A stretch of DNA of 64,000 nt from the NCBI GenBank assembly GCA_937858275.1, contig CALLZK010000006.1, forward strand, positions 13,389 through 77,388, given 5' to 3'. Under the pieces are notes generated by a model. It had not been told where the DNA came from, ran no database searches, and was given only the letters and a program-made list of their open reading frames with translations. The stretch comes from an uncultured bacterium. Its GTDB lineage: Bacteria; Patescibacteriota; Minisyncoccia; Phycocordibacterales; JAACPR01. Of this stretch, positions 1 to 64,000 are shown in pieces. Made by a program: the position numbers and the translations under genes. Every line of letters starts with the position of its first letter. Position 1 is the first letter of the stretch.

Positions 1-129
1 TTTTAATATATTTAAATTTTCAAAACAAATTTTTTTTATTTTGTCTGAAATAATAACTTGATCCCCTAACAAAATATGAAAATGATGAATTTTTCCTTCT
101 TTTTTATAAGTATTTGTAATTTCATTCAT
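1..129 (-). CDS. 5' part of an unidentified ORF that runs off the window start, immediately downstream of mreB
   Basis: ATG at 127-129 on the minus strand, open to position 1 (MNEITNTYKKEGKIHHFHILLGDQ...). It sits in the mreC position but has no N-terminal TM segment. Confidence 0.25.
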   Translation of the reverse strand, partial: MNEITNTYKKEGKIHHFHILLGDQVIISDKIKKICFENLNILK

Positions 130-131
130 AA

Positions 132-1160
132 TTATCTTTTTGAGATAATGGATTTTTTGTAAACATCCAAATGATTTAGGGTTATTCCGGTACCTTTTGC
201 AACACAATACAGAGGATCCTTTGCAAGATGAGCTTTGACACCAGTTCTTCTGAAAACTAATTCTGTTAGATTTCGGAGTTGCGAAGTTCCACCAGTCATT
301 GTAATTCCACAATCTATAATGTCAGAAGATAGTTCTGGGGGTGTTTCTTGCAAAACATCTTTTATGGCTTTTATGATGTCTCTCAATTCCCTACTGATTG
401 CTTTTACAATTTCATTTGTTTTTATTTCTGTAGATCTTGGTAGTCCAGTCAAAAAATCTCTTCCTTTTATTTCCATTTTTAATTCATCATCCAAAAGAAC
501 CGCTGAACCAATTTTGACTTTTATTTTTTCTGCAGTTTTTTCACCAATAGCCAAATTGAAAGTTTTTTTTATGTAATCAATAATTGCATTATCAATTCTG
601 TCTCCAGCAACTTTTACCGATGTTGATGCCACAATTCCTCCAAGAGAAATGACTGCAACATCAGTTGTTCCGCCACCAATATCAACAATCATTCTACCTT
701 GAGCATCATTTATAGGAATACCGGCTCCGATTGCTGCCAGTATTGGTTCTTTTACAACATATGCATTTTTTGCTCCAGCTTTTATGGTAGCTTCTATAAC
801 TGCCCTTCTTTCTGTTGAAGTAATTCCGGCCGGAACAGAAACTAAAACATCTGGTCTAAATAGATTAAATTTTGGTAAAGCTTTGTTTATAAAATAAGAC
901 AACATCGCTTCTGTAACACGATAGTCTGCGATTACACCATCTCGCATTGGTCTGTATGCCACAATACTTTCTGGAGTTTTACCAATCATATCTCTCGCTT
1001 CAAGACCTACTGCCAAGATTTTGTTGTCTTGTTCTGAAATTGCCACAACAGAAGGTTCGTTCAAAACAATACCTTTACCAGGCAAAAAGACCAATGTATT
1101 AGCCGTTCCAAGGTCTATTCCCAATTTTGGACTAAAAAATCTCATATGTACAAACATCAT
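132..1160 (-). CDS. mreB: Rod shape-determining protein MreB (actin-like ATPase)
   Basis: GIDLGTANTLV phosphate-1 motif, DIGGGTTDVAV, and overall MreB/Hsp70-actin fold pattern. The true start is probably the internal MRFFSPKLGIDLG. Confidence 0.9.
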   Translation of the reverse strand: MMFVHMRFFSPKLGIDLGTANTLVFLPGKGIVLNEPSVVAISEQDNKILAVGLEARDMIGKTPESIVAYRPMRDGVIADYRVTEAMLSYFINKALPKFNLFRPDVLVSVPAGITSTERRAVIEATIKAGAKNAYVVKEPILAAIGAGIPINDAQGRMIVDIGGGTTDVAVISLGGIVASTSVKVAGDRIDNAIIDYIKKTFNLAIGEKTAEKIKVKIGSAVLLDDELKMEIKGRDFLTGLPRSTEIKTNEIVKAISRELRDIIKAIKDVLQETPPELSSDIIDCGITMTGGTSQLRNLTELVFRRTGVKAHLAKDPLYCVAKGTGITLNHLDVYKKSIISKR

Positions 1161-1213
1161 AATACTTTTTAATCCATTTTACAATTCCCTCAAAAAGTAT
1201 TAAAAATAAAGGT

Positions 1214-3166
1214 ATGTATATTATTGAGGTAACACCGTTTTCAAAAACAATAAGAACAAATAGCTTGTCGTATTTTTCAAGTCAAGAAATTTCTATTGGT
1301 TCAATAGTTTCTATTTCTATTAGAAACAAAAACATCAAAGGCTTAGTTACAAAAATCAGACCAGTCAAAGATTTGAAATCTGAACTAAAATCTTTTGATT
1401 ACACTTTAAAAAAAATAAAAGGTGTTTCAAAAAATATTTTATTCTCTACAGAATTTTTAAATGCAGTAGATTCAACAGCAAATTACTTTGCAACATCAAG
1501 CGGATCAATTATAAAATCTTTGGTTCCAGAAAATATTTTGGAAAGTATTGATAAAATAAAAAAAGTTGATTTTAAAAAACAAGAAGAAAATTCTGTTAAC
1601 AAGGAAAATAAAAATAAATTACAAAACATAGAAGATGAAGAAAATACAAAAAAGCCAAAATACATATTGCAAACCGAAGACAAAGACAGATACTCTGAAT
1701 ACAAAAGCATCATTAGAGAACAGTTTGCAAAAAACAAATCAGTCTTATTTTTTGTACCAACCATTGAAGATGGAAATTATGCTACTGAGGAATTATCAAG
1801 AGGTATAGAAAAACACACTTTTGTTTTGAACAGTAAAATAAGCAAAACCGAATTAATAAAAAAATGGAATGAAATTTTGAATAGACAAAAACCAAGTTTG
1901 ATTATTTCTACCCCCGGTTTTTCTGGTGTACCAATTAATGATTTGGGAGTTATGATAATTGAAAGAGAAAATTCAAATTCATACAGAACAAAAAATAGGC
2001 CGTATTTTGATCTTAGATTTTTCTTAGAAAAATATGCCGAAAATGCTGGAGCGATTTTGATTATCGGTGACTTAATATTGAGAACAGAAACACTATCAAG
2101 ATATGATCAGCAGGAATTTTTTGAACATGCTCCAATAAAATTTCGTTCAATTACAGATGCAACTCAAAAATTAATTGATTTAAAAGACAAATTTGAAATT
2201 GCCAAAAACGAAGATTTTATATCAGAAACATTAAAAAGAAAAATTGAAAATTGGCATCAAAAAAACGAACATACATTATTATTGGTTAATCGCCGAGGGG
2301 TGTCGCCAATTATTATTTGTAATGACTGTGGAACAATAGTCAAATGCGAACATTGTAGTTCGGCAATGGTTTTGCACGGAAAAGATATTAAAGAAGAAGG
2401 AAATCATTTGAAATGTCATAATTGTGGTAGCCAACGAGAAACTGACTTTATTTGTAAAAACTGTGGCGGATGGAGACTTGTAACACTTGGTGTTGGAACT
2501 GAAAAAATAGCTGAGTATATAAAAAATCTTTTTCCAGATTCCGAAACTTTTATTTTGGATAAAGATCATGCCCCAAATCCAAATAAAGCAAAAAGTATTG
2601 TTCAAAATTTTTATGATAGTCCAAATGGAATTTTGATTGGAACAGAAATGTCTTTACTTTATTTGCATCAGCAAATTGAAAATGTTGGAATTATTTCGAT
2701 TGATTCTTTATTTTTAATACCGGATTTTAGAATTAGAGAAAGAATTCTGAATATTTTACTGAGAGCAAGATCAATTGCATCACAAGACTTTGTCATTCAA
2801 ACAAGAAATAGTGAAGAAAAAATATTCAAAAATATAATAGAAGGAAATTTGACAGATTTTTATCGACAAGAATTCATTGATCGCAAGAGATTCAATTATC
2901 CCCCATTTAGTTTGATAATTAAAATTTCATTAACCGCAAAAAATATGGGGCAAATTGAAAAACAATTTGAAGCATTACAAAATTTTATAGGCGAATATCA
3001 AATTCGTGTTTATCCAGCATTTGTTGAAAGTGTTCGTGGAATGAAAATAATGAGAGGAATGATAAAAATTGATAGAAAAGATTGGCCGAATCAAAATTTA
3101 ATTGAGAAGTTGCAAAATTTACCGCCACAATTTAAAGTAGAAATTGATGCGGAAAGTGTTTTATAA
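1214..3166 (+). CDS. priA: Primosomal protein N' (PriA)-like; 4-Cys zinc region retained but helicase Walker A/B motifs degenerate
   Basis: CNDCG...CEHC...CHNCG...CKNCGG zinc-binding insert and LVNRRG are typical of PriA. The position equivalent to GxGKT reads QTEDKDRY, and DEEH reads EREN. Confidence 0.75.
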   Translation: MYIIEVTPFSKTIRTNSLSYFSSQEISIGSIVSISIRNKNIKGLVTKIRPVKDLKSELKSFDYTLKKIKGVSKNILFSTEFLNAVDSTANYFATSSGSIIKSLVPENILESIDKIKKVDFKKQEENSVNKENKNKLQNIEDEENTKKPKYILQTEDKDRYSEYKSIIREQFAKNKSVLFFVPTIEDGNYATEELSRGIEKHTFVLNSKISKTELIKKWNEILNRQKPSLIISTPGFSGVPINDLGVMIIERENSNSYRTKNRPYFDLRFFLEKYAENAGAILIIGDLILRTETLSRYDQQEFFEHAPIKFRSITDATQKLIDLKDKFEIAKNEDFISETLKRKIENWHQKNEHTLLLVNRRGVSPIIICNDCGTIVKCEHCSSAMVLHGKDIKEEGNHLKCHNCGSQRETDFICKNCGGWRLVTLGVGTEKIAEYIKNLFPDSETFILDKDHAPNPNKAKSIVQNFYDSPNGILIGTEMSLLYLHQQIENVGIISIDSLFLIPDFRIRERILNILLRARSIASQDFVIQTRNSEEKIFKNIIEGNLTDFYRQEFIDRKRFNYPPFSLIIKISLTAKNMGQIEKQFEALQNFIGEYQIRVYPAFVESVRGMKIMRGMIKIDRKDWPNQNLIEKLQNLPPQFKVEIDAESVL

Positions 3167-3195
3167 AAAAAGAACAAATTTGCTATAATTTAGAA

Positions 3196-3708
3196 ATGTC
3201 AGAAATAATACAAGTAGACAACAAAATATTAAGACAGGTCGCCAAAGAAATTCCAACAAAAGATATTGGTTCTGAAAAAATAAAAAAATTAATATCGAAA
3301 ATGGAACAGGCACTCAAAAAAGAAAAAGATGGTGTGGCTTTGGCTGGACCACAAATTGCAGAATCTTGGCGAATTTTTATTATATCTCCAATTGCATATG
3401 ACACAGTTCAGTTTTTGGGAGACAGAAAATATGTTTTTATAAATCCAAAAATAATCAAGAAATCAAATGATAAAAAATTAATGGAAGAAGGTTGTTTGTC
3501 TGTTAGACCATATTATGGCAAAGTCAGAAGATCAAGTAAGGCAACAGTAAGAGCATATGACGAAAATGGTCAAGAGTTTGAAATGGAAGGTGCCGGATTA
3601 ATTGCTCAAATTTTTCAACATGAAATAGATCATTTGGATGGAATATTATTTATTGATAAAGCAAAAGATGTAAGAGAAATACCAAAAGAAATTTATGAGC
3701 AAAAATAA
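3196..3708 (+). CDS. def: Peptide deformylase
   Basis: The three PDF motifs are present: G(P)Q, EGCLS and QHEIDHLDG (HExxH). Confidence 0.9.
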   Translation: MSEIIQVDNKILRQVAKEIPTKDIGSEKIKKLISKMEQALKKEKDGVALAGPQIAESWRIFIISPIAYDTVQFLGDRKYVFINPKIIKKSNDKKLMEEGCLSVRPYYGKVRRSSKATVRAYDENGQEFEMEGAGLIAQIFQHEIDHLDGILFIDKAKDVREIPKEIYEQK

Positions 3709-4588
3709 TTTAAAATTTATATTTTTTGGAACTGACTTTTTTAGTGTAAAAGTTTTGGAAGAATTAAAAAAATCTGACCTGACTCCTCTTGCAATTGTGA
3801 CTGCACCAGATCGTAAAAGCGGAAGAGGGCAAAAATTGCAAAAACCCCCAGCAAAAATATGGGTGGAAAATAATTTTGCAGAACAAATAAAAGTATTACA
3901 ACCAGAAAAATTAGATGATATTTTTTTGGAATCTTTAAAATCAATTAGTCCTGAGTATGATTTTTTTGCTGTAGCATCTTATGGAAAAATAATTCCAAAA
4001 AAAGTTATAGATTTGCCAAAATTTAAAGCACTGAATGTTCACCCTTCTTTACTACCTTTTTACAGAGGTGCATCGCCAATAGAATCTGCGATTTTAGATG
4101 ATCAAAAAGAGACCGGAGTCACAATAATGTTAATGGATGAAAAAATGGACCACGGACCAATTTTAAATCAAGAAATAGTTTTTTTTGAAGAGTGGTCAAA
4201 AAAAATTTTAGTTGAAGAAAAAATGGCTTTAATTGGCGGTAAATTGTTGACTGATACAATAAATGATTTTGTTATAAAAAAAGAAATAGAACCACAAGAA
4301 CAAAATCATGAGACTGCAACTTTTACAAAAAAAATAACAAAAGAAATGGGACAAATAAATTTTACGGATTTGGAAAATGAAAACAAAAGCAGAGAAATTT
4401 TTTTGAAAATACAAGCACTAAATCCGTGGCCTGGAGTTTTCTTTTTTATAAAACATCTTGATAAAGAAATTAGAGTAAAAATTACGAATGCAAAATTTGA
4501 AAATCAAAAATTAATTATAGAAACAGTTATTCCAGAAGGCAAAAAAGAAATGTCTTTTGCTGATTTTAATAAAGGTTTTATAAAATAA
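3695..4588 (+). CDS. fmt: Methionyl-tRNA formyltransferase
   Basis: N-terminal FFGTDFFSV, NVHPSLLPFYRG formyltransferase motif and a C-terminal Fmt domain. It overlaps the def stop, the classic def-fmt operon arrangement. Confidence 0.9.
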   Translation: MSKNNLKFIFFGTDFFSVKVLEELKKSDLTPLAIVTAPDRKSGRGQKLQKPPAKIWVENNFAEQIKVLQPEKLDDIFLESLKSISPEYDFFAVASYGKIIPKKVIDLPKFKALNVHPSLLPFYRGASPIESAILDDQKETGVTIMLMDEKMDHGPILNQEIVFFEEWSKKILVEEKMALIGGKLLTDTINDFVIKKEIEPQEQNHETATFTKKITKEMGQINFTDLENENKSREIFLKIQALNPWPGVFFFIKHLDKEIRVKITNAKFENQKLIIETVIPEGKKEMSFADFNKGFIK

Positions 4589-4719
4589 TTTATTCTATTT
4601 TTTAAAACAAAATCGCTTTTACAGTTCTTATCCTCGTCTCCTTTTTTCTTCAAATTGCACTTGACTAAAAAAGACTGCGGAGGAACTTATAAAAGCAATT
4701 TTGTTTTTAATAAATTTAA

Positions 4720-5100
4720 TTATTCTCTACCAAATTTTAAAAATTTTTTTATAGCATTTCCACCTCTACGAATTAGATGAATTTTTCGTTCTTTATTTTT
4801 ACGAACTCGACGAACCATCTCATCACAAGATTCTTCAATTGCAGATAAAATATCTTCTTGTGTTGATTCGGTTCTTAGTAATGTTCCCTTATGTGTTAAA
4901 TTAATTTCTGATCTAAAAATTTGTCCATTTTTGTGGTGCTCTCCGGTAATTTTTTCAACTTCAAATTCTACAATAATCAATTCATCAGGATTAAGTTTAA
5001 AAAATTTTTCGATGTGAGAAATTTTTTGCTCTATATGATTTCTCAAATCAGCTGTTAAATCCATGTTTGTCGCTTTTATATTCAAGTTGAAATTGCTCAT
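4720..5100 (-). CDS. hpf: Ribosome hibernation promoting factor / RaiA family (short form)
   Basis: MSNFNLNIKATNMDLTADLRNHIEQKI matches the N-terminus of sigma-54 modulation protein / YfiA family; ~126 aa. Confidence 0.75.
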   Translation of the reverse strand: MSNFNLNIKATNMDLTADLRNHIEQKISHIEKFFKLNPDELIIVEFEVEKITGEHHKNGQIFRSEINLTHKGTLLRTESTQEDILSAIEESCDEMVRRVRKNKERKIHLIRRGGNAIKKFLKFGRE

Positions 5101-5105
5101 GTTTT

Positions 5106-5330
5106 TTAGTTATCGCCTACTTTTAATAATTTAACCTGGGACATATGCCCACTTATTATTTTGACACCTCCTGGCGGATTGTCAAAGTGTTTAAACACAA
5201 GTTGACATATTCTTTTATTTGCCAATCCCCCTTTTGCTGGTTCGCGAACACAAATGATAAATTCGTTTTCTTTTATTTTTTCAATTGATTCTTTCTTAGA
5301 ATTCGGTTTTGCTTTTACTCGAATGTACAT
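5106..5330 (-). CDS. DUF167 (YggU-like) small protein
   Basis: AKGGLANKRICQLV resembles the DUF167 AKGGKAN motif; 74 aa. Confidence 0.55.
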   Translation of the reverse strand: MYIRVKAKPNSKKESIEKIKENEFIICVREPAKGGLANKRICQLVFKHFDNPPGGVKIISGHMSQVKLLKVGDN

Positions 5331-5413
5331 ATTTGTCTTTTATCATATTTAACTGTTGTATTATAAACTTTTTTTTGATATATTAAAGTCTGTGCTTTTT
5401 ATAAGCACAATAT

Positions 5414-5485
5414 TCCGCGATAGCTCAACGGTAGAGCAGTCGCCTGTTAAGCGATTGGTTCCAGGTTCGAATCCTGGTCGCGGAG
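5414..5485 (+). tRNA. tRNA-Asn (anticodon GTT)
   Basis: 72-nt cloverleaf folded by hand. Acceptor TCCGCGA/TCGCGGA, D-arm GCTC-AACGGTA-GAGC, anticodon stem GTCGC/GCGAT with loop CTGTTAA, T-arm CCAGG-TTCGAAT-CCTGG, discriminator G. No encoded CCA. Confidence 0.85.
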
Positions 5486-5507
5486 CCGAGTTGCGTTAGC
5501 TCAAAAT

Positions 5508-5804
5508 TTGTGGTCTAATATGGATGTCGAGCTAGCTCAAAAAGAGTTAAAAATAAACATCATGAACCAAGAAAATTTTAAATCACCAGAGAGTAACGAG
5601 AGATTAACACCTGAAAGAAAATTAGAAATTGCGATTGCATACATAAAAGATGACGCACTTAGATCTGGCAAAATGGTCACCCACTTTAATTCTACAGAAA
5701 TGCGGGAGCGTATAAAAAATACAATTGAACAAAAATATCTATCGGAAGCCGGGGTCACAGAAGAAGAGGCTATGGAGTTTTTGAGAGAGATTTTGAGTGA
5801 GTAA
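5508..5804 (+). CDS. Hypothetical protein, first ORF of the tRNA-adjacent cassette region
   Basis: ORF only; somewhat higher G+C than background. The true start may be the internal MNQENF. The 5' end overlaps a GAGCTAGCTCAAAA palindromic repeat. Confidence 0.35.
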   Translation: MWSNMDVELAQKELKINIMNQENFKSPESNERLTPERKLEIAIAYIKDDALRSGKMVTHFNSTEMRERIKNTIEQKYLSEAGVTEEEAMEFLREILSE

Positions 5805-5834
5805 TTTATTTTTAATACTACATCCCTATAAAAC

Positions 5835-6419
5835 ATGAAAACCGAATTTGAGGCAACATATCTGGATATTGATAAGAATGAAATTCGAGAAAAATTAAAA
5901 TCTCTTGGCGCTATGTTACTTCGTCCAGAATACATGCAACGAAGAAACAATTTTGATTTACAGAAATTTGGTAGAAATTTTTGGGAGTGGGCACGAGTTC
6001 GTGACGAGGGCGACAAAGTTACAATGGCATACAAATGCATTCCACCAAATGCCACAATAGACGATCAAAAAGAAATAGAATTTTCAATTTCGGATTTTGA
6101 CCTTGGTGTTGATTTTTTAGAAAATCTGGGTGCATACAAAACAAATTATTCAGAAACCCTAAGAGAAACCTGGGAATTAGATGGGGTTACTATTGATATT
6201 GACACATGGCCACATCTGGAACCATATATTGAAATCGAAAGCAGTAGTGAGGAAAACGTTAAAAGTGTTTCTAAAAAATTAGGGTTTGATTATGCGGATG
6301 CTAAATTCTGTGGTGCTGGAGAAATTTATCAAATGAAATACGGAATACATCCAGACAAATTAGCAATTGAAAAGGGTTCGATCAGGTTAACCTTTGAAGA
6401 TCCTAATCCTTTTTTATAA
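5835..6419 (+). CDS. CYTH-domain protein (CyaB / thiamine-triphosphatase-like triphosphate tunnel)
   Basis: N-terminal EFEATYLDID (ExExK-type CYTH signature) and size (~190 aa); higher G+C than flanks. Confidence 0.5.
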   Translation: MKTEFEATYLDIDKNEIREKLKSLGAMLLRPEYMQRRNNFDLQKFGRNFWEWARVRDEGDKVTMAYKCIPPNATIDDQKEIEFSISDFDLGVDFLENLGAYKTNYSETLRETWELDGVTIDIDTWPHLEPYIEIESSSEENVKSVSKKLGFDYADAKFCGAGEIYQMKYGIHPDKLAIEKGSIRLTFEDPNPFL

Positions 6420-6432
6420 TTTTTCACTATCC

Positions 6433-6476
6433 GTCTTGAGCTAGCTCAGAACGGGTTCGAGTCCTGTTTTGGGAGC
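6433..6476 (+). repeat. Pseudo-tRNA-like element (D-arm-like GAGCTAGCTCAGAACGG fused to T-arm-like GGTTCGAGTCCTG...GGGAGC); degenerate copy R0 of the cassette repeat
   Basis: Read directly from the sequence. Related GAGCTAGCTCAAAA copies lie at ~5527 and ~5498, right after tRNA-Asn. Confidence 0.5.
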
Positions 6477-6523
6477 ATTACTGTGCTAGCACAGGACGGG
6501 TCAAATAAACCCTCAAAAACGCT

Positions 6524-6883
6524 ATGGATAAATTAGATGAAAAATTAGAGAAAGAAATAATAGAACTTCTTGAATTTGTACTTCAGCCAATAAATGGAAA
6601 ATTTGTGTGTTTTGAGAATCCCATTACTATATATTCAACAATTAGAAAAGTTGGCGACAACAAAAGTATTTTTACAGAAGAAAATAAAATCATTTTTTAT
6701 CATATCAAATTAAACACTAAATACGGGGAAACTGTTCTTAGTGTCAATTCTGATAGTCTAAAAACTGATATAAATTATGCTGTCACTATTTCGTGCGGTC
6801 ATTCTGCCATACCAAACATGATCTCAAAAGAAGAATTCCAAGGGATTAATTCAAATATATTAAATTTATATAATAAAAAGTAA
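6524..6883 (+). CDS. Hypothetical protein (cassette ORF)
   Basis: ORF only; followed by repeat R1. Confidence 0.4.
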   Translation: MDKLDEKLEKEIIELLEFVLQPINGKFVCFENPITIYSTIRKVGDNKSIFTEENKIIFYHIKLNTKYGETVLSVNSDSLKTDINYAVTISCGHSAIPNMISKEEFQGINSNILNLYNKK

Positions 6884-6980
6884 AACCCTAAGGTTACCAA
6901 GACATCACCCTTTATTAAAGCCGTATAAGATGATATGATGATGGAATGTTTGAACAAGCATTCTGGTTAAAATTAACCAT

Positions 6981-7013
6981 CACACAAGTTAGAACGTCCT
7001 TCATTGGAGCCCG
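6981..7013 (+). repeat. Cassette-boundary repeat R1 (CACACAAGTTAGAACGTCCTTCATTGGAGCCCG)
   Basis: Member of a family with the consensus CACAGGTTCGAAC-N5-CACTAGACGGAGCC. Confidence 0.6.
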
Positions 7014-7122
7014 ACTTCAATTTGACAACAAAATCAATTTTGGTATTATATAGATATCACTACGAAAGAGACCCTGGTGTAGATACGTCTACATTGGGGG
7101 CTTTTTCTTTTTATTTTAAGTT

Positions 7123-7605
7123 CTAAATCTTATTTGAAAATTTATGATACAAATCGTTAAGAAAAGTTATTCTAATATTTTTATTTTTTATTAAAATAGA
7201 ACATTTTTTCTCATCTGGAGCTATTACCTCCGCAATTGAATTTTTATCTTTTAAAAACTCAACCAAACACCCAAAGTCACCATCTCCAGTAATTAAAATA
7301 CTTGAATCAAATTCTTTTTCATAAAAATCAGAACTAGCTTTTAAAACTAACTCTGCGTCACAATTCCCTTTAATTTTTTCACCTATAGAAACTGTTTGTT
7401 TAAAAATTAAAACATAACCACAGCTTTGTAGGTGTTCATAAAATTTTACTCTTTCAGGTACAAGGCCAATGAAAAGATAAACTTTGCTAGGATTAAATTT
7501 TTGACGAAGCCATCCTCGGAACTTCTTATAGTCAATCTCAAAACCAAGTTCCTTAGCAGAACGATATAAATTATTTCCATCAATATAGATGTTCAATTTA
7601 TTCAT
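7123..7605 (-). CDS. NYN-domain (LabA/PIN-like) protein, reverse-oriented cassette ORF
   Basis: YIDGNNLY ... ITGDGDF pattern typical of NYN/LabA-like nucleases. Confidence 0.5.
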   Translation of the reverse strand: MNKLNIYIDGNNLYRSAKELGFEIDYKKFRGWLRQKFNPSKVYLFIGLVPERVKFYEHLQSCGYVLIFKQTVSIGEKIKGNCDAELVLKASSDFYEKEFDSSILITGDGDFGCLVEFLKDKNSIAEVIAPDEKKCSILIKNKNIRITFLNDLYHKFSNKI

Positions 7606-7726
7606 TACCGGTATTGTAACATAAATACTAATTTAATCTGTTAAAATAACTTTATTTAAATTTTATAAATGTAGTGAAATCGCTGTGGGTTAACTTCCCT
7701 CCTCTCATATTTTAAGCCATATTTAT

Positions 7727-7764
7727 CATCACACAGGTTCGAACGTCCTCCACTAGACGGAGCC
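7727..7764 (+). repeat. Cassette-boundary repeat R2 (CATCACACAGGTTCGAACGTCCTCCACTAGACGGAGCC), best-conserved copy
   Basis: Direct sequence comparison with R1 and R3-R7. Confidence 0.65.
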
Positions 7765-7820
7765 ATTGTAAAGCAAAGTAAAGTGTTCTTCTTTTGTGAA
7801 TTAAGTTATAATTTTGTTAT

Positions 7821-8447
7821 ATGAAATTATTTTTATCATCTCTCTCAATATCAAGTGAACAGAAAGAAGCTTTTATAAATCTGGTTGAAAAAGATTTGTC
7901 TGACATAAAATTTGCTCTTATAGAAAACGCTGCTGACCCATACTCTCAGAAAGCAAAAGGGTTCGTTGAAGAAACAAGAAAAAATTTGCAGTCATTTGAA
8001 ATTAAACTGGAGCAAGTAAACCTACTTGAATATAAAAATAGACCTAACGAATTGTTTGAGAAGCTATCGAAGTTTGATGTTGTATGGATTGGTGGTGGAA
8101 ATACTTTTTATATTAGATGGTTAATGAAAGAAACTGGTTTTGATAACATAATAAACAAACTATTAGAAAAAGGTATTGTATACGGTGGCGGTAGTGCAGG
8201 AGCTATTGTCGCAGGTAAAACACTAAAATATTTCGACTTAGTTGATAATCCAGAAGATAGTCCTGAGCAAATTTATAACGGTCTAGGATTAACTAATTTA
8301 ATTATTATTCCACACTGGAATACAGAAAGTTTTCGGGATAAGTTAAAGGAAATAAAACAGCTATACGAAAAAGAAGATATCGAGGTAACGACGATAGAAG
8401 ACGGTAAGGCTATTGTAATAAAAGATGAGGATATTATTATTGTTTAA
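7821..8447 (+). CDS. Peptidase E / S51-family (cyanophycinase-like) serine peptidase
   Basis: GGGNTFYI and GGSAGAIV motifs characteristic of peptidase family S51. Confidence 0.6.
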   Translation: MKLFLSSLSISSEQKEAFINLVEKDLSDIKFALIENAADPYSQKAKGFVEETRKNLQSFEIKLEQVNLLEYKNRPNELFEKLSKFDVVWIGGGNTFYIRWLMKETGFDNIINKLLEKGIVYGGGSAGAIVAGKTLKYFDLVDNPEDSPEQIYNGLGLTNLIIIPHWNTESFRDKLKEIKQLYEKEDIEVTTIEDGKAIVIKDEDIIIV

Positions 8448-8535
8448 CGATAGACTTTTAGTTCTGAAAGAAAAGATTTGGAAATAACCCCAAAATCCCA
8501 GAAACCTCAAATTCTTTTTGTATAGAAACCCAATT

Positions 8536-8567
8536 CATAGTTCTGAACCTGTCCACTACACGGAGCC
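8536..8567 (+). repeat. Cassette-boundary repeat R3 (CATAGTTCTGAACCTGTCCACTACACGGAGCC)
   Basis: Same family as R2. Confidence 0.6.
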
Positions 8568-8597
8568 AAAGTTGATTATTTTTGATATACTTTTTAT

Positions 8598-8891
8598 ATG
8601 CACAAATGGGACATATACGAAATAACGACAACAGAAACTCCAATCCACGGGGTTATGTTACGAGGTAGAATTAGAAAATATGCCATGGCAAATAACATCA
8701 ACTTGTTGACCGAAAATGCTTCAGACAAGGAAAATACTGTTAGATTTGCGGTAGAAAAAGATTTCGATCCAAAAGAAATTGTAGCCTTTATAATAGAAGT
8801 GGTTCCAGATGCCGAAATTACCTTGATTCAAAAGGAATTAGTAAATCCAGTTTTATCAAAAATGAAAGTTAATATTGAAGATAGATATTAA
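8598..8891 (+). CDS. Hypothetical small protein (weak acylphosphatase-like resemblance)
   Basis: IHGVMLRGRIRKYA resembles acylphosphatase signature 1 only loosely. Confidence 0.3.
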   Translation: MHKWDIYEITTTETPIHGVMLRGRIRKYAMANNINLLTENASDKENTVRFAVEKDFDPKEIVAFIIEVVPDAEITLIQKELVNPVLSKMKVNIEDRY

Positions 8892-8900
8892 AAAACCAAT

Positions 8901-9503
8901 ATGAAAACAAATATTTTATTAATACACGGTGGGATGACTTTTAAAAACAGAAAGGATTATTTAAAATACCTAAAAGAAAGATCTATTGATTTGAAAGGTT
9001 ACAAAAGTTGGACAGATGAATATTTGGCCGAAAAACTCGGTAGAAATTATCAAATCATAAAACCAAGAATGCCCTTAAAAGATAATTCTCGTTACGAGGA
9101 TTGGAAAATACACTTTGAAAGATATTTACCACTTTTAGGGAAAAAATTTGTATTAATTGGAAATTCTCTTGGGGGTATATTTCTTGCAAAATATTTATCT
9201 GAGAATAAATTAAAAACAAAACCTCTTGGAACATTTTTGGTCTGCCCACCGTTTGACGACACTATCCCAACAGAAGATCTTGTTAATGGTTTCAAACTTA
9301 AATCAAATATTTCAATGCTAGAAAATAATACCGAAAAACTTTATTTAATGTTTTCTGAAAATGATGATTGTGTTCCTGTTTCTCATGCAGAAAAATATCG
9401 TTCCAAATTACCAAATTCAAAAATAATAATTTACAAAAATAAAAACGGTCATTTTAAAATTGCAAAATTTCCAGAGATTGTAAGACTTATAAAGGGGTTA
9501 TGA
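8901..9503 (+). CDS. Small alpha/beta serine hydrolase (RBBP9/YdeN-like)
   Basis: GNSLGG nucleophile elbow (GxSxG), ~200 aa, LLIHGG at the N-terminus. Confidence 0.5.
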   Translation: MKTNILLIHGGMTFKNRKDYLKYLKERSIDLKGYKSWTDEYLAEKLGRNYQIIKPRMPLKDNSRYEDWKIHFERYLPLLGKKFVLIGNSLGGIFLAKYLSENKLKTKPLGTFLVCPPFDDTIPTEDLVNGFKLKSNISMLENNTEKLYLMFSENDDCVPVSHAEKYRSKLPNSKIIIYKNKNGHFKIAKFPEIVRLIKGL

Positions 9504-9657
9504 GAAAAAAAGTTCTCGCATTTTTTCATTAAAGTTACATTGTTCTGTAATATTAAATGCCTTTTCGTGTAATATTTGTCATATTTTATTCGCTCAGGAC
9601 ACGTTGAATATTGAAATGGAAATTCTTTAAACGGACATTGCGGGTCAATGCGGTAAA

Positions 9658-9683
9658 GGTTCCGAACTCGAGACGGTGAGCCC
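9658..9683 (+). repeat. Degenerate cassette-boundary repeat R3b (GGTTCCGAACTCGAGACGGTGAGCCC) inside a G+C-rich non-coding stretch
   Basis: Shares the GGTTCGAAC ... GACGG.GAGCC core. Confidence 0.45.
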
Positions 9684-9771
9684 GTTTGACATGCTAACTA
9701 TTCTAATATATAATACATAAAAATCCGTACCTTCACTTTAGTTCAACAAACAAAAACCAAGGAGAGTAGAC

Positions 9772-10203
9772 ATGAATTGGCAAATATTGGCTTTTATATC
9801 CTGTATATGTTTTGGAGTAGCAAGTATTTTCTCGGCACACGTTGCGAAAATACAATCAAGCACTGTAACATTCCTGATATACACGGCCGGGATGTTCGTG
9901 GTATCTATAATTACTATACTTATTTCAAACATACGGGATGTTACGTTCAGTAAAGAGGCTATTTCGATTGCATTGGCGGCTGGAGTATTAGCATCGATTG
10001 CTGTACTACTGCAACTTGTAGCATTCGCAAAGTGGTCAGATAAGTTCGCTCTAATAGTGATTGTTGGTAGTTTATATCCAGCAGTTGTTATGGCATTCTC
10101 TGTATTCAGCGGACATAAATTCAGCGCAACACAGTGGCTAGGGTTTATCTGCGCAATTGTAGCAATAATCCTAATAAGTATGCCCCAAAAAATATCTCAG
10201 TAA
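9772..10203 (+). CDS. Small 4-TM membrane protein (EamA/DMT half-transporter-like)
   Basis: Hydrophobicity pattern; G+C clearly above background; own AGGAG RBS and TATAAT box. Confidence 0.45.
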   Translation: MNWQILAFISCICFGVASIFSAHVAKIQSSTVTFLIYTAGMFVVSIITILISNIRDVTFSKEAISIALAAGVLASIAVLLQLVAFAKWSDKFALIVIVGSLYPAVVMAFSVFSGHKFSATQWLGFICAIVAIILISMPQKISQ

Positions 10204-10285
10204 AACACCCATCACTTCAGCACAGATAACTCATCACTGTGACAAAGTGATGGGTTTTCTTTTATCCAACTCCCCCATTTCATAC

Positions 10286-10320
10286 AAAACAGGTTCGAAC
10301 GCCCTTCACCAGACAGAGCA
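10286..10320 (+). repeat. Cassette-boundary repeat R4 (CAAAACAGGTTCGAACGCCCTTCACCAGACAGAGCA)
   Basis: Same family. Confidence 0.6.
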
Positions 10321-10384
10321 AAAATTGACTCTTTATATTAACTGTAGTAATGTCAAATCAGAGTTCTTACGAAAGGAATAAGAA

Positions 10385-10675
10385 ATGAAAGTAACTTTTA
10401 TCTTCAATTTGATTACCGAAAATGGAAGTAATCGTGGTCACGCAAGGAAAGTAGAGGACGTACCGTGGATTGAAAGTGGTATGGAAATTTGTTTTCCCTA
10501 TTCGGGTCAATCTTTCATAATCGATTCAACCTCACTCATGATTGGCACCAAAGAGATTATGGCCTGGATAAAAAATCATGATGGTACCCCCATCAATAAC
10601 TATGCTGTCGTCGAGACCTTCAAGTCGAATGGATGGGAAGTTTGCGACATCGGAGTCGGCCAAGGAATGATTTGA
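10385..10675 (+). CDS. Hypothetical protein (cassette ORF, elevated G+C)
   Basis: ORF only. Confidence 0.4.
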   Translation: MKVTFIFNLITENGSNRGHARKVEDVPWIESGMEICFPYSGQSFIIDSTSLMIGTKEIMAWIKNHDGTPINNYAVVETFKSNGWEVCDIGVGQGMI

Positions 10676-10775
10676 GAAAGGTGACCGCCAAAAAGTCTTG
10701 ACCCCCTTAGCTTAATTGCTGAGGGGAGTCTTTTTATATAGAGGGTCGTATTAGATATAATTGCTATTCCCTACT

Positions 10776-10810
10776 CACACAGGTTCGAACTAGTCTTAGT
10801 CCGCGGAGAC
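10776..10810 (+). repeat. Cassette-boundary repeat R5 (CACACAGGTTCGAACTAGTCTTAGTCCGCGGAGAC)
   Basis: Same family. Confidence 0.6.
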
Positions 10811-10841
10811 AGCTATAGCTTTTTTTGATACACTTAAAATT

Positions 10842-11192
10842 ATGAGAAATTTTGAAAAACTAGCAGAAAATAAAAATGAGGGGTATCCGGGAATTTCAAT
10901 AGAACAAATTAATTCTCTTTCGAATATTTTTAGAAATTTCGAAAAAATTGGAAGCGTAACATTATTCGGTTCTAGGATTACCGGAGAGCACAAAGATAAT
11001 TCTGACTTAGACATAGCACTAACTGGCGCAGAGGGTAAAAAATTACATTTATCTGATATGTACGACACTATTCACCGATTAGTTATGGAACAAACAGGTC
11101 TTGATGTACACATTAAGATAATTAGCGAGATAAATAATCCGGCGCTACTGCATTCGATAAAAGACCAAGGTGTCGTAATTTACCAAAGATAA
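10842..11192 (+). CDS. Minimal nucleotidyltransferase (MNT, Pol-beta superfamily; antitoxin-type)
   Basis: GSRITGEHKDNSDLDIAL = GS-x9-11-DxD nucleotidyltransferase signature; 116 aa. Confidence 0.6.
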   Translation: MRNFEKLAENKNEGYPGISIEQINSLSNIFRNFEKIGSVTLFGSRITGEHKDNSDLDIALTGAEGKKLHLSDMYDTIHRLVMEQTGLDVHIKIISEINNPALLHSIKDQGVVIYQR

Positions 11193-11221
11193 GTTCGAAC
11201 ATCCTTCACTAGACCGGAGCC
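11189..11221 (+). repeat. Cassette-boundary repeat R6 (TAAGTTCGAACATCCTTCACTAGACCGGAGCC), overlaps the MNT stop codon
   Basis: Same family. Confidence 0.6.
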
Positions 11222-11318
11222 ATGTAGAACAGTTAGCTAATTATAGGATCAATTTATAGGTTTTTCATGTTGTAAACTCTGGCTTTTTCTTATCTTTGTA
11301 AATCAATTAGAATAAAGA

Positions 11319-12059
11319 CTACTGCATGAGCACGAAATTAACCGCTAGTGTGTTTACAAAAATATGTATTATTATCGAAGGTATTAATGATCCACTTTTC
11401 TCATATATCCAACTGCTAAATAATCCGAGAAATAACAGGAAGAAAATAGAAGAAAAACTAAAATGTACTAATGTAAAAATTAATGCGCTAATGACAGATG
11501 ATGTAATAAATAAATATTTCTGCCTTAAGAATTTATATAACACTCCTCTAAAATAGATTTCTTCAGAAATCGGAATCAAAATTCCTACGAACAACTTAAA
11601 ATCGATCAGATTTAAAATTAAATTATCTGACAGTGTAAACTGTAATACATCCATAGTTGTGTTATCTATACCAAAAAAATTATTAAAAATATTAGTTAGG
11701 CTTCCGCCAACAACCACTACCAATATTGCCAAGATTAATGAATATAAAAACCATTTAATAAATTTAATATTTGGATTAATATACATATTTAAGGAAACCC
11801 CCTTTTTGTGTAGAAACAAAATTACAGGAGATAAAATTGAGACGATTAACCCAAAATTTATTATTAAAGATTTAAAGTAATTTTCTATTTCATTAAAATA
11901 CATAGCAAGTAAAACAAAAAAGAAAAACATAAGCAGGCTAGAAAGTGTTATGTAGACAAATTCCTTAAAAGTCCAGAATTCTTTTTTTAATAAATTTTCT
12001 TTATTGATCATATAATTAAAGTATAACATTAGACTATTTACATAACGATAAAATATCAT
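11319..12059 (-). CDS. CPBP (CAAX) family intramembrane metalloprotease, reverse-oriented cassette ORF
   Basis: EEIYFRG (motif 1), FTLVHF (motif 2) and HIFVN (motif 3) in a multi-TM protein. Confidence 0.65.
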   Translation of the reverse strand: MIFYRYVNSLMLYFNYMINKENLLKKEFWTFKEFVYITLSSLLMFFFFVLLAMYFNEIENYFKSLIINFGLIVSILSPVILFLHKKGVSLNMYINPNIKFIKWFLYSLILAILVVVVGGSLTNIFNNFFGIDNTTMDVLQFTLSDNLILNLIDFKLFVGILIPISEEIYFRGVLYKFLRQKYLFITSSVISALIFTLVHFSFSSIFFLLFLGLFSSWIYEKSGSLIPSIIIHIFVNTLAVNFVLMQ

Positions 12060-12093
12060 TAAACTAGTGTTCTTGTTGAATCTTATTTCAATT

Positions 12094-12124
12094 CAGAGTT
12101 CTGAACCTGTCTACTAGACGAATC
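12094..12124 (+). repeat. Cassette-boundary repeat R7 (CAGAGTTCTGAACCTGTCTACTAGACGAATC)
   Basis: Same family; last recognisable copy. Confidence 0.55.
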
Positions 12125-12166
12125 AACTTATATATTTTCACTAAATTATTTGCTACAATTATAAAT

Positions 12167-12547
12167 ATGAAAAATACACAAAAAGGTTTTGTGGTTCTTT
12201 TAATAATTGCAATTGTGGCATTTATGACTGTTGGTGGTGGAATATATTTATATAATTCGAGTCAAATTACAAGACCAGAAACACGATCTTCTAATATAAA
12301 TAATGGTGAAAAAAACAACACAACAGATGAAGATTCACAAAATACAGATACCACAACAGATCCAAATAATTCTGACGACGGTATTATAATTGCTTGTACC
12401 ATGGATGCCATGCAATGCCCTGATGGTAGTTGGATTGGTAGAACTGGAACGAATTGTGAGTTTGCTTGTCCACCATTACCAAAAGTAAATACAGAAACTA
12501 AATCTCAAATTTTTCTTAAGAAAATGAGTGCCGATTACCAACTTTAA
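12167..12547 (+). CDS. Secreted/membrane-anchored Cys-rich small protein
   Basis: N-terminal TM/signal, N/T/D-rich linker and a 6-Cys C-terminal module (CTMDAMQCPDGS...NCEFACPP). Confidence 0.4.
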   Translation: MKNTQKGFVVLLIIAIVAFMTVGGGIYLYNSSQITRPETRSSNINNGEKNNTTDEDSQNTDTTTDPNNSDDGIIIACTMDAMQCPDGSWIGRTGTNCEFACPPLPKVNTETKSQIFLKKMSADYQL

Positions 12548-12776
12548 CCGCCTTTTACACATCTGAATCTGGCACAGGATATACAAATGAAGAAGTAGTC
12601 TGCATTATTCAAGGAATTAGAGAATTTATTCCAGATTACCCACCAATAACGACCCACTATGAACTAATTTGTATGGATATAAAATAATTTTTTATATTAT
12701 CTAAAAAAATAATGTGTGTGGACCCTCTTTTTAGTACTTCACACATGCATTATTATTAACACTAATTAAATAGTTA

Positions 12777-13841
12777 TTATTTATATTTAAAAATTACATC
12801 TTCTAATAGATAAATATTATTTATCACCTCAACATTAAAATTATGAATGCCAACAACCTGCCCCTTTCCCGTTTCAATTACAACTCTCCATTTTCCAGAT
12901 GAGTAATTTGAAACATATGAATAACTTCTGTAACCATAATCTCTGCCGCCCTGTAAATTTATCGGTATTTTGGCGACATTTTGCCATTTATTTGTTTTGG
13001 TATCATATTTTTGCCAGACATGATATATTTCAGTTTTTATTTTTGAAGGAGCAAATACCGAATTAAAAAAATAAATTCTCTGATTTGGAAGTAAAGATAT
13101 TTTTTCTTTCCAATTAATTAAACCTAGCAATTTCACACTATCGTTTTTGTAATCTGTTATTTTATAAATATTGTTTTCTTTTACGACATTTATTCCAATT
13201 TCAGCATCCATCATTACAAGCGGAACTGGTGGAATAAAATTCAAAAAATACATAAAATTTACAATTAAAAAAAGCATTGAGATAGTGACAATGTTTTTCA
13301 GAAATAATATATTTTTATTTATAAATTTTTTAATTATAAATAAATAAAAATAAATTATAGTCAGTGCAACTAAACCACTAATCATAAAAATCCAAAAATT
13401 CATAATTCCTGTGACAATTGGTAAATGAAAAATTAAAAAAGAAAAAATGGCTAAAAAATATACAGAAATTTGAATATTAAAAATTTGATATTGTTTTCGT
13501 AAAAACTCTGTACTTATCATTGCTCCAAATAATAAAATTAAAAATGGCCAACTTGCTGATATTGCTGAGCTTCTCACATAAAAAACAGTAAAAACACTAA
13601 ACAGTCCCCCGAATGTGAAAAATAAAAGAAAATTAAAAATTGAAACATATCTTGATTGTTGGTATTTATTAATTACCATTATAATAATTCCGGCCAACAA
13701 AAGATAAAAAAGCAAAAGTAAATTTTCTGCTAACAAGTCTGATCTTCGTAAAGTTAAACTGTCAATAAAAAATCCACCAAACATAAAAATTGGACCAATA
13801 TATTTTTCATTTTTTTTAAAATAATTTAAAATATTTTTCAT
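12777..13841 (-). CDS. Integral membrane protein with a C-terminal extracytoplasmic domain
   Basis: About 7 predicted TM helices followed by a soluble beta-rich region. Confidence 0.4.
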   Translation of the reverse strand: MKNILNYFKKNEKYIGPIFMFGGFFIDSLTLRRSDLLAENLLLLFYLLLAGIIIMVINKYQQSRYVSIFNFLLFFTFGGLFSVFTVFYVRSSAISASWPFLILLFGAMISTEFLRKQYQIFNIQISVYFLAIFSFLIFHLPIVTGIMNFWIFMISGLVALTIIYFYLFIIKKFINKNILFLKNIVTISMLFLIVNFMYFLNFIPPVPLVMMDAEIGINVVKENNIYKITDYKNDSVKLLGLINWKEKISLLPNQRIYFFNSVFAPSKIKTEIYHVWQKYDTKTNKWQNVAKIPINLQGGRDYGYRSYSYVSNYSSGKWRVVIETGKGQVVGIHNFNVEVINNIYLLEDVIFKYK

Positions 13842-13863
13842 ACAAAAAATTATTTTTCAAAAA

Positions 13864-15243
13864 TCAACCTCTAATCCAATCAGTTTTATCATTTTTATCA
13901 AGAAGATCAATTCCCTTTTCTTTCAAAAAAACTCTTATTTGATCCGCTTTCACAAAATCATTTTCGGCACGATATTTATTTCTCAAATCAATATTTTTTT
14001 GCACTTCCAAATCCGAAATGCTATTTGATTCTAGTTTTTTATAAAAAGCCTTCAAATCAATACCCAAAAACATTGCTCCACCCAAAAGTTTTTCTGCAGA
14101 ATCAATATCACCACCCAATGCCAATTTGTATAGATTTGAAAGATATGCCAAAGCTTTTGGTGTATTCAAGTCATCATATAAAAAAGCAAAAAAAGATTCT
14201 TCAGGATCTTTTGCAATAGAAACATTTTTTATTGCATTTGACCACTTTGTTATTTTTTCTTTTGTTTCTTTTAATAAGTCATCTGTCCAATTTATTTGTG
14301 ACCGATAATGTGAAGAAATTAGAGCTAATCTAATAATTGCTCCATCCCACTTTTCTAAAAGAGAATTTACGGTTAAGAAATTACCAAGAGATTTTGACAT
14401 TTTTTCATTATTTATATTTATTAATCCATTGTGAATCCAAAAATTTGCCATTTTTTTGTCAGTCAAACATGTGCTTTGAGCAATTTCATTTTCATGATGT
14501 GGAAATACAAGATCTATACCACCACCATGTATATCAAATGTTTCTCCCAAATATTTCAAAGACATGGCTGAACACTCGATATGCCAACCTGGCCTACCGT
14601 ATCCCCAAGGAGATTCCCAGCCAATAGTTTCTGAATCTGACGGCTTCCACAAAACAAAATCATTTGAATCTTCTTTGTCTTTTGAAATTTCAATTCTGAC
14701 ACCGTCAATCAAATCACTTAAATTTTGATTAGATAATTTTCCATATTCAGCATATTTGGAAACATCAAAAAAGACATGTTCATTTTTGATATAGGCATAT
14801 TTTTTTTCAATCAAACCAGAGATAAAAGAAATTATTTCCTTTATGTGTTCGCTCACTTTTGGTTCAAAATTAGGTGACAAAACACAAAGATCTTTTAGGT
14901 TGTCATGATAAACCTTTGTGACATTTTTAATCAAAACCTCATGAGATATTTTTTGTTTTTTTACCTCGTTATTTATTTTGTCGTCGACATCTGTAATATT
15001 TCTAACATAAACCACATTTTTTATTCCGTATTTTTTTATTAAAACCCTATATAACAAATCAAAAACAATAGCTGGCCTAGCATTTCCAATGTGCGGATCT
15101 CCATATACAGTTGGTCCGCAAACATACATTTTGACAAAATCATCTTTTATTGGTATAAAAAGTTCTTTTTTCCTATTTAAGGTATTAAAAAAATATAAAT
15201 CTGACATTACTATAAATTTACCAGAAAAAAATAAAAATGTCAT
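13864..15243 (-). CDS. cysS: Cysteine--tRNA ligase
   Basis: HIGNARP (HIGH), KMSKS, CysRS-type zinc-site Cys residues. The likely true start is the internal MSDLYFFNTLNRKKELF (~15207). Confidence 0.9.
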   Translation of the reverse strand: MTFLFFSGKFIVMSDLYFFNTLNRKKELFIPIKDDFVKMYVCGPTVYGDPHIGNARPAIVFDLLYRVLIKKYGIKNVVYVRNITDVDDKINNEVKKQKISHEVLIKNVTKVYHDNLKDLCVLSPNFEPKVSEHIKEIISFISGLIEKKYAYIKNEHVFFDVSKYAEYGKLSNQNLSDLIDGVRIEISKDKEDSNDFVLWKPSDSETIGWESPWGYGRPGWHIECSAMSLKYLGETFDIHGGGIDLVFPHHENEIAQSTCLTDKKMANFWIHNGLININNEKMSKSLGNFLTVNSLLEKWDGAIIRLALISSHYRSQINWTDDLLKETKEKITKWSNAIKNVSIAKDPEESFFAFLYDDLNTPKALAYLSNLYKLALGGDIDSAEKLLGGAMFLGIDLKAFYKKLESNSISDLEVQKNIDLRNKYRAENDFVKADQIRVFLKEKGIDLLDKNDKTDWIRG

Positions 15244-15316
15244 TTTTATAAAGTGAATTTTATTTTTTCAAAAAAATTTGTGTTATAATGAACAAAATTT
15301 GAATTAAAACAAAAAC

Positions 15317-15979
15317 ATGAAAAAAGAGTCGGCCATTATCAGAAACAAAAATGACTTTGCCAAAATTATAAAAAATAATTTTGATTTTTTGTTTTCAAAA
15401 ACAGAAAAAATAAATTTGGGGTTGTGTGGTGGAAACTCAATTATTCCCATTCTAAAAATTCTAACAAAAACAAAAGTAAATTGGCCAAAAATAAATATTT
15501 TTTTGACAGATGAAAGATGGGTAAAATCAGATCACGAGGAAAGTAATTTTTTAATAATCAAAAAGTATTTAATTGAAAAAATAAATATTCCCAAAGAAAA
15601 TATAAATTATTTTGATATAGAAAAAGGTTTAGCAGAATATAATAAAAAATTTAAAAAAAATGGTAATCGTCTTGATTTTATATTTTTTGGAGTTGGAGAA
15701 GATGGTCATATAGCAAGTCTTTTTCCACATCAAAAATCTTTAACAAACAAATCAAACAAATATATCAAAATACACAATTCACCAAAACCGCCAAAAACAA
15801 GGATTAGTCTATCACCAAATGTAATAAAAAACTCCAAATTTAGTGTTGCTTTATTTTTTGGAACAAGTAAAAAAAATTCTTTAGAAAATTTCTTATCTTC
15901 AAAAATAACAACCAATCAATGCCCCGCAAAAATTATAAAATCCTCCAAAAAATATTTTGTTTTTACAGATTTAAAATAA
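15317..15979 (+). CDS. pgl: 6-phosphogluconolactonase
   Basis: LGLCGGNS, LTDERWV and GVGEDGHIASLFP match the 6PGL/DevB signatures. Confidence 0.7.
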   Translation: MKKESAIIRNKNDFAKIIKNNFDFLFSKTEKINLGLCGGNSIIPILKILTKTKVNWPKINIFLTDERWVKSDHEESNFLIIKKYLIEKINIPKENINYFDIEKGLAEYNKKFKKNGNRLDFIFFGVGEDGHIASLFPHQKSLTNKSNKYIKIHNSPKPPKTRISLSPNVIKNSKFSVALFFGTSKKNSLENFLSSKITTNQCPAKIIKSSKKYFVFTDLK

Positions 15980-15984
15980 AAAAA

Positions 15985-17349
15985 TTAATTTTTCCAATTT
16001 TTTATATATTTTTTGACATCAAACTTTTTCTGACACCCGCTTAATGCCATATATCTAATTTGACCAAAAATTGGACGATCAAACCACGGCCTATCATGAA
16101 CACCGCCTATTGACCAAGCAATTCCAGCATAACCATTTGGATCTCTACCATCCATTTCGTATTTATCATTTAAATAAATAGCAATTTCTAAAGCATCTTC
16201 CGGGCCTTTACTCCATTCCAAAATTTTTTTAGCCCAATACATTCTGAGATATCCGTGCATTTTACCGCTTTTAATCATTTGCATCTGACAAGCATTCCAT
16301 AAATCATCATGAGTTTTTGCAAGTTCAAATTGTTTTTTAGAATAAACATATTCTCTTTTGTCTTTTTTTGATTTATTTAAAGTTTTTTTCGCCCAATCAG
16401 GAAAACCAGAAAAATTATCGTAATTCTTTTCATAAAAACAAAAATTATCTGATAATTCTTTACGAACAATTAACTCTTCAAGAAAAGCTCCAGCACTTTC
16501 GGCAAAAGATATTTTTTGACTCAAATTAACTTTGGCTTTATTTTTTTTGTCAGACAAAATTTGTTCTATTTTCAAATTAACCTTTTTACAAATCTCAAGA
16601 GTTATTCTTTGTGAAGACAAAACTCCAAAGTGTAAAAATGGAGAAAAATCTGACTGTCCTGAAATATTTGGATTGTTTCTATCTGTTGCATAATTTTGTA
16701 ATTTTTTGTTCAAAAATTCATTCAAAACTTTTTGAGCAGAAGTATTATGAAAACTATCGAAATCTGATTTTGGATATTCAATCAAAAATTCTGATAATTT
16801 TTTGTATATTTTTGGTCTAAAAGTATAAGCAGCAAATTCTTTTTTATCTGATGCTATTTTTGTGGGTACAATATTGTGAGAATCTATTTCAAAAAATGGA
16901 ATTGTTATTTTTTGATTAATTTTCAAATTCCAATTTTGACATATTTTTAAAGGTGAAAAATCTGTAACCAAGCCAGATGCATTATTTTTTTTACAAAAAT
17001 TTAAAATTAGATCAGCTGTTTTTTGACCATTTTCATCTTCCAAAACAAAAAAATCGTACTTTGTTTTTGATAGGTCTTTTTTGATTTGAGATAAAATACT
17101 TTTTTTAAATTCAAATTGTCTGTTTTGTGATCCCAAAAAATTAGTCACCAGATTATAACACAATATCAAATTTGTTTTGTTTTGCTCTGCCAGAGATTTG
17201 GCAAACAACAAAGACCAATTATCATTTAATCTCATTTCCCTATTCATCCAATATATTATTGGACCTTTTAAAGAAGGTTCTTTGTCATTTAGTTTTGTGG
17301 CTCTACCGTTTTTTAACAAATCTTGTGTTAGATTCATATCATATAGCAT
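15985..17349 (-). CDS. phr: Deoxyribodipyrimidine photo-lyase, class II (CPD photolyase)
   Basis: C-terminal FAD-binding block DGRDPNGYAGIAWSIGGVHDRPWFDRPIFGQIRYM is diagnostic for class II photolyases. Confidence 0.75.
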   Translation of the reverse strand: MLYDMNLTQDLLKNGRATKLNDKEPSLKGPIIYWMNREMRLNDNWSLLFAKSLAEQNKTNLILCYNLVTNFLGSQNRQFEFKKSILSQIKKDLSKTKYDFFVLEDENGQKTADLILNFCKKNNASGLVTDFSPLKICQNWNLKINQKITIPFFEIDSHNIVPTKIASDKKEFAAYTFRPKIYKKLSEFLIEYPKSDFDSFHNTSAQKVLNEFLNKKLQNYATDRNNPNISGQSDFSPFLHFGVLSSQRITLEICKKVNLKIEQILSDKKNKAKVNLSQKISFAESAGAFLEELIVRKELSDNFCFYEKNYDNFSGFPDWAKKTLNKSKKDKREYVYSKKQFELAKTHDDLWNACQMQMIKSGKMHGYLRMYWAKKILEWSKGPEDALEIAIYLNDKYEMDGRDPNGYAGIAWSIGGVHDRPWFDRPIFGQIRYMALSGCQKKFDVKKYIKNWKN

Positions 17350-17384
17350 ATCAAAATATTGTATTTTTTGATATAATTTAAAAC

Positions 17385-18017
17385 ATGATAAAAATTGCTA
17401 TTTTTGGAATAACTGGTCAAACTGGAAAAAATATTTTGGAAATTGTTTCAAATAATTCAAACTATAAAATAAAAGCATTGATTAGAAAAAACACTTCAAC
17501 ATCATCAAATTTCCAAAATATAAATTATATTGTTGGGGATATTTTAAATCAAAATGATGTTGATAAAAATATAGAAAATTGCGATTGTGTAATTAGTGTA
17601 ATCGGTCACAAAAAAAATTCTAATTCGGAGTTGCAAACTCTTGCCATAAAAAACATTATAAATTCTATGAAAAAATATAATGTAAAACGAATAATTAGCC
17701 TGACTGGAACAGGGGTTAGAATTTCTGGTGATAAAATATCTTTGATTGATAAATTAGCAAATTTTATAATAAAAAAAGTTGATTCTAAAAGAATAAGTGA
17801 CGGTATAAATCATTATAACATTTTAAAAAATACGGATTTGGATTGGACAATATTGAGAGTTTTGAAATTAACAAATATAAATAAAATTGAAAAATATACA
17901 TTAACAGAAAACGGTCCGGCCAAAACTTTTATTTCAAGAAAAACTGTAGCAAAAATTATTATTGATTTGATAGACGATAAAGTTTTTTTGAAAAAACTCC
18001 CCGTTATTTCTAAATGA
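17385..18017 (+). CDS. NAD(P)H-binding (NmrA/atypical SDR-like) protein
   Basis: IAIFGITGQTGKNI Rossmann GxxGxxG at the N-terminus; ~210 aa. Confidence 0.5.
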   Translation: MIKIAIFGITGQTGKNILEIVSNNSNYKIKALIRKNTSTSSNFQNINYIVGDILNQNDVDKNIENCDCVISVIGHKKNSNSELQTLAIKNIINSMKKYNVKRIISLTGTGVRISGDKISLIDKLANFIIKKVDSKRISDGINHYNILKNTDLDWTILRVLKLTNINKIEKYTLTENGPAKTFISRKTVAKIIIDLIDDKVFLKKLPVISK

Positions 18018-18031
18018 AAATTTTGAGAAAT

Positions 18032-19123
18032 TTACCCTTTTGACAATACAATTTGCCATTCTTGAATGTTTCCGGAACGAAAACTACCAGCACAACACAA
18101 TAAATAATATTTCCACATTCTATAAAATTTATCGCCGTAAACATCTTTAAAAAGATGCCAATTTTTATCAAAATTATTAAACCAATTCATTAAAGTCAAA
18201 TCATAATAATGTCGGAAATTCTCCCAATGTTCTATAACAAATAAATTTTCTATAGAATCAACAAATTCTGTTTGTGAAGGCAAAGTTCCGTTGGGGAAAA
18301 TGTATCTATCAATCCACGGATCATATTTATAAAAACAAGTGTCATGAGTTCCAATGGTTTGAATTACAAATTTGCCACCTTTTTTCAAATTTTTGTGAGC
18401 GACTTCCATATATTTTCTAAAATTTTTTTGTCCAACCGCCTCAAACATTTCCACAGAAACTATAGCATCAAACTTCTCATCAACATCACGATAATCTTGA
18501 AATCTTATTTCGCAATCTAATCCAGAAACATTTTTTTGTGCATAATCTAGTTGTTCTTTTGAAATTGTTATTCCAACAGATTTTACTCCATATTTTTCGG
18601 TTGCAAATTTTACAAAACTACCCCAACCACAACCAATATCCAAAATTTTCATTCCAGGTTTCAAGTCTGCTTTTTTACAAATCAAGTCCATTTTTTCTTC
18701 CTGAGCATCATCTAAATTAGATGAATTTTTCCAATAACCAGAAGTGTAAACCATTCTTTTGTCTAACATTTTTTCATAAAAATCATTTCCAATATCATAA
18801 TGCTTTTTACCAACCTCCAAGGCACCTTTTTTTGTTTGTCTATTAAAAATTTTTGATTTTATTAATGTAAAAATTATTGACGGATTTATTAAATATTTAA
18901 TTTGATTTTTAATATTGGAAGATAGTAGTTTATTAAAAAACTCATCCAAACTTTGACATTCCCAATATCCTTCCATGTAAGATTCCCCAAGACCAATTGA
19001 TCTGTCAATCAATACTCTTTTATAAAAACGATTATCTGTAACAGTTATATCCCAAGGTCTATTACCACCAATTTTTATATCAGCTTTTTCTAAAAGATCT
19101 TTTATAAATTTTTCTTCTTTCAT
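18032..19123 (-). CDS. cfa: Cyclopropane-fatty-acyl-phospholipid synthase
   Basis: ILDIGCGWGSF SAM motif and the C-terminal YYLLCCAGSFRSG block typical of CFA synthases. Confidence 0.8.
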   Translation of the reverse strand: MKEEKFIKDLLEKADIKIGGNRPWDITVTDNRFYKRVLIDRSIGLGESYMEGYWECQSLDEFFNKLLSSNIKNQIKYLINPSIIFTLIKSKIFNRQTKKGALEVGKKHYDIGNDFYEKMLDKRMVYTSGYWKNSSNLDDAQEEKMDLICKKADLKPGMKILDIGCGWGSFVKFATEKYGVKSVGITISKEQLDYAQKNVSGLDCEIRFQDYRDVDEKFDAIVSVEMFEAVGQKNFRKYMEVAHKNLKKGGKFVIQTIGTHDTCFYKYDPWIDRYIFPNGTLPSQTEFVDSIENLFVIEHWENFRHYYDLTLMNWFNNFDKNWHLFKDVYGDKFYRMWKYYLLCCAGSFRSGNIQEWQIVLSKG

Positions 19124-19203
19124 AAATTAAATATTATAACAAAAAATAATAATTGCAAAATTTTGATTTTAAATAAATGTTTTTTTAAATAAATTCGTTT
19201 CAT

Positions 19204-19231
19204 TTGACAAAATATTATAAAGTTGTATTAT
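19204..19231 (+). promoter_or_regulatory. Sigma70-type promoter TTGACA-N16-TATTAT upstream of the 19291 ORF
   Basis: Read from sequence. Followed by a 5'UTR palindrome TTTCTCTGTGTAGAGAAA and SD AAGAGGAGAAGAGG. Confidence 0.5.
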
Positions 19232-19290
19232 ACAAAAAGTTTCTCTGTGTAGAGAAAAGTTAGTTCTTAAATAAAAGAGGAGAAGAGGTT

Positions 19291-19698
19291 ATGAGTTACT
19301 GCAACTGTCACGAGCAAATGTGCTATGAGGCACTTTTGCGAAGGGGCGAAAGGCTAAACAACAACATTTTGTCTCGCTATATCGGCGGACAAATCGTTGT
19401 AAACAGAAAAGTTCCCGGCACCAAAGGAACTCACCGAGTTGTTGGAAAAATCGAATCCATTTCCTTGGCCGGAATTGTGATCGAGGCTTCCTGCGACTGG
19501 GTCGCTCGAAAAAAACCGCTCGAAAAACTGTGGCGGAAAGATAATTCCACCGAAAATTTCGTCGAGGTGGAAATCAAGAAGGGCTGGACGACCATTTCTG
19601 ATGGTCGAATCAAAATCCCAACCTTATACGGTTGTGCGGTTTTGATACCGAAAGGATCGACCCTACTGATTGAGACCGGGGTCGACGAAATTAATTAA
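19291..19698 (+). CDS. Hypothetical protein with an N-terminal Cys cluster (CNCHEQMC); G+C well above flanks
   Basis: ORF with strong SD, consensus promoter and downstream terminator; compositionally foreign. Confidence 0.45.
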   Translation: MSYCNCHEQMCYEALLRRGERLNNNILSRYIGGQIVVNRKVPGTKGTHRVVGKIESISLAGIVIEASCDWVARKKPLEKLWRKDNSTENFVEVEIKKGWTTISDGRIKIPTLYGCAVLIPKGSTLLIETGVDEIN

Positions 19699-19731
19699 AT
19701 GGGGATGGAATAAAATATTCCCCAAAAAACA

Positions 19732-19775
19732 AAAATCGCTTGGTTCCACACCACCAAGCGATTTTATATTTATTT
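19732..19775. terminator. Bidirectional rho-independent terminator (AAAATCGCTTGGT / ACCAAGCGATTTT stem, 8-nt loop, T-runs on both sides)
   Basis: Perfect 13-bp inverted repeat between convergent genes. Confidence 0.7.
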
Positions 19776-19777
19776 TT

Positions 19778-20200
19778 TTATTCCAAAATTATTTCTTCAG
19801 TTTTTGAAATTTTTAAATCCAATCTAGCCAAAACATCAGGAACACCAACAAAACACTCTCCCTCGTCAAACAAAAAAGGAATTCCGACCACAGCAGGATC
19901 AATTCCACAATATTGCGAGACTGACATTAACTCACTAGAGTTATTTTTGTTTTTATAAATTTCTTTTTCTATAATTGAAATCTGATTTCTAATATCTCTT
20001 TCCTTAATTATTTCTTCAAGTTGAGCACATGCTGGGCAACCATCGCCATAATACAAAATAGTATTTTCTGCCAATTGCTCGATTTGAGAATCTGACAAAA
20101 TTACAAAATCTTGATTTTGTTTTTTATTAAACCAAAATACACCATAAATCAAAACAATTGCGGTAAGTAAAACTGAAATAATAACTATTTTTTTATCCAT
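19778..20200 (-). CDS. Membrane-anchored thioredoxin-fold protein (CPAC redox motif)
   Basis: N-terminal TM then YGDGCPACAQ CxxC motif. Confidence 0.5.
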   Translation of the reverse strand: MDKKIVIISVLLTAIVLIYGVFWFNKKQNQDFVILSDSQIEQLAENTILYYGDGCPACAQLEEIIKERDIRNQISIIEKEIYKNKNNSSELMSVSQYCGIDPAVVGIPFLFDEGECFVGVPDVLARLDLKISKTEEIILE

Positions 20201-20267
20201 AACAAATTTAATTTAAATAAATAATAAATTTTATATTAACATTTATAATCAAAAAAACCAATGGGTT

Positions 20268-22952
20268 TTATGCTTCTTGTCTTCGATAAAATATCCACTT
20301 AGCAAATTCAACAATAGAAACAGTTATAATAATCCAAACACAAATCGCAATAACCCAACCCAATCCAAGAGCTGTCGTTCCAAAAATACCATGCAAAAAC
20401 GGTGTATAAATAGTTATAGACAAAAGAATCAATCCGACAATAACTCCATATACCAAAAACTTATTAGAAAATATATTGTAAGAAAATATTGGCCGACTTA
20501 AACCTCTCAAAGAAAATGCCACAAACAATATATAAGAAGAAAAGCAGGCAAAAATAAATGTTTTAATTTTTAGCGGATCAAAATCTGTTTTATTCATCAA
20601 AAACCAATATGTAAAAAATAAAACCGAAGCATTAAATAATCCGATTGCAATAGTCAAAAACTTTACCTGATTATTAAAAACTTTTTTTTCTGTATGTTTT
20701 TTGGACACACCAAGATCTTGATATTTTTCATTATCAAAAGCAAATGCTACCGCTGGTAAACTACCGGTGAAAAAATTAACCCAGATAATCTGAACAGCAG
20801 TTAGCGGTAGAGCCAAATTCAATATCAAACTTCCACCAATTAAAATAACCTCATCTAAAGAATTTGACATCAAATAAACGAAAATTTTTCTAATGTTGCG
20901 AAGCATTAATTTTCCTTCTTCTATTGCAGAAACTATAGTTTCAAAATTATTATCCAACAAAACTAAATCGGACACACCTTTTGCAACATCTGTTCCTGAA
21001 CCAACTGCAATTCCTATATCTACCGCTTTTAAAGAAGGTGCATCATTTACACCATCACCTGTCATTGCAACGACTTCTCCCCTTTTTTGATATAGTTTTG
21101 CAATTCTCAACTTGTCTTCTGGTGTTACTCGAGCAAAAACTTTTACAAGATCGAGAGATTTCATTAATTCTTCATCAGACATTTGTCTAATTTCATCACC
21201 AGACAAGACTTCATTTTCACCGATTTTAAAACCAATATTTCGAGCAACAGCAGAAGCTGTTCCTTTCAAATCTCCAGTTGCCATAACAACTTTTACACCA
21301 TAATCTGTCATTTGTTTTATGGCCCCAGGAACAGTTTTTCTGATCGGATCATAAAATGCCAAAATCCCAACAAATGTAAGATCATCAACTTCTTCAAATT
21401 TTATATTTTTATGATTAAAATTTTCTGGAATATTTTTGACCGCAACTCCCAAAATTCTTTTACCTTCATTACTTAAATTTTCTAAATTTTGTAAGACCTG
21501 AAGATACTCGTTTTTATCCATTTTTGATTTTTTCAAAATAATATCTGGAGCACCAAGAAAAACAAAAGCTGGACCATTTTTTCTACCAGATATTTTTGTT
21601 TGTAAAGAAACATGACCAAGAGAAATTGAGAATTTATTTTTTGAATTAAACGGTAAAACAATTTCAAAATTACAATCTTTTTTAAAAGTTTTTATATCTA
21701 AATTATTTAAAGCAGAAGATTTTACAATATTTGACTCTAATGCATTTCCGTTTATTTTCCAATCATTTGGATTATCTTGCTCATTTTCAATCAAAACATC
21801 TGTATTCATAGACGATAATAACAAAATCTCTTTTTGTTCTAAAGAAAAATTACTAGAATCTTTTTTCTTAGAATTTATCAAATCAGCAGATAATAGATTT
21901 TCTAATGTAAAAATATCAACCAAACTCATTTTGGCTTCAGTGAGTGTTCCAGTCTTATCTGTCATAATTACAGATGTTGAACCAAGTGTTTCTGCAGCTG
22001 CCAAATTTCTCATAATTCCCTTTTTTTGAGCTAATCTCTGAACTCCAACCGCCAAAACTGCCGTCAATCCAATAGGTAAAGCCTCCGGAATAGCACCGAC
22101 AGCAACAGCTATCGACATTAAAAACATATCAAATATTGGTTCTCCTCTGTATATGCCCAAGGCAAAGACACCGGCCACAATAAAAGACAATGCAAAAGCG
22201 ATGACCCATGCCAATTTTGAAACTGCTTTTTGCAAAGGTGTTCTTTCTTGTTCTGTCTCTATAACCAAATCAGCAATTTTGCCAATTTCCGTATCCTTTC
22301 CAACCGCAACCACAATTACCGTCGCTTTTCCTTCTGTAACCAATGTTCCACCAAAAACCATATTTTTTCTATCTGCAACAAGTGTAGCTTCAGATAAAAC
22401 GGCAGAATCTTTTTGAACCGATAAAGATTCTCCTGTCAAAATAGATTCATCGACAGATAATTCGTTTTCAAAAATAACACGACAGTCAGCAGGAACACGA
22501 TCACCGCTTGAAAGATGAACAAGATCTCCAATAACAACATTATGAACATCAATTTCAATTTCTTTACCAGATCTAATTACTCTAGTTTTTTGTTGAATAT
22601 AAGATCTCAAATGAGCTAATGCATTTTCAGCTTTGTTTTCCTGATAAAAACCAAGTCCAGCATTTACAAAAATTGCCAAAAATATAATAAAAGCATCAAA
22701 CCACTCTTTTAAAAATAAAGTTGCGATACCGGCAATAATCAAAATAAAAATCAAAGGGCTTTTAAATTGAGATAATAGTATTTTAAATTTTGAGAACTTT
22801 TTGGCTTCACCAAAAACATTAAAACCAAATTTTTTTAATCTTTCTTCGGCTTGTTCATTTGAAATTCCAACAGATAAATCTGTTTGGAATATTTTGGCAA
22901 TTTCTTCTTTTTCTATTGACCAAAAAAAATTATTTTGCGGTTTTTCTTTCAT
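20268..22952 (-). CDS. P-type cation-transporting ATPase (P2-type, Ca2+/Mg2+-like)
   Basis: DKTGTLT phosphorylation site, TGES, MTGDGVNDAPSLK hinge, 10 TM. Confidence 0.85.
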   Translation of the reverse strand: MKEKPQNNFFWSIEKEEIAKIFQTDLSVGISNEQAEERLKKFGFNVFGEAKKFSKFKILLSQFKSPLIFILIIAGIATLFLKEWFDAFIIFLAIFVNAGLGFYQENKAENALAHLRSYIQQKTRVIRSGKEIEIDVHNVVIGDLVHLSSGDRVPADCRVIFENELSVDESILTGESLSVQKDSAVLSEATLVADRKNMVFGGTLVTEGKATVIVVAVGKDTEIGKIADLVIETEQERTPLQKAVSKLAWVIAFALSFIVAGVFALGIYRGEPIFDMFLMSIAVAVGAIPEALPIGLTAVLAVGVQRLAQKKGIMRNLAAAETLGSTSVIMTDKTGTLTEAKMSLVDIFTLENLLSADLINSKKKDSSNFSLEQKEILLLSSMNTDVLIENEQDNPNDWKINGNALESNIVKSSALNNLDIKTFKKDCNFEIVLPFNSKNKFSISLGHVSLQTKISGRKNGPAFVFLGAPDIILKKSKMDKNEYLQVLQNLENLSNEGKRILGVAVKNIPENFNHKNIKFEEVDDLTFVGILAFYDPIRKTVPGAIKQMTDYGVKVVMATGDLKGTASAVARNIGFKIGENEVLSGDEIRQMSDEELMKSLDLVKVFARVTPEDKLRIAKLYQKRGEVVAMTGDGVNDAPSLKAVDIGIAVGSGTDVAKGVSDLVLLDNNFETIVSAIEEGKLMLRNIRKIFVYLMSNSLDEVILIGGSLILNLALPLTAVQIIWVNFFTGSLPAVAFAFDNEKYQDLGVSKKHTEKKVFNNQVKFLTIAIGLFNASVLFFTYWFLMNKTDFDPLKIKTFIFACFSSYILFVAFSLRGLSRPIFSYNIFSNKFLVYGVIVGLILLSITIYTPFLHGIFGTTALGLGWVIAICVWIIITVSIVEFAKWIFYRRQEA

Positions 22953-23007
22953 TTTAAAAATGTTTATTATTATAAATTTAAATTAATAAATATGTTATTA
23001 TGATAAC

Positions 23008-23616
23008 ATGAAAAATAAAGGTTTTACACTTTTAGAAATTTTAATTGTAATTGCAATATTAACAATCTTATTTGCGATTATTACAATATATCTAAATCCA
23101 CCATATATATTTTCAAAATCATATGATTCGCAAAGATTAACAGATTCAAATACTTTAGAAAAAGCAATTCAACAATACTTTATAGATCACAAAAACTATT
23201 CTGATCTTGATATTTCGAAAGAAAATCAAGAAATATGCGACACTGGTTTTATTGAAAATAATCTTGAAAAACAAATAAAACAAAATGGTAATTGTCTAGG
23301 TTTTTTGAATATGACCAAACTAGTTCCGACATATTTGGCTGGAATTCCCACAGAACCACTTTATTTAAAAAATAAAATATATCACAAACCAAATTTAGAA
23401 ATTGGAAATCTGATAATTGGCGGAAACGGATATTATGTCAAACTTGAAAACAATGTTCCTGTTGTAACCCCTAAATATTTAGGTAAAACTATTTTAGACA
23501 ATTTAATTGAAAAAAGATTAATAACAGACATAAAACCAGACATTTTACTGATAATAATTGCGATTTTAATTATTTTAACTTTATCAACATATTTAGTCTG
23601 GAAAAATAAAAAGTAA
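23008..23616 (+). CDS. Type IV pilin-like protein (prepilin N-terminal methylation domain) with an unusual C-terminal TM segment
   Basis: MKNKGFTLLEILIVIAIL class III signal; C-terminal ILLIIIAILIILTLSTYLVW. Confidence 0.55.
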   Translation: MKNKGFTLLEILIVIAILTILFAIITIYLNPPYIFSKSYDSQRLTDSNTLEKAIQQYFIDHKNYSDLDISKENQEICDTGFIENNLEKQIKQNGNCLGFLNMTKLVPTYLAGIPTEPLYLKNKIYHKPNLEIGNLIIGGNGYYVKLENNVPVVTPKYLGKTILDNLIEKRLITDIKPDILLIIIAILIILTLSTYLVWKNKK

Positions 23617-23678
23617 TTCAGAAGTTATCATCATCAACGGCAACTGCATTTCTCTAGGGAATTTGTAGTAAAGATGTT

Positions 23679-23706
23679 TTGACAAAAATATTAAATATGT
23701 TATAAT
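23679..23706 (+). promoter_or_regulatory. Consensus sigma70 promoter TTGACA-N16-(TGT)TATAAT driving the lipoprotein gene
   Basis: Exact -35 and -10 consensus hexamers with an extended -10 TG. Confidence 0.6.
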
Positions 23707-23798
23707 ATAACAGATTCCAAAAACCTGTTTTGTTTTTGGATGTTAAATAGTACCTTAAAAAAGTTGCCGACTTTATTCGGCAGAAAGGGAGAGGAAAG

Positions 23799-24179
23799 AT
23801 GAAGAAATGGTATTTTTTAGTTTTGGGTCTTTTGTTCTGTAGCATTCTTCTCGGCTGCAAAGACGAGAAGAATTATTATACAGTGGTGCAAGAAACACCA
23901 CCAGCAAAACCGGCTTCGAAGCCAAAACCGAAGCCGGCCACCCCATCCACACAGGATCGCGACCACCATGTCGCAAACAATCATGTGGAAGCACCATGGG
24001 GCGATGCCACCACCCAGATTCATGGCGGTATCAGGATGTTCCGGTATGAGCCAGGCTCACCGGAACAAAAAGCCGGCAAGGTTGGCTTCCGGAGTATTAC
24101 CCACTCCGACCAAAAAGGGGTAACCATCATCCATTATATGAATGATGGTTCGTACACCGAGAAGGTGTTGCGATTGTAG
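23799..24179 (+). CDS. Lipoprotein (signal peptide + lipobox LLGC), Pro/Lys-rich linker; G+C far above flanks
   Basis: MKKWYFLVLGLLFCSILLGC lipobox; SD GGGAGAGGAAAG; ~50% G+C by eye. Confidence 0.55.
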   Translation: MKKWYFLVLGLLFCSILLGCKDEKNYYTVVQETPPAKPASKPKPKPATPSTQDRDHHVANNHVEAPWGDATTQIHGGIRMFRYEPGSPEQKAGKVGFRSITHSDQKGVTIIHYMNDGSYTEKVLRL

Positions 24180-24238
24180 CTTTTCACCAGTAGTGAAAAG
24201 CCAAAAGCGTGTCCCAAATACAAGACACGCTTTTTTTA
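24179..24238 (+). terminator. Tandem hairpins (GCTTTTCAC/GTGAAAAGC, then AAAGCGTGTC/GACACGCTTT + T7)
   Basis: Inverted repeats followed by TTTTTTT directly after the lipoprotein stop. Confidence 0.7.
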
Positions 24239-24270
24239 TTTAATTTATTTTAAAAATTTTAATTTAATTA

Positions 24271-24630
24271 TTAGTGTTCTGGCAATCTACCATTATCTTT
24301 AAAATACAAAACATCTTGAATTGTAATATTTAAAATATTTCCCTTAATTCTATGATGTGTATAAAACTCATCAGAATCTTCTATGTCTTTATAGTATCTA
24401 GAAAGTGACTCGTCGCCATCTTTTGCCCAATCAAACATAATTTGATTTCTAAAATCACCAGATTCTAAGTTTAATTTTTCTGGTGTATCAGCATAAATAA
24501 TTCTGGCATAATCAGCGACCAATCTCATTTGATTTTCAATCCTATTTTGTGGAACAATTTTGCCCAACATAATACCTAAATGTCTTTGATGCATTTGTTC
24601 TCTGCTCAATGTAATTTTTTCGGTTTTCAT
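24271..24630 (-). CDS. Hypothetical protein downstream of guaC
   Basis: ORF only. Confidence 0.35.
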   Translation of the reverse strand: MKTEKITLSREQMHQRHLGIMLGKIVPQNRIENQMRLVADYARIIYADTPEKLNLESGDFRNQIMFDWAKDGDESLSRYYKDIEDSDEFYTHHRIKGNILNITIQDVLYFKDNGRLPEH

Positions 24631-24647
24631 AAAAAAATTATAACAAA

Positions 24648-25718
24648 TTATTGACCCGTATCATATTGTTCCAAATATGTCGTTAGCTGTCTGTTTGTTT
24701 TTATAAAAGTAGCTCTTTTTGGAAATTCTTTTAGTTGTCTTGCTCCAATATATGTGGCTGTACTCCTAAGAGAACCGAGTAAATCTTGAATGAAGAATTT
24801 TATTTCTCCCTTGTAAGGAATCAAGGCATATCTACCCTCACTTGCCCTATGAGAATCTTTTTTACCATACAATTCAGACATAGCCTTGTTTGAAGATGAG
24901 CCAAAATATTCTTTGTATTTTTGACCATTTTTTTCTACTAACTCCCCGTCACTTTCCGCAAAACCTGAAAATAAAGACCCACACATATTAAAATCAGCAC
25001 CGCCGCAAAAAGCTTTGGCAATATCGGAAATATATTGTTGACCACCATCGGCTATTATTCTACCGACACCCCTATCATTAGCGACACCATGTGCAGCATC
25101 GGCACATTCTATGACCGCAGATAATTGAGGATATCCGACCCCGGTCATTCTTCTTGTTGTGCATGCAGAACCCGGACCAATTCCAATTTTTACAATGTCT
25201 GCTCCGGCCAAAATTATTTCTTCTGTCATTTCATTAGTTACAACATTTCCAGCAATAATAATATGCTTTGGAAACATTTCTCTTATCATTTTTACACTTT
25301 CCAAAAATCTTTGAAGATATCCATTTGGAACATCAATGCAAATAAAAGAAAAATTTTCCATTAGTTTTGCTTTTTTCATTTTTTTAATTTTTTCTATATC
25401 TTCTTCTCTTATCCCAAGTGTGTAGCAAACATAATCTGGATTATCAAATTTTTTAAAAAATTTTTTGTAATCATCAACAGAATAATATTTGTGAAATGTT
25501 GTGATTATTTTGTATTTTGATAATTCTTCTGCCATACCAAAAGTACCGCAAGTTGCCATGTTGGCAGTCATTATTGGTAATCCGGTCCATTTTTTTGGAG
25601 AATGATAAAAAGAAAAAGTTCTTTCTAAAACAACATCTTTTCTTGATCTAAGAGTGCTTCTTTTTGGTCTCAATAAAACATCATGATAATCTAATTTTAT
25701 ATGTTCATCTATTCTCAT
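24648..25718 (-). CDS. guaC: GMP reductase
   Basis: N-terminus MRIDEHIKLDYHDVLLRPKRSTLRSRKDV is near-identical in pattern to E. coli GuaC. GIGPGSACTTR catalytic loop; no CBS pair. Confidence 0.8.
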   Translation of the reverse strand: MRIDEHIKLDYHDVLLRPKRSTLRSRKDVVLERTFSFYHSPKKWTGLPIMTANMATCGTFGMAEELSKYKIITTFHKYYSVDDYKKFFKKFDNPDYVCYTLGIREEDIEKIKKMKKAKLMENFSFICIDVPNGYLQRFLESVKMIREMFPKHIIIAGNVVTNEMTEEIILAGADIVKIGIGPGSACTTRRMTGVGYPQLSAVIECADAAHGVANDRGVGRIIADGGQQYISDIAKAFCGGADFNMCGSLFSGFAESDGELVEKNGQKYKEYFGSSSNKAMSELYGKKDSHRASEGRYALIPYKGEIKFFIQDLLGSLRSTATYIGARQLKEFPKRATFIKTNRQLTTYLEQYDTGQ

Positions 25719-25751
25719 AGATTATCAATTTTAACACAGAAATCAGAAAAT

Positions 25752-26453
25752 TTATACAAATTTGCTTTTATTCAAAATTTCTTCTTTTTCTATTAAACCC
25801 TCAGAAAGTCGAATTATTCTATCTGTTTCAGCACCATATTCTTCTTCGTGAGTCACCATAATTATTGTTTGACCTTTTTTATTTAATTTTTTTAAAATAT
25901 CAATTACAATTCTGGCTGAAACAGAATCAAGATTTGCGGTCGGCTCATCGCTAAAAATGATTTTTGGTTCATCAACAATTGCTCTTGCGATAGAAACTCT
26001 TTGTTGCTCTCCTCCAGATAATTGACTTGGTAAATTACTAGAATGATGCCTCAAATCAAGTTCATTCAAAATTTCCTCTGATTTTTTGAAAGCTTCTTTT
26101 GGTTCAACTCCTCGCATCAAAAGTGGCAATGAAACATTTTCCACTGCGGTCAATTCTGGAACTAGAGCATAATCTTGAAAAACATATCCAAGATATTCCA
26201 ATCTAAAATTAGTTTTTTGTTTATTTGATAATTTCAAAACATCAACTCCGTCTATATTTAAATTACCAGATGTGGGATCGTCTAACAAACTCAGTTGATA
26301 CATGAGTGTACTTTTTCCTGCTCCAGATCTACCCATAATCGACAAAAATTCACCTTCTCGAACAGATAAATCAACACCTCTCAAAACCGGTGTTTCTATT
26401 TCACCATTTTTGAAAGTTTTTATTATTTTATTAGCTTGTATAATTGTTTTCAT
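25752..26453 (-). CDS. ABC transporter ATP-binding protein (MacB/LolD-type)
   Basis: GRSGAGKST Walker A, LSGGEQQRVSIARA signature, Walker B. Confidence 0.85.
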   Translation of the reverse strand: MKTIIQANKIIKTFKNGEIETPVLRGVDLSVREGEFLSIMGRSGAGKSTLMYQLSLLDDPTSGNLNIDGVDVLKLSNKQKTNFRLEYLGYVFQDYALVPELTAVENVSLPLLMRGVEPKEAFKKSEEILNELDLRHHSSNLPSQLSGGEQQRVSIARAIVDEPKIIFSDEPTANLDSVSARIVIDILKKLNKKGQTIIMVTHEEEYGAETDRIIRLSEGLIEKEEILNKSKFV

Positions 26454-26467
26454 TTTTTTATTAAAAA

Positions 26468-27742
26468 TTATTTTCTACCAAGTATTGAATCTAATGTATT
26501 TTTGGCAATAATTATTCTTGCGGGAATATATCCAGCCAAAGCAGTCACAATAATCAAAATCATAACTCTGATAGTTGTAATTCCGTACGGAGCAACCAAA
26601 ATTCCATCACTAAATGGGAAATTTATTGGATTTTTATCAAAATAAGGGATGAGCAATCCGTATACCAAAACTAATCCAAAAATAGAACCGATGATTGCAT
26701 AAATTAGAGATTGGAATACATAAGCCATTTCAAGAACCTTTCCGTCGACTCCAATTGCTTTCATAATTCCAATATATTTTCTACGAGTAATTGCATTTAT
26801 AAAAATCACAATAAAAACAGTTATAGCAGCAACAGTCAATCCAATTGAACTAATTATTGTACCAAGCAAAGTAAAAGTTCTTTTTATATCAAGTAGAAAT
26901 TTTGGTTGAGCATCTTCAAAAGTTTGAATTTGAGCGAATTGATCCAAACCATTATTAATCAAAATATCTCTAACCCTGTCCGGTGTTGTTGAACTATCAG
27001 TCACAATAGATATTTCACCAACATTTAAATCGCTTCTGCCGATCATAGATCTAAGTTGAGTATCATTCATAAAAATTCTTCTGTCGGTTTCGTCAACTTT
27101 GCCTTTTGTAATACCCTTTACGGTCATTTCTCTGACACTATCTCCTATTTTTATTCTAATTTTTGAACCAATTTCAACATTTCTAAGAACCAAAAATCCT
27201 GGTGATGTAATATCCAAATATTTTTCTAACAAAAAAGCTCCCAAAACAACCTGATCAAAATCGTCTGACTCTATAAATTCACCTTCTATAATCAAATCTT
27301 GTATGTTGGTAACCGCATTTTCATTTTCGGGATTTACACCAACAATAATTGTACCAACTTCTTCTGGTACATCATCAAAATTTGTTCTTGATTGATAATT
27401 TGATTCTACCCTACCAGAAACCAAATATCTGGCAGAATATGCTTTGATACCTGGAGTATTTTCAATATTAGCAATAATACTTCGACTGTTTAAAATAGAA
27501 TTATTTTCTTTTAATTTTGAAATTATAATATCGCCTGTATAATATTTTTTATTTGCATTTACCGAACCTTCAATCAGGCCAACCAAAAGACCTGACACGA
27601 CCACCAAATTCAAAAAGGTCAAAATCATAATAATAACTATCAAAACATTGGTCCAAATAGAGGCCCTTTTTATTTGTCTTGAACCCAAAAACCAGGCTAC
27701 TTTTATATTTTTTAAATCAATCATTTTATTGTGGCACAACAA
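26468..27742 (-). CDS. ABC transporter permease, FtsX/MacB family
   Basis: N-terminal TM, large periplasmic domain, C-terminal 3-TM FtsX domain. Confidence 0.7.
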   Translation of the reverse strand: MLCHNKMIDLKNIKVAWFLGSRQIKRASIWTNVLIVIIMILTFLNLVVVSGLLVGLIEGSVNANKKYYTGDIIISKLKENNSILNSRSIIANIENTPGIKAYSARYLVSGRVESNYQSRTNFDDVPEEVGTIIVGVNPENENAVTNIQDLIIEGEFIESDDFDQVVLGAFLLEKYLDITSPGFLVLRNVEIGSKIRIKIGDSVREMTVKGITKGKVDETDRRIFMNDTQLRSMIGRSDLNVGEISIVTDSSTTPDRVRDILINNGLDQFAQIQTFEDAQPKFLLDIKRTFTLLGTIISSIGLTVAAITVFIVIFINAITRRKYIGIMKAIGVDGKVLEMAYVFQSLIYAIIGSIFGLVLVYGLLIPYFDKNPINFPFSDGILVAPYGITTIRVMILIIVTALAGYIPARIIIAKNTLDSILGRK

Positions 27743-29171
27743 CCTTGTCTCCAGCAGATAATCCGGACAAAACTATTACATTGCCCTTATTATCTCTTTG
27801 TCCCAATTCAATTTTTTTTCTTTCTATTATTTTACCAGCCATAACATCTACATAATTTTGACCGTCTTCTCGTTGAATTAGATATCTTGGAATAATAACT
27901 TGATCTATTATTTTTTCTTTTTCAATTTCTATTTCTGCCGACATTCCTGATAAAATATTTTTGTTGAAATTAACAAAATTTAACAAAATTCTATAAGTGG
28001 TGACACCATCTTTGATTGTTTCTCTTGGATCTATATGTGAAATAACAGTTTCAAAAATTTGATCTTTTCCAAATGCATCCAAAGTAACCATTGCCACATC
28101 ACCAACATCAACTCCTGCGATATTTATTTCTGGCACAAAACTTTCAATTTCTAAAGATTTGTTACTAATCATTGAAAAAGCTTTTTGTCCTGCAGTTACA
28201 ACAACCCCAAGCTCTACATGTCTACCGGTGATAACACCATCGAAAGGTGCTCTAATAACAAAATTACTGCTTCGAGCATTTAATCTATCAATAGAAGCTC
28301 TGGCACTATTTACATTGGCCTGTATCACTGGTATCTCTGCTTCGACAGATCTTAATGATTCAACGGCATTGTTTATATCAAGAATAGCTCCAGCAATTGA
28401 ATTTCTGGACTGACTAATTCCTGCAAGATATGAATCTATTTGTTGTTTTGTTTTTGATTGTGTTGGATTAAAATCACTTGAATTTGTAGAAATAGTAGAA
28501 AGTAAATTTTCAATTTGTTTTAGATTTTCTATAAATTTTTGAGATTGAGGTAGAGAGACATTTTCATTTGATAAATCGTCTACTTGTTTTTTCCAATCAA
28601 TAAGCATTTGTCCTATTTGATATCTTTTTTCTTCTATATCTTTTCTAACGAAAAAATTTGAAAGCGAAGCATCAAATTCGGGAAATCTATTATTTGGTTC
28701 TATTATAAAAGAGTCTATTTGATTTCTAACCACATCATCAGCCAAAATAAAAGATTTTTTTAGTCGACTTAATAATATTTCCCTATTACTTTGTATTTTG
28801 TTATTAAATTCTCCAGAATTACCGGTAATTTCTTTTAATTTTGCTTCCTGACTTTCAAGATTTGCAATCGCCTGATCAATTTCACTATTTAATTCAGCGG
28901 TATTTAATTTTGCAATAATATCACCCTGCCTAACCTCATCACCTATTCTGAAATTTATTACACTTATTCGACCAGTATTTTCAAATGCCAAATTAATTTC
29001 TTCGGCCGGAACAACTCTTCCAAAGACCTGAGTTGTTATAGATAAATCAGCATTTTTGACTTCAAATATTTTGTAATTATTTTTGTTTCCGAAATTATTT
29101 AAAATAAAAATAAATACCAATATCAAAACAATACCAATAGCACCGATTTTCAAGTTTTTGTGTATTTTCAT
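27726..29171 (-). CDS. HlyD-family periplasmic adaptor (membrane fusion protein)
   Basis: N-terminal TM, long coiled-coil segments, barrel-sandwich/beta-barrel C-terminus; operonic with the MacB-like pair. Confidence 0.65.
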   Translation of the reverse strand: MKIHKNLKIGAIGIVLILVFIFILNNFGNKNNYKIFEVKNADLSITTQVFGRVVPAEEINLAFENTGRISVINFRIGDEVRQGDIIAKLNTAELNSEIDQAIANLESQEAKLKEITGNSGEFNNKIQSNREILLSRLKKSFILADDVVRNQIDSFIIEPNNRFPEFDASLSNFFVRKDIEEKRYQIGQMLIDWKKQVDDLSNENVSLPQSQKFIENLKQIENLLSTISTNSSDFNPTQSKTKQQIDSYLAGISQSRNSIAGAILDINNAVESLRSVEAEIPVIQANVNSARASIDRLNARSSNFVIRAPFDGVITGRHVELGVVVTAGQKAFSMISNKSLEIESFVPEINIAGVDVGDVAMVTLDAFGKDQIFETVISHIDPRETIKDGVTTYRILLNFVNFNKNILSGMSAEIEIEKEKIIDQVIIPRYLIQREDGQNYVDVMAGKIIERKKIELGQRDNKGNVIVLSGLSAGDKVVVPQ

Positions 29172-29194
29172 AATCTGGTTATTATAACACTTTT

Positions 29195-30364
29195 TTAGAC
29201 AATATCAAATGCTATTTCTGCCATTTTTTCTATTTCAGCAGTTTTTAAAATAGCAATTTTTGTAACTGAATTTGTGTCTTGTATCAGACCCTCGCCATTA
29301 ATTGTAATTTTGTTTTTTGAATGATCTACCTTTAGACCAAATACTTCTAATTTCTCCAAAATTCTTCTTCTCATTTCGGCCGATCTTTCTCCTATTGTGC
29401 CCGTAAAAATCAAAGCATCTAAACCACCCAAAACAGCATAATATGCTCCGATATTTTTTTGTAAATTATAAGCAAAAAAATCTAAAGCCAAATTGGCATC
29501 ATGATTTCCCTTTTGAGCTTCTTCTATCAAAACCCTTGTATCTGCAGATATACCACTTATCGCTTTTACTCCACATTCTTTGTACAAAAATTCTTGTAAT
29601 TCTTTTGTATCAAAATCTTCTGATTCCATAACAGCAATAAGAGCATTTGGATCGGCCGAACCAACCCTTGAAGCCATTGGCATTCCTTCAAGCGGAGAAA
29701 AACCCATAGAAGTTTCAATACTTTTGCCGTCCTTTATGGCAGTTACACTTGAACCTCCACCAAGATGACAAATTATAATTTTTGAAGTATTTCCGTATTT
29801 TTGAACAAATTTATCATAAACAGAATTTACTGATATTCCGTGATATCCATATCTGTAAAGTTGATTTTTTTTGACTATTTCTTTTGGAAAAGCATATATT
29901 TTTGCTACTTCTGGTAAATTTTTATGAAAAGCACTATCACTTATTCCAACAATTTTTATATCACCCAATCTTTCTTTTATGTTAAATAATTCATCTTTTA
30001 CGGGTTTTAAATGAAGTGGAGACAAATTATAAACATCATCTAATTTTAAAAGATATTCTTCGTCAATTATTTTATGATCTTGAAAATAAATTCCTGGAGC
30101 AACAATTCTAATTGCAATAGCATTTATGTCATCTTCTGAATCTATTAATTGATATTCTAATAATTTATCTATAAAATTTGAAAAACTAGAGTGAAAAGTT
30201 TCTTTGTCTATTTTTTGCTCTTTTGAAACTTCTTTAAATTTTTCATTTACAATAAAACCATCAGGAGTTTCTTCGTAATGACAAAAAAATAAATATTCTC
30301 TGTCATTATAAAAAGCATATTTTTTGGAAGTACTTCCGTTATTTACAATAATTGTTTTTTTCAT
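29195..30364 (-). CDS. ackA: Acetate kinase
   Basis: IIVNNGSTSKKYA and ICHLGGGSSVTAI acetate/propionate kinase signatures. Confidence 0.85.
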   Translation of the reverse strand: MKKTIIVNNGSTSKKYAFYNDREYLFFCHYEETPDGFIVNEKFKEVSKEQKIDKETFHSSFSNFIDKLLEYQLIDSEDDINAIAIRIVAPGIYFQDHKIIDEEYLLKLDDVYNLSPLHLKPVKDELFNIKERLGDIKIVGISDSAFHKNLPEVAKIYAFPKEIVKKNQLYRYGYHGISVNSVYDKFVQKYGNTSKIIICHLGGGSSVTAIKDGKSIETSMGFSPLEGMPMASRVGSADPNALIAVMESEDFDTKELQEFLYKECGVKAISGISADTRVLIEEAQKGNHDANLALDFFAYNLQKNIGAYYAVLGGLDALIFTGTIGERSAEMRRRILEKLEVFGLKVDHSKNKITINGEGLIQDTNSVTKIAILKTAEIEKMAEIAFDIV

Positions 30365-30376
30365 TTTTTAAAAAAA

Positions 30377-32770
30377 TTAAATTTTAGTATTCCATTGCCA
30401 ATTTTCAATTTCGTCAGGATCTACACCATATTTTTTGATAAATTCTCGATGTTCTATTAATTTATTTTTGTATTTTTCAATAACTAATTCTGATTGTTCT
30501 TTTGATATTTTACCATCTTTTAATAAAAGATTGCATGCATCAGACAAAACATCATATCTGCTAGTTTTATTTCTAATCATCATATCAAATGGGGTTGTTG
30601 TTGAACCGTTTTCAATATAACCATTTACTTCAAATCTTTCTGGATTATCAGAATAATCAAACAAAATTTGTTTTATGGTTTGTGGATATCCGTGATAATT
30701 TATGATTACCGGTTTGTCTTTTGTGAAAAATCTTTCAAAGTCTGGCTTTGATAGAGTATTGCCACCCTCTCCAAATCCAGAGTGAGAAATAGAAATAATA
30801 TTTACGAATCGAGTTTTTATTTCTGGTAATTCTTTTTTTATTAATTCTATACCAGCAAGTGCTTCTTTTGTTAAATAATCTCCAATTCCAACAACAACAA
30901 TATCCGGATCATCTTGACTGGCAAATTTCCAAATAGCCAAACCTTCTGCTAAATGCTGTTTCGCCTGATCAACATCAACCCATCTTGGTTCGACTGTTTT
31001 ACCTGCCACAATTACATTGATACCGTTTGTGCTTTTTAATACTCTTTCAGTTACAGCCAAAGCCGATGCTCCATCTGCCGGAAAATAAACATTTATAAAA
31101 TCACCCTGCCTTTGTAAAACATTATCAATAAAACCAGGATTTTGATGAGAAAAACCATTATGTTCCTGTCTCCAACCAGACGATGTCAAGATATAATTAA
31201 ATGATGGTATTGTGCCTCTCCATGGAATTTCTTTGGACTGATGAATAAATTTTGCATATTGATCGGCCATACTTGAAACTATTTGAATAAATGCCTCGTA
31301 AGATGCAAAAAAGCCATGCCTACCAGTCAGAATATATCCCTGCATTAAACCTTGAAGTGTGTGCTCGGATAACATTTCCATAACTCTTCCATCAACCGAC
31401 ATATCTTCATCAAATTCTTGATGAGGCCAAACAAAAACTCTTTTTGTGGTTTCAAATATTTTATCTAATTTATTAGAATATGTTTCATCTGGTGAGAAAA
31501 ATCTAAAATTATTAGAATTTAATTTGAAAACATCATTCATGTATTCACCAATTCTTCTCATTGAACTTGAACCAACAAATCCTGGTCTTTTTAATTCTTC
31601 TTGATGCTTGTAAACATCTGGAAGTTTTAGTGGTTTGTAAACATCCGGACCACCAAAAGCATGTTTGTTTTTACCAATTCTCAAATCTGAAGGAGGAATT
31701 TGTTGTGTGATTTCTTTTATAAATCCACTTTCTTTATCAAATAACTCATTAAAATTATAAGAAAGTAGCCAGTTTTCTAATGCTTTTAATTCTTCATTAT
31801 CTATTCTTGGTTCTTTTGCAACAACTTGATGTGAATAATGATTTCCTTCTACTTTTTTGCCGTGTAAAAACTGTGTTCCTGTCCAACCTTTTGGTGTTCT
31901 CAAAATTATCATTGGCCATTTTGGTTTTTCTATTTTTCCACCATTTCTAGCATTTTTTTGAATTTCTAAAATATCTGAATAAGCCAAATCCATAACAGAA
32001 GCCATTTGATCAAAAATATCTTCGGAATTAAATTTGGAATTTTGATCTATTTTTGAATTAGCCACAGATTCACTTTCTTCTTCTACAAAATAAACTTTAT
32101 ATCCATATCCCTCAAATAATTTTTGTAATTCTTCATCTGACATTCGACCAAAAACAGTTGGTCCAGATATTTTGTATCCATTCAAATGAAGTATTGGCAA
32201 AACTGCTCCATCGTTTTTTGGATTAATAAATTTGTTTATGTGCCAAGATGTGGCAATTGGTCCGGTTTCTGCTTCTCCATCACCAACAAGACATGTCACT
32301 AGAAGTTCTGGATTATCTAACACAGCACCAAAAGAGGTTGATAGCGAATATCCAAGTTCTCCACCTTCAAGTATAACACCAGGAGTATGCGGGCTTGAAT
32401 GACTTGGAAAACCATACGGCCAACTAAACTCTTTTGAGATATAAGCGACACCATTTTGATCGATTGTGGCATTTGGATAATATTCCTTTAGAGTTCCTTC
32501 AACAAATAGATTTGCTTGTACAGCAGGATATCCGTGTCCAGGTCCAACAACATACATAATGCTTTGTTTTTTTTCTGAAGCTAATTTGTTTAAAAATAAA
32601 TATACAAAACTTATTCCAGGACAAGTTCCCCAATGTCCAAGCAATCTGGCTTTGATATGATTTGGTTTTAGTGGTTCTTCTAATAAAAAATTATCTTGTA
32701 AAAAGATTTGTGCTGTTGATAAATAATTAACCGCTCTAAAATATTTTTTTAAATTTTCTTTATTGTGCAT
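30377..32770 (-). CDS. xfp: Xylulose-5-phosphate/fructose-6-phosphate phosphoketolase
   Basis: GHWGTCPG and EGGELGYSLS phosphoketolase signatures, ~800 aa. Confidence 0.9.
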   Translation of the reverse strand: MHNKENLKKYFRAVNYLSTAQIFLQDNFLLEEPLKPNHIKARLLGHWGTCPGISFVYLFLNKLASEKKQSIMYVVGPGHGYPAVQANLFVEGTLKEYYPNATIDQNGVAYISKEFSWPYGFPSHSSPHTPGVILEGGELGYSLSTSFGAVLDNPELLVTCLVGDGEAETGPIATSWHINKFINPKNDGAVLPILHLNGYKISGPTVFGRMSDEELQKLFEGYGYKVYFVEEESESVANSKIDQNSKFNSEDIFDQMASVMDLAYSDILEIQKNARNGGKIEKPKWPMIILRTPKGWTGTQFLHGKKVEGNHYSHQVVAKEPRIDNEELKALENWLLSYNFNELFDKESGFIKEITQQIPPSDLRIGKNKHAFGGPDVYKPLKLPDVYKHQEELKRPGFVGSSSMRRIGEYMNDVFKLNSNNFRFFSPDETYSNKLDKIFETTKRVFVWPHQEFDEDMSVDGRVMEMLSEHTLQGLMQGYILTGRHGFFASYEAFIQIVSSMADQYAKFIHQSKEIPWRGTIPSFNYILTSSGWRQEHNGFSHQNPGFIDNVLQRQGDFINVYFPADGASALAVTERVLKSTNGINVIVAGKTVEPRWVDVDQAKQHLAEGLAIWKFASQDDPDIVVVGIGDYLTKEALAGIELIKKELPEIKTRFVNIISISHSGFGEGGNTLSKPDFERFFTKDKPVIINYHGYPQTIKQILFDYSDNPERFEVNGYIENGSTTTPFDMMIRNKTSRYDVLSDACNLLLKDGKISKEQSELVIEKYKNKLIEHREFIKKYGVDPDEIENWQWNTKI

Positions 32771-32950
32771 ATGAAATAATTATATCAGATTGAATCAAAA
32801 TATGAAATTTTTATTCAATAAAATACGGTGATTTATTTGTAAACTCTGTCAAGTTTTATATATGTGTGGATAACTATTTAATTTTTTCTAGAATTAAGTT
32901 ATAATATGTTAACAATATCGGTTTTTATTATCAAAAAATAAATTAAAAAA

Positions 32951-33586
32951 ATGCATAAAATACAAGAAAAAATATTAAAATTATTAGAAAATCAAAATTT
33001 AAACGGTTTGACCCTTAGACAAATAGCCGAGTTGGTCGAAGAAAAATTCCCTCAAAAAATAAAGCATCACCTTACCCAATTACAAAATAAAGGTTTAATA
33101 AAAATTAATTCAAAAACAAAAACCATAGAAAAAATTTTTCGAGGAACAGGTGTTCAAAAAAATTTAATTAATGTTCCGATTGTTGGAACCGCAAATTGTG
33201 GTCCCGCAACCATATTTGCAAATGAAAATATAGAAGGATATCTAAAAATATCCAAAAATATTTTAAAAAAGTGTAAAAGAATATTTGCAATAAAAGCTCG
33301 CGGTTTATCAATGAATAATGCAATTGTTGATGGAAAAAACATAGAAGATGGAGATTATTTGATAATTGATAGCGAAGATACAAACCCCAAAAATGGTGAT
33401 GTTGTTTTGTCTGTAATAGATGATATGGCAAATATAAAAAAATATATTTGGGATGACGATCATAATCAGGTTGTACTAGTCTCTCAATCAACAAAAGACA
33501 TTCCCCCAATATATATTCACGAGGATGATAGTTTTATGATAAATGGAAAAGTTATTCAGGTTATAAAAAAACCAAAAATGGCTTAG
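32951..33586 (+). CDS. lexA: LexA-like repressor (wHTH + S24 peptidase)
   Basis: N-terminal wHTH (LTLRQIAELV), C-terminal GLSM ... K Ser-Lys dyad region. Confidence 0.6.
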   Translation: MHKIQEKILKLLENQNLNGLTLRQIAELVEEKFPQKIKHHLTQLQNKGLIKINSKTKTIEKIFRGTGVQKNLINVPIVGTANCGPATIFANENIEGYLKISKNILKKCKRIFAIKARGLSMNNAIVDGKNIEDGDYLIIDSEDTNPKNGDVVLSVIDDMANIKKYIWDDDHNQVVLVSQSTKDIPPIYIHEDDSFMINGKVIQVIKKPKMA

Positions 33587-36270
33587 TTGGCTTTTTTATA
33601 GACAAAATTTCTATAAATACTTTTTCTAATTTCTTCAACTAAAACAATAATTAATCCCACAACAATAATAATCGCCCACTCCCCCAAACCTAAAGCAGTT
33701 AGATTTAAAGCTTTTTGCATAAATGGATTGTATATAGCAAATAATTGAAGTATTAATACTATAAATAAACCAATCCACAAATAGATATTTGTAAATGTTT
33801 CTTTTGAAAATATTGTTTTCTTTTCGGAACGAACATTAAAAATGTTATACCATTGCAACATAGATAATACAGCCAAAGACATTGTCCATGCCTTTACAAT
33901 ATCATTTGTAAAATAATTAGAAAATAAAATTACTGTTGTTATAGATATTGTAATAGCAATTATAAATATTCTAATTCCCATATTAAAATCAATAATATAT
34001 TTGCTCGGTTTTTTAAAAGAATCTTTCATTATATTTTTATCTTTTGGATCAAAAACCAAACCAGCCACCAAAATAGATCCAGTCACCAAATTAAGCCAAA
34101 TTATTTGTGCTGGTAAAAGTGGTAATGGAATATTTATCGCAATTGCAATCATTATGGCCATAATTTCACCCAAACCGGTTGATAATAAATACAAAATTGT
34201 TTTTTTAATAGTTAAATATATATTTCTTCCCTCTTCAGCAGCATTAACAATATTTCCAAATTTATCATCCAATAAAATAATATCTGATGCCTCTCTTGCA
34301 ACTTCTGTGCCAATTTTACCCATAGCAACACCCAAATCAGCAGCGACAAGAGATAGGGCATCATTTACACCATCACCAGTCATTGCAATAGTTTCACCTC
34401 TTTTTTTGTATGCTTCAATTATTCTTAATTTATCATTTGGTGTTACCCTAGCATAAACCGTCACATTTGATATGTTTTTTGATAATTGTTCATCTGACAT
34501 ATTTTGTATTTGAGAACCAGACAAAACCTCGTCACCATCTTGAAAAATAGATACTTTTTTGGCTATAGCAGTTGCAGTATCTATATGATCTCCGGTTATC
34601 ATAACAACTTTCATGCCAGCATTTCTAACAGATAAAACAGATTCTTTAACTTCTGGTCTAATTGCATCTGTGATTCCAACAAAACCTATAAATGTCATTT
34701 CTGGTAGATTTTTTGCATCTATATTTTCTGTTGCTTTTTGATTCATTGCCAATGCCAAAATTCTATATCCATCAGACATCAATAAAGATAATTGATTTTC
34801 TAAATTTTTTATATCTACCGATGTTATTTTCTTTGTCTTACCATTAAGCCAAATTTTTTGGCATTTTTTTAAAATTAATTCTGGTCCACCGGCTGTAAAT
34901 AATATTTTTTTATTCTTATCAAATTTATTTACAATAGAGTGATGTTTGTTTTCCATATCAAAAGGAATTTCAAGGATTTTCGGATATTTATTTAACAATT
35001 CTTTTCTATCATATCCAAATTTTTTGGCCAAAATAATCAAAGAAGCTTCTGTTGGATCGCCATAAGTCAAATTCCAATCTTGATTTTTTTTATCAAATTC
35101 GGCAATAGCAGTTAAAGAGCTGGCTAAAAATAAAAATTCCATCCCCTTGTATTCTGTATGATTTACAACTTTATTATCAAAAATTAAAGAACCTTTTGGT
35201 TCATAACCCGCACCACTAACCGTAAACAATTTGTTATCAAAAAATATTTTTTCTACAGTCATTTGATTTTTGGTAATTGTTCCGGTTTTATCCAGTGCGA
35301 TAACTTTTGCCTGTCCAAGAGCTTCTACTGCTTGTAGGTTTTTTACTAAAACATTTTGTTTACTCATTCTCCAAACCCCCGATGCCAGTACAAGTGTCAC
35401 AACAACCGGCAATCCCTCTGGAATGGCCGAAACAGACACAGCAACAACAATTTTTAGAGAATTAATGAAATCAAAACCTCTAGCCATTTGATTTGCAAAA
35501 ATAATTACACACAAAAATAAAACAGACCACACTATAACCTTTGATAAATTTGAGATGTTTTTCTTTAGTGGCACATCCATTTGTAATCCGGTTAATCTTT
35601 TGGCTATTTTTCCAACAACTGTATTTAGACCAGTATCAACAACGACCGCTTTTGCCAATCCAGAAACAACATAAGTTCCCCTGAAAACCATATTTATTCG
35701 GTCACCAAGTCCCACTTCAAGTCCACTAATTGGCTCTGAGATTTTTAAAACCAGATTTGATTCACCGGTCAAAGAAGATTCATTGACTTTCAAAAAATTA
35801 CTTTCAATTAATCTAGCATCAGCACCGACCGCTTCCCCGTCTTTTAATAAAATAATATCTCCTGGCACAAGTTCGTAATCAGGAACCCTTTGCTCAATAC
35901 CGTCTCTCAATACAGTTACATAACTTTTGACGAGTTTTTTTAGAGCAGACAAAGTATTTTGAGCTTTACCCTCTTGAATCGTTCCAATTATAGAATTTAG
36001 CAATATTACAAAAGCAATAATTATGGATTCTAAAAAATCACCCAACAAAGTCACAATGACCAAAGCAAACAATAAAACATAAATTAAAGGGCTTTTGAAT
36101 TGATCTATAAATATATCAAAAATGGTTCTTTTATTTTCTTCTGAAAGAATATTTTCTCCATACTGTTTTTTATATTCTTCAACTCTAATTTTGGTCAAAC
36201 CACGATCGGCAGACACATTAAACTGTTTTAGGATTTTTTGAACATCATGATTATACCATTCTTTTGACAT
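33583..36270 (-). CDS. P-type cation-transporting ATPase (second paralog)
   Basis: DKTGTIT, TGES, MTGDGVNDALSL; N-terminus shares the FKSPLI block with the 20268-22952 paralog. Confidence 0.85.
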   Translation of the reverse strand: MSKEWYNHDVQKILKQFNVSADRGLTKIRVEEYKKQYGENILSEENKRTIFDIFIDQFKSPLIYVLLFALVIVTLLGDFLESIIIAFVILLNSIIGTIQEGKAQNTLSALKKLVKSYVTVLRDGIEQRVPDYELVPGDIILLKDGEAVGADARLIESNFLKVNESSLTGESNLVLKISEPISGLEVGLGDRINMVFRGTYVVSGLAKAVVVDTGLNTVVGKIAKRLTGLQMDVPLKKNISNLSKVIVWSVLFLCVIIFANQMARGFDFINSLKIVVAVSVSAIPEGLPVVVTLVLASGVWRMSKQNVLVKNLQAVEALGQAKVIALDKTGTITKNQMTVEKIFFDNKLFTVSGAGYEPKGSLIFDNKVVNHTEYKGMEFLFLASSLTAIAEFDKKNQDWNLTYGDPTEASLIILAKKFGYDRKELLNKYPKILEIPFDMENKHHSIVNKFDKNKKILFTAGGPELILKKCQKIWLNGKTKKITSVDIKNLENQLSLLMSDGYRILALAMNQKATENIDAKNLPEMTFIGFVGITDAIRPEVKESVLSVRNAGMKVVMITGDHIDTATAIAKKVSIFQDGDEVLSGSQIQNMSDEQLSKNISNVTVYARVTPNDKLRIIEAYKKRGETIAMTGDGVNDALSLVAADLGVAMGKIGTEVAREASDIILLDDKFGNIVNAAEEGRNIYLTIKKTILYLLSTGLGEIMAIMIAIAINIPLPLLPAQIIWLNLVTGSILVAGLVFDPKDKNIMKDSFKKPSKYIIDFNMGIRIFIIAITISITTVILFSNYFTNDIVKAWTMSLAVLSMLQWYNIFNVRSEKKTIFSKETFTNIYLWIGLFIVLILQLFAIYNPFMQKALNLTALGLGEWAIIIVVGLIIVLVEEIRKSIYRNFVYKKAN

Positions 36271-36274
36271 ATTT

Positions 36275-36922
36275 TTATTTTATAAATTTAAATGAACTAA
36301 TAATTTTTGACTGAATTTCTTGAATTTGTTTATTTATCTTTCCAGAATAAATAATTGAATCTCCGGAATACACATTGCATTTTTCCAAATCAATTTGTTG
36401 ATTATTTCTCAAACAAACAAAATCAAACTCATTGATTTTTGAAACAACCCAAACAGATCCCGAAAAATGCCATTTTGAAGGATGTTCTTTAAAAGTTATT
36501 TTTCTAGCAAAAAAATCTTCATTTAACAGCAAAAAATCTGTGACCTGCGAAATTGCAGAATTTTGACCTAAAAGATCTTCAGAATTTTGAAATTTTGAGA
36601 TTGGTTCTGGACCAGAATATCCTATTGGAAAAATATAAATTGCATCATAATCAAAAGATAATTCATTTGAGATGTTTACAAATGGAATTGGTGAATATAT
36701 TTTGATAACAGAATTTTTTTCAGAAAAATCTTCATAAATTTGCCAATTTTTTGGAAAATCAAATTTAAAATTATAATATTTATTAATATATGTATTTGAT
36801 TGCGAATTTTCTTTTGATGAATAAATTTGACCCTCTTTTGATGAATTTAAAAACCAAATCAAAAACAATACAAAAAATACTGTGCCCAAAATTAAAAGAA
36901 ATATTTTTTTATTTTTTTTCAT
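36275..36922 (-). CDS. Membrane-anchored hypothetical protein
   Basis: N-terminal TM, otherwise uncharacterised. Confidence 0.35.
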   Translation of the reverse strand: MKKNKKIFLLILGTVFFVLFLIWFLNSSKEGQIYSSKENSQSNTYINKYYNFKFDFPKNWQIYEDFSEKNSVIKIYSPIPFVNISNELSFDYDAIYIFPIGYSGPEPISKFQNSEDLLGQNSAISQVTDFLLLNEDFFARKITFKEHPSKWHFSGSVWVVSKINEFDFVCLRNNQQIDLEKCNVYSGDSIIYSGKINKQIQEIQSKIISSFKFIK

Positions 36923-36934
36923 ATTTTTTAATAT

Positions 36935-37636
36935 TTATTTTAAAATATCGTCTTGATCTGAATTTATTTTTAGATTATCTCCAGATTTATAAAAATTTAA
37001 AAGAGAAAAAACAATCATACTACTCATTATTATTCCTATCATGTTAAATAAAAATATTAATAAGAAATATCTCGCTAACTGAATTTCGTTTTGAGCAAGC
37101 CAAACACCAATTAAAGATATTGGCGGAACAAGTGAAACGGCAATTGAAATTCCTGGCAAAATATTTGAAACTTCTTTTCTAATCCATGCAAATGTAGCAG
37201 CCACACCAGAAGCAAATGCCACTAGAAAATACAAAAATGCAGCTTGTAAAGAGTTGTTGAAAATAGCATGATTAAAAAATTCTTTATCTTCCGGAACACC
37301 AAAAATTAATCCCGCCATAAAAGAAATAGCGAAAATTAAACCAACAGATTTTGCAATCAATTTTGAAGTTCTTTTTATTACAATCGGTCTTGAGGTCACA
37401 ATCGCCAAAGATAGTAAAAGAATAGGTGTCAAAACGGGTGTCACCAACATACCACCAATCAAAATTGCTGAGTTTGCAAGCAAAACACCAGAAGCAATGA
37501 TGATTGAAGATAAAACCAGCAAAGAATAGTATATTGAATTTGGCTGACTATCCCTTATAAGTTCGCTAATCGCGACATATCTATCATGTTGTTGTATATC
37601 TTGCCAAACTGGCTGATCTTTTTGTTTTTGATTCAT
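36935..37636 (-). CDS. Polytopic membrane protein (DUF389-like)
   Basis: Hydrophobicity; weak resemblance to the DUF389 family. Confidence 0.35.
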   Translation of the reverse strand: MNQKQKDQPVWQDIQQHDRYVAISELIRDSQPNSIYYSLLVLSSIIIASGVLLANSAILIGGMLVTPVLTPILLLSLAIVTSRPIVIKRTSKLIAKSVGLIFAISFMAGLIFGVPEDKEFFNHAIFNNSLQAAFLYFLVAFASGVAATFAWIRKEVSNILPGISIAVSLVPPISLIGVWLAQNEIQLARYFLLIFLFNMIGIIMSSMIVFSLLNFYKSGDNLKINSDQDDILK

Positions 37637-37689
37637 TTTTTGTAAAAATTAAATAAGCTTATATAATAAATATTTATTATAGCACAAAA

Positions 37690-38655
37690 TTAAGATATTT
37701 TATTTTTAAATTTTTCAATAAAATCAACTTTTTCTGGTTCAACATTATATTTTTGAGCCAACAAAAAAGAAAACCAATCCGATAAAATCAAATTATTAAA
37801 TATTTTTTCAAATTTGGTTTGTCCTTCCAAATAAATAGATGTCACCGGTAATCCATATTCTTCAAATAAATTCTCCAAAACTTCAAAGCGAGTTGAGATT
37901 TTTGAATTTGCATCAGAATCTTTTATAAAAATAAAGTGAAACAAATCTGATGTATTTTGATATTTTTTTACAAATTCATAAGACTGCATTTCGTTATGAT
38001 TCAGTTCTGGAAAATCATTTTTGAAAGCTGGAAATTTTGCGGTTTCATTTATTTTAATTTTCCAAATATAAGAGATTATTTGGTTTTTAGTATCAGAATA
38101 AATAATTGGTATTTTATTTACAAAATTAGGAACAAGGTGTTCGGCTTCTGTTTTTATGGATTTTGAATCAATTTTATTTTCTAATTGATACAATTCATCA
38201 AGAGATTCTTTACAAATCACAAAAGATAAAGCAATAGTAGTAAAACCCAGAGCCACTCTTGGTTGAATATCTTGATCTGGTAATAAAATATAAGGAATTT
38301 TATTTTTTTTAGCAAAATCAATTAATTTTCCCCCTTTTGATATCGCCAGAACTGAAAATCCCCTAGAATAGGCCTCATCCAAAAAATCCAAGGTTTCTTC
38401 TGTGTTTCCGGAATATGAACTAGCAATAAATAATTTATTTTTTAATAAATCCTGACTTAAATCTGGCAAACCGTAATCTTTGTGAATTATTATATTTAAA
38501 AATGAATTATAAACATTCAAAATTCCAGCTGCTAAATGTGATCCACCCATTCCACCAACAACAAATTCTTTGATGTTTTTGTTGAAATTTTCTTCATTTT
38601 TTATTTCTGGCCTAAAACCAAATTGTTGAGCAAAATTTAAAATTGAATTTTCCAT
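37690..38655 (-). CDS. SIS-domain sugar-phosphate isomerase (bifunctional PGI/PMI-like)
   Basis: GGMGGSHLAAGIL SIS motif; position in the pentose-phosphate gene cluster. Confidence 0.5.
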   Translation of the reverse strand: MENSILNFAQQFGFRPEIKNEENFNKNIKEFVVGGMGGSHLAAGILNVYNSFLNIIIHKDYGLPDLSQDLLKNKLFIASSYSGNTEETLDFLDEAYSRGFSVLAISKGGKLIDFAKKNKIPYILLPDQDIQPRVALGFTTIALSFVICKESLDELYQLENKIDSKSIKTEAEHLVPNFVNKIPIIYSDTKNQIISYIWKIKINETAKFPAFKNDFPELNHNEMQSYEFVKKYQNTSDLFHFIFIKDSDANSKISTRFEVLENLFEEYGLPVTSIYLEGQTKFEKIFNNLILSDWFSFLLAQKYNVEPEKVDFIEKFKNKIS

Positions 38656-38677
38656 GTTATTTTTATTAAATTATAAA

Positions 38678-39586
38678 TTAATTTTTGTTTATTTTATCAG
38701 ATACATCATGTCCACCAAATTCACCCCTCATAGCCGAAACAACTTTTCCGGTATAGCTTGGATTATTTTTTGATTTTTCTCTAAACTTTAATGACTCTTC
38801 TATAATCTTGACCGAAACACCCATTTTTTTTGCAGCCAAAACAGTCCAGAGCCCTTCGCCCGAATGAGAAACTTCACCAGAAATATTTTTCAAATCAATT
38901 TTGTGTTTTTTGTAAGCATTAGATAACCAACCAATCAACTTTGATTCAACAACTGATCCGTGATTATAAAGACTGGCTATTTTTAATAAATCCAATTCAA
39001 ACTCAGAATTTTTCATCAAATTAAATCCCTCGGCAATAGATTGCATCATTCCATATTCTATACCATTGTGAACCATTTTTACAAAATGACCAGAACCGTT
39101 TTTTCCAAAATGACAATAACCTGAAGGAACCGATAAGTCTTTAAATAATCTTTCATATTTTTTATAAACTTTTTTCTCACCACCAATCATAAGACATGCA
39201 CCGTTTAATGCTCCACCCGGACCACCCGAAACTCCAATGTCCAAAAAGTTAATCTTTTTTTCTGATAGCATTTTTGCCCTCCTGACAGATTCATAATAAG
39301 GAGAATTTCCACCATCAATAATTGTATCTCCGGCTTCAGCAAATTTTAAAATTTCTTCCAAAACCGAATCGACCGATTTCCACGGAACCATCATCCAAAT
39401 AGTTCTTGGTTTTTCTAATTTCAAAACAAGTTCCGAAATAGAATTTGCTGGTATAGCACCTTTTTTTTGGGCTTTTTTGACGGAGGGATTTGAGCGATTA
39501 TAAACCACAACAGTATGCTTGTGTTTTAGCATTCTGCTGACCATATTAAAACCCATTTTACCTAATCCAATATATCCTATTTTCAT
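38678..39586 (-). CDS. gnd: 6-phosphogluconate dehydrogenase (decarboxylating), short form
   Basis: MKIGYIGLGKMGFNM NAD(P)-binding N-terminus and GVSGGPGGALNGACLM signature. Confidence 0.8.
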   Translation of the reverse strand: MKIGYIGLGKMGFNMVSRMLKHKHTVVVYNRSNPSVKKAQKKGAIPANSISELVLKLEKPRTIWMMVPWKSVDSVLEEILKFAEAGDTIIDGGNSPYYESVRRAKMLSEKKINFLDIGVSGGPGGALNGACLMIGGEKKVYKKYERLFKDLSVPSGYCHFGKNGSGHFVKMVHNGIEYGMMQSIAEGFNLMKNSEFELDLLKIASLYNHGSVVESKLIGWLSNAYKKHKIDLKNISGEVSHSGEGLWTVLAAKKMGVSVKIIEESLKFREKSKNNPSYTGKVVSAMRGEFGGHDVSDKINKN

Positions 39587-39593
39587 ATTTTAT

Positions 39594-40991
39594 TTAATTT
39601 AAATTATCAATAATTTTTTTTGAATCTGTATTTTTTTCATAAATAACCATTGGCAACATTTTCCATTTTACCAAAATTTCTCCAATTATTCTCCACTGAA
39701 CTTCAATTTCTTTTGAGCTTGGAAAAAGTGTGTGATTATTTTGTATGGCATCAAATAAAATCTTTTCATAATCACTGTATTGATAACCATTTTGAAAATC
39801 ATAATCAAAACTCAATTCTTTTTGCTCTAATTCAAAATCAACATCTGGTTTTTTTGTCCAAAAACCAATTGATATTTGGGGTTTTGGTTTTATTTTAAAA
39901 CTTAAAATATTATTATAGGAACAAATATCTCCTATTGGGCAAACAAAGCTTTCCTTTTCCTTAAAAAATATTTTGATTTCTACAAGATCTTCTGATAACC
40001 CTTTTCCGCTTTCTACAAAAATTGGAATATTTTTCCATTTTTCGTCAGATATAGAAAATTTTAATCTAAAAAAAGTTTCGGTTTCTGAAAGCTGATCAGA
40101 ATCTGTTTTGTATGTTGCCCTAAATGCGGTTTTGGAAATATCATCTGAAAATAATTTGATTTTTGAGAGAGCATTAACTCTTGCTTCTTTGATTTTTTTT
40201 AAATCTTTGGATTTTGGATCTTCCATAATTATCGATGCAATCATTTGTAAAATATGATTTTGGCCAACATCTTTTAGTGCCCCAATTTGACTATAGAAAT
40301 TTTCTCTATGAGAAGCATCATTTTTTTCATTCAAAAATATTTGAACTTTTTCAATGTGTTTGTTGTTCCAAAGTGGTTCAAATATTGAATTAGCAAATCT
40401 AAAAGTTAAAATATTTTGGATAACATCCTTGGCTAAATAATGATCTATTATAAAAATTTGATCTTCTTGAAAAAAATCATTCAAGATCTTCTCTAATTTT
40501 TGAGATTCCGCAAAATCTTTACCGAAAGGTTTTTCCACTAAAATTTTTGACCAATAATCTGTATTATTTTTTTTGATTAAATTTGATTTTGCTAAATTTT
40601 CAAATATTATTTGATACATGCCCGGAGGTAAAGCCAAATAAAATATTTTATTTGAAAATTCACCATCAACATTTTCTTTCAAATAATCAGACAAATCATC
40701 ATATGTTTCTGGATTTGAAACATCGCCCTGTTTGTATCTTAATAATTTCAAAAAATCATTGAGTTTTTGTAAATCTTCGTCTGAAAGATTTTCTTTTGAT
40801 ATGCTTTTTTTAACAAATTCTCGATAATTTGTATCAGAAAGATCTTTTCTGGAAAAACCCACCAACTCAAAGTTGGTTGGTAATTTGGCTTTTTTGTATA
40901 AATAAAATAGTGCTGGTAAAAGTTTTTGATTGGCCAAATCTCCAGTTGCACCAAATATTATAAAAGTTAGTTTTTTATTTTGATCTAACAT
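39594..40991 (-). CDS. zwf: Glucose-6-phosphate 1-dehydrogenase
   Basis: IFGATGDLANQKLLPALF and IDHYLAKD (RIDHYLGKE-type active site). Confidence 0.85.
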   Translation of the reverse strand: MLDQNKKLTFIIFGATGDLANQKLLPALFYLYKKAKLPTNFELVGFSRKDLSDTNYREFVKKSISKENLSDEDLQKLNDFLKLLRYKQGDVSNPETYDDLSDYLKENVDGEFSNKIFYLALPPGMYQIIFENLAKSNLIKKNNTDYWSKILVEKPFGKDFAESQKLEKILNDFFQEDQIFIIDHYLAKDVIQNILTFRFANSIFEPLWNNKHIEKVQIFLNEKNDASHRENFYSQIGALKDVGQNHILQMIASIIMEDPKSKDLKKIKEARVNALSKIKLFSDDISKTAFRATYKTDSDQLSETETFFRLKFSISDEKWKNIPIFVESGKGLSEDLVEIKIFFKEKESFVCPIGDICSYNNILSFKIKPKPQISIGFWTKKPDVDFELEQKELSFDYDFQNGYQYSDYEKILFDAIQNNHTLFPSSKEIEVQWRIIGEILVKWKMLPMVIYEKNTDSKKIIDNLN

Positions 40992-40993
40992 AA

Positions 40994-41575
40994 TTATCTC
41001 AATTTTCTTGTATAATCTCTTATCAAAATTTCTCTTTTTGTCATTTCTTGTTCTATTTCTTTAATTTGTTTTTCAAGCTCTGATATATTCTTTTCAGTTT
41101 TTTCTTCAAAATCACCGTCTCTTCTTACAACATTTTTTAGAGTTGATAATTTATTTTGCAATTCCGTTCTTTGAATTTCAAGATGGCGAATTGTATATTC
41201 AAATTCAGTTTTTAATTGTTGAATTTCTTTTTCTAATCTTTGCAATGTCTTGGTAGTCTGATGTATTTCATCATCAGATTCATCTAATCTGTGTTGTGAT
41301 TTTCCAAAATCTCTTTGTTCTTGTGACAATTCCTGTCTTAATTTTGATAAAATTCTTTTTTGTTCTTCCTGTTTTCTGGATAAAATTAAAATATTATCTT
41401 GTGCATCTTTTTTCTCTTTTGCTTTTCTTTGTTCTTCTGTTTTTTTTCTCTCGTCTTCAAATCTTTTTTTCTTCTCTAATTCAGCTCTATTTCCATCTCT
41501 AAAATTAGAACCTTGATTACTAGAATTTCTTAAATTTGTATTTAACATAATGTTTTTATTATAACATATCCACAA
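40994..41575 (-). CDS. Charged coiled-coil protein (K/E/R/Q-rich)
   Basis: Composition and heptad-like pattern only. Confidence 0.35.
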   Translation of the reverse strand: MWICYNKNIMLNTNLRNSSNQGSNFRDGNRAELEKKKRFEDERKKTEEQRKAKEKKDAQDNILILSRKQEEQKRILSKLRQELSQEQRDFGKSQHRLDESDDEIHQTTKTLQRLEKEIQQLKTEFEYTIRHLEIQRTELQNKLSTLKNVVRRDGDFEEKTEKNISELEKQIKEIEQEMTKREILIRDYTRKLR

Positions 41576-42323
41576 AATCAGACTCTAGTAATTTTCTGAA
41601 CTTGTAATTTGCACAATGTTCACAATATTGGCCAGGTTCTGGAATATTTTCAGACTCCAAAACTTCTTTGATTTTTACAATGGTTGGATCAACCCACACA
41701 GGATCTCCCACATAATCCAAAATAGTTAATTCAAATTCTAATTTGTTTGAAAAATCTAGACGATCTTTTGTGGCATTTGCATAAACAAAATATCCAATTT
41801 CTGAGACATTAAAACCTTTTTTTCTCAAAAGCCATTGATAAACTTCCATTTGTCTTTTGTATGAATCTTTCCAACGATCATCTAATGTTATTTCTTCATC
41901 TTTGCTTGTTGATTTGTAGTCAACAATGTGCAATTCTTTATTTTTATTTATCCAAATATCATCAATTGCACCAGAGATAGTTATATTCAAATCTTCATCA
42001 AAATACTGAACACCAACAAAATTCTCTCTCCACTGATCAATATCTTTGTGCATAAAAGGAACAGCATCTATTTTGTATTCTTCCATTAAAGGATGTGGTT
42101 TTTGTTCTTCTCTGTATTTGTCAAATTCTTTTTTTAACAAAGCATCAACCGCACTATTTAGATTAAATGGCGGAGTTGAGGGTCTTTTTATACCCAATTT
42201 GTTGTCTAAATAAAAACATCTTGGACATTCCATAAATAAATCTATTTTTGATCGACTCAGTTTCCAATTTGATCCACCGTAATTCCAGTTGGCACCTCTT
42301 TTTTTGTATTCACTTTTTTCCAT
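41559..42323 (-). CDS. PD-(D/E)XK nuclease superfamily protein, Cas4/RecB-like with a 2+2 Cys cluster
   Basis: N-terminal CPRC, core GAIDDIW and IVDYKS (D...ExK), C-terminal CEHC. Confidence 0.5.
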   Translation of the reverse strand: MEKSEYKKRGANWNYGGSNWKLSRSKIDLFMECPRCFYLDNKLGIKRPSTPPFNLNSAVDALLKKEFDKYREEQKPHPLMEEYKIDAVPFMHKDIDQWRENFVGVQYFDEDLNITISGAIDDIWINKNKELHIVDYKSTSKDEEITLDDRWKDSYKRQMEVYQWLLRKKGFNVSEIGYFVYANATKDRLDFSNKLEFELTILDYVGDPVWVDPTIVKIKEVLESENIPEPGQYCEHCANYKFRKLLESDFVDML

Positions 42324-42344
42324 AATTATTAATAATAGCAGTTA

Positions 42345-42839
42345 TTACCAATCATGACTAATTTGAAAATTTTGATCTTGATAATAAGAAATTATCTCAA
42401 AAATTCGGTTTTTTGTGGCAACAGAAATACTTGTTGGCAAATCTTTTATATCAAACCATTTTGATTCTAAAATTTCTATTTTATCTAAAATACTTTGTTT
42501 TTTATTATCAAGAAATTTCCATTTTTTTGCCACAAATAAAATCACTGTATCATTTTTGCCACCTGTTGTATTTTTGTATTCTGAAAATTTAATTAATGGT
42601 TTTTTTATTTCAATCAAAACTTCTTCTTGTATTTCACGAATTGCAGATTCTTCTATCAAATTTTGATTTTTTAATTCTTTATTTTTGATTCCACCACCAG
42701 GAAAAACCCAAAAATCGTTATATCGATGCCTTACTAACAATATCTTATTTTGATCAAAAATAGCAACACGAACACCAAAAGTTTTTCTTTTGAGAATTTT
42801 ATAAATTAAAAATTTTCTTAACCAATGTAAAAACTGCAT
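42345..42839 (-). CDS. NUDIX hydrolase
   Basis: GGGIKNKE...ESAIREIQEEV Nudix-box-like segment. Confidence 0.5.
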   Translation of the reverse strand: MQFLHWLRKFLIYKILKRKTFGVRVAIFDQNKILLVRHRYNDFWVFPGGGIKNKELKNQNLIEESAIREIQEEVLIEIKKPLIKFSEYKNTTGGKNDTVILFVAKKWKFLDNKKQSILDKIEILESKWFDIKDLPTSISVATKNRIFEIISYYQDQNFQISHDW

Positions 42840-42853
42840 TATATTTTAAAAAA

Positions 42854-44332
42854 TCACAAATCATTAACAAATTTTTTGAATTTTGTTCCCCTATCTTCAA
42901 AATTTTTGAAAAAGTTTTTGCTATAAGAGCCAGGCGACAAAAGTACAAATTCTCCCTTTTTAGAATTTTTGGCAGCAAATTTTACGGCATCTGATAAATT
43001 TGGAATTTCAACAAAATCAACATTAGATTTTTTGGCTAATTTTTTTAGTTTATTATCTATATTTCCAGCAATTATGATTAATTTTTTTAATTTTTCAGAA
43101 AAAATTTCTGACAAAAAATCAAAAGACATGTCTTTGTCATCTCCACCAGCAATCAAATAAGTATTTTTTTCACCAGGAATAAATTCTAATGCAGCTCTTA
43201 TAGAATCTGGACTGGTTGATTTTGAGTCATTTATATATGTAACACCATTTTTTATGGCAAATTTTTCAATTCTATGTTCCAGACCTACAAAATTTCTAAT
43301 GGTTTTGATAATTTTTTGATTTATTGATAATCCGGCTAGTTTTATGGATAATAAAACAAAAGCGATATTATATAAGTTATGAACCCCTTGCAATTTTCTA
43401 TTTTCAGTCTTGTCAAAAAGTATTTCTGTTTCTGCGAAATTACAAGTTGTATCAAAATCTATATTTTGTTTTTTGGGATTTATTTGGGCATAAATCAGAT
43501 CTCCGGAATTATTTGTATATATACCAGAAAACACTGCTTGATCAACCGGCATTTCAAAAGATATTCCATATAAATGATCGCAATTTATTTTTGGTAAAAT
43601 GTATTTCTGACTTCCGGGATCGTCCAAACAAATAATAGATTTGGTCTTTTTTTTATCAATTCCTCTCATCTTTGCAAATGCATATTCTTGCATACTGCCA
43701 TTATATCTATCTAAATGATTAGAGCTTAGATTGGTTATGGAACAAATATCTAAAAAATCTTCTGGTTTGAATAAATCAAGTTGATTACTGGATATTTCCA
43801 AAACAGCTATGGTGTTTTTGGGGTATTTTATATCAAGCAAATCAAGTGGTGAATTACCAATATTACCACCCAAAATTGTTGGTGTGACTTTTTTGAGACA
43901 ATCATACAAAAGTGAAGCTGTTGTAGTTTTACCATTTGAACCTGTAATACCAATAACTTTGCCAATTTTTCTCCATTTTTGCATAAACAAAGTTAAGTCA
44001 TTATGAACTGGTATATGGGCTTTTAAAGCTTTTTTTATAGGAGGAATTTCTAAAGAAGCACCAGGGCTTGTGACTACGAAAGAAAATTCTTTTGGATCAA
44101 AATCAACTTTTTCAAAATGAAAAATTACATCTTTATTTTTGTTTATTTCATTTTGATCAAAATCTTCTTTTCTTTTTGATTCAAAAAGATGAATTTCATA
44201 ATTTTCTTTTTTTAGAAAATTTATGACAGCTTTGCCGGTAACACCAAAACCAACTACGGCAACTTTTGGTAATTTGTTTCGATTATTTTGGCTTTTAATT
44301 TTAATATTTTTGATTTTTTTCTGACTTTTCAC
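42854..44332 (-). CDS. murD: UDP-N-acetylmuramoyl-L-alanine--D-glutamate ligase
   Basis: VAVVGFGVTGKA N-terminus and GITGSNGKTTT Mur ligase P-loop. Confidence 0.8.
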   Translation of the reverse strand: MKSQKKIKNIKIKSQNNRNKLPKVAVVGFGVTGKAVINFLKKENYEIHLFESKRKEDFDQNEINKNKDVIFHFEKVDFDPKEFSFVVTSPGASLEIPPIKKALKAHIPVHNDLTLFMQKWRKIGKVIGITGSNGKTTTASLLYDCLKKVTPTILGGNIGNSPLDLLDIKYPKNTIAVLEISSNQLDLFKPEDFLDICSITNLSSNHLDRYNGSMQEYAFAKMRGIDKKKTKSIICLDDPGSQKYILPKINCDHLYGISFEMPVDQAVFSGIYTNNSGDLIYAQINPKKQNIDFDTTCNFAETEILFDKTENRKLQGVHNLYNIAFVLLSIKLAGLSINQKIIKTIRNFVGLEHRIEKFAIKNGVTYINDSKSTSPDSIRAALEFIPGEKNTYLIAGGDDKDMSFDFLSEIFSEKLKKLIIIAGNIDNKLKKLAKKSNVDFVEIPNLSDAVKFAAKNSKKGEFVLLSPGSYSKNFFKNFEDRGTKFKKFVNDL

Positions 44333-44348
44333 AATTTTAAATTATACA

Positions 44349-45722
44349 CTAATTAATTGATTTAATAAATTGATTTTTTATTTCATATATATTGCCAGTT
44401 CCAATAGTTGTAATAACTGATCTACCATAATATTTTGATTTTAAATATTGAATTATTTCTGGAAAACTATTTATTATTTTGACCGGTTTTTGAGAGTGTT
44501 TTGAGATTGATTGTGCAATATCAAAAGAATTTACACTCTTGATATCTTCTTGTGTATCGCCAAGATTGGGCAAAATATCAGTTAAAATTATTTCGTCAGC
44601 TTTTTTGAATGCTTGTCCGTATTCGGTTAAAAAATTTTTCATTAAATTATATTGTCTTGGTTGAAAAATGGCACAAGTTTTTTCATTTGGAAAAAATTGT
44701 CTAATACCATCAAATAAATTTTTTACCTGGGTTGGATGATGGGCAAAATCATCTATAAAAATTTGGCCCGATTTCAGATAGCTAATTTCAAATCTGCGAC
44801 CAACACCACTAAAATGTCTGGCGGTTTCTATAACACCGTCCATTTTAAGACCAAGTCTTTCTAGCAAAACAGCTGTAGCGGTAAAATTTAAAATATTATA
44901 TAAACCAGGAATTTTTATGTTTAAATTATTGATAATTTTGTGACCATTTTTGTAAATTGAAAAATTTGAACCGTTTAAAGTCTTTAATACATCAGAAATA
45001 ACATAATCATTTCTTTGATCAAATCCAAAATAAACAACTCTGCAACGACTATGTGCGGTTAATTTTCTAATATTTGAATCATCTCCATTTGCAATAATTA
45101 AAGAATTTTCATTGTGCAAATTTATATAATGTGCAAAAGAGTCTAGCATTTCTGATTCGTCCTTGTAATATTCCAGATGACTTTTTTCTATGGAAGTTAT
45201 GATGGTAATATTTCCAACCAGATGAAAAAACGATCTATCATATTCGCAAGATTCTATAACAGTGTATTTGCTTTTTCCAAGATGATTATATCCATCAAGC
45301 TCTCTTGTGGGTGCCCCACCAAAAATTGTAGCATCAATATTGGAGTTTATCATTGATAATCCAACAAGGGCTGTAGTTGTGCTTTTGCCGTGACTACCAC
45401 AAACAGAAATTCTAAAATCATTTTTTGTTAATTGACCCAAAAATTCTGCTCTTTTGATTATTTTTATACCAAGTTTTTTGGCTTTTACAATTTCTGGACA
45501 ATCTTCTTTTATGATTGCAGAATAAACTACCAAATCAATATTTTTGTTAATATTTGATTCTTTGTGTTCATAAAAAATAACCGCACCCATTTCTGACAAA
45601 GCAACAGTTTCTGGTTTTATGTCCTTGTCAACACCAAAAACATTGAAACCTTTTTCTAAACAAATTTTTGCAATGCCATTTAGGCCTTTGCCACCAATAC
45701 CCACAAAAAATATATTTTTCAT
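44349..45722 (-). CDS. murC: UDP-N-acetylmuramate--L-alanine ligase
   Basis: IFFVGIGGKGLNGIA and GSHGKSTTTAL. Confidence 0.85.
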   Translation of the reverse strand: MKNIFFVGIGGKGLNGIAKICLEKGFNVFGVDKDIKPETVALSEMGAVIFYEHKESNINKNIDLVVYSAIIKEDCPEIVKAKKLGIKIIKRAEFLGQLTKNDFRISVCGSHGKSTTTALVGLSMINSNIDATIFGGAPTRELDGYNHLGKSKYTVIESCEYDRSFFHLVGNITIITSIEKSHLEYYKDESEMLDSFAHYINLHNENSLIIANGDDSNIRKLTAHSRCRVVYFGFDQRNDYVISDVLKTLNGSNFSIYKNGHKIINNLNIKIPGLYNILNFTATAVLLERLGLKMDGVIETARHFSGVGRRFEISYLKSGQIFIDDFAHHPTQVKNLFDGIRQFFPNEKTCAIFQPRQYNLMKNFLTEYGQAFKKADEIILTDILPNLGDTQEDIKSVNSFDIAQSISKHSQKPVKIINSFPEIIQYLKSKYYGRSVITTIGTGNIYEIKNQFIKSIN

Positions 45723-45780
45723 AATGTAAAATAATTACACTACGATAATCAAAAAATATTTAAATAAGTTTAAATTAAAA

Positions 45781-46785
45781 TTAAATTCTCTCAAGCATGT
45801 AATTCCAAATTTCTGGATGTCCATTTTTCTTTAGATAATACCACCACTCAATTCCCCACAAATATATTTCATCAAAATTAGTTTTTGCTGATTTTTGTAA
45901 TATTTCTTCAATTCTATCAATATTCATAAATTCGAGTTGAACATCTATTGGTGTTTTTATAATTGGTTCCACAAGCCACGGCTCAACAGAAACCTCTATC
46001 AACCAAGTTGGTTTTTTGCCATAAAAAATTTGAGATATTAATCTTTTTGCTTTATAAAAATTGTGATTGACTCCAGATTTTATTTCACCCACCTTATCAT
46101 TTGTTAAGTAAATATAAAATGTTGAACCAAATATGTCACCTCGTTTGTATGCCCCAAGCCAAAGACCAAGATTTCCGCTATCTGTAGTTATTATTTGACG
46201 AGTTGGATCAAGCATTTTTACCAAAGCAATTTCTTTATCCAAAAAAGTTTTGTCTAATTCGCTGCCGCAAATTTGTGGAACATAAGCAGTCAAAAATGGT
46301 TCGTTTTCTACTTGCCAATATTTTATGGCTGGAGAATCTTTGTATCTATTGACCAATTCTCTTATGTAATCTATTAATTCATCTTGTTGTTTTTCCCAAG
46401 ATTTTCCATAAATCCATTGTGGAAAATGACATTCTGGCCATCTGGGAACTCGGCGACCAATTGCCAAAACTATTTCTAAATCATATTTTTCTGCCATAGC
46501 AATTTGCCAATCTAGATCACTAAAATCATATTTGTTTTGCTCTCTTTCTATTTCGTCCCAATAAGCAACAAGTCTAACCTTTTTGAAATCAAATTCTGAA
46601 ATAATTGCTTGAAATGCTTCGACAGGATCAAGGCCAAGCTCTCTGGTATATTTTGAACTAAAAGTTATGCCGTATTCGTATTGTGAAGGTTTTGAGGGCC
46701 AATTTGCCAAAATTAAAATAATAACAATTAAAATAACAAAAACGATAAAGACTTTTTTTCTAATAATTCTTTTTAAAAAATTCAT
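45781..46785 (-). CDS. Membrane-anchored TIM-barrel glycoside-hydrolase-like protein (clan GH-A NEP motif)
   Basis: N-terminal TM, YWQVENEPF catalytic acid/base-type motif. Confidence 0.4.
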   Translation of the reverse strand: MNFLKRIIRKKVFIVFVILIVIILILANWPSKPSQYEYGITFSSKYTRELGLDPVEAFQAIISEFDFKKVRLVAYWDEIEREQNKYDFSDLDWQIAMAEKYDLEIVLAIGRRVPRWPECHFPQWIYGKSWEKQQDELIDYIRELVNRYKDSPAIKYWQVENEPFLTAYVPQICGSELDKTFLDKEIALVKMLDPTRQIITTDSGNLGLWLGAYKRGDIFGSTFYIYLTNDKVGEIKSGVNHNFYKAKRLISQIFYGKKPTWLIEVSVEPWLVEPIIKTPIDVQLEFMNIDRIEEILQKSAKTNFDEIYLWGIEWWYYLKKNGHPEIWNYMLERI

Positions 46786-46807
46786 ATTTGTGTTTTATTA
46801 TAACAAA

Positions 46808-47767
46808 TTATCCAAGAAACAGTAAAAGAAATCCAGATACTATAAGAATTACGGAAACTGATTTTTGCCACAAATCGGAAGTTTTGTTGTTTTCGCCAAT
46901 GTCTTTTGTCAAAACTCTACCAAACAAAATTGAGAAAATTGTTAGGAATAAAAATCTAAGTCCACCAAGGGCTTCGATTAGTGAGGGGTCGCCAATTTGA
47001 ATAGCTTTTAAAATCATGAAAGCCGCGATTCCGCCAATAATGGAATTTCCCACAACCCACAAACCACCTGATTTTTTTGTGGTTTTGGTATTTTCGGTAA
47101 TTTTTTGGAGATATTTTGGAACCAGCAAAATAATTATTACAACAATTAAAATACCAATTCGAGACCAGAAAAATGCATGGTCAAATGCCTGATCTAGTAA
47201 AAGTGTTTTTTCTGAATATGTAAACATGGCTTTTACCATTGTTGTTTTTATGGCAAATAAAAGTCCAGAATTGAGAGTGAGCATTGTGACTTCTTTGTTG
47301 AATCTAAAATGAGAAATAAAAATAGTTCCGATTACCAACAAGATGAATCCGTAAAAAAAGTTTGGTGGTAAAAATTGTCCTGTGACTATTGTGTTTAAAA
47401 TCAAGGTACCAACCGCACTAACAGAACCGACAACCGGCACAACATCAGAAGCATCAGCTTTTTGCAAAGCTGAATACAATGACATCAAAGCATAAAAACC
47501 AGCAAAAGCAGATCCGATAGACATGGCCAAAAGCCCAAAATCTGGTCTAAAAATATTTTCTATTAGAGGCAAGTTATAATTGGCAATTTTTATTTTGAAA
47601 GGACTTAAAACAAAAAGCCCTATTGGTATGAAAGATAAAATTGTCACATAAAAAGCATAAACGAATGGTTTTGAGACTTTTTTTGAGGTGACAATGTATT
47701 TGTCAATTACGGCAGTAACAGCAAGTAAAAATTGAGCTATAAAAATTATAAGTAACCAAGTTGGCAT
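46808..47767 (-). CDS. DMT/EamA-family 10-TM transporter
   Basis: Two-repeat hydrophobic architecture. Confidence 0.5.
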   Translation of the reverse strand: MPTWLLIIFIAQFLLAVTAVIDKYIVTSKKVSKPFVYAFYVTILSFIPIGLFVLSPFKIKIANYNLPLIENIFRPDFGLLAMSIGSAFAGFYALMSLYSALQKADASDVVPVVGSVSAVGTLILNTIVTGQFLPPNFFYGFILLVIGTIFISHFRFNKEVTMLTLNSGLLFAIKTTMVKAMFTYSEKTLLLDQAFDHAFFWSRIGILIVVIIILLVPKYLQKITENTKTTKKSGGLWVVGNSIIGGIAAFMILKAIQIGDPSLIEALGGLRFLFLTIFSILFGRVLTKDIGENNKTSDLWQKSVSVILIVSGFLLLFLG

Positions 47768-47792
47768 ATTTTGATTGTATCATATAAAAAAC

Positions 47793-47826
47793 AAAAATCG
47801 CTGTGGAAAAAGCGATTTTTGATGTT
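47793..47826 (-). terminator. Rho-independent terminator (AAAAATCGCT / AGCGATTTTT), shares a 17-nt arm with the 19732 terminator
   Basis: 10-bp perfect stem plus a T-run on the minus strand after the 47843-48346 gene. Confidence 0.6.
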
Positions 47827-47842
47827 TTTTATAAATTTAAAA

Positions 47843-48346
47843 TTATTCAAAAACAATAGGAATTTCTAAAGCATCATCAAATTCTGGCAATCCGGAAGGA
47901 TTATCTTTTTGTAAAATAAGTGAGCCGTTTTTGGAATATTGTCCAGAAATTTTTGTTGTGTCGAATGTCACGGTGGCCGAAAATGGCACAAAATCTTCGG
48001 TCATCCAATCGTCTTGTGCTGTGGCAAATCCTTCTCCAATTATCAGACCATTCCAATCAACAATAACTATTGGAAAAGATGCTTCAAAAAACCAATAACC
48101 CCTAGCTTTTCCTGTGATTGTGACAGGTGATTTTATGATTTCATTAGCTTTTGGTGAATCTAGGACAATTAAGTCTTTTTTTTGTTCTTGTGCATCAATT
48201 AATTCTTCGCCTGTTTGTTGTTCGTCTTGTTGTGGTGTTTCAACTGATAAATTTGCTTTTTCTGAATTTTGAAAATTTGTAAAAAATAAAATTCCACCCA
48301 ATAAAATTAATAATAAAATAACTAAAATAATTGATATGTTTTTCAT
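47843..48346 (-). CDS. Secreted protein (signal/TM anchor, Gmad2 Ig-like-domain-like)
   Basis: N-terminal hydrophobic segment; weak family resemblance. Confidence 0.35.
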   Translation of the reverse strand: MKNISIILVILLLILLGGILFFTNFQNSEKANLSVETPQQDEQQTGEELIDAQEQKKDLIVLDSPKANEIIKSPVTITGKARGYWFFEASFPIVIVDWNGLIIGEGFATAQDDWMTEDFVPFSATVTFDTTKISGQYSKNGSLILQKDNPSGLPEFDDALEIPIVFE

Positions 48347-48510
48347 ATAAACCGATTATAGCATTTATTATACTTTTTTGTATATATCCTTTCTGTGTTT
48401 TATATCTAAAATCAAAATATTTAAAGATAAAATTTATCTAGAATATTTTTGGGTAATTTATTTAAAGATGATACAGAATTTTTGCTTAATAAAATTCTGT
48501 ACACGATTAT

Positions 48511-48723
48511 CTAAGTTATTTTTTTAATACTCTTTCCTTCTATGGTATATTTAGCAGAAGAAATTTTTGTGTCCAAATAATTTTGATCAAATTCTTTCAT
48601 AAAAGAATCAAGATATTGACCTTCGTCATCTTGTGGAACATTAGAAAAATGTGAACTATCCACACCGTTGTGTTCAATAGTCGCTATAAAATTATTTTTT
48701 TGAATCTTGTTATTTGTATTCAT
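48511..48723 (-). CDS. Small hypothetical protein (70 aa)
   Basis: ORF in an otherwise empty gap; no homology recognised. Confidence 0.2.
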   Translation of the reverse strand: MNTNNKIQKNNFIATIEHNGVDSSHFSNVPQDDEGQYLDSFMKEFDQNYLDTKISSAKYTIEGKSIKKIT

Positions 48724-48796
48724 ATATTAAGATGATACAGATTAAATAAAATAAATCAAGAATTATATTTATAAATAATTTAAAAAAAATTTAGAC

Positions 48797-58132: not shown

Positions 58133-59671
58133 TTACTTTTCTTCTTTTGGTTTCAATAGTGGAAACAGCACAACATCTCTTAGATTTTTTTGTTCTGTCA
58201 AAAGTGCCACAATTCTTTCAATTCCCATTCCCCATCCAGAAATTGGAGGCATGCCATATTCCATGGCTTCAACATAATCATCATCTTTTGACATGGCCTC
58301 TTCATCTCCGGCTTCTTTGGCCTGCATCTGTTTTTCAAATCTTTCTTTTTGATCAACAGGATCAATTAACTCACTGTATGCATTAACAATTTCCCAACCA
58401 TTTATGACCAACTGAAATCTATCAACTATCAAATTATTTTGATTATTTTGTCTTGCCAAAGGTGACAAATCGAGTGGATGATTTGTTAGAAAAGTTGGAT
58501 TTATTAATTTTGGTCTAGAAACTTTTTTATACAAAGAGTCAATCAAGTTTCCTCGACCCAATTTTTCAATATCATCAATTTTGATATTTTTTTCTATAAT
58601 TACTTTTCTCAAATCTTCAACAGATTTGTATTGATCAATATCAATTCCACAATCAGAAATTAACAATTCTCTAAAAGAAACTTTTTTCCAAGGCAAAGAC
58701 AAATCAACTTCTATAAGTTCTTCGTCACGATTATAAGTTTTTATTTTTAAATCTTTTTTTAATTTTGATATTACAGTAGTAAGCATTTTTTCTGTAAAAT
58801 CCATATTGTCATGAAAATCCCAGTAGGCACAATAATGTTCTATCATATCAAATTCTTGCAAATGACTAGCATCCATGCCTTCATTTCTAAAAACCCTGGC
58901 AACTTCAAAAATTTTGTCAAAACCGCCGATAATGGCCTCTTTCAAAAAAATCTCTGGTGCAATTCTCAAATAAACATCTAAATCAAGAGCATTGTAATGA
59001 GTTTTGAATGGTTTAGCCAAAGCCCCAGAAGCAGAGTTTGATAAAACCGGTGTTTGAATTTCATCAAAACCATTTTCTTTGTAAAATTTTCTTATTTCCC
59101 AAATGAAATCAGATTTGAATTTGAATCTGTCGAAAGTTTCTCTATTGGAAATTAAATCTAAATATCTTTTGCGATATTTTGTTTCAACATCTTTTAGTCC
59201 GTGCCATTTTTCTGGAAGCGGTCGCAGAGCCTTGCTTAAAAAAGTAAAATTTTTTACCAAAATAGATTCTTCACCTTTTTGGGTTTTGTATCTTTTTCCC
59301 TCTACACCAACAAAATCGCCAATGTCAGTTATTTTGAAAAACTTTTTGTATTCTTCGGAATCAATTTCTCCACTTTTAAAAACTAATTGGATTTTACCAG
59401 AATGATCAATAATCTGACAAAAACCCATTTTTCCCATATTTCGAGATAGTACAATTCTGCCGGCAGTTTTGACATCAGAATCAATTTCAAGCGACAAACA
59501 ATCAGCAATAGTATGCTTTCTGTCATATTTGTCAGCATACGGATTTATACCCATTTGCTTGATTAGTTCTATTTTTTTCAATCTATCAGTTTTTTCTTCT
59601 CTGCCAGTTTTTGTATTTTGATTATTATCTTGTGTTTGCATATTATTTTGAATTATTTGATTATATAACAA
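58133..59671 (-). CDS. lysS: Lysine--tRNA ligase, class II
   Basis: Anticodon-binding OB fold, FRNEGMDASHLQEF (motif 2), GMGIERIVALL (motif 3). Confidence 0.9.
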   Translation of the reverse strand: MLYNQIIQNNMQTQDNNQNTKTGREEKTDRLKKIELIKQMGINPYADKYDRKHTIADCLSLEIDSDVKTAGRIVLSRNMGKMGFCQIIDHSGKIQLVFKSGEIDSEEYKKFFKITDIGDFVGVEGKRYKTQKGEESILVKNFTFLSKALRPLPEKWHGLKDVETKYRKRYLDLISNRETFDRFKFKSDFIWEIRKFYKENGFDEIQTPVLSNSASGALAKPFKTHYNALDLDVYLRIAPEIFLKEAIIGGFDKIFEVARVFRNEGMDASHLQEFDMIEHYCAYWDFHDNMDFTEKMLTTVISKLKKDLKIKTYNRDEELIEVDLSLPWKKVSFRELLISDCGIDIDQYKSVEDLRKVIIEKNIKIDDIEKLGRGNLIDSLYKKVSRPKLINPTFLTNHPLDLSPLARQNNQNNLIVDRFQLVINGWEIVNAYSELIDPVDQKERFEKQMQAKEAGDEEAMSKDDDYVEAMEYGMPPISGWGMGIERIVALLTEQKNLRDVVLFPLLKPKEEK

Positions 59672-59700
59672 AATTAACTTTTTTTAAAGTGAAGTAAATT

Positions 59701-61149
59701 TTAGTCTGAATTGTATGAATAATACACATTGTTCATCAAATGAGAAATAAAATTTCTAGTATCTTCTTCGGTATTTTCAGATTGCAATAAAATTATAACA
59801 ATATTTCTTTTAACAAATTCGCCAAGAGGAAGTTCAAAAATACTAATAAGAGTGTGTTTTGCTGCTGTTGTGTAGCCATTTTTACCACCCAAGAAATTTG
59901 GCTCGCTTTTGAAAGGGTGATTATTAAACCAAGTATTAACACCGTTTGAATGTTCTTTTTTTCTTGTTACATTAAAAATATATTTTTTATATTTGTATAT
60001 ATATTGTGTTAATTTAAACAAATCAAGACTTGTAGAAATATTATTTGGCGACAAACCGCTAGGATCTTCAAACGAAGTATCAAAAAGACTCACAGAAGAA
60101 GCTTTGCTGTTCATGTTTTTTATAAAAAAATCTCTACCAACAGATTCTGCTAAAACTTCTGCCGACACATTACTAGAACTTAAAAGCAACGGATACATCA
60201 AATCACCAATAACAATTCTTTGATTTAGTTGTAGATTATTTTTTGGATCATGAGTCTTTACCGCAACAGAACTGACAAAAGTATCACGATATTGATTTAT
60301 AGTTTCCAAAGAAATCAATGCCGACATTAATTTTGTAATTGAAGCAATTGGATAAATCACCTGCTTATCTAAAGAAAAAATTATTTCTCCGGAATCAATA
60401 TCGGCAACAACATAAGATTTTGCGGAAATATTTGGAAAATTAACCTGATTTTTTTTAACATAATTTCCTTTTTGAGATAAATTTATGGTTTCGGCAGTTG
60501 TTCCTAAAATTATAGTTTTTGTACCAAGATCTGCAAATTCATAAATTTCTTTAGCATCTTCGTTTGCAAGACGAATACAACCACCAGAATATCCAGGAGA
60601 CACAGGTGTACCATCGGGATAATATGGCCAGCCATGAATAAAATAATTACCAAAAAATTGCATACTATATGGCATCCAAACCAATCCTATAGATGAAAAA
60701 TGATTTGGTGTTTTGTGTAAAATTTTAAATGACCCCGGTGGTGTTTCCCATGCGGTGCCAGATCTTCCTTTTCCTAAAATTTTAAAATCTTTAATAACAG
60801 AACCATCTTGATATAAAAACAATTTCATACTTTCAAGATTTGCCGCAATGGCTTTACCCTCTTTTGGAATAGACAAATCTTCTGAAATCTTTATGGATTC
60901 AGAGTTTGGATTAGAATTTTTATTAGTAGGAAAATTTTCAATTAATTTTGTTTCGTCAAATAAAACTTTTGAATCAATTCCGCCAAGTTCAATTTGTGGT
61001 TCGGTATTTTTTTTATTTTCTGATATACCAAAATTACTTTTTTGTTTTACAAAATTATAAATTGTTTTTGATAAAAAAATTGTTGATTGAGCAAAGACCA
61101 ATCCCACAAACACGGCCATGCTCAAAGCAAGCAAAAATTTAAAATTCAT
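59701..61149 (-). CDS. Fusion protein: L,D-transpeptidase (YkuD) domain + PBP5-like D,D-carboxypeptidase (peptidase S11) domain
   Basis: HGWPY ... SGGCIRL (LDT His/Cys), then ASITKLM (SxxK), SSSN (SxN), KNGYT (KTG-like). Confidence 0.6.
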   Translation of the reverse strand: MNFKFLLALSMAVFVGLVFAQSTIFLSKTIYNFVKQKSNFGISENKKNTEPQIELGGIDSKVLFDETKLIENFPTNKNSNPNSESIKISEDLSIPKEGKAIAANLESMKLFLYQDGSVIKDFKILGKGRSGTAWETPPGSFKILHKTPNHFSSIGLVWMPYSMQFFGNYFIHGWPYYPDGTPVSPGYSGGCIRLANEDAKEIYEFADLGTKTIILGTTAETINLSQKGNYVKKNQVNFPNISAKSYVVADIDSGEIIFSLDKQVIYPIASITKLMSALISLETINQYRDTFVSSVAVKTHDPKNNLQLNQRIVIGDLMYPLLLSSSNVSAEVLAESVGRDFFIKNMNSKASSVSLFDTSFEDPSGLSPNNISTSLDLFKLTQYIYKYKKYIFNVTRKKEHSNGVNTWFNNHPFKSEPNFLGGKNGYTTAAKHTLISIFELPLGEFVKRNIVIILLQSENTEEDTRNFISHLMNNVYYSYNSD

Positions 61150-61248
61150 TAATTATATTTTAACACGATCACTAATAATAAAAAACTTGTTCAGATTACA
61201 AAAAAATTACAAAATTCATAAAAAATGCTATGATGCATAAAATACAAA

Positions 61249-61944
61249 ATGAACAAAGAAATAATAATAAAAATACAAAATTTAAAAAAAGAATTTGATG
61301 ACGGTTCTGAAAAATTAGTCATATTTGAAGATGCTAATCTCGAGATCTATAAAGGAGAAAAGGTGGCCATAATTGGCCCATCTGGTTCTGGAAAATCAAC
61401 ATTATTATCACTAATAGCTGGTATGGATAAACCCACATCGGGAGAAATAATTGTGGGAAATAAAAAAATACAAAATTTATCTGAAAATGAATTATCAAAA
61501 TATAGAAATCAAGAAATTTCCATGATATTTCAATCTTTTGAATTAATTGGCCCATTTACAGCAATCGAAAATATCATGGCTCCACTTGATATTAGAAATA
61601 CAAAAAATGCCAAAGAAAACAAAAGCATTGCTTGGGAATTGATTCAAAAAATAAAATTAGAAAAAAGAGAAAATCATTATCCAAACACTCTTTCTGGTGG
61701 AGAAAAACAAAGAGTCGCAATTGCCAGAGCATTATCGGCAAATACAGAGATAATTTTGGCAGATGAACCAACTGGTAGTTTGGACAGAAAAACTGGAGAA
61801 ATAGTTTTGGAATTATTGTTATCGGAAGTAAAAATTAGAAATAAAACACTTTTTGTAATAACACACGATACACAAATAGCCGAAAAAATGGATAGAATAT
61901 TTGAACTTAAAGATAAAAAATTATACGAAATAAAAAATGCTTAA
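61249..61944 (+). CDS. ABC transporter ATP-binding protein (LolD/MacB-type)
   Basis: GPSGSGKSTL, LSGGEKQRVAIARAL, ILADEPTGSLD. Confidence 0.85.
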   Translation: MNKEIIIKIQNLKKEFDDGSEKLVIFEDANLEIYKGEKVAIIGPSGSGKSTLLSLIAGMDKPTSGEIIVGNKKIQNLSENELSKYRNQEISMIFQSFELIGPFTAIENIMAPLDIRNTKNAKENKSIAWELIQKIKLEKRENHYPNTLSGGEKQRVAIARALSANTEIILADEPTGSLDRKTGEIVLELLLSEVKIRNKTLFVITHDTQIAEKMDRIFELKDKKLYEIKNA

Positions 61945-64000
61945 TACTGTTTTCAAATTTAGTTTTAGAATATTTTCAAGAGAATGGAAAAAATTTGTTT
62001 TACCATTTTTTTCTTTATCTTTAACTTTTATTATAATTTTGACTGTTTTTTTATTTACAAATTCTGCCAAAGAATTTCTTGATGAAAAAAATAGAGAATT
62101 AATTGGTGGAGATATTGCTCTGGAATTTAATTACGAACCGACAGAAGAAATTTTACAATCAATTTTTGAAAACAAAATTGAAATTGAAAAATTTTCAAAG
62201 CAATATAATTTTTCAAGCATAATTACAAAAAATAATTTTGACGGCCTAAGCACCTCTGTTTCCATTTCGGTAATAGATCAAAATTACCCTCTTTATGGAG
62301 AAATTTTAATAGAAAATGATACTTTTAGATTGCTTGGCAATGATGAAGTTTATATTGATGCAAAAATCGCCGAAAAACTAAGTGTGGGTGTGGGTGAGGA
62401 AATATTTTATGCCAACAAAAATTACACAGTGGCTGGTATTATAAAACAAGATCCGAGACAAATTTTTTCTGGTTTTAATTTTTTACCAAAAATATTTTTG
62501 AGTATGGAAGGATTTGAAAGGTCAGAAATATCTACCTCATTGCTTCGGGCCGAATATCGCTACAGCTACAAAATAAAAGATTTTGTTTTAAAAAATGATT
62601 TATTTGAAAAAATAATAGAAAAAACTCAACAATTTGGTGGACAAGCTGAAGTTTCTGGTATAACCAAAACTGGATTTATAAACGGATTATCAGTTGTTGA
62701 ACAATTTTTAATATTGATAATTTTGTTGTGTTGTCTTTTATCGGTAGTTAATGTGTATTCTGGAATTTTGTATTTGCTAAATATTTCAAAAAAGAATTTT
62801 GCAGTATTTTTATCACTTGGATTTAAGAAAAAAAATATAATATTGATAATATTCTTATCTTTAATGTATGTTCTTATTTTATCAATATTTTTTGGATTTA
62901 TAGTATCAATTTTGATTTTTGGTTTTTTAAGACAACAGACATTTTCTCTATATAATATAAATTTACCAGACATTAATATTGTAATCCCAACCACTATTAC
63001 AATTGCCATAGTTTTTGGTGTGGTATTGTCTTCTTTCATATCAAACTTAAAAAAATTATTATCTTTGAGTCCAAAGATTCTTCTGTCTGGAGATGAAAAA
63101 ATAGAAAAAAGAAAACTTTTATCTAATCTTTTGCTTACAACATTTGGAACAACAATTCCACTTTTTATTATTGCAATATTTTTGTTAAATAGTTTCAAAT
63201 ATGGAATTTTAAATATTGGCGGAATGGTTGTTTTGTATACCCTGGTCGCTACTATTTTTTATTTTATAAATCTTTTTATATACAAACACAGATACAAATT
63301 ACCTTTAACAATTAGGGTTATTTCGGCTCAAAAATTTTCTGACGGTTTATTTGGAATTATTTCTATTACATCAATATATATTGCCATGTTTTCTTTGTCT
63401 TTACTTTTATTAATACAATCAACTTTAATTGGTTTTTTAAGACAAGATCTTGGAACAAATTTGCCGACGGTTTATATTTTGGATATTCAAAAATCTCAAT
63501 TGGAAGAAATAGAAAAATATTCAGGTCAAATAGATTTTTTTCCAAATGTTGGAGCAAGAATAATTTCAATAGATGATTTGGAAATTCAAAAATCTTTATT
63601 ATCAGAAGATACATCAGTTAGTCGAGAACTTGGACGAGAATACAATCTAACATATAGAGCAAATTTGCTAGACACAGAAAAAATTATTGGGGGCAGATGG
63701 TTGTCTGGTATTGAAGGAGAAGTTTCTGTTGAAGCTGATTTTGCAAAAAGAGCAAATATAAATCTTGGTTCTAAAATTGTTTTATCAATACAAGGATTTA
63801 ATAAAAATTTTACAGTCACAAGCATAAGGCAAGTAGAATCACGGTCCGGTCTTCCCTTTTTCTTTTTTGTATTTAATCCACAAGATTTAGTCGATTTTCC
63901 AACTACTTTTTTTGGATATTCATATTTGAATGATACAGAAAAATCAGAACTTTTAAATTTTTTATCCACCAATTTTCCTAACATATCTGCCATAGATACA
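61937..64000 (+). CDS. Large FtsX-family ABC permease (partial, runs off the window end)
   Basis: ATG at 61937 overlapping the ATPase stop; hand-translated frame is open to 64000 with repeated TM/FtsX-like segments. It is absent from the ORF track only because no stop is reached. Confidence 0.65.
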   Translation, partial: MLNTVFKFSFRIFSREWKKFVLPFFSLSLTFIIILTVFLFTNSAKEFLDEKNRELIGGDIALEFNYEPTEEILQSIFENKIEIEKFSKQYNFSSIITKNNFDGLSTSVSISVIDQNYPLYGEILIENDTFRLLGNDEVYIDAKIAEKLSVGVGEEIFYANKNYTVAGIIKQDPRQIFSGFNFLPKIFLSMEGFERSEISTSLLRAEYRYSYKIKDFVLKNDLFEKIIEKTQQFGGQAEVSGITKTGFINGLSVVEQFLILIILLCCLLSVVNVYSGILYLLNISKKNFAVFLSLGFKKKNIILIIFLSLMYVLILSIFFGFIVSILIFGFLRQQTFSLYNINLPDINIVIPTTITIAIVFGVVLSSFISNLKKLLSLSPKILLSGDEKIEKRKLLSNLLLTTFGTTIPLFIIAIFLLNSFKYGILNIGGMVVLYTLVATIFYFINLFIYKHRYKLPLTIRVISAQKFSDGLFGIISITSIYIAMFSLSLLLLIQSTLIGFLRQDLGTNLPTVYILDIQKSQLEEIEKYSGQIDFFPNVGARIISIDDLEIQKSLLSEDTSVSRELGREYNLTYRANLLDTEKIIGGRWLSGIEGEVSVEADFAKRANINLGSKIVLSIQGFNKNFTVTSIRQVESRSGLPFFFFVFNPQDLVDFPTTFFGYSYLNDTEKSELLNFLSTNFPNISAIDT

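Follow-up and report, generated by a model that had tools for sequence, protein, structure and literature searches.

An array of small units downstream of tRNA-Asn

The window analysed here is a 64-kb stretch of DNA from an uncultured Paceibacterota (CPR) bacterium. Downstream of its tRNA-Asn gene we find 12 small unrelated ORFs, flanked on one side by the core genes PriA-def-fmt-HPF-YggU and on the other by DUF2914-CysRS. They make up nine or ten units of 0.4-1.1 kb, each of one or two genes, all recombinase-less and most with their own promoter and terminator. Five of the ORFs, including the Cys-rich 12167-12547, have no Pfam family, and the G+C content of the array is 0.29-0.38 per kb versus about 0.30 for the window. 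An earlier sequence-only reading had described a cassette-like array of about 13 small unrelated genes anchored at the 3' end of tRNA-Asn; the locus anatomy bears out the array, its anchor and the nature of the genes, though not their count, and Pfam confirms every domain that was named (CYTH, NYN, S51, serine hydrolase, EamA, nucleotidyltransferase and CPBP).

5414-5487, plus strand: tRNA-Asn(gtt) (ARAGORN; Rfam, 72 bits)
5464-5487: final 24 nt of tRNA-Asn, candidate attB-type (B) half-site, GGTTCGAATCCTGGTCGCGGAGCC, RGTTC-to-GGAGC offset 18
5488-6453, plus strand: unit 0, an 80-aa ORF (plus strand; from ATG 5563-5804, the longest ORF beginning at TTG 5508) and a CYTH gene (5835-6419, plus strand; Pfam)
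6524-6883, plus strand: unit 1, a 119-aa ORF without a Pfam family
7022-7110, plus strand: promoter TTGACA-16-TATTAT, then a hairpin-terminator transcript of about 55 nt, belonging to the NYN unit
7123-7605, minus strand: unit 2, NYN-domain nuclease gene (Pfam), inverted relative to the array
7821-8447, plus strand: unit 3, Peptidase_S51 gene (Pfam)
8598-9503, plus strand: unit 4, a 97-aa ORF (8598-8891) and a serine hydrolase gene (8901-9503; Pfam Ser_hydrolase)
9772-10256, plus strand: unit 5, EamA half-transporter gene (9772-10203; Pfam) and terminator hairpin (10228-10256)
10385-10726, plus strand: unit 6, a 96-aa ORF (10385-10675) and terminator (10703-10726)
10842-11192, plus strand: unit 7, minimal nucleotidyltransferase (Polbeta/NTP_transf_2; Pfam), whose stop codon touches box R7
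11319-12059, minus strand: unit 8, Rce1/CPBP-type protease gene (Pfam), inverted relative to the array
12167-12547, plus strand: unit 9, Cys-rich secreted protein, the final unit before the core genes
12777-13841, minus strand: DUF2914, where the core genes resume after unit 9

Conserved boxes between the units

Between the units lies a box of about 30 nt, RGTTCGAAC-N14-GGAGC, in seven clear copies on the same (plus) strand and two degenerate or variant ones. Searched with a profile built from the copies, the window gives seven plus-strand matches (E = 3e-9 to 1e-4), all within 5 kb, and none in its remaining 59 kb; 100 shuffles yield 0 matches to the consensus pattern.

R0, 6454-6476, plus strand: GGTTCGAGTCCTGTTTTGGGAGC, tRNA-type spacing (offset 18)
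R1, 6987-7011, plus strand: shortened copy, offset 19, AGTTAGAACGTCCTTCATTGGAGCC
R2, 7736-7764, plus strand: P-type, offset 23, GGTTCGAACGTCCTCCACTAGACGGAGCC
R3, 8539-8567, plus strand: P-type, offset 23, GTTCTGAAC variant
R4, 9658-9682, plus strand: decayed copy, about 4 nt shorter, profile E = 2
R5, 10292-10320, plus strand: P-type, offset 23, core AGAGCA
R6, 10782-10810, plus strand: P-type spacing, type-B spacer (..TCCGCGGAGAC)
R7, 11192-11221, plus strand: P-type with a 1-nt insertion (offset 24)
R3b, 12097-12125, plus strand: P-type spacing, core mutated to GAATCA

The sequence-only reading had counted at least nine copies: seven are clear, R4 is decayed and R0 is a real site, but of another kind than the boxes, with tRNA-type spacing. 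An orthologous, degenerate copy of R0 occurs in locus L014. Neither ARAGORN nor Rfam (E <= 1) calls R0 a tRNA.

All 5 distinct tRNA-Asn ends have an RGTTC-to-GGAGC offset of 18, and of 26 distinct boxes 24 have an offset of 23, a constancy that persists although the spacer sequences of types A, B and D are unrelated. The boxes are related to the 3' half of the tRNA, as had been proposed, but are not simple copies of its 3' end, being 5 nt longer between the motifs. Left-arm types assort independently of right-arm classes, one L041 spacer is a hybrid of types B and D (TAATTGAAG followed by TTGGC), and the right arms are highly diverse, with no clear B' or P' type.

Boxes mostly sit in the probably untranscribed gap after a terminator and before the next promoter, which argues for a role at the DNA level, and the mutated cores of R5, R6 and R3b together with the altered spacing of R1 and R4 indicate that the array is at least partly a relic. 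That the box should instead be an RNA-level element, a T-arm/acceptor mimic that marks transcripts for processing or stabilises them, much as in tRNA punctuation, seems highly improbable: the T-loop-like motif GGTTCGAA, the acceptor-like end GGAGCC and the possibility of drawing R0 as an acceptor plus T-arm minihelix would suit it, but most boxes, from their position, are probably untranscribed, they show neither T-stem pairing nor covariation, and Rfam gives no match at E <= 1.

We can also give very little credence to a true integron, one of the possibilities raised by the sequence-only reading, or to a CALIN, with the boxes as a non-canonical family of attC sites that recombine as folded single strands through an IntI encoded elsewhere. 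The one-directional array of short, mostly single-gene units with a repeated site between them is integron-like, as are the two inverted units, the toxin-antitoxin-like nucleotidyltransferase in the cargo and an integrase absent nearby, as in CALINs. Against this, RNAalifold finds no conserved hairpin (0 consensus pairs on either strand), as single-strand DNA the boxes fold no more stably than shuffled sequence (z -1.2 to +1.6), conservation lies in sequence and not in structure, the boxes span about 30 nt versus at least about 57 nt for attC, the units carry their own promoters, and the associated recombinases are of the serine type (see below).

Turnover of array content among relatives

The boxes are specific to this locus, as anticipated: beyond their confinement within the window, the exact pattern occurs in the near-complete 554-kb contig of RA.bin143 only beside tRNA-Asn, and other Patescibacteria and metagenome contigs likewise have boxes in same-strand arrays after tRNA-Asn. 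The order PriA-def-fmt-HPF-YggU-tRNA-Asn is kept in the window and in loci L033, L041, L045 and L005, with unrelated gene sets downstream. An 11.6-kb stretch of core genes, reaching to tRNA-Asn plus about 55 nt, is shared by L041 and L045 at 80% identity; past it they have only junction repeats in common (about 120 nt, 85-87% identity). Cassette content among relatives is completely different with the same boxes, in keeping with the earlier expectation, and single units recur in different contexts (L014, L018 and L045). The unit of the 80-aa ORF is found again at L014 4590-4894 (83% nucleotide identity), behind a box and 4.5 kb from the tRNA; the NYN unit (7019-7784) at L018 180-908 with another downstream neighbour, its 7022-7110 transcript, convergent on the NYN gene, being kept with 3 compensatory pairs; and the 97-aa ORF of unit 4 at L045 17902-18201 in another context (65% amino-acid identity).

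Such variation could also arise by homologous recombination or transformation between conserved junctions of about 60-120 nt, without a site-specific recombinase; the boxes would then be regulatory, serving as operator or upstream activating site for a DNA-binding protein by which the promoters downstream are co-regulated. We regard this as unlikely. It draws on promoter-like sequences that begin 3-12 nt past many boxes, on the two best promoter matches of the region, which come after R4 (the best, 9686-9714, directly) and R1, on the fusion of the L045/L041 box to a conserved promoter module with the palindrome TTTCGT-TG-ACGAAA, and on a second GTTCGAAC, itself a palindrome, in the promoter spacer of L017/L021; the identity of the ~120-nt junctions could allow homologous exchange, and the window has no recombinase. 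However, the box-to-promoter distance varies over those 3-12 nt (by eye), the genes after R1 and R7 lie on the opposite strand, and there is no copy outside the array in 64 kb. It would also leave unexplained the tRNA-Asn 3' end in the first box position, the exact spacings (18 for the tRNA, 23 for boxes), and the exact ends of recombinase genes at the tRNA or a box, described next.

Large serine recombinases at the tRNA end and boxes

Consistent with the earlier remark that no integrase is in view, the window ORFs of at least 90 aa contain no recombinase domain (Pfam; XerD/Hin probes), and several other arrays likewise lack a large serine recombinase (LSR), an LSR fragment or other recombinase. 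In relatives, six LSR genes with Resolvase, Recombinase and Zn-ribbon domains have their 3' end on the tRNA-Asn 3' end (L047/L049, L054 #2, L056, L058 and L061) or on a box (L054 #1); five of these six contexts were found by homology to an LSR already seen at tRNA-Asn, so that the sample is biased toward this site. L061 holds a complete 8.5-kb LSR element with the tRNA (offset 18) at one end and a box (offset 23) at the other, GGAGCAAAGTAG being common to both junctions, and in L054 and L058 ordinary boxes and small units follow past the LSR elements. An LSR plus tRNA segment of 99.9% identity occurs in two different host backgrounds, and L047 and L048 match at 100% identity over 11,899 nt and diverge directly after GGAGCAT.

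No IntI-type tyrosine recombinase is found in association with the sites, and no locus examined has a tyrosine recombinase beside tRNA-Asn, the sole PF00589 match lying more than 10 kb away in L049. This bears on the view that the boxes, as in the Prochlorococcus tycheposon islands and in further tRNA islands, are partial-tRNA scars of serial tyrosine-integrase elements at tRNA-Asn whose integrase parts were since lost. In favour of this view, a tRNA 3' end opens the array, the boxes recall the T-loop and the acceptor end, and R0 is spaced like a genuine tRNA, with a T-arm that can fold. Partial tRNAs are also scattered through tycheposon islands, where older elements are displaced inward by newer ones (10.1101/2020.12.28.424599). 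Yet the inter-motif segment of the boxes, besides its extra 5 nt, is unrelated to the T-stem/acceptor sequence, and 6/6 recombinase genes that abut a site are serine recombinases, leaving such scars a very unlikely explanation. The evidence points to a large serine recombinase.

Probable accretion at a chromosomal attB

We regard the array as probably the product of accretion at the chromosomal attB of an LSR, with the boxes as attP-type half-sites; an LSR family targeting the tRNA-Asn 3' end in Paceibacterota/Parcubacteria would be part of this reading. The analysis establishes the site anatomy and its restriction to the locus, the turnover of content between relatives, and the physical linkage of LSR genes to the tRNA end and to boxes. 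The earlier suggestion of attachment-type sites akin to the 3' half of the tRNA is upheld. In serine integrases, the motif of the zinc-ribbon domain lies 5 bp nearer the centre in attB than in attP (PMC3783163), and the offsets of 18 and 23 nt match this half-site shift.

The last ~24 nt of the tRNA would form the attB-type left half-site, with the distal motif GGTTCGAA 18 nt from the GGAGC core, and each box an attP-type left half-site with both motifs the same and the distal one 5 bp further out (23 nt). Crossover would take place in or just after the common GGAGC(A/C) core, so that insertion spares the tRNA and puts the box of the incoming DNA at the far end, beside whatever formerly came after the tRNA. 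Serial insertions would push older units outward and yield the succession tRNA, unit, box, unit, box in a single orientation. LSR elements may have brought in the small units, acquired them or left them behind, either in trans or with alternative boxes as the right-hand excision site. The one- or two-gene units appear swappable, possibly singly, and the array resembles an integron in its working but was apparently built by another enzyme family.

Several observations count against accretion. Canonical serine integrases recombine attP x attB only, and tandem build-up needs insertion beside a tRNA with a replaced right arm, a non-standard substrate; the right arms are too diverse to class as B' or P'. 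The window and several other arrays are without an LSR, and LSR action at the window array is putative. LSR elements of 7-10 kb would not, by simple decay, leave a regular pattern of single genes, each with promoter and terminator.

Relation to known systems

The literature we found contains no description of such a serine-integrase-type cassette array. The nearest sites are those of serine integrases (Listeria A118/LI, Bxb1 and phiC31; PMC3783163), which share bipartite half-sites with a 5-bp-shifted distal motif (18 versus 23 here, the element-type site having the motif further from the centre), a short identity core at the putative crossover, and a recombinase gene of Resolvase + Recombinase + Zn-ribbon architecture that adjoins its own site. 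Here, in contrast, the target is a tRNA gene 3' end, a long one-directional array places sites between recombinase-less one-gene units, and the tandem build-up would imply reactions beyond strict attP x attB.

Integron arrays and CALINs likewise consist of short, mostly single-gene co-oriented units of unrelated functions, each ending in a recombination-type repeat, with content turnover among relatives and arrays possible without a nearby integrase. Unlike them, this array has no attC hairpin, IntI or common Pc promoter; its units have their own promoter and terminator, the place of attI as first site is taken by a tRNA end, and the associated recombinase is of the serine family.

The Prochlorococcus tycheposon islands (10.1101/2020.12.28.424599) and CIME/ICE accretion at tRNA genes use tyrosine recombinases and true partial-tRNA repeats, whereas here the repeats are probable attP-type half-sites that exceed the tRNA segment by 5 nt, and the recombinases are serine-type. 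Common features are a variable island anchored on a tRNA in a streamlined genome, older elements pushed outward by newer ones, and rare recombinase-bearing elements among common att-bearing remnants.

Staphylococcal SCC composite islands at rlmH/orfX involve Ccr LSRs and contain ccr-less psi-SCC parted by direct-repeat integration sites (10.1101/336396). Their elements measure 5-60 kb; units here span 0.4-1.1 kb and hold one or two genes, up to 9-10 in a row, in a CPR host and with the site in a tRNA. The apparent likeness would comprise insertion by LSRs where a conserved housekeeping gene has its 3' end, accretion in tandem, members without a recombinase between repeated att cores, and mosaic content that varies from strain to strain.

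A box-punctuated array at tRNA-Asn

The window has a G+C content of about 30%, and positions 1-15100 are 99.99% identical to a contig of a Candidatus Paceibacterota metagenome-assembled genome (GCA_035324455.1, DAOLBR010000003.1). Its sole reported tRNA gene, tRNA-Asn(gtt), lies downstream of the core genes MreB, PriA, def, fmt, HPF and YggU; core genes (DUF2914, CysRS) are back from position 12777 on, and 12 small ORFs stand between tRNA-Asn and DUF2914. Pfam assigns these ORFs the same domains as an earlier sequence-only reading had named, and a profile built from the repeat copies that this reading had placed in the spacers retrieves seven plus-strand copies (E = 3e-9 to 1e-4). We call this repeat the box. 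All seven matches fall within 6.9-12.2 kb and all boxes are on the plus strand. The array forms 9 or 10 co-oriented units of 0.4-1.1 kb, each ending in a box, as in an integron.

Features of the array in the window
5414-5487: tRNA-Asn(gtt)
6454-6476, plus strand: R0, a distinct kind of site with tRNA-like spacing
6987-7011, plus strand: box R1, altered spacing
7072-7099, plus strand: terminator, end of a short transcript after R1
9658-9682, plus strand: box R4, a decayed copy with altered spacing
10228-10256, plus strand: terminator just before R5
10292-10320, plus strand: box R5, mutated core
10703-10726, plus strand: terminator just before R6
10782-10810, plus strand: box R6, mutated core
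11192-11221, plus strand: box R7
12097-12125, plus strand: box R3b, mutated core

The profile search found no box in the remaining 59 kb of the window, and an exact-pattern scan of the 554-kb RA.bin143 contig found the pattern in one stretch only. This confinement to one locus in both sequences speaks against a dispersed REP, BIME or terminator repeat; the sequence-only reading had itself named a REP or terminator element as an alternative. The consensus pattern is absent from shuffled sequence. Exact-pattern scans also recovered boxes from two further Patescibacteria genomes (loci L005 and L014) and from 10 metagenome contigs, usually in several copies on a single strand. Four exact matches in viral contigs look like chance, as all are single copies in contigs of 40-60% G+C with profile E values of 0.18-0.47, and the genome collection outside Patescibacteria gave only isolated chance matches, in genomes of high G+C. 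A reading of the boxes as DNA-uptake sequences or replication Ter sites was set aside, since they occur at a single locus and go with tRNA-Asn.

Several other features of the window were recorded alongside. At the distal end of the array, the reading frame beyond the stop of the Cys-rich ORF (12167-12547) looks coding-like to about 12687, and 12548-12690 may be a frameshifted or truncated gene. A near-palindrome, AATGTTTGAACAAGCATT, at 6948-6965, about 25 nt before R1, recurs between genes of the L014 array (664-684). The maximum of the cumulative GC skew falls within the array, near 10-11 kb, and its minimum near 61 kb, with gene orientation switching at both; this is probably a coding-strand effect rather than a terminus and an origin, which would be just 50 kb apart. 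The window also encodes a LexA-like repressor with Peptidase_S24 and LexA DNA-binding domains and a PD-(D/E)XK/Cas4-like nuclease (32951-33586 and 41559-42323).

Boxes separate transcription units and have no conserved fold

The conserved parts of the box are RGTTC(G)AAC and, after about 14 nt, GGAGC(C/A), and its middle belongs to one of several mutually unrelated spacer types, among them type A (ATCCTTCACTAGAC), type B (TAATTGAAGTCCGC) and type D (CCGTTGCAGTTGGC). Of the sigma-70-type promoter matches in the region, the best two start directly after R4 and R1, and three plus-strand terminators were found. In the related locus L045 the order is very regular, running from stop codon through terminator hairpin, a conserved stretch of about 35 nt, box and a promoter module of about 45 nt to the start codon. 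The boxes thus lie between successive transcription units, which argues for a role at the DNA level.

Integron attC sites are imperfect inverted repeats of about 57-141 nt that fold into hairpins as single strands, and what they conserve is the structure, not the sequence. The boxes show the reverse: RNAalifold finds 0 consensus pairs on either strand across 23 copies, folding with DNA parameters is no better than for shuffled sequence (z from -1.2 to +1.6), and it is the sequence of about 30 nt that is conserved. No Rfam family, tRNA included, matches the boxes or R0 at E <= 1. Together, the missing consensus structure and Rfam match rule out attC-type hairpins and tRNA-like RNA. T-arm pairing was also rejected on inspection, as the GGTTCGAAC flanks are non-complementary and consensus pairing is absent; R0 alone can form a T-arm. 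The boxes had been likened to the 3' half of tRNA-Asn, but they exceed the tRNA segment by 5 nt and have an unrelated middle; R0 is the only site with tRNA spacing.

Nor did the window yield an IntI-type tyrosine recombinase, which in an integron has attI and a Pc promoter beside it. The earlier impression that no integrase is in view is borne out by Pfam, which assigns no recombinase domain, PF00589 included, to the ORFs of 90 aa or more in the 64 kb, and by negative XerD and Hin probes; there is no Xer-like match, and IntI is likewise absent next to tRNA-Asn in the relatives.

Two further observations concern the intergenic regions. At 7022-7110 (plus strand) a strong promoter (TTGACA-16-TATTAT) precedes a predicted transcript of about 55 nt with a hairpin terminator, convergent on the NYN gene (7123-7605, minus strand); it is conserved in locus L018 (about 185-275) with three compensatory base-pair changes, and may act on the NYN gene as a small RNA of antisense or antitoxin type. 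Some arrays have, after the box, a terminator-like hairpin and then a promoter with a second GTTCGAAC palindrome in its spacer (L017 440-530, 1490-1590 and 2060-2150; L021 980-1000 and 1556-1576; L019 1-20), which suggests that this palindrome, too, may be recognised by a DNA-binding protein.

Array content turns over between relatives

The loci of relatives were fetched through fmt homologues at 57-65% identity, HPF as a synteny probe having given just two matches. The order MreC-MreB-ProRS-...-PriA-def-fmt-HPF-YggU-tRNA-Asn is kept at 64-65% fmt identity (L041/L042, L045), and the relative at 57% (L047/L048) keeps MreB through PriA-def-fmt-HPF-YggU-tRNA-Asn. L005 has an array after tRNA-Asn with the same core genes upstream; L014 starts inside tRNA-Asn, and its full-contig version, L033, has the PriA-def-fmt-HPF-YggU synteny. 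The array at tRNA-Asn is a conserved feature of the clade, retained where the fmt proteins are only 57-65% identical.

The content after the tRNA differs in each genome and remains punctuated by boxes. L041 and L045 share 80% nucleotide identity over 11.6 kb up to the tRNA and about 55 nt further, and beyond this point only junction repeats. Three single units recur between genomes in differing neighbourhoods: an 80-aa ORF that directly follows the tRNA in the window but in L014 lies 4.5 kb out, past a box; the NYN unit, which L018 shares with the window but with a different gene downstream; and a 97-aa ORF in the window and in L045. In a Pfam scan, the array genes of L014 are all ORFans.

In several assemblies, contigs (two of them as long as 88 and 216 kb) break off at tRNA-Asn or shortly beyond it (the ends of L032, L034, L047 and L048, and the start of L014). 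We did not count the ends of L032 and L034 at the tRNA 3' end, or the start of L014 inside the tRNA, as evidence of strain heterogeneity; the L032/L034 breaks can be explained by two co-occurring sister species sharing an identical tRNA 3' segment, which is enough to break assembly. The L047/L048 ends reflect a real alternative junction.

In several relatives a group I intron interrupts the anticodon loop of tRNA-Asn: Rfam RF00028 matches with 80.9 and 66 bits at L045 11620-12265 and L056 2021-2334, and L058 has a candidate intron at about 11600-12130. The interrupting segment encodes an HNH endonuclease in L045 and L058, and serine recombinase elements still abut the 3' exon of the split tRNA.

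Large serine recombinases end on the same site

In related loci, six large serine recombinases (LSRs), all with Resolvase, Recombinase and Zn-ribbon domains, lie directly against tRNA-Asn or a box. One gene, in the Parcubacteria locus L047, encodes Recombinase and zinc-ribbon domains and extends into the tRNA-Asn 3' end; its full-length form is P0123. P0123 and its homologues are LSRs of 520-590 aa, with 1390 database matches at E <= 1e-20 whose sources, where named, are Paceibacterota, Kaiserbacteria, Nomurabacteria and Wolfebacteria. In all five family members looked up, the LSR gene has its 3' end overlapping either a tRNA-Asn 3' end or a box. By tblastn, neither the window nor the other LSR-less arrays contain LSR remnants, and the window holds no LSR or other recombinase.

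LSR genes and elements at the tRNA-Asn/box site in related loci
L049-L053: P0123, gene 3' end at the site
L054, proximal: first of two tandem LSR elements, LSR of 510 aa (outside the five looked up) ending on the tRNA
L054, distal: P0176, ending on a box, with ordinary boxes and small units further out
L056: P0134, gene 3' end at the site
L058: P0160, with boxes and a NUDIX unit beyond the element
L061: P0210, complete 8.5-kb element from tRNA junction to box, with GGAGCAAAGTAG common to both junctions

The P0123 LSR and its tRNA segment are 99.9% identical in two different host backgrounds, and L047 and L048 are identical over 11,899 nt and diverge immediately after GGAGCAT. Judged from these comparisons of sequence, the LSR elements are mobile and specific for the tRNA-Asn/box site. 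The evidence for hybrid boundary sites with a short shared core, of the kind found around integrated LSR elements, comes from the relatives (L061; L047/L048), not from the window.

The conserved C-terminal tail of P0123, P0160 and P0176 (..STFVPSCPILLRG) is encoded across the attachment core (L047 11870-11960), MLRG/LLRG of the tail being the reverse complement of TCCGCGGAGCA, so that integration alters the recombinase gene in its final codons. The cargo of the full LSR elements is of a defence or conflict type: an N6_N4 methyltransferase with a ResIII restriction enzyme (L049, 1-10000), an AAA_15/AAA_21 ATPase (L061, 3090-10000), DUF2326 with CTD10/MC6/MC7 domains (L054, 2700-9990), and PLDc_2 and SHOCT (L058, 2900-9960). 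Excisionase-like HTH_17 genes lie inside the L054 element, beside the tRNA-proximal LSR, and inside the L049 element.

Spacing identifies the boxes as probable half-sites

Across all loci, the distance from RGTTC to GGAGC is 18 nt in five of five distinct tRNA-Asn 3' ends and 23 nt in 24 of 26 distinct boxes, whatever their spacer type; the exceptions are R7 (24 nt) and R0 (18 nt). Rutherford et al. (PMC3783163) showed for serine integrases that attB half-sites hold the motif bound by the zinc-ribbon domain 5 bp closer to the crossover than attP half-sites do. Relative to the tRNA-Asn ends, the boxes show this 5-bp outward shift, which gives the tRNA end the host-type (B) geometry and the boxes the element-type (P) geometry. 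The boxes are probably LSR attachment half-sites, and the GGAGC core that they have in common with the tRNA end is where partner sites would be expected to be identical. At the box-LSR junctions of L054 and L061, a CTTTC/GCTTC motif stands across the core in a register close to that of the box-side GGTTC (counted by hand), suggesting a site of about 54 bp that is roughly symmetric around GGAGC.

The types of left arm and the classes of right arm vary independently of each other. For example, TTGTAAAGCAAAGTAAAG is the right arm after type-A boxes in the window and L018 but after another box type in L041. A hybrid B/D spacer also exists. Such combinations are to be expected from exchange at the core. 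An assignment of right arms to B' and P' types from the register of motifs was abandoned, as they are too diverse; a GCACGA-like motif shifted by 4 nt is suggestive in a few junctions.

A probable accretion array at an attachment site

The simplest account is that tRNA-Asn holds an LSR attB at which an array has grown by accretion. Every insertion would restore the tRNA end and leave its own P-type half-site, the box, distally, and newer insertions would shift earlier material outward. The small self-expressed units could be mini-circles mobilised in trans; an LSR element excising via an alternative box could pick up or drop units; or homologous recombination between junctions could exchange them. 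Strict attP x attB selectivity would bar repeated insertion beside an occupied tRNA, yet L054 shows that tandem insertion happens.

That single cassettes are individually mobile is a tentative proposal at best. Equally speculative is the broader idea that Paceibacterota carry a serine-recombinase counterpart of the integron, in which an LSR supplied in trans by a transient element captures, deposits and reshuffles one-gene cassettes at tRNA-Asn, each self-expressed and carrying an attP-type half-site as its tag. The genomes of CPR/Patescibacteria are very small, and how these bacteria acquire genes is little understood; if this idea is true, these tiny-genome, host-dependent bacteria have a dedicated gene-sampling platform. 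The locus does look like a dedicated site-specific platform for gene sampling, and no content is kept from one relative to the next. Should the boxes be half-sites of serine integrases, then a second, unrelated recombinase family can build integron-like cassette arrays, and the arrays provide an independent comparative-genomic illustration of the 5-bp attB/attP shift rule as well as a natural set of many attP-type sites with matched tRNA attB sites for a family of compact serine integrases, potentially useful in genome engineering.

Relation to known systems

A full-text literature search covering integrons, tRNA-Asn cassette arrays and LSR-tRNA integration returned no description of such arrays in CPR bacteria. 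The array behaves like an integron, yet the tests for attC and IntI, which define one, were negative. Xer/dif systems (IMEX, pdif modules) were dropped because the site is a tRNA end, dif-like 11-6-11 structure is missing and the linked recombinases are of the serine type. Tycheposon tRNA islands (10.1101/2020.12.28.424599) are similar, but here the recombinases are serine rather than tyrosine enzymes: no tyrosine recombinase was found at the site, and the boxes are not true partial-tRNA direct repeats. The nearest analogue is the staphylococcal SCC composite island at rlmH, in which Ccr serine recombinases and recombinase-less psi-SCC elements lie between repeated att cores (10.1101/336396); compared with these islands, the units of the window are far smaller and more numerous, and their target is a tRNA.
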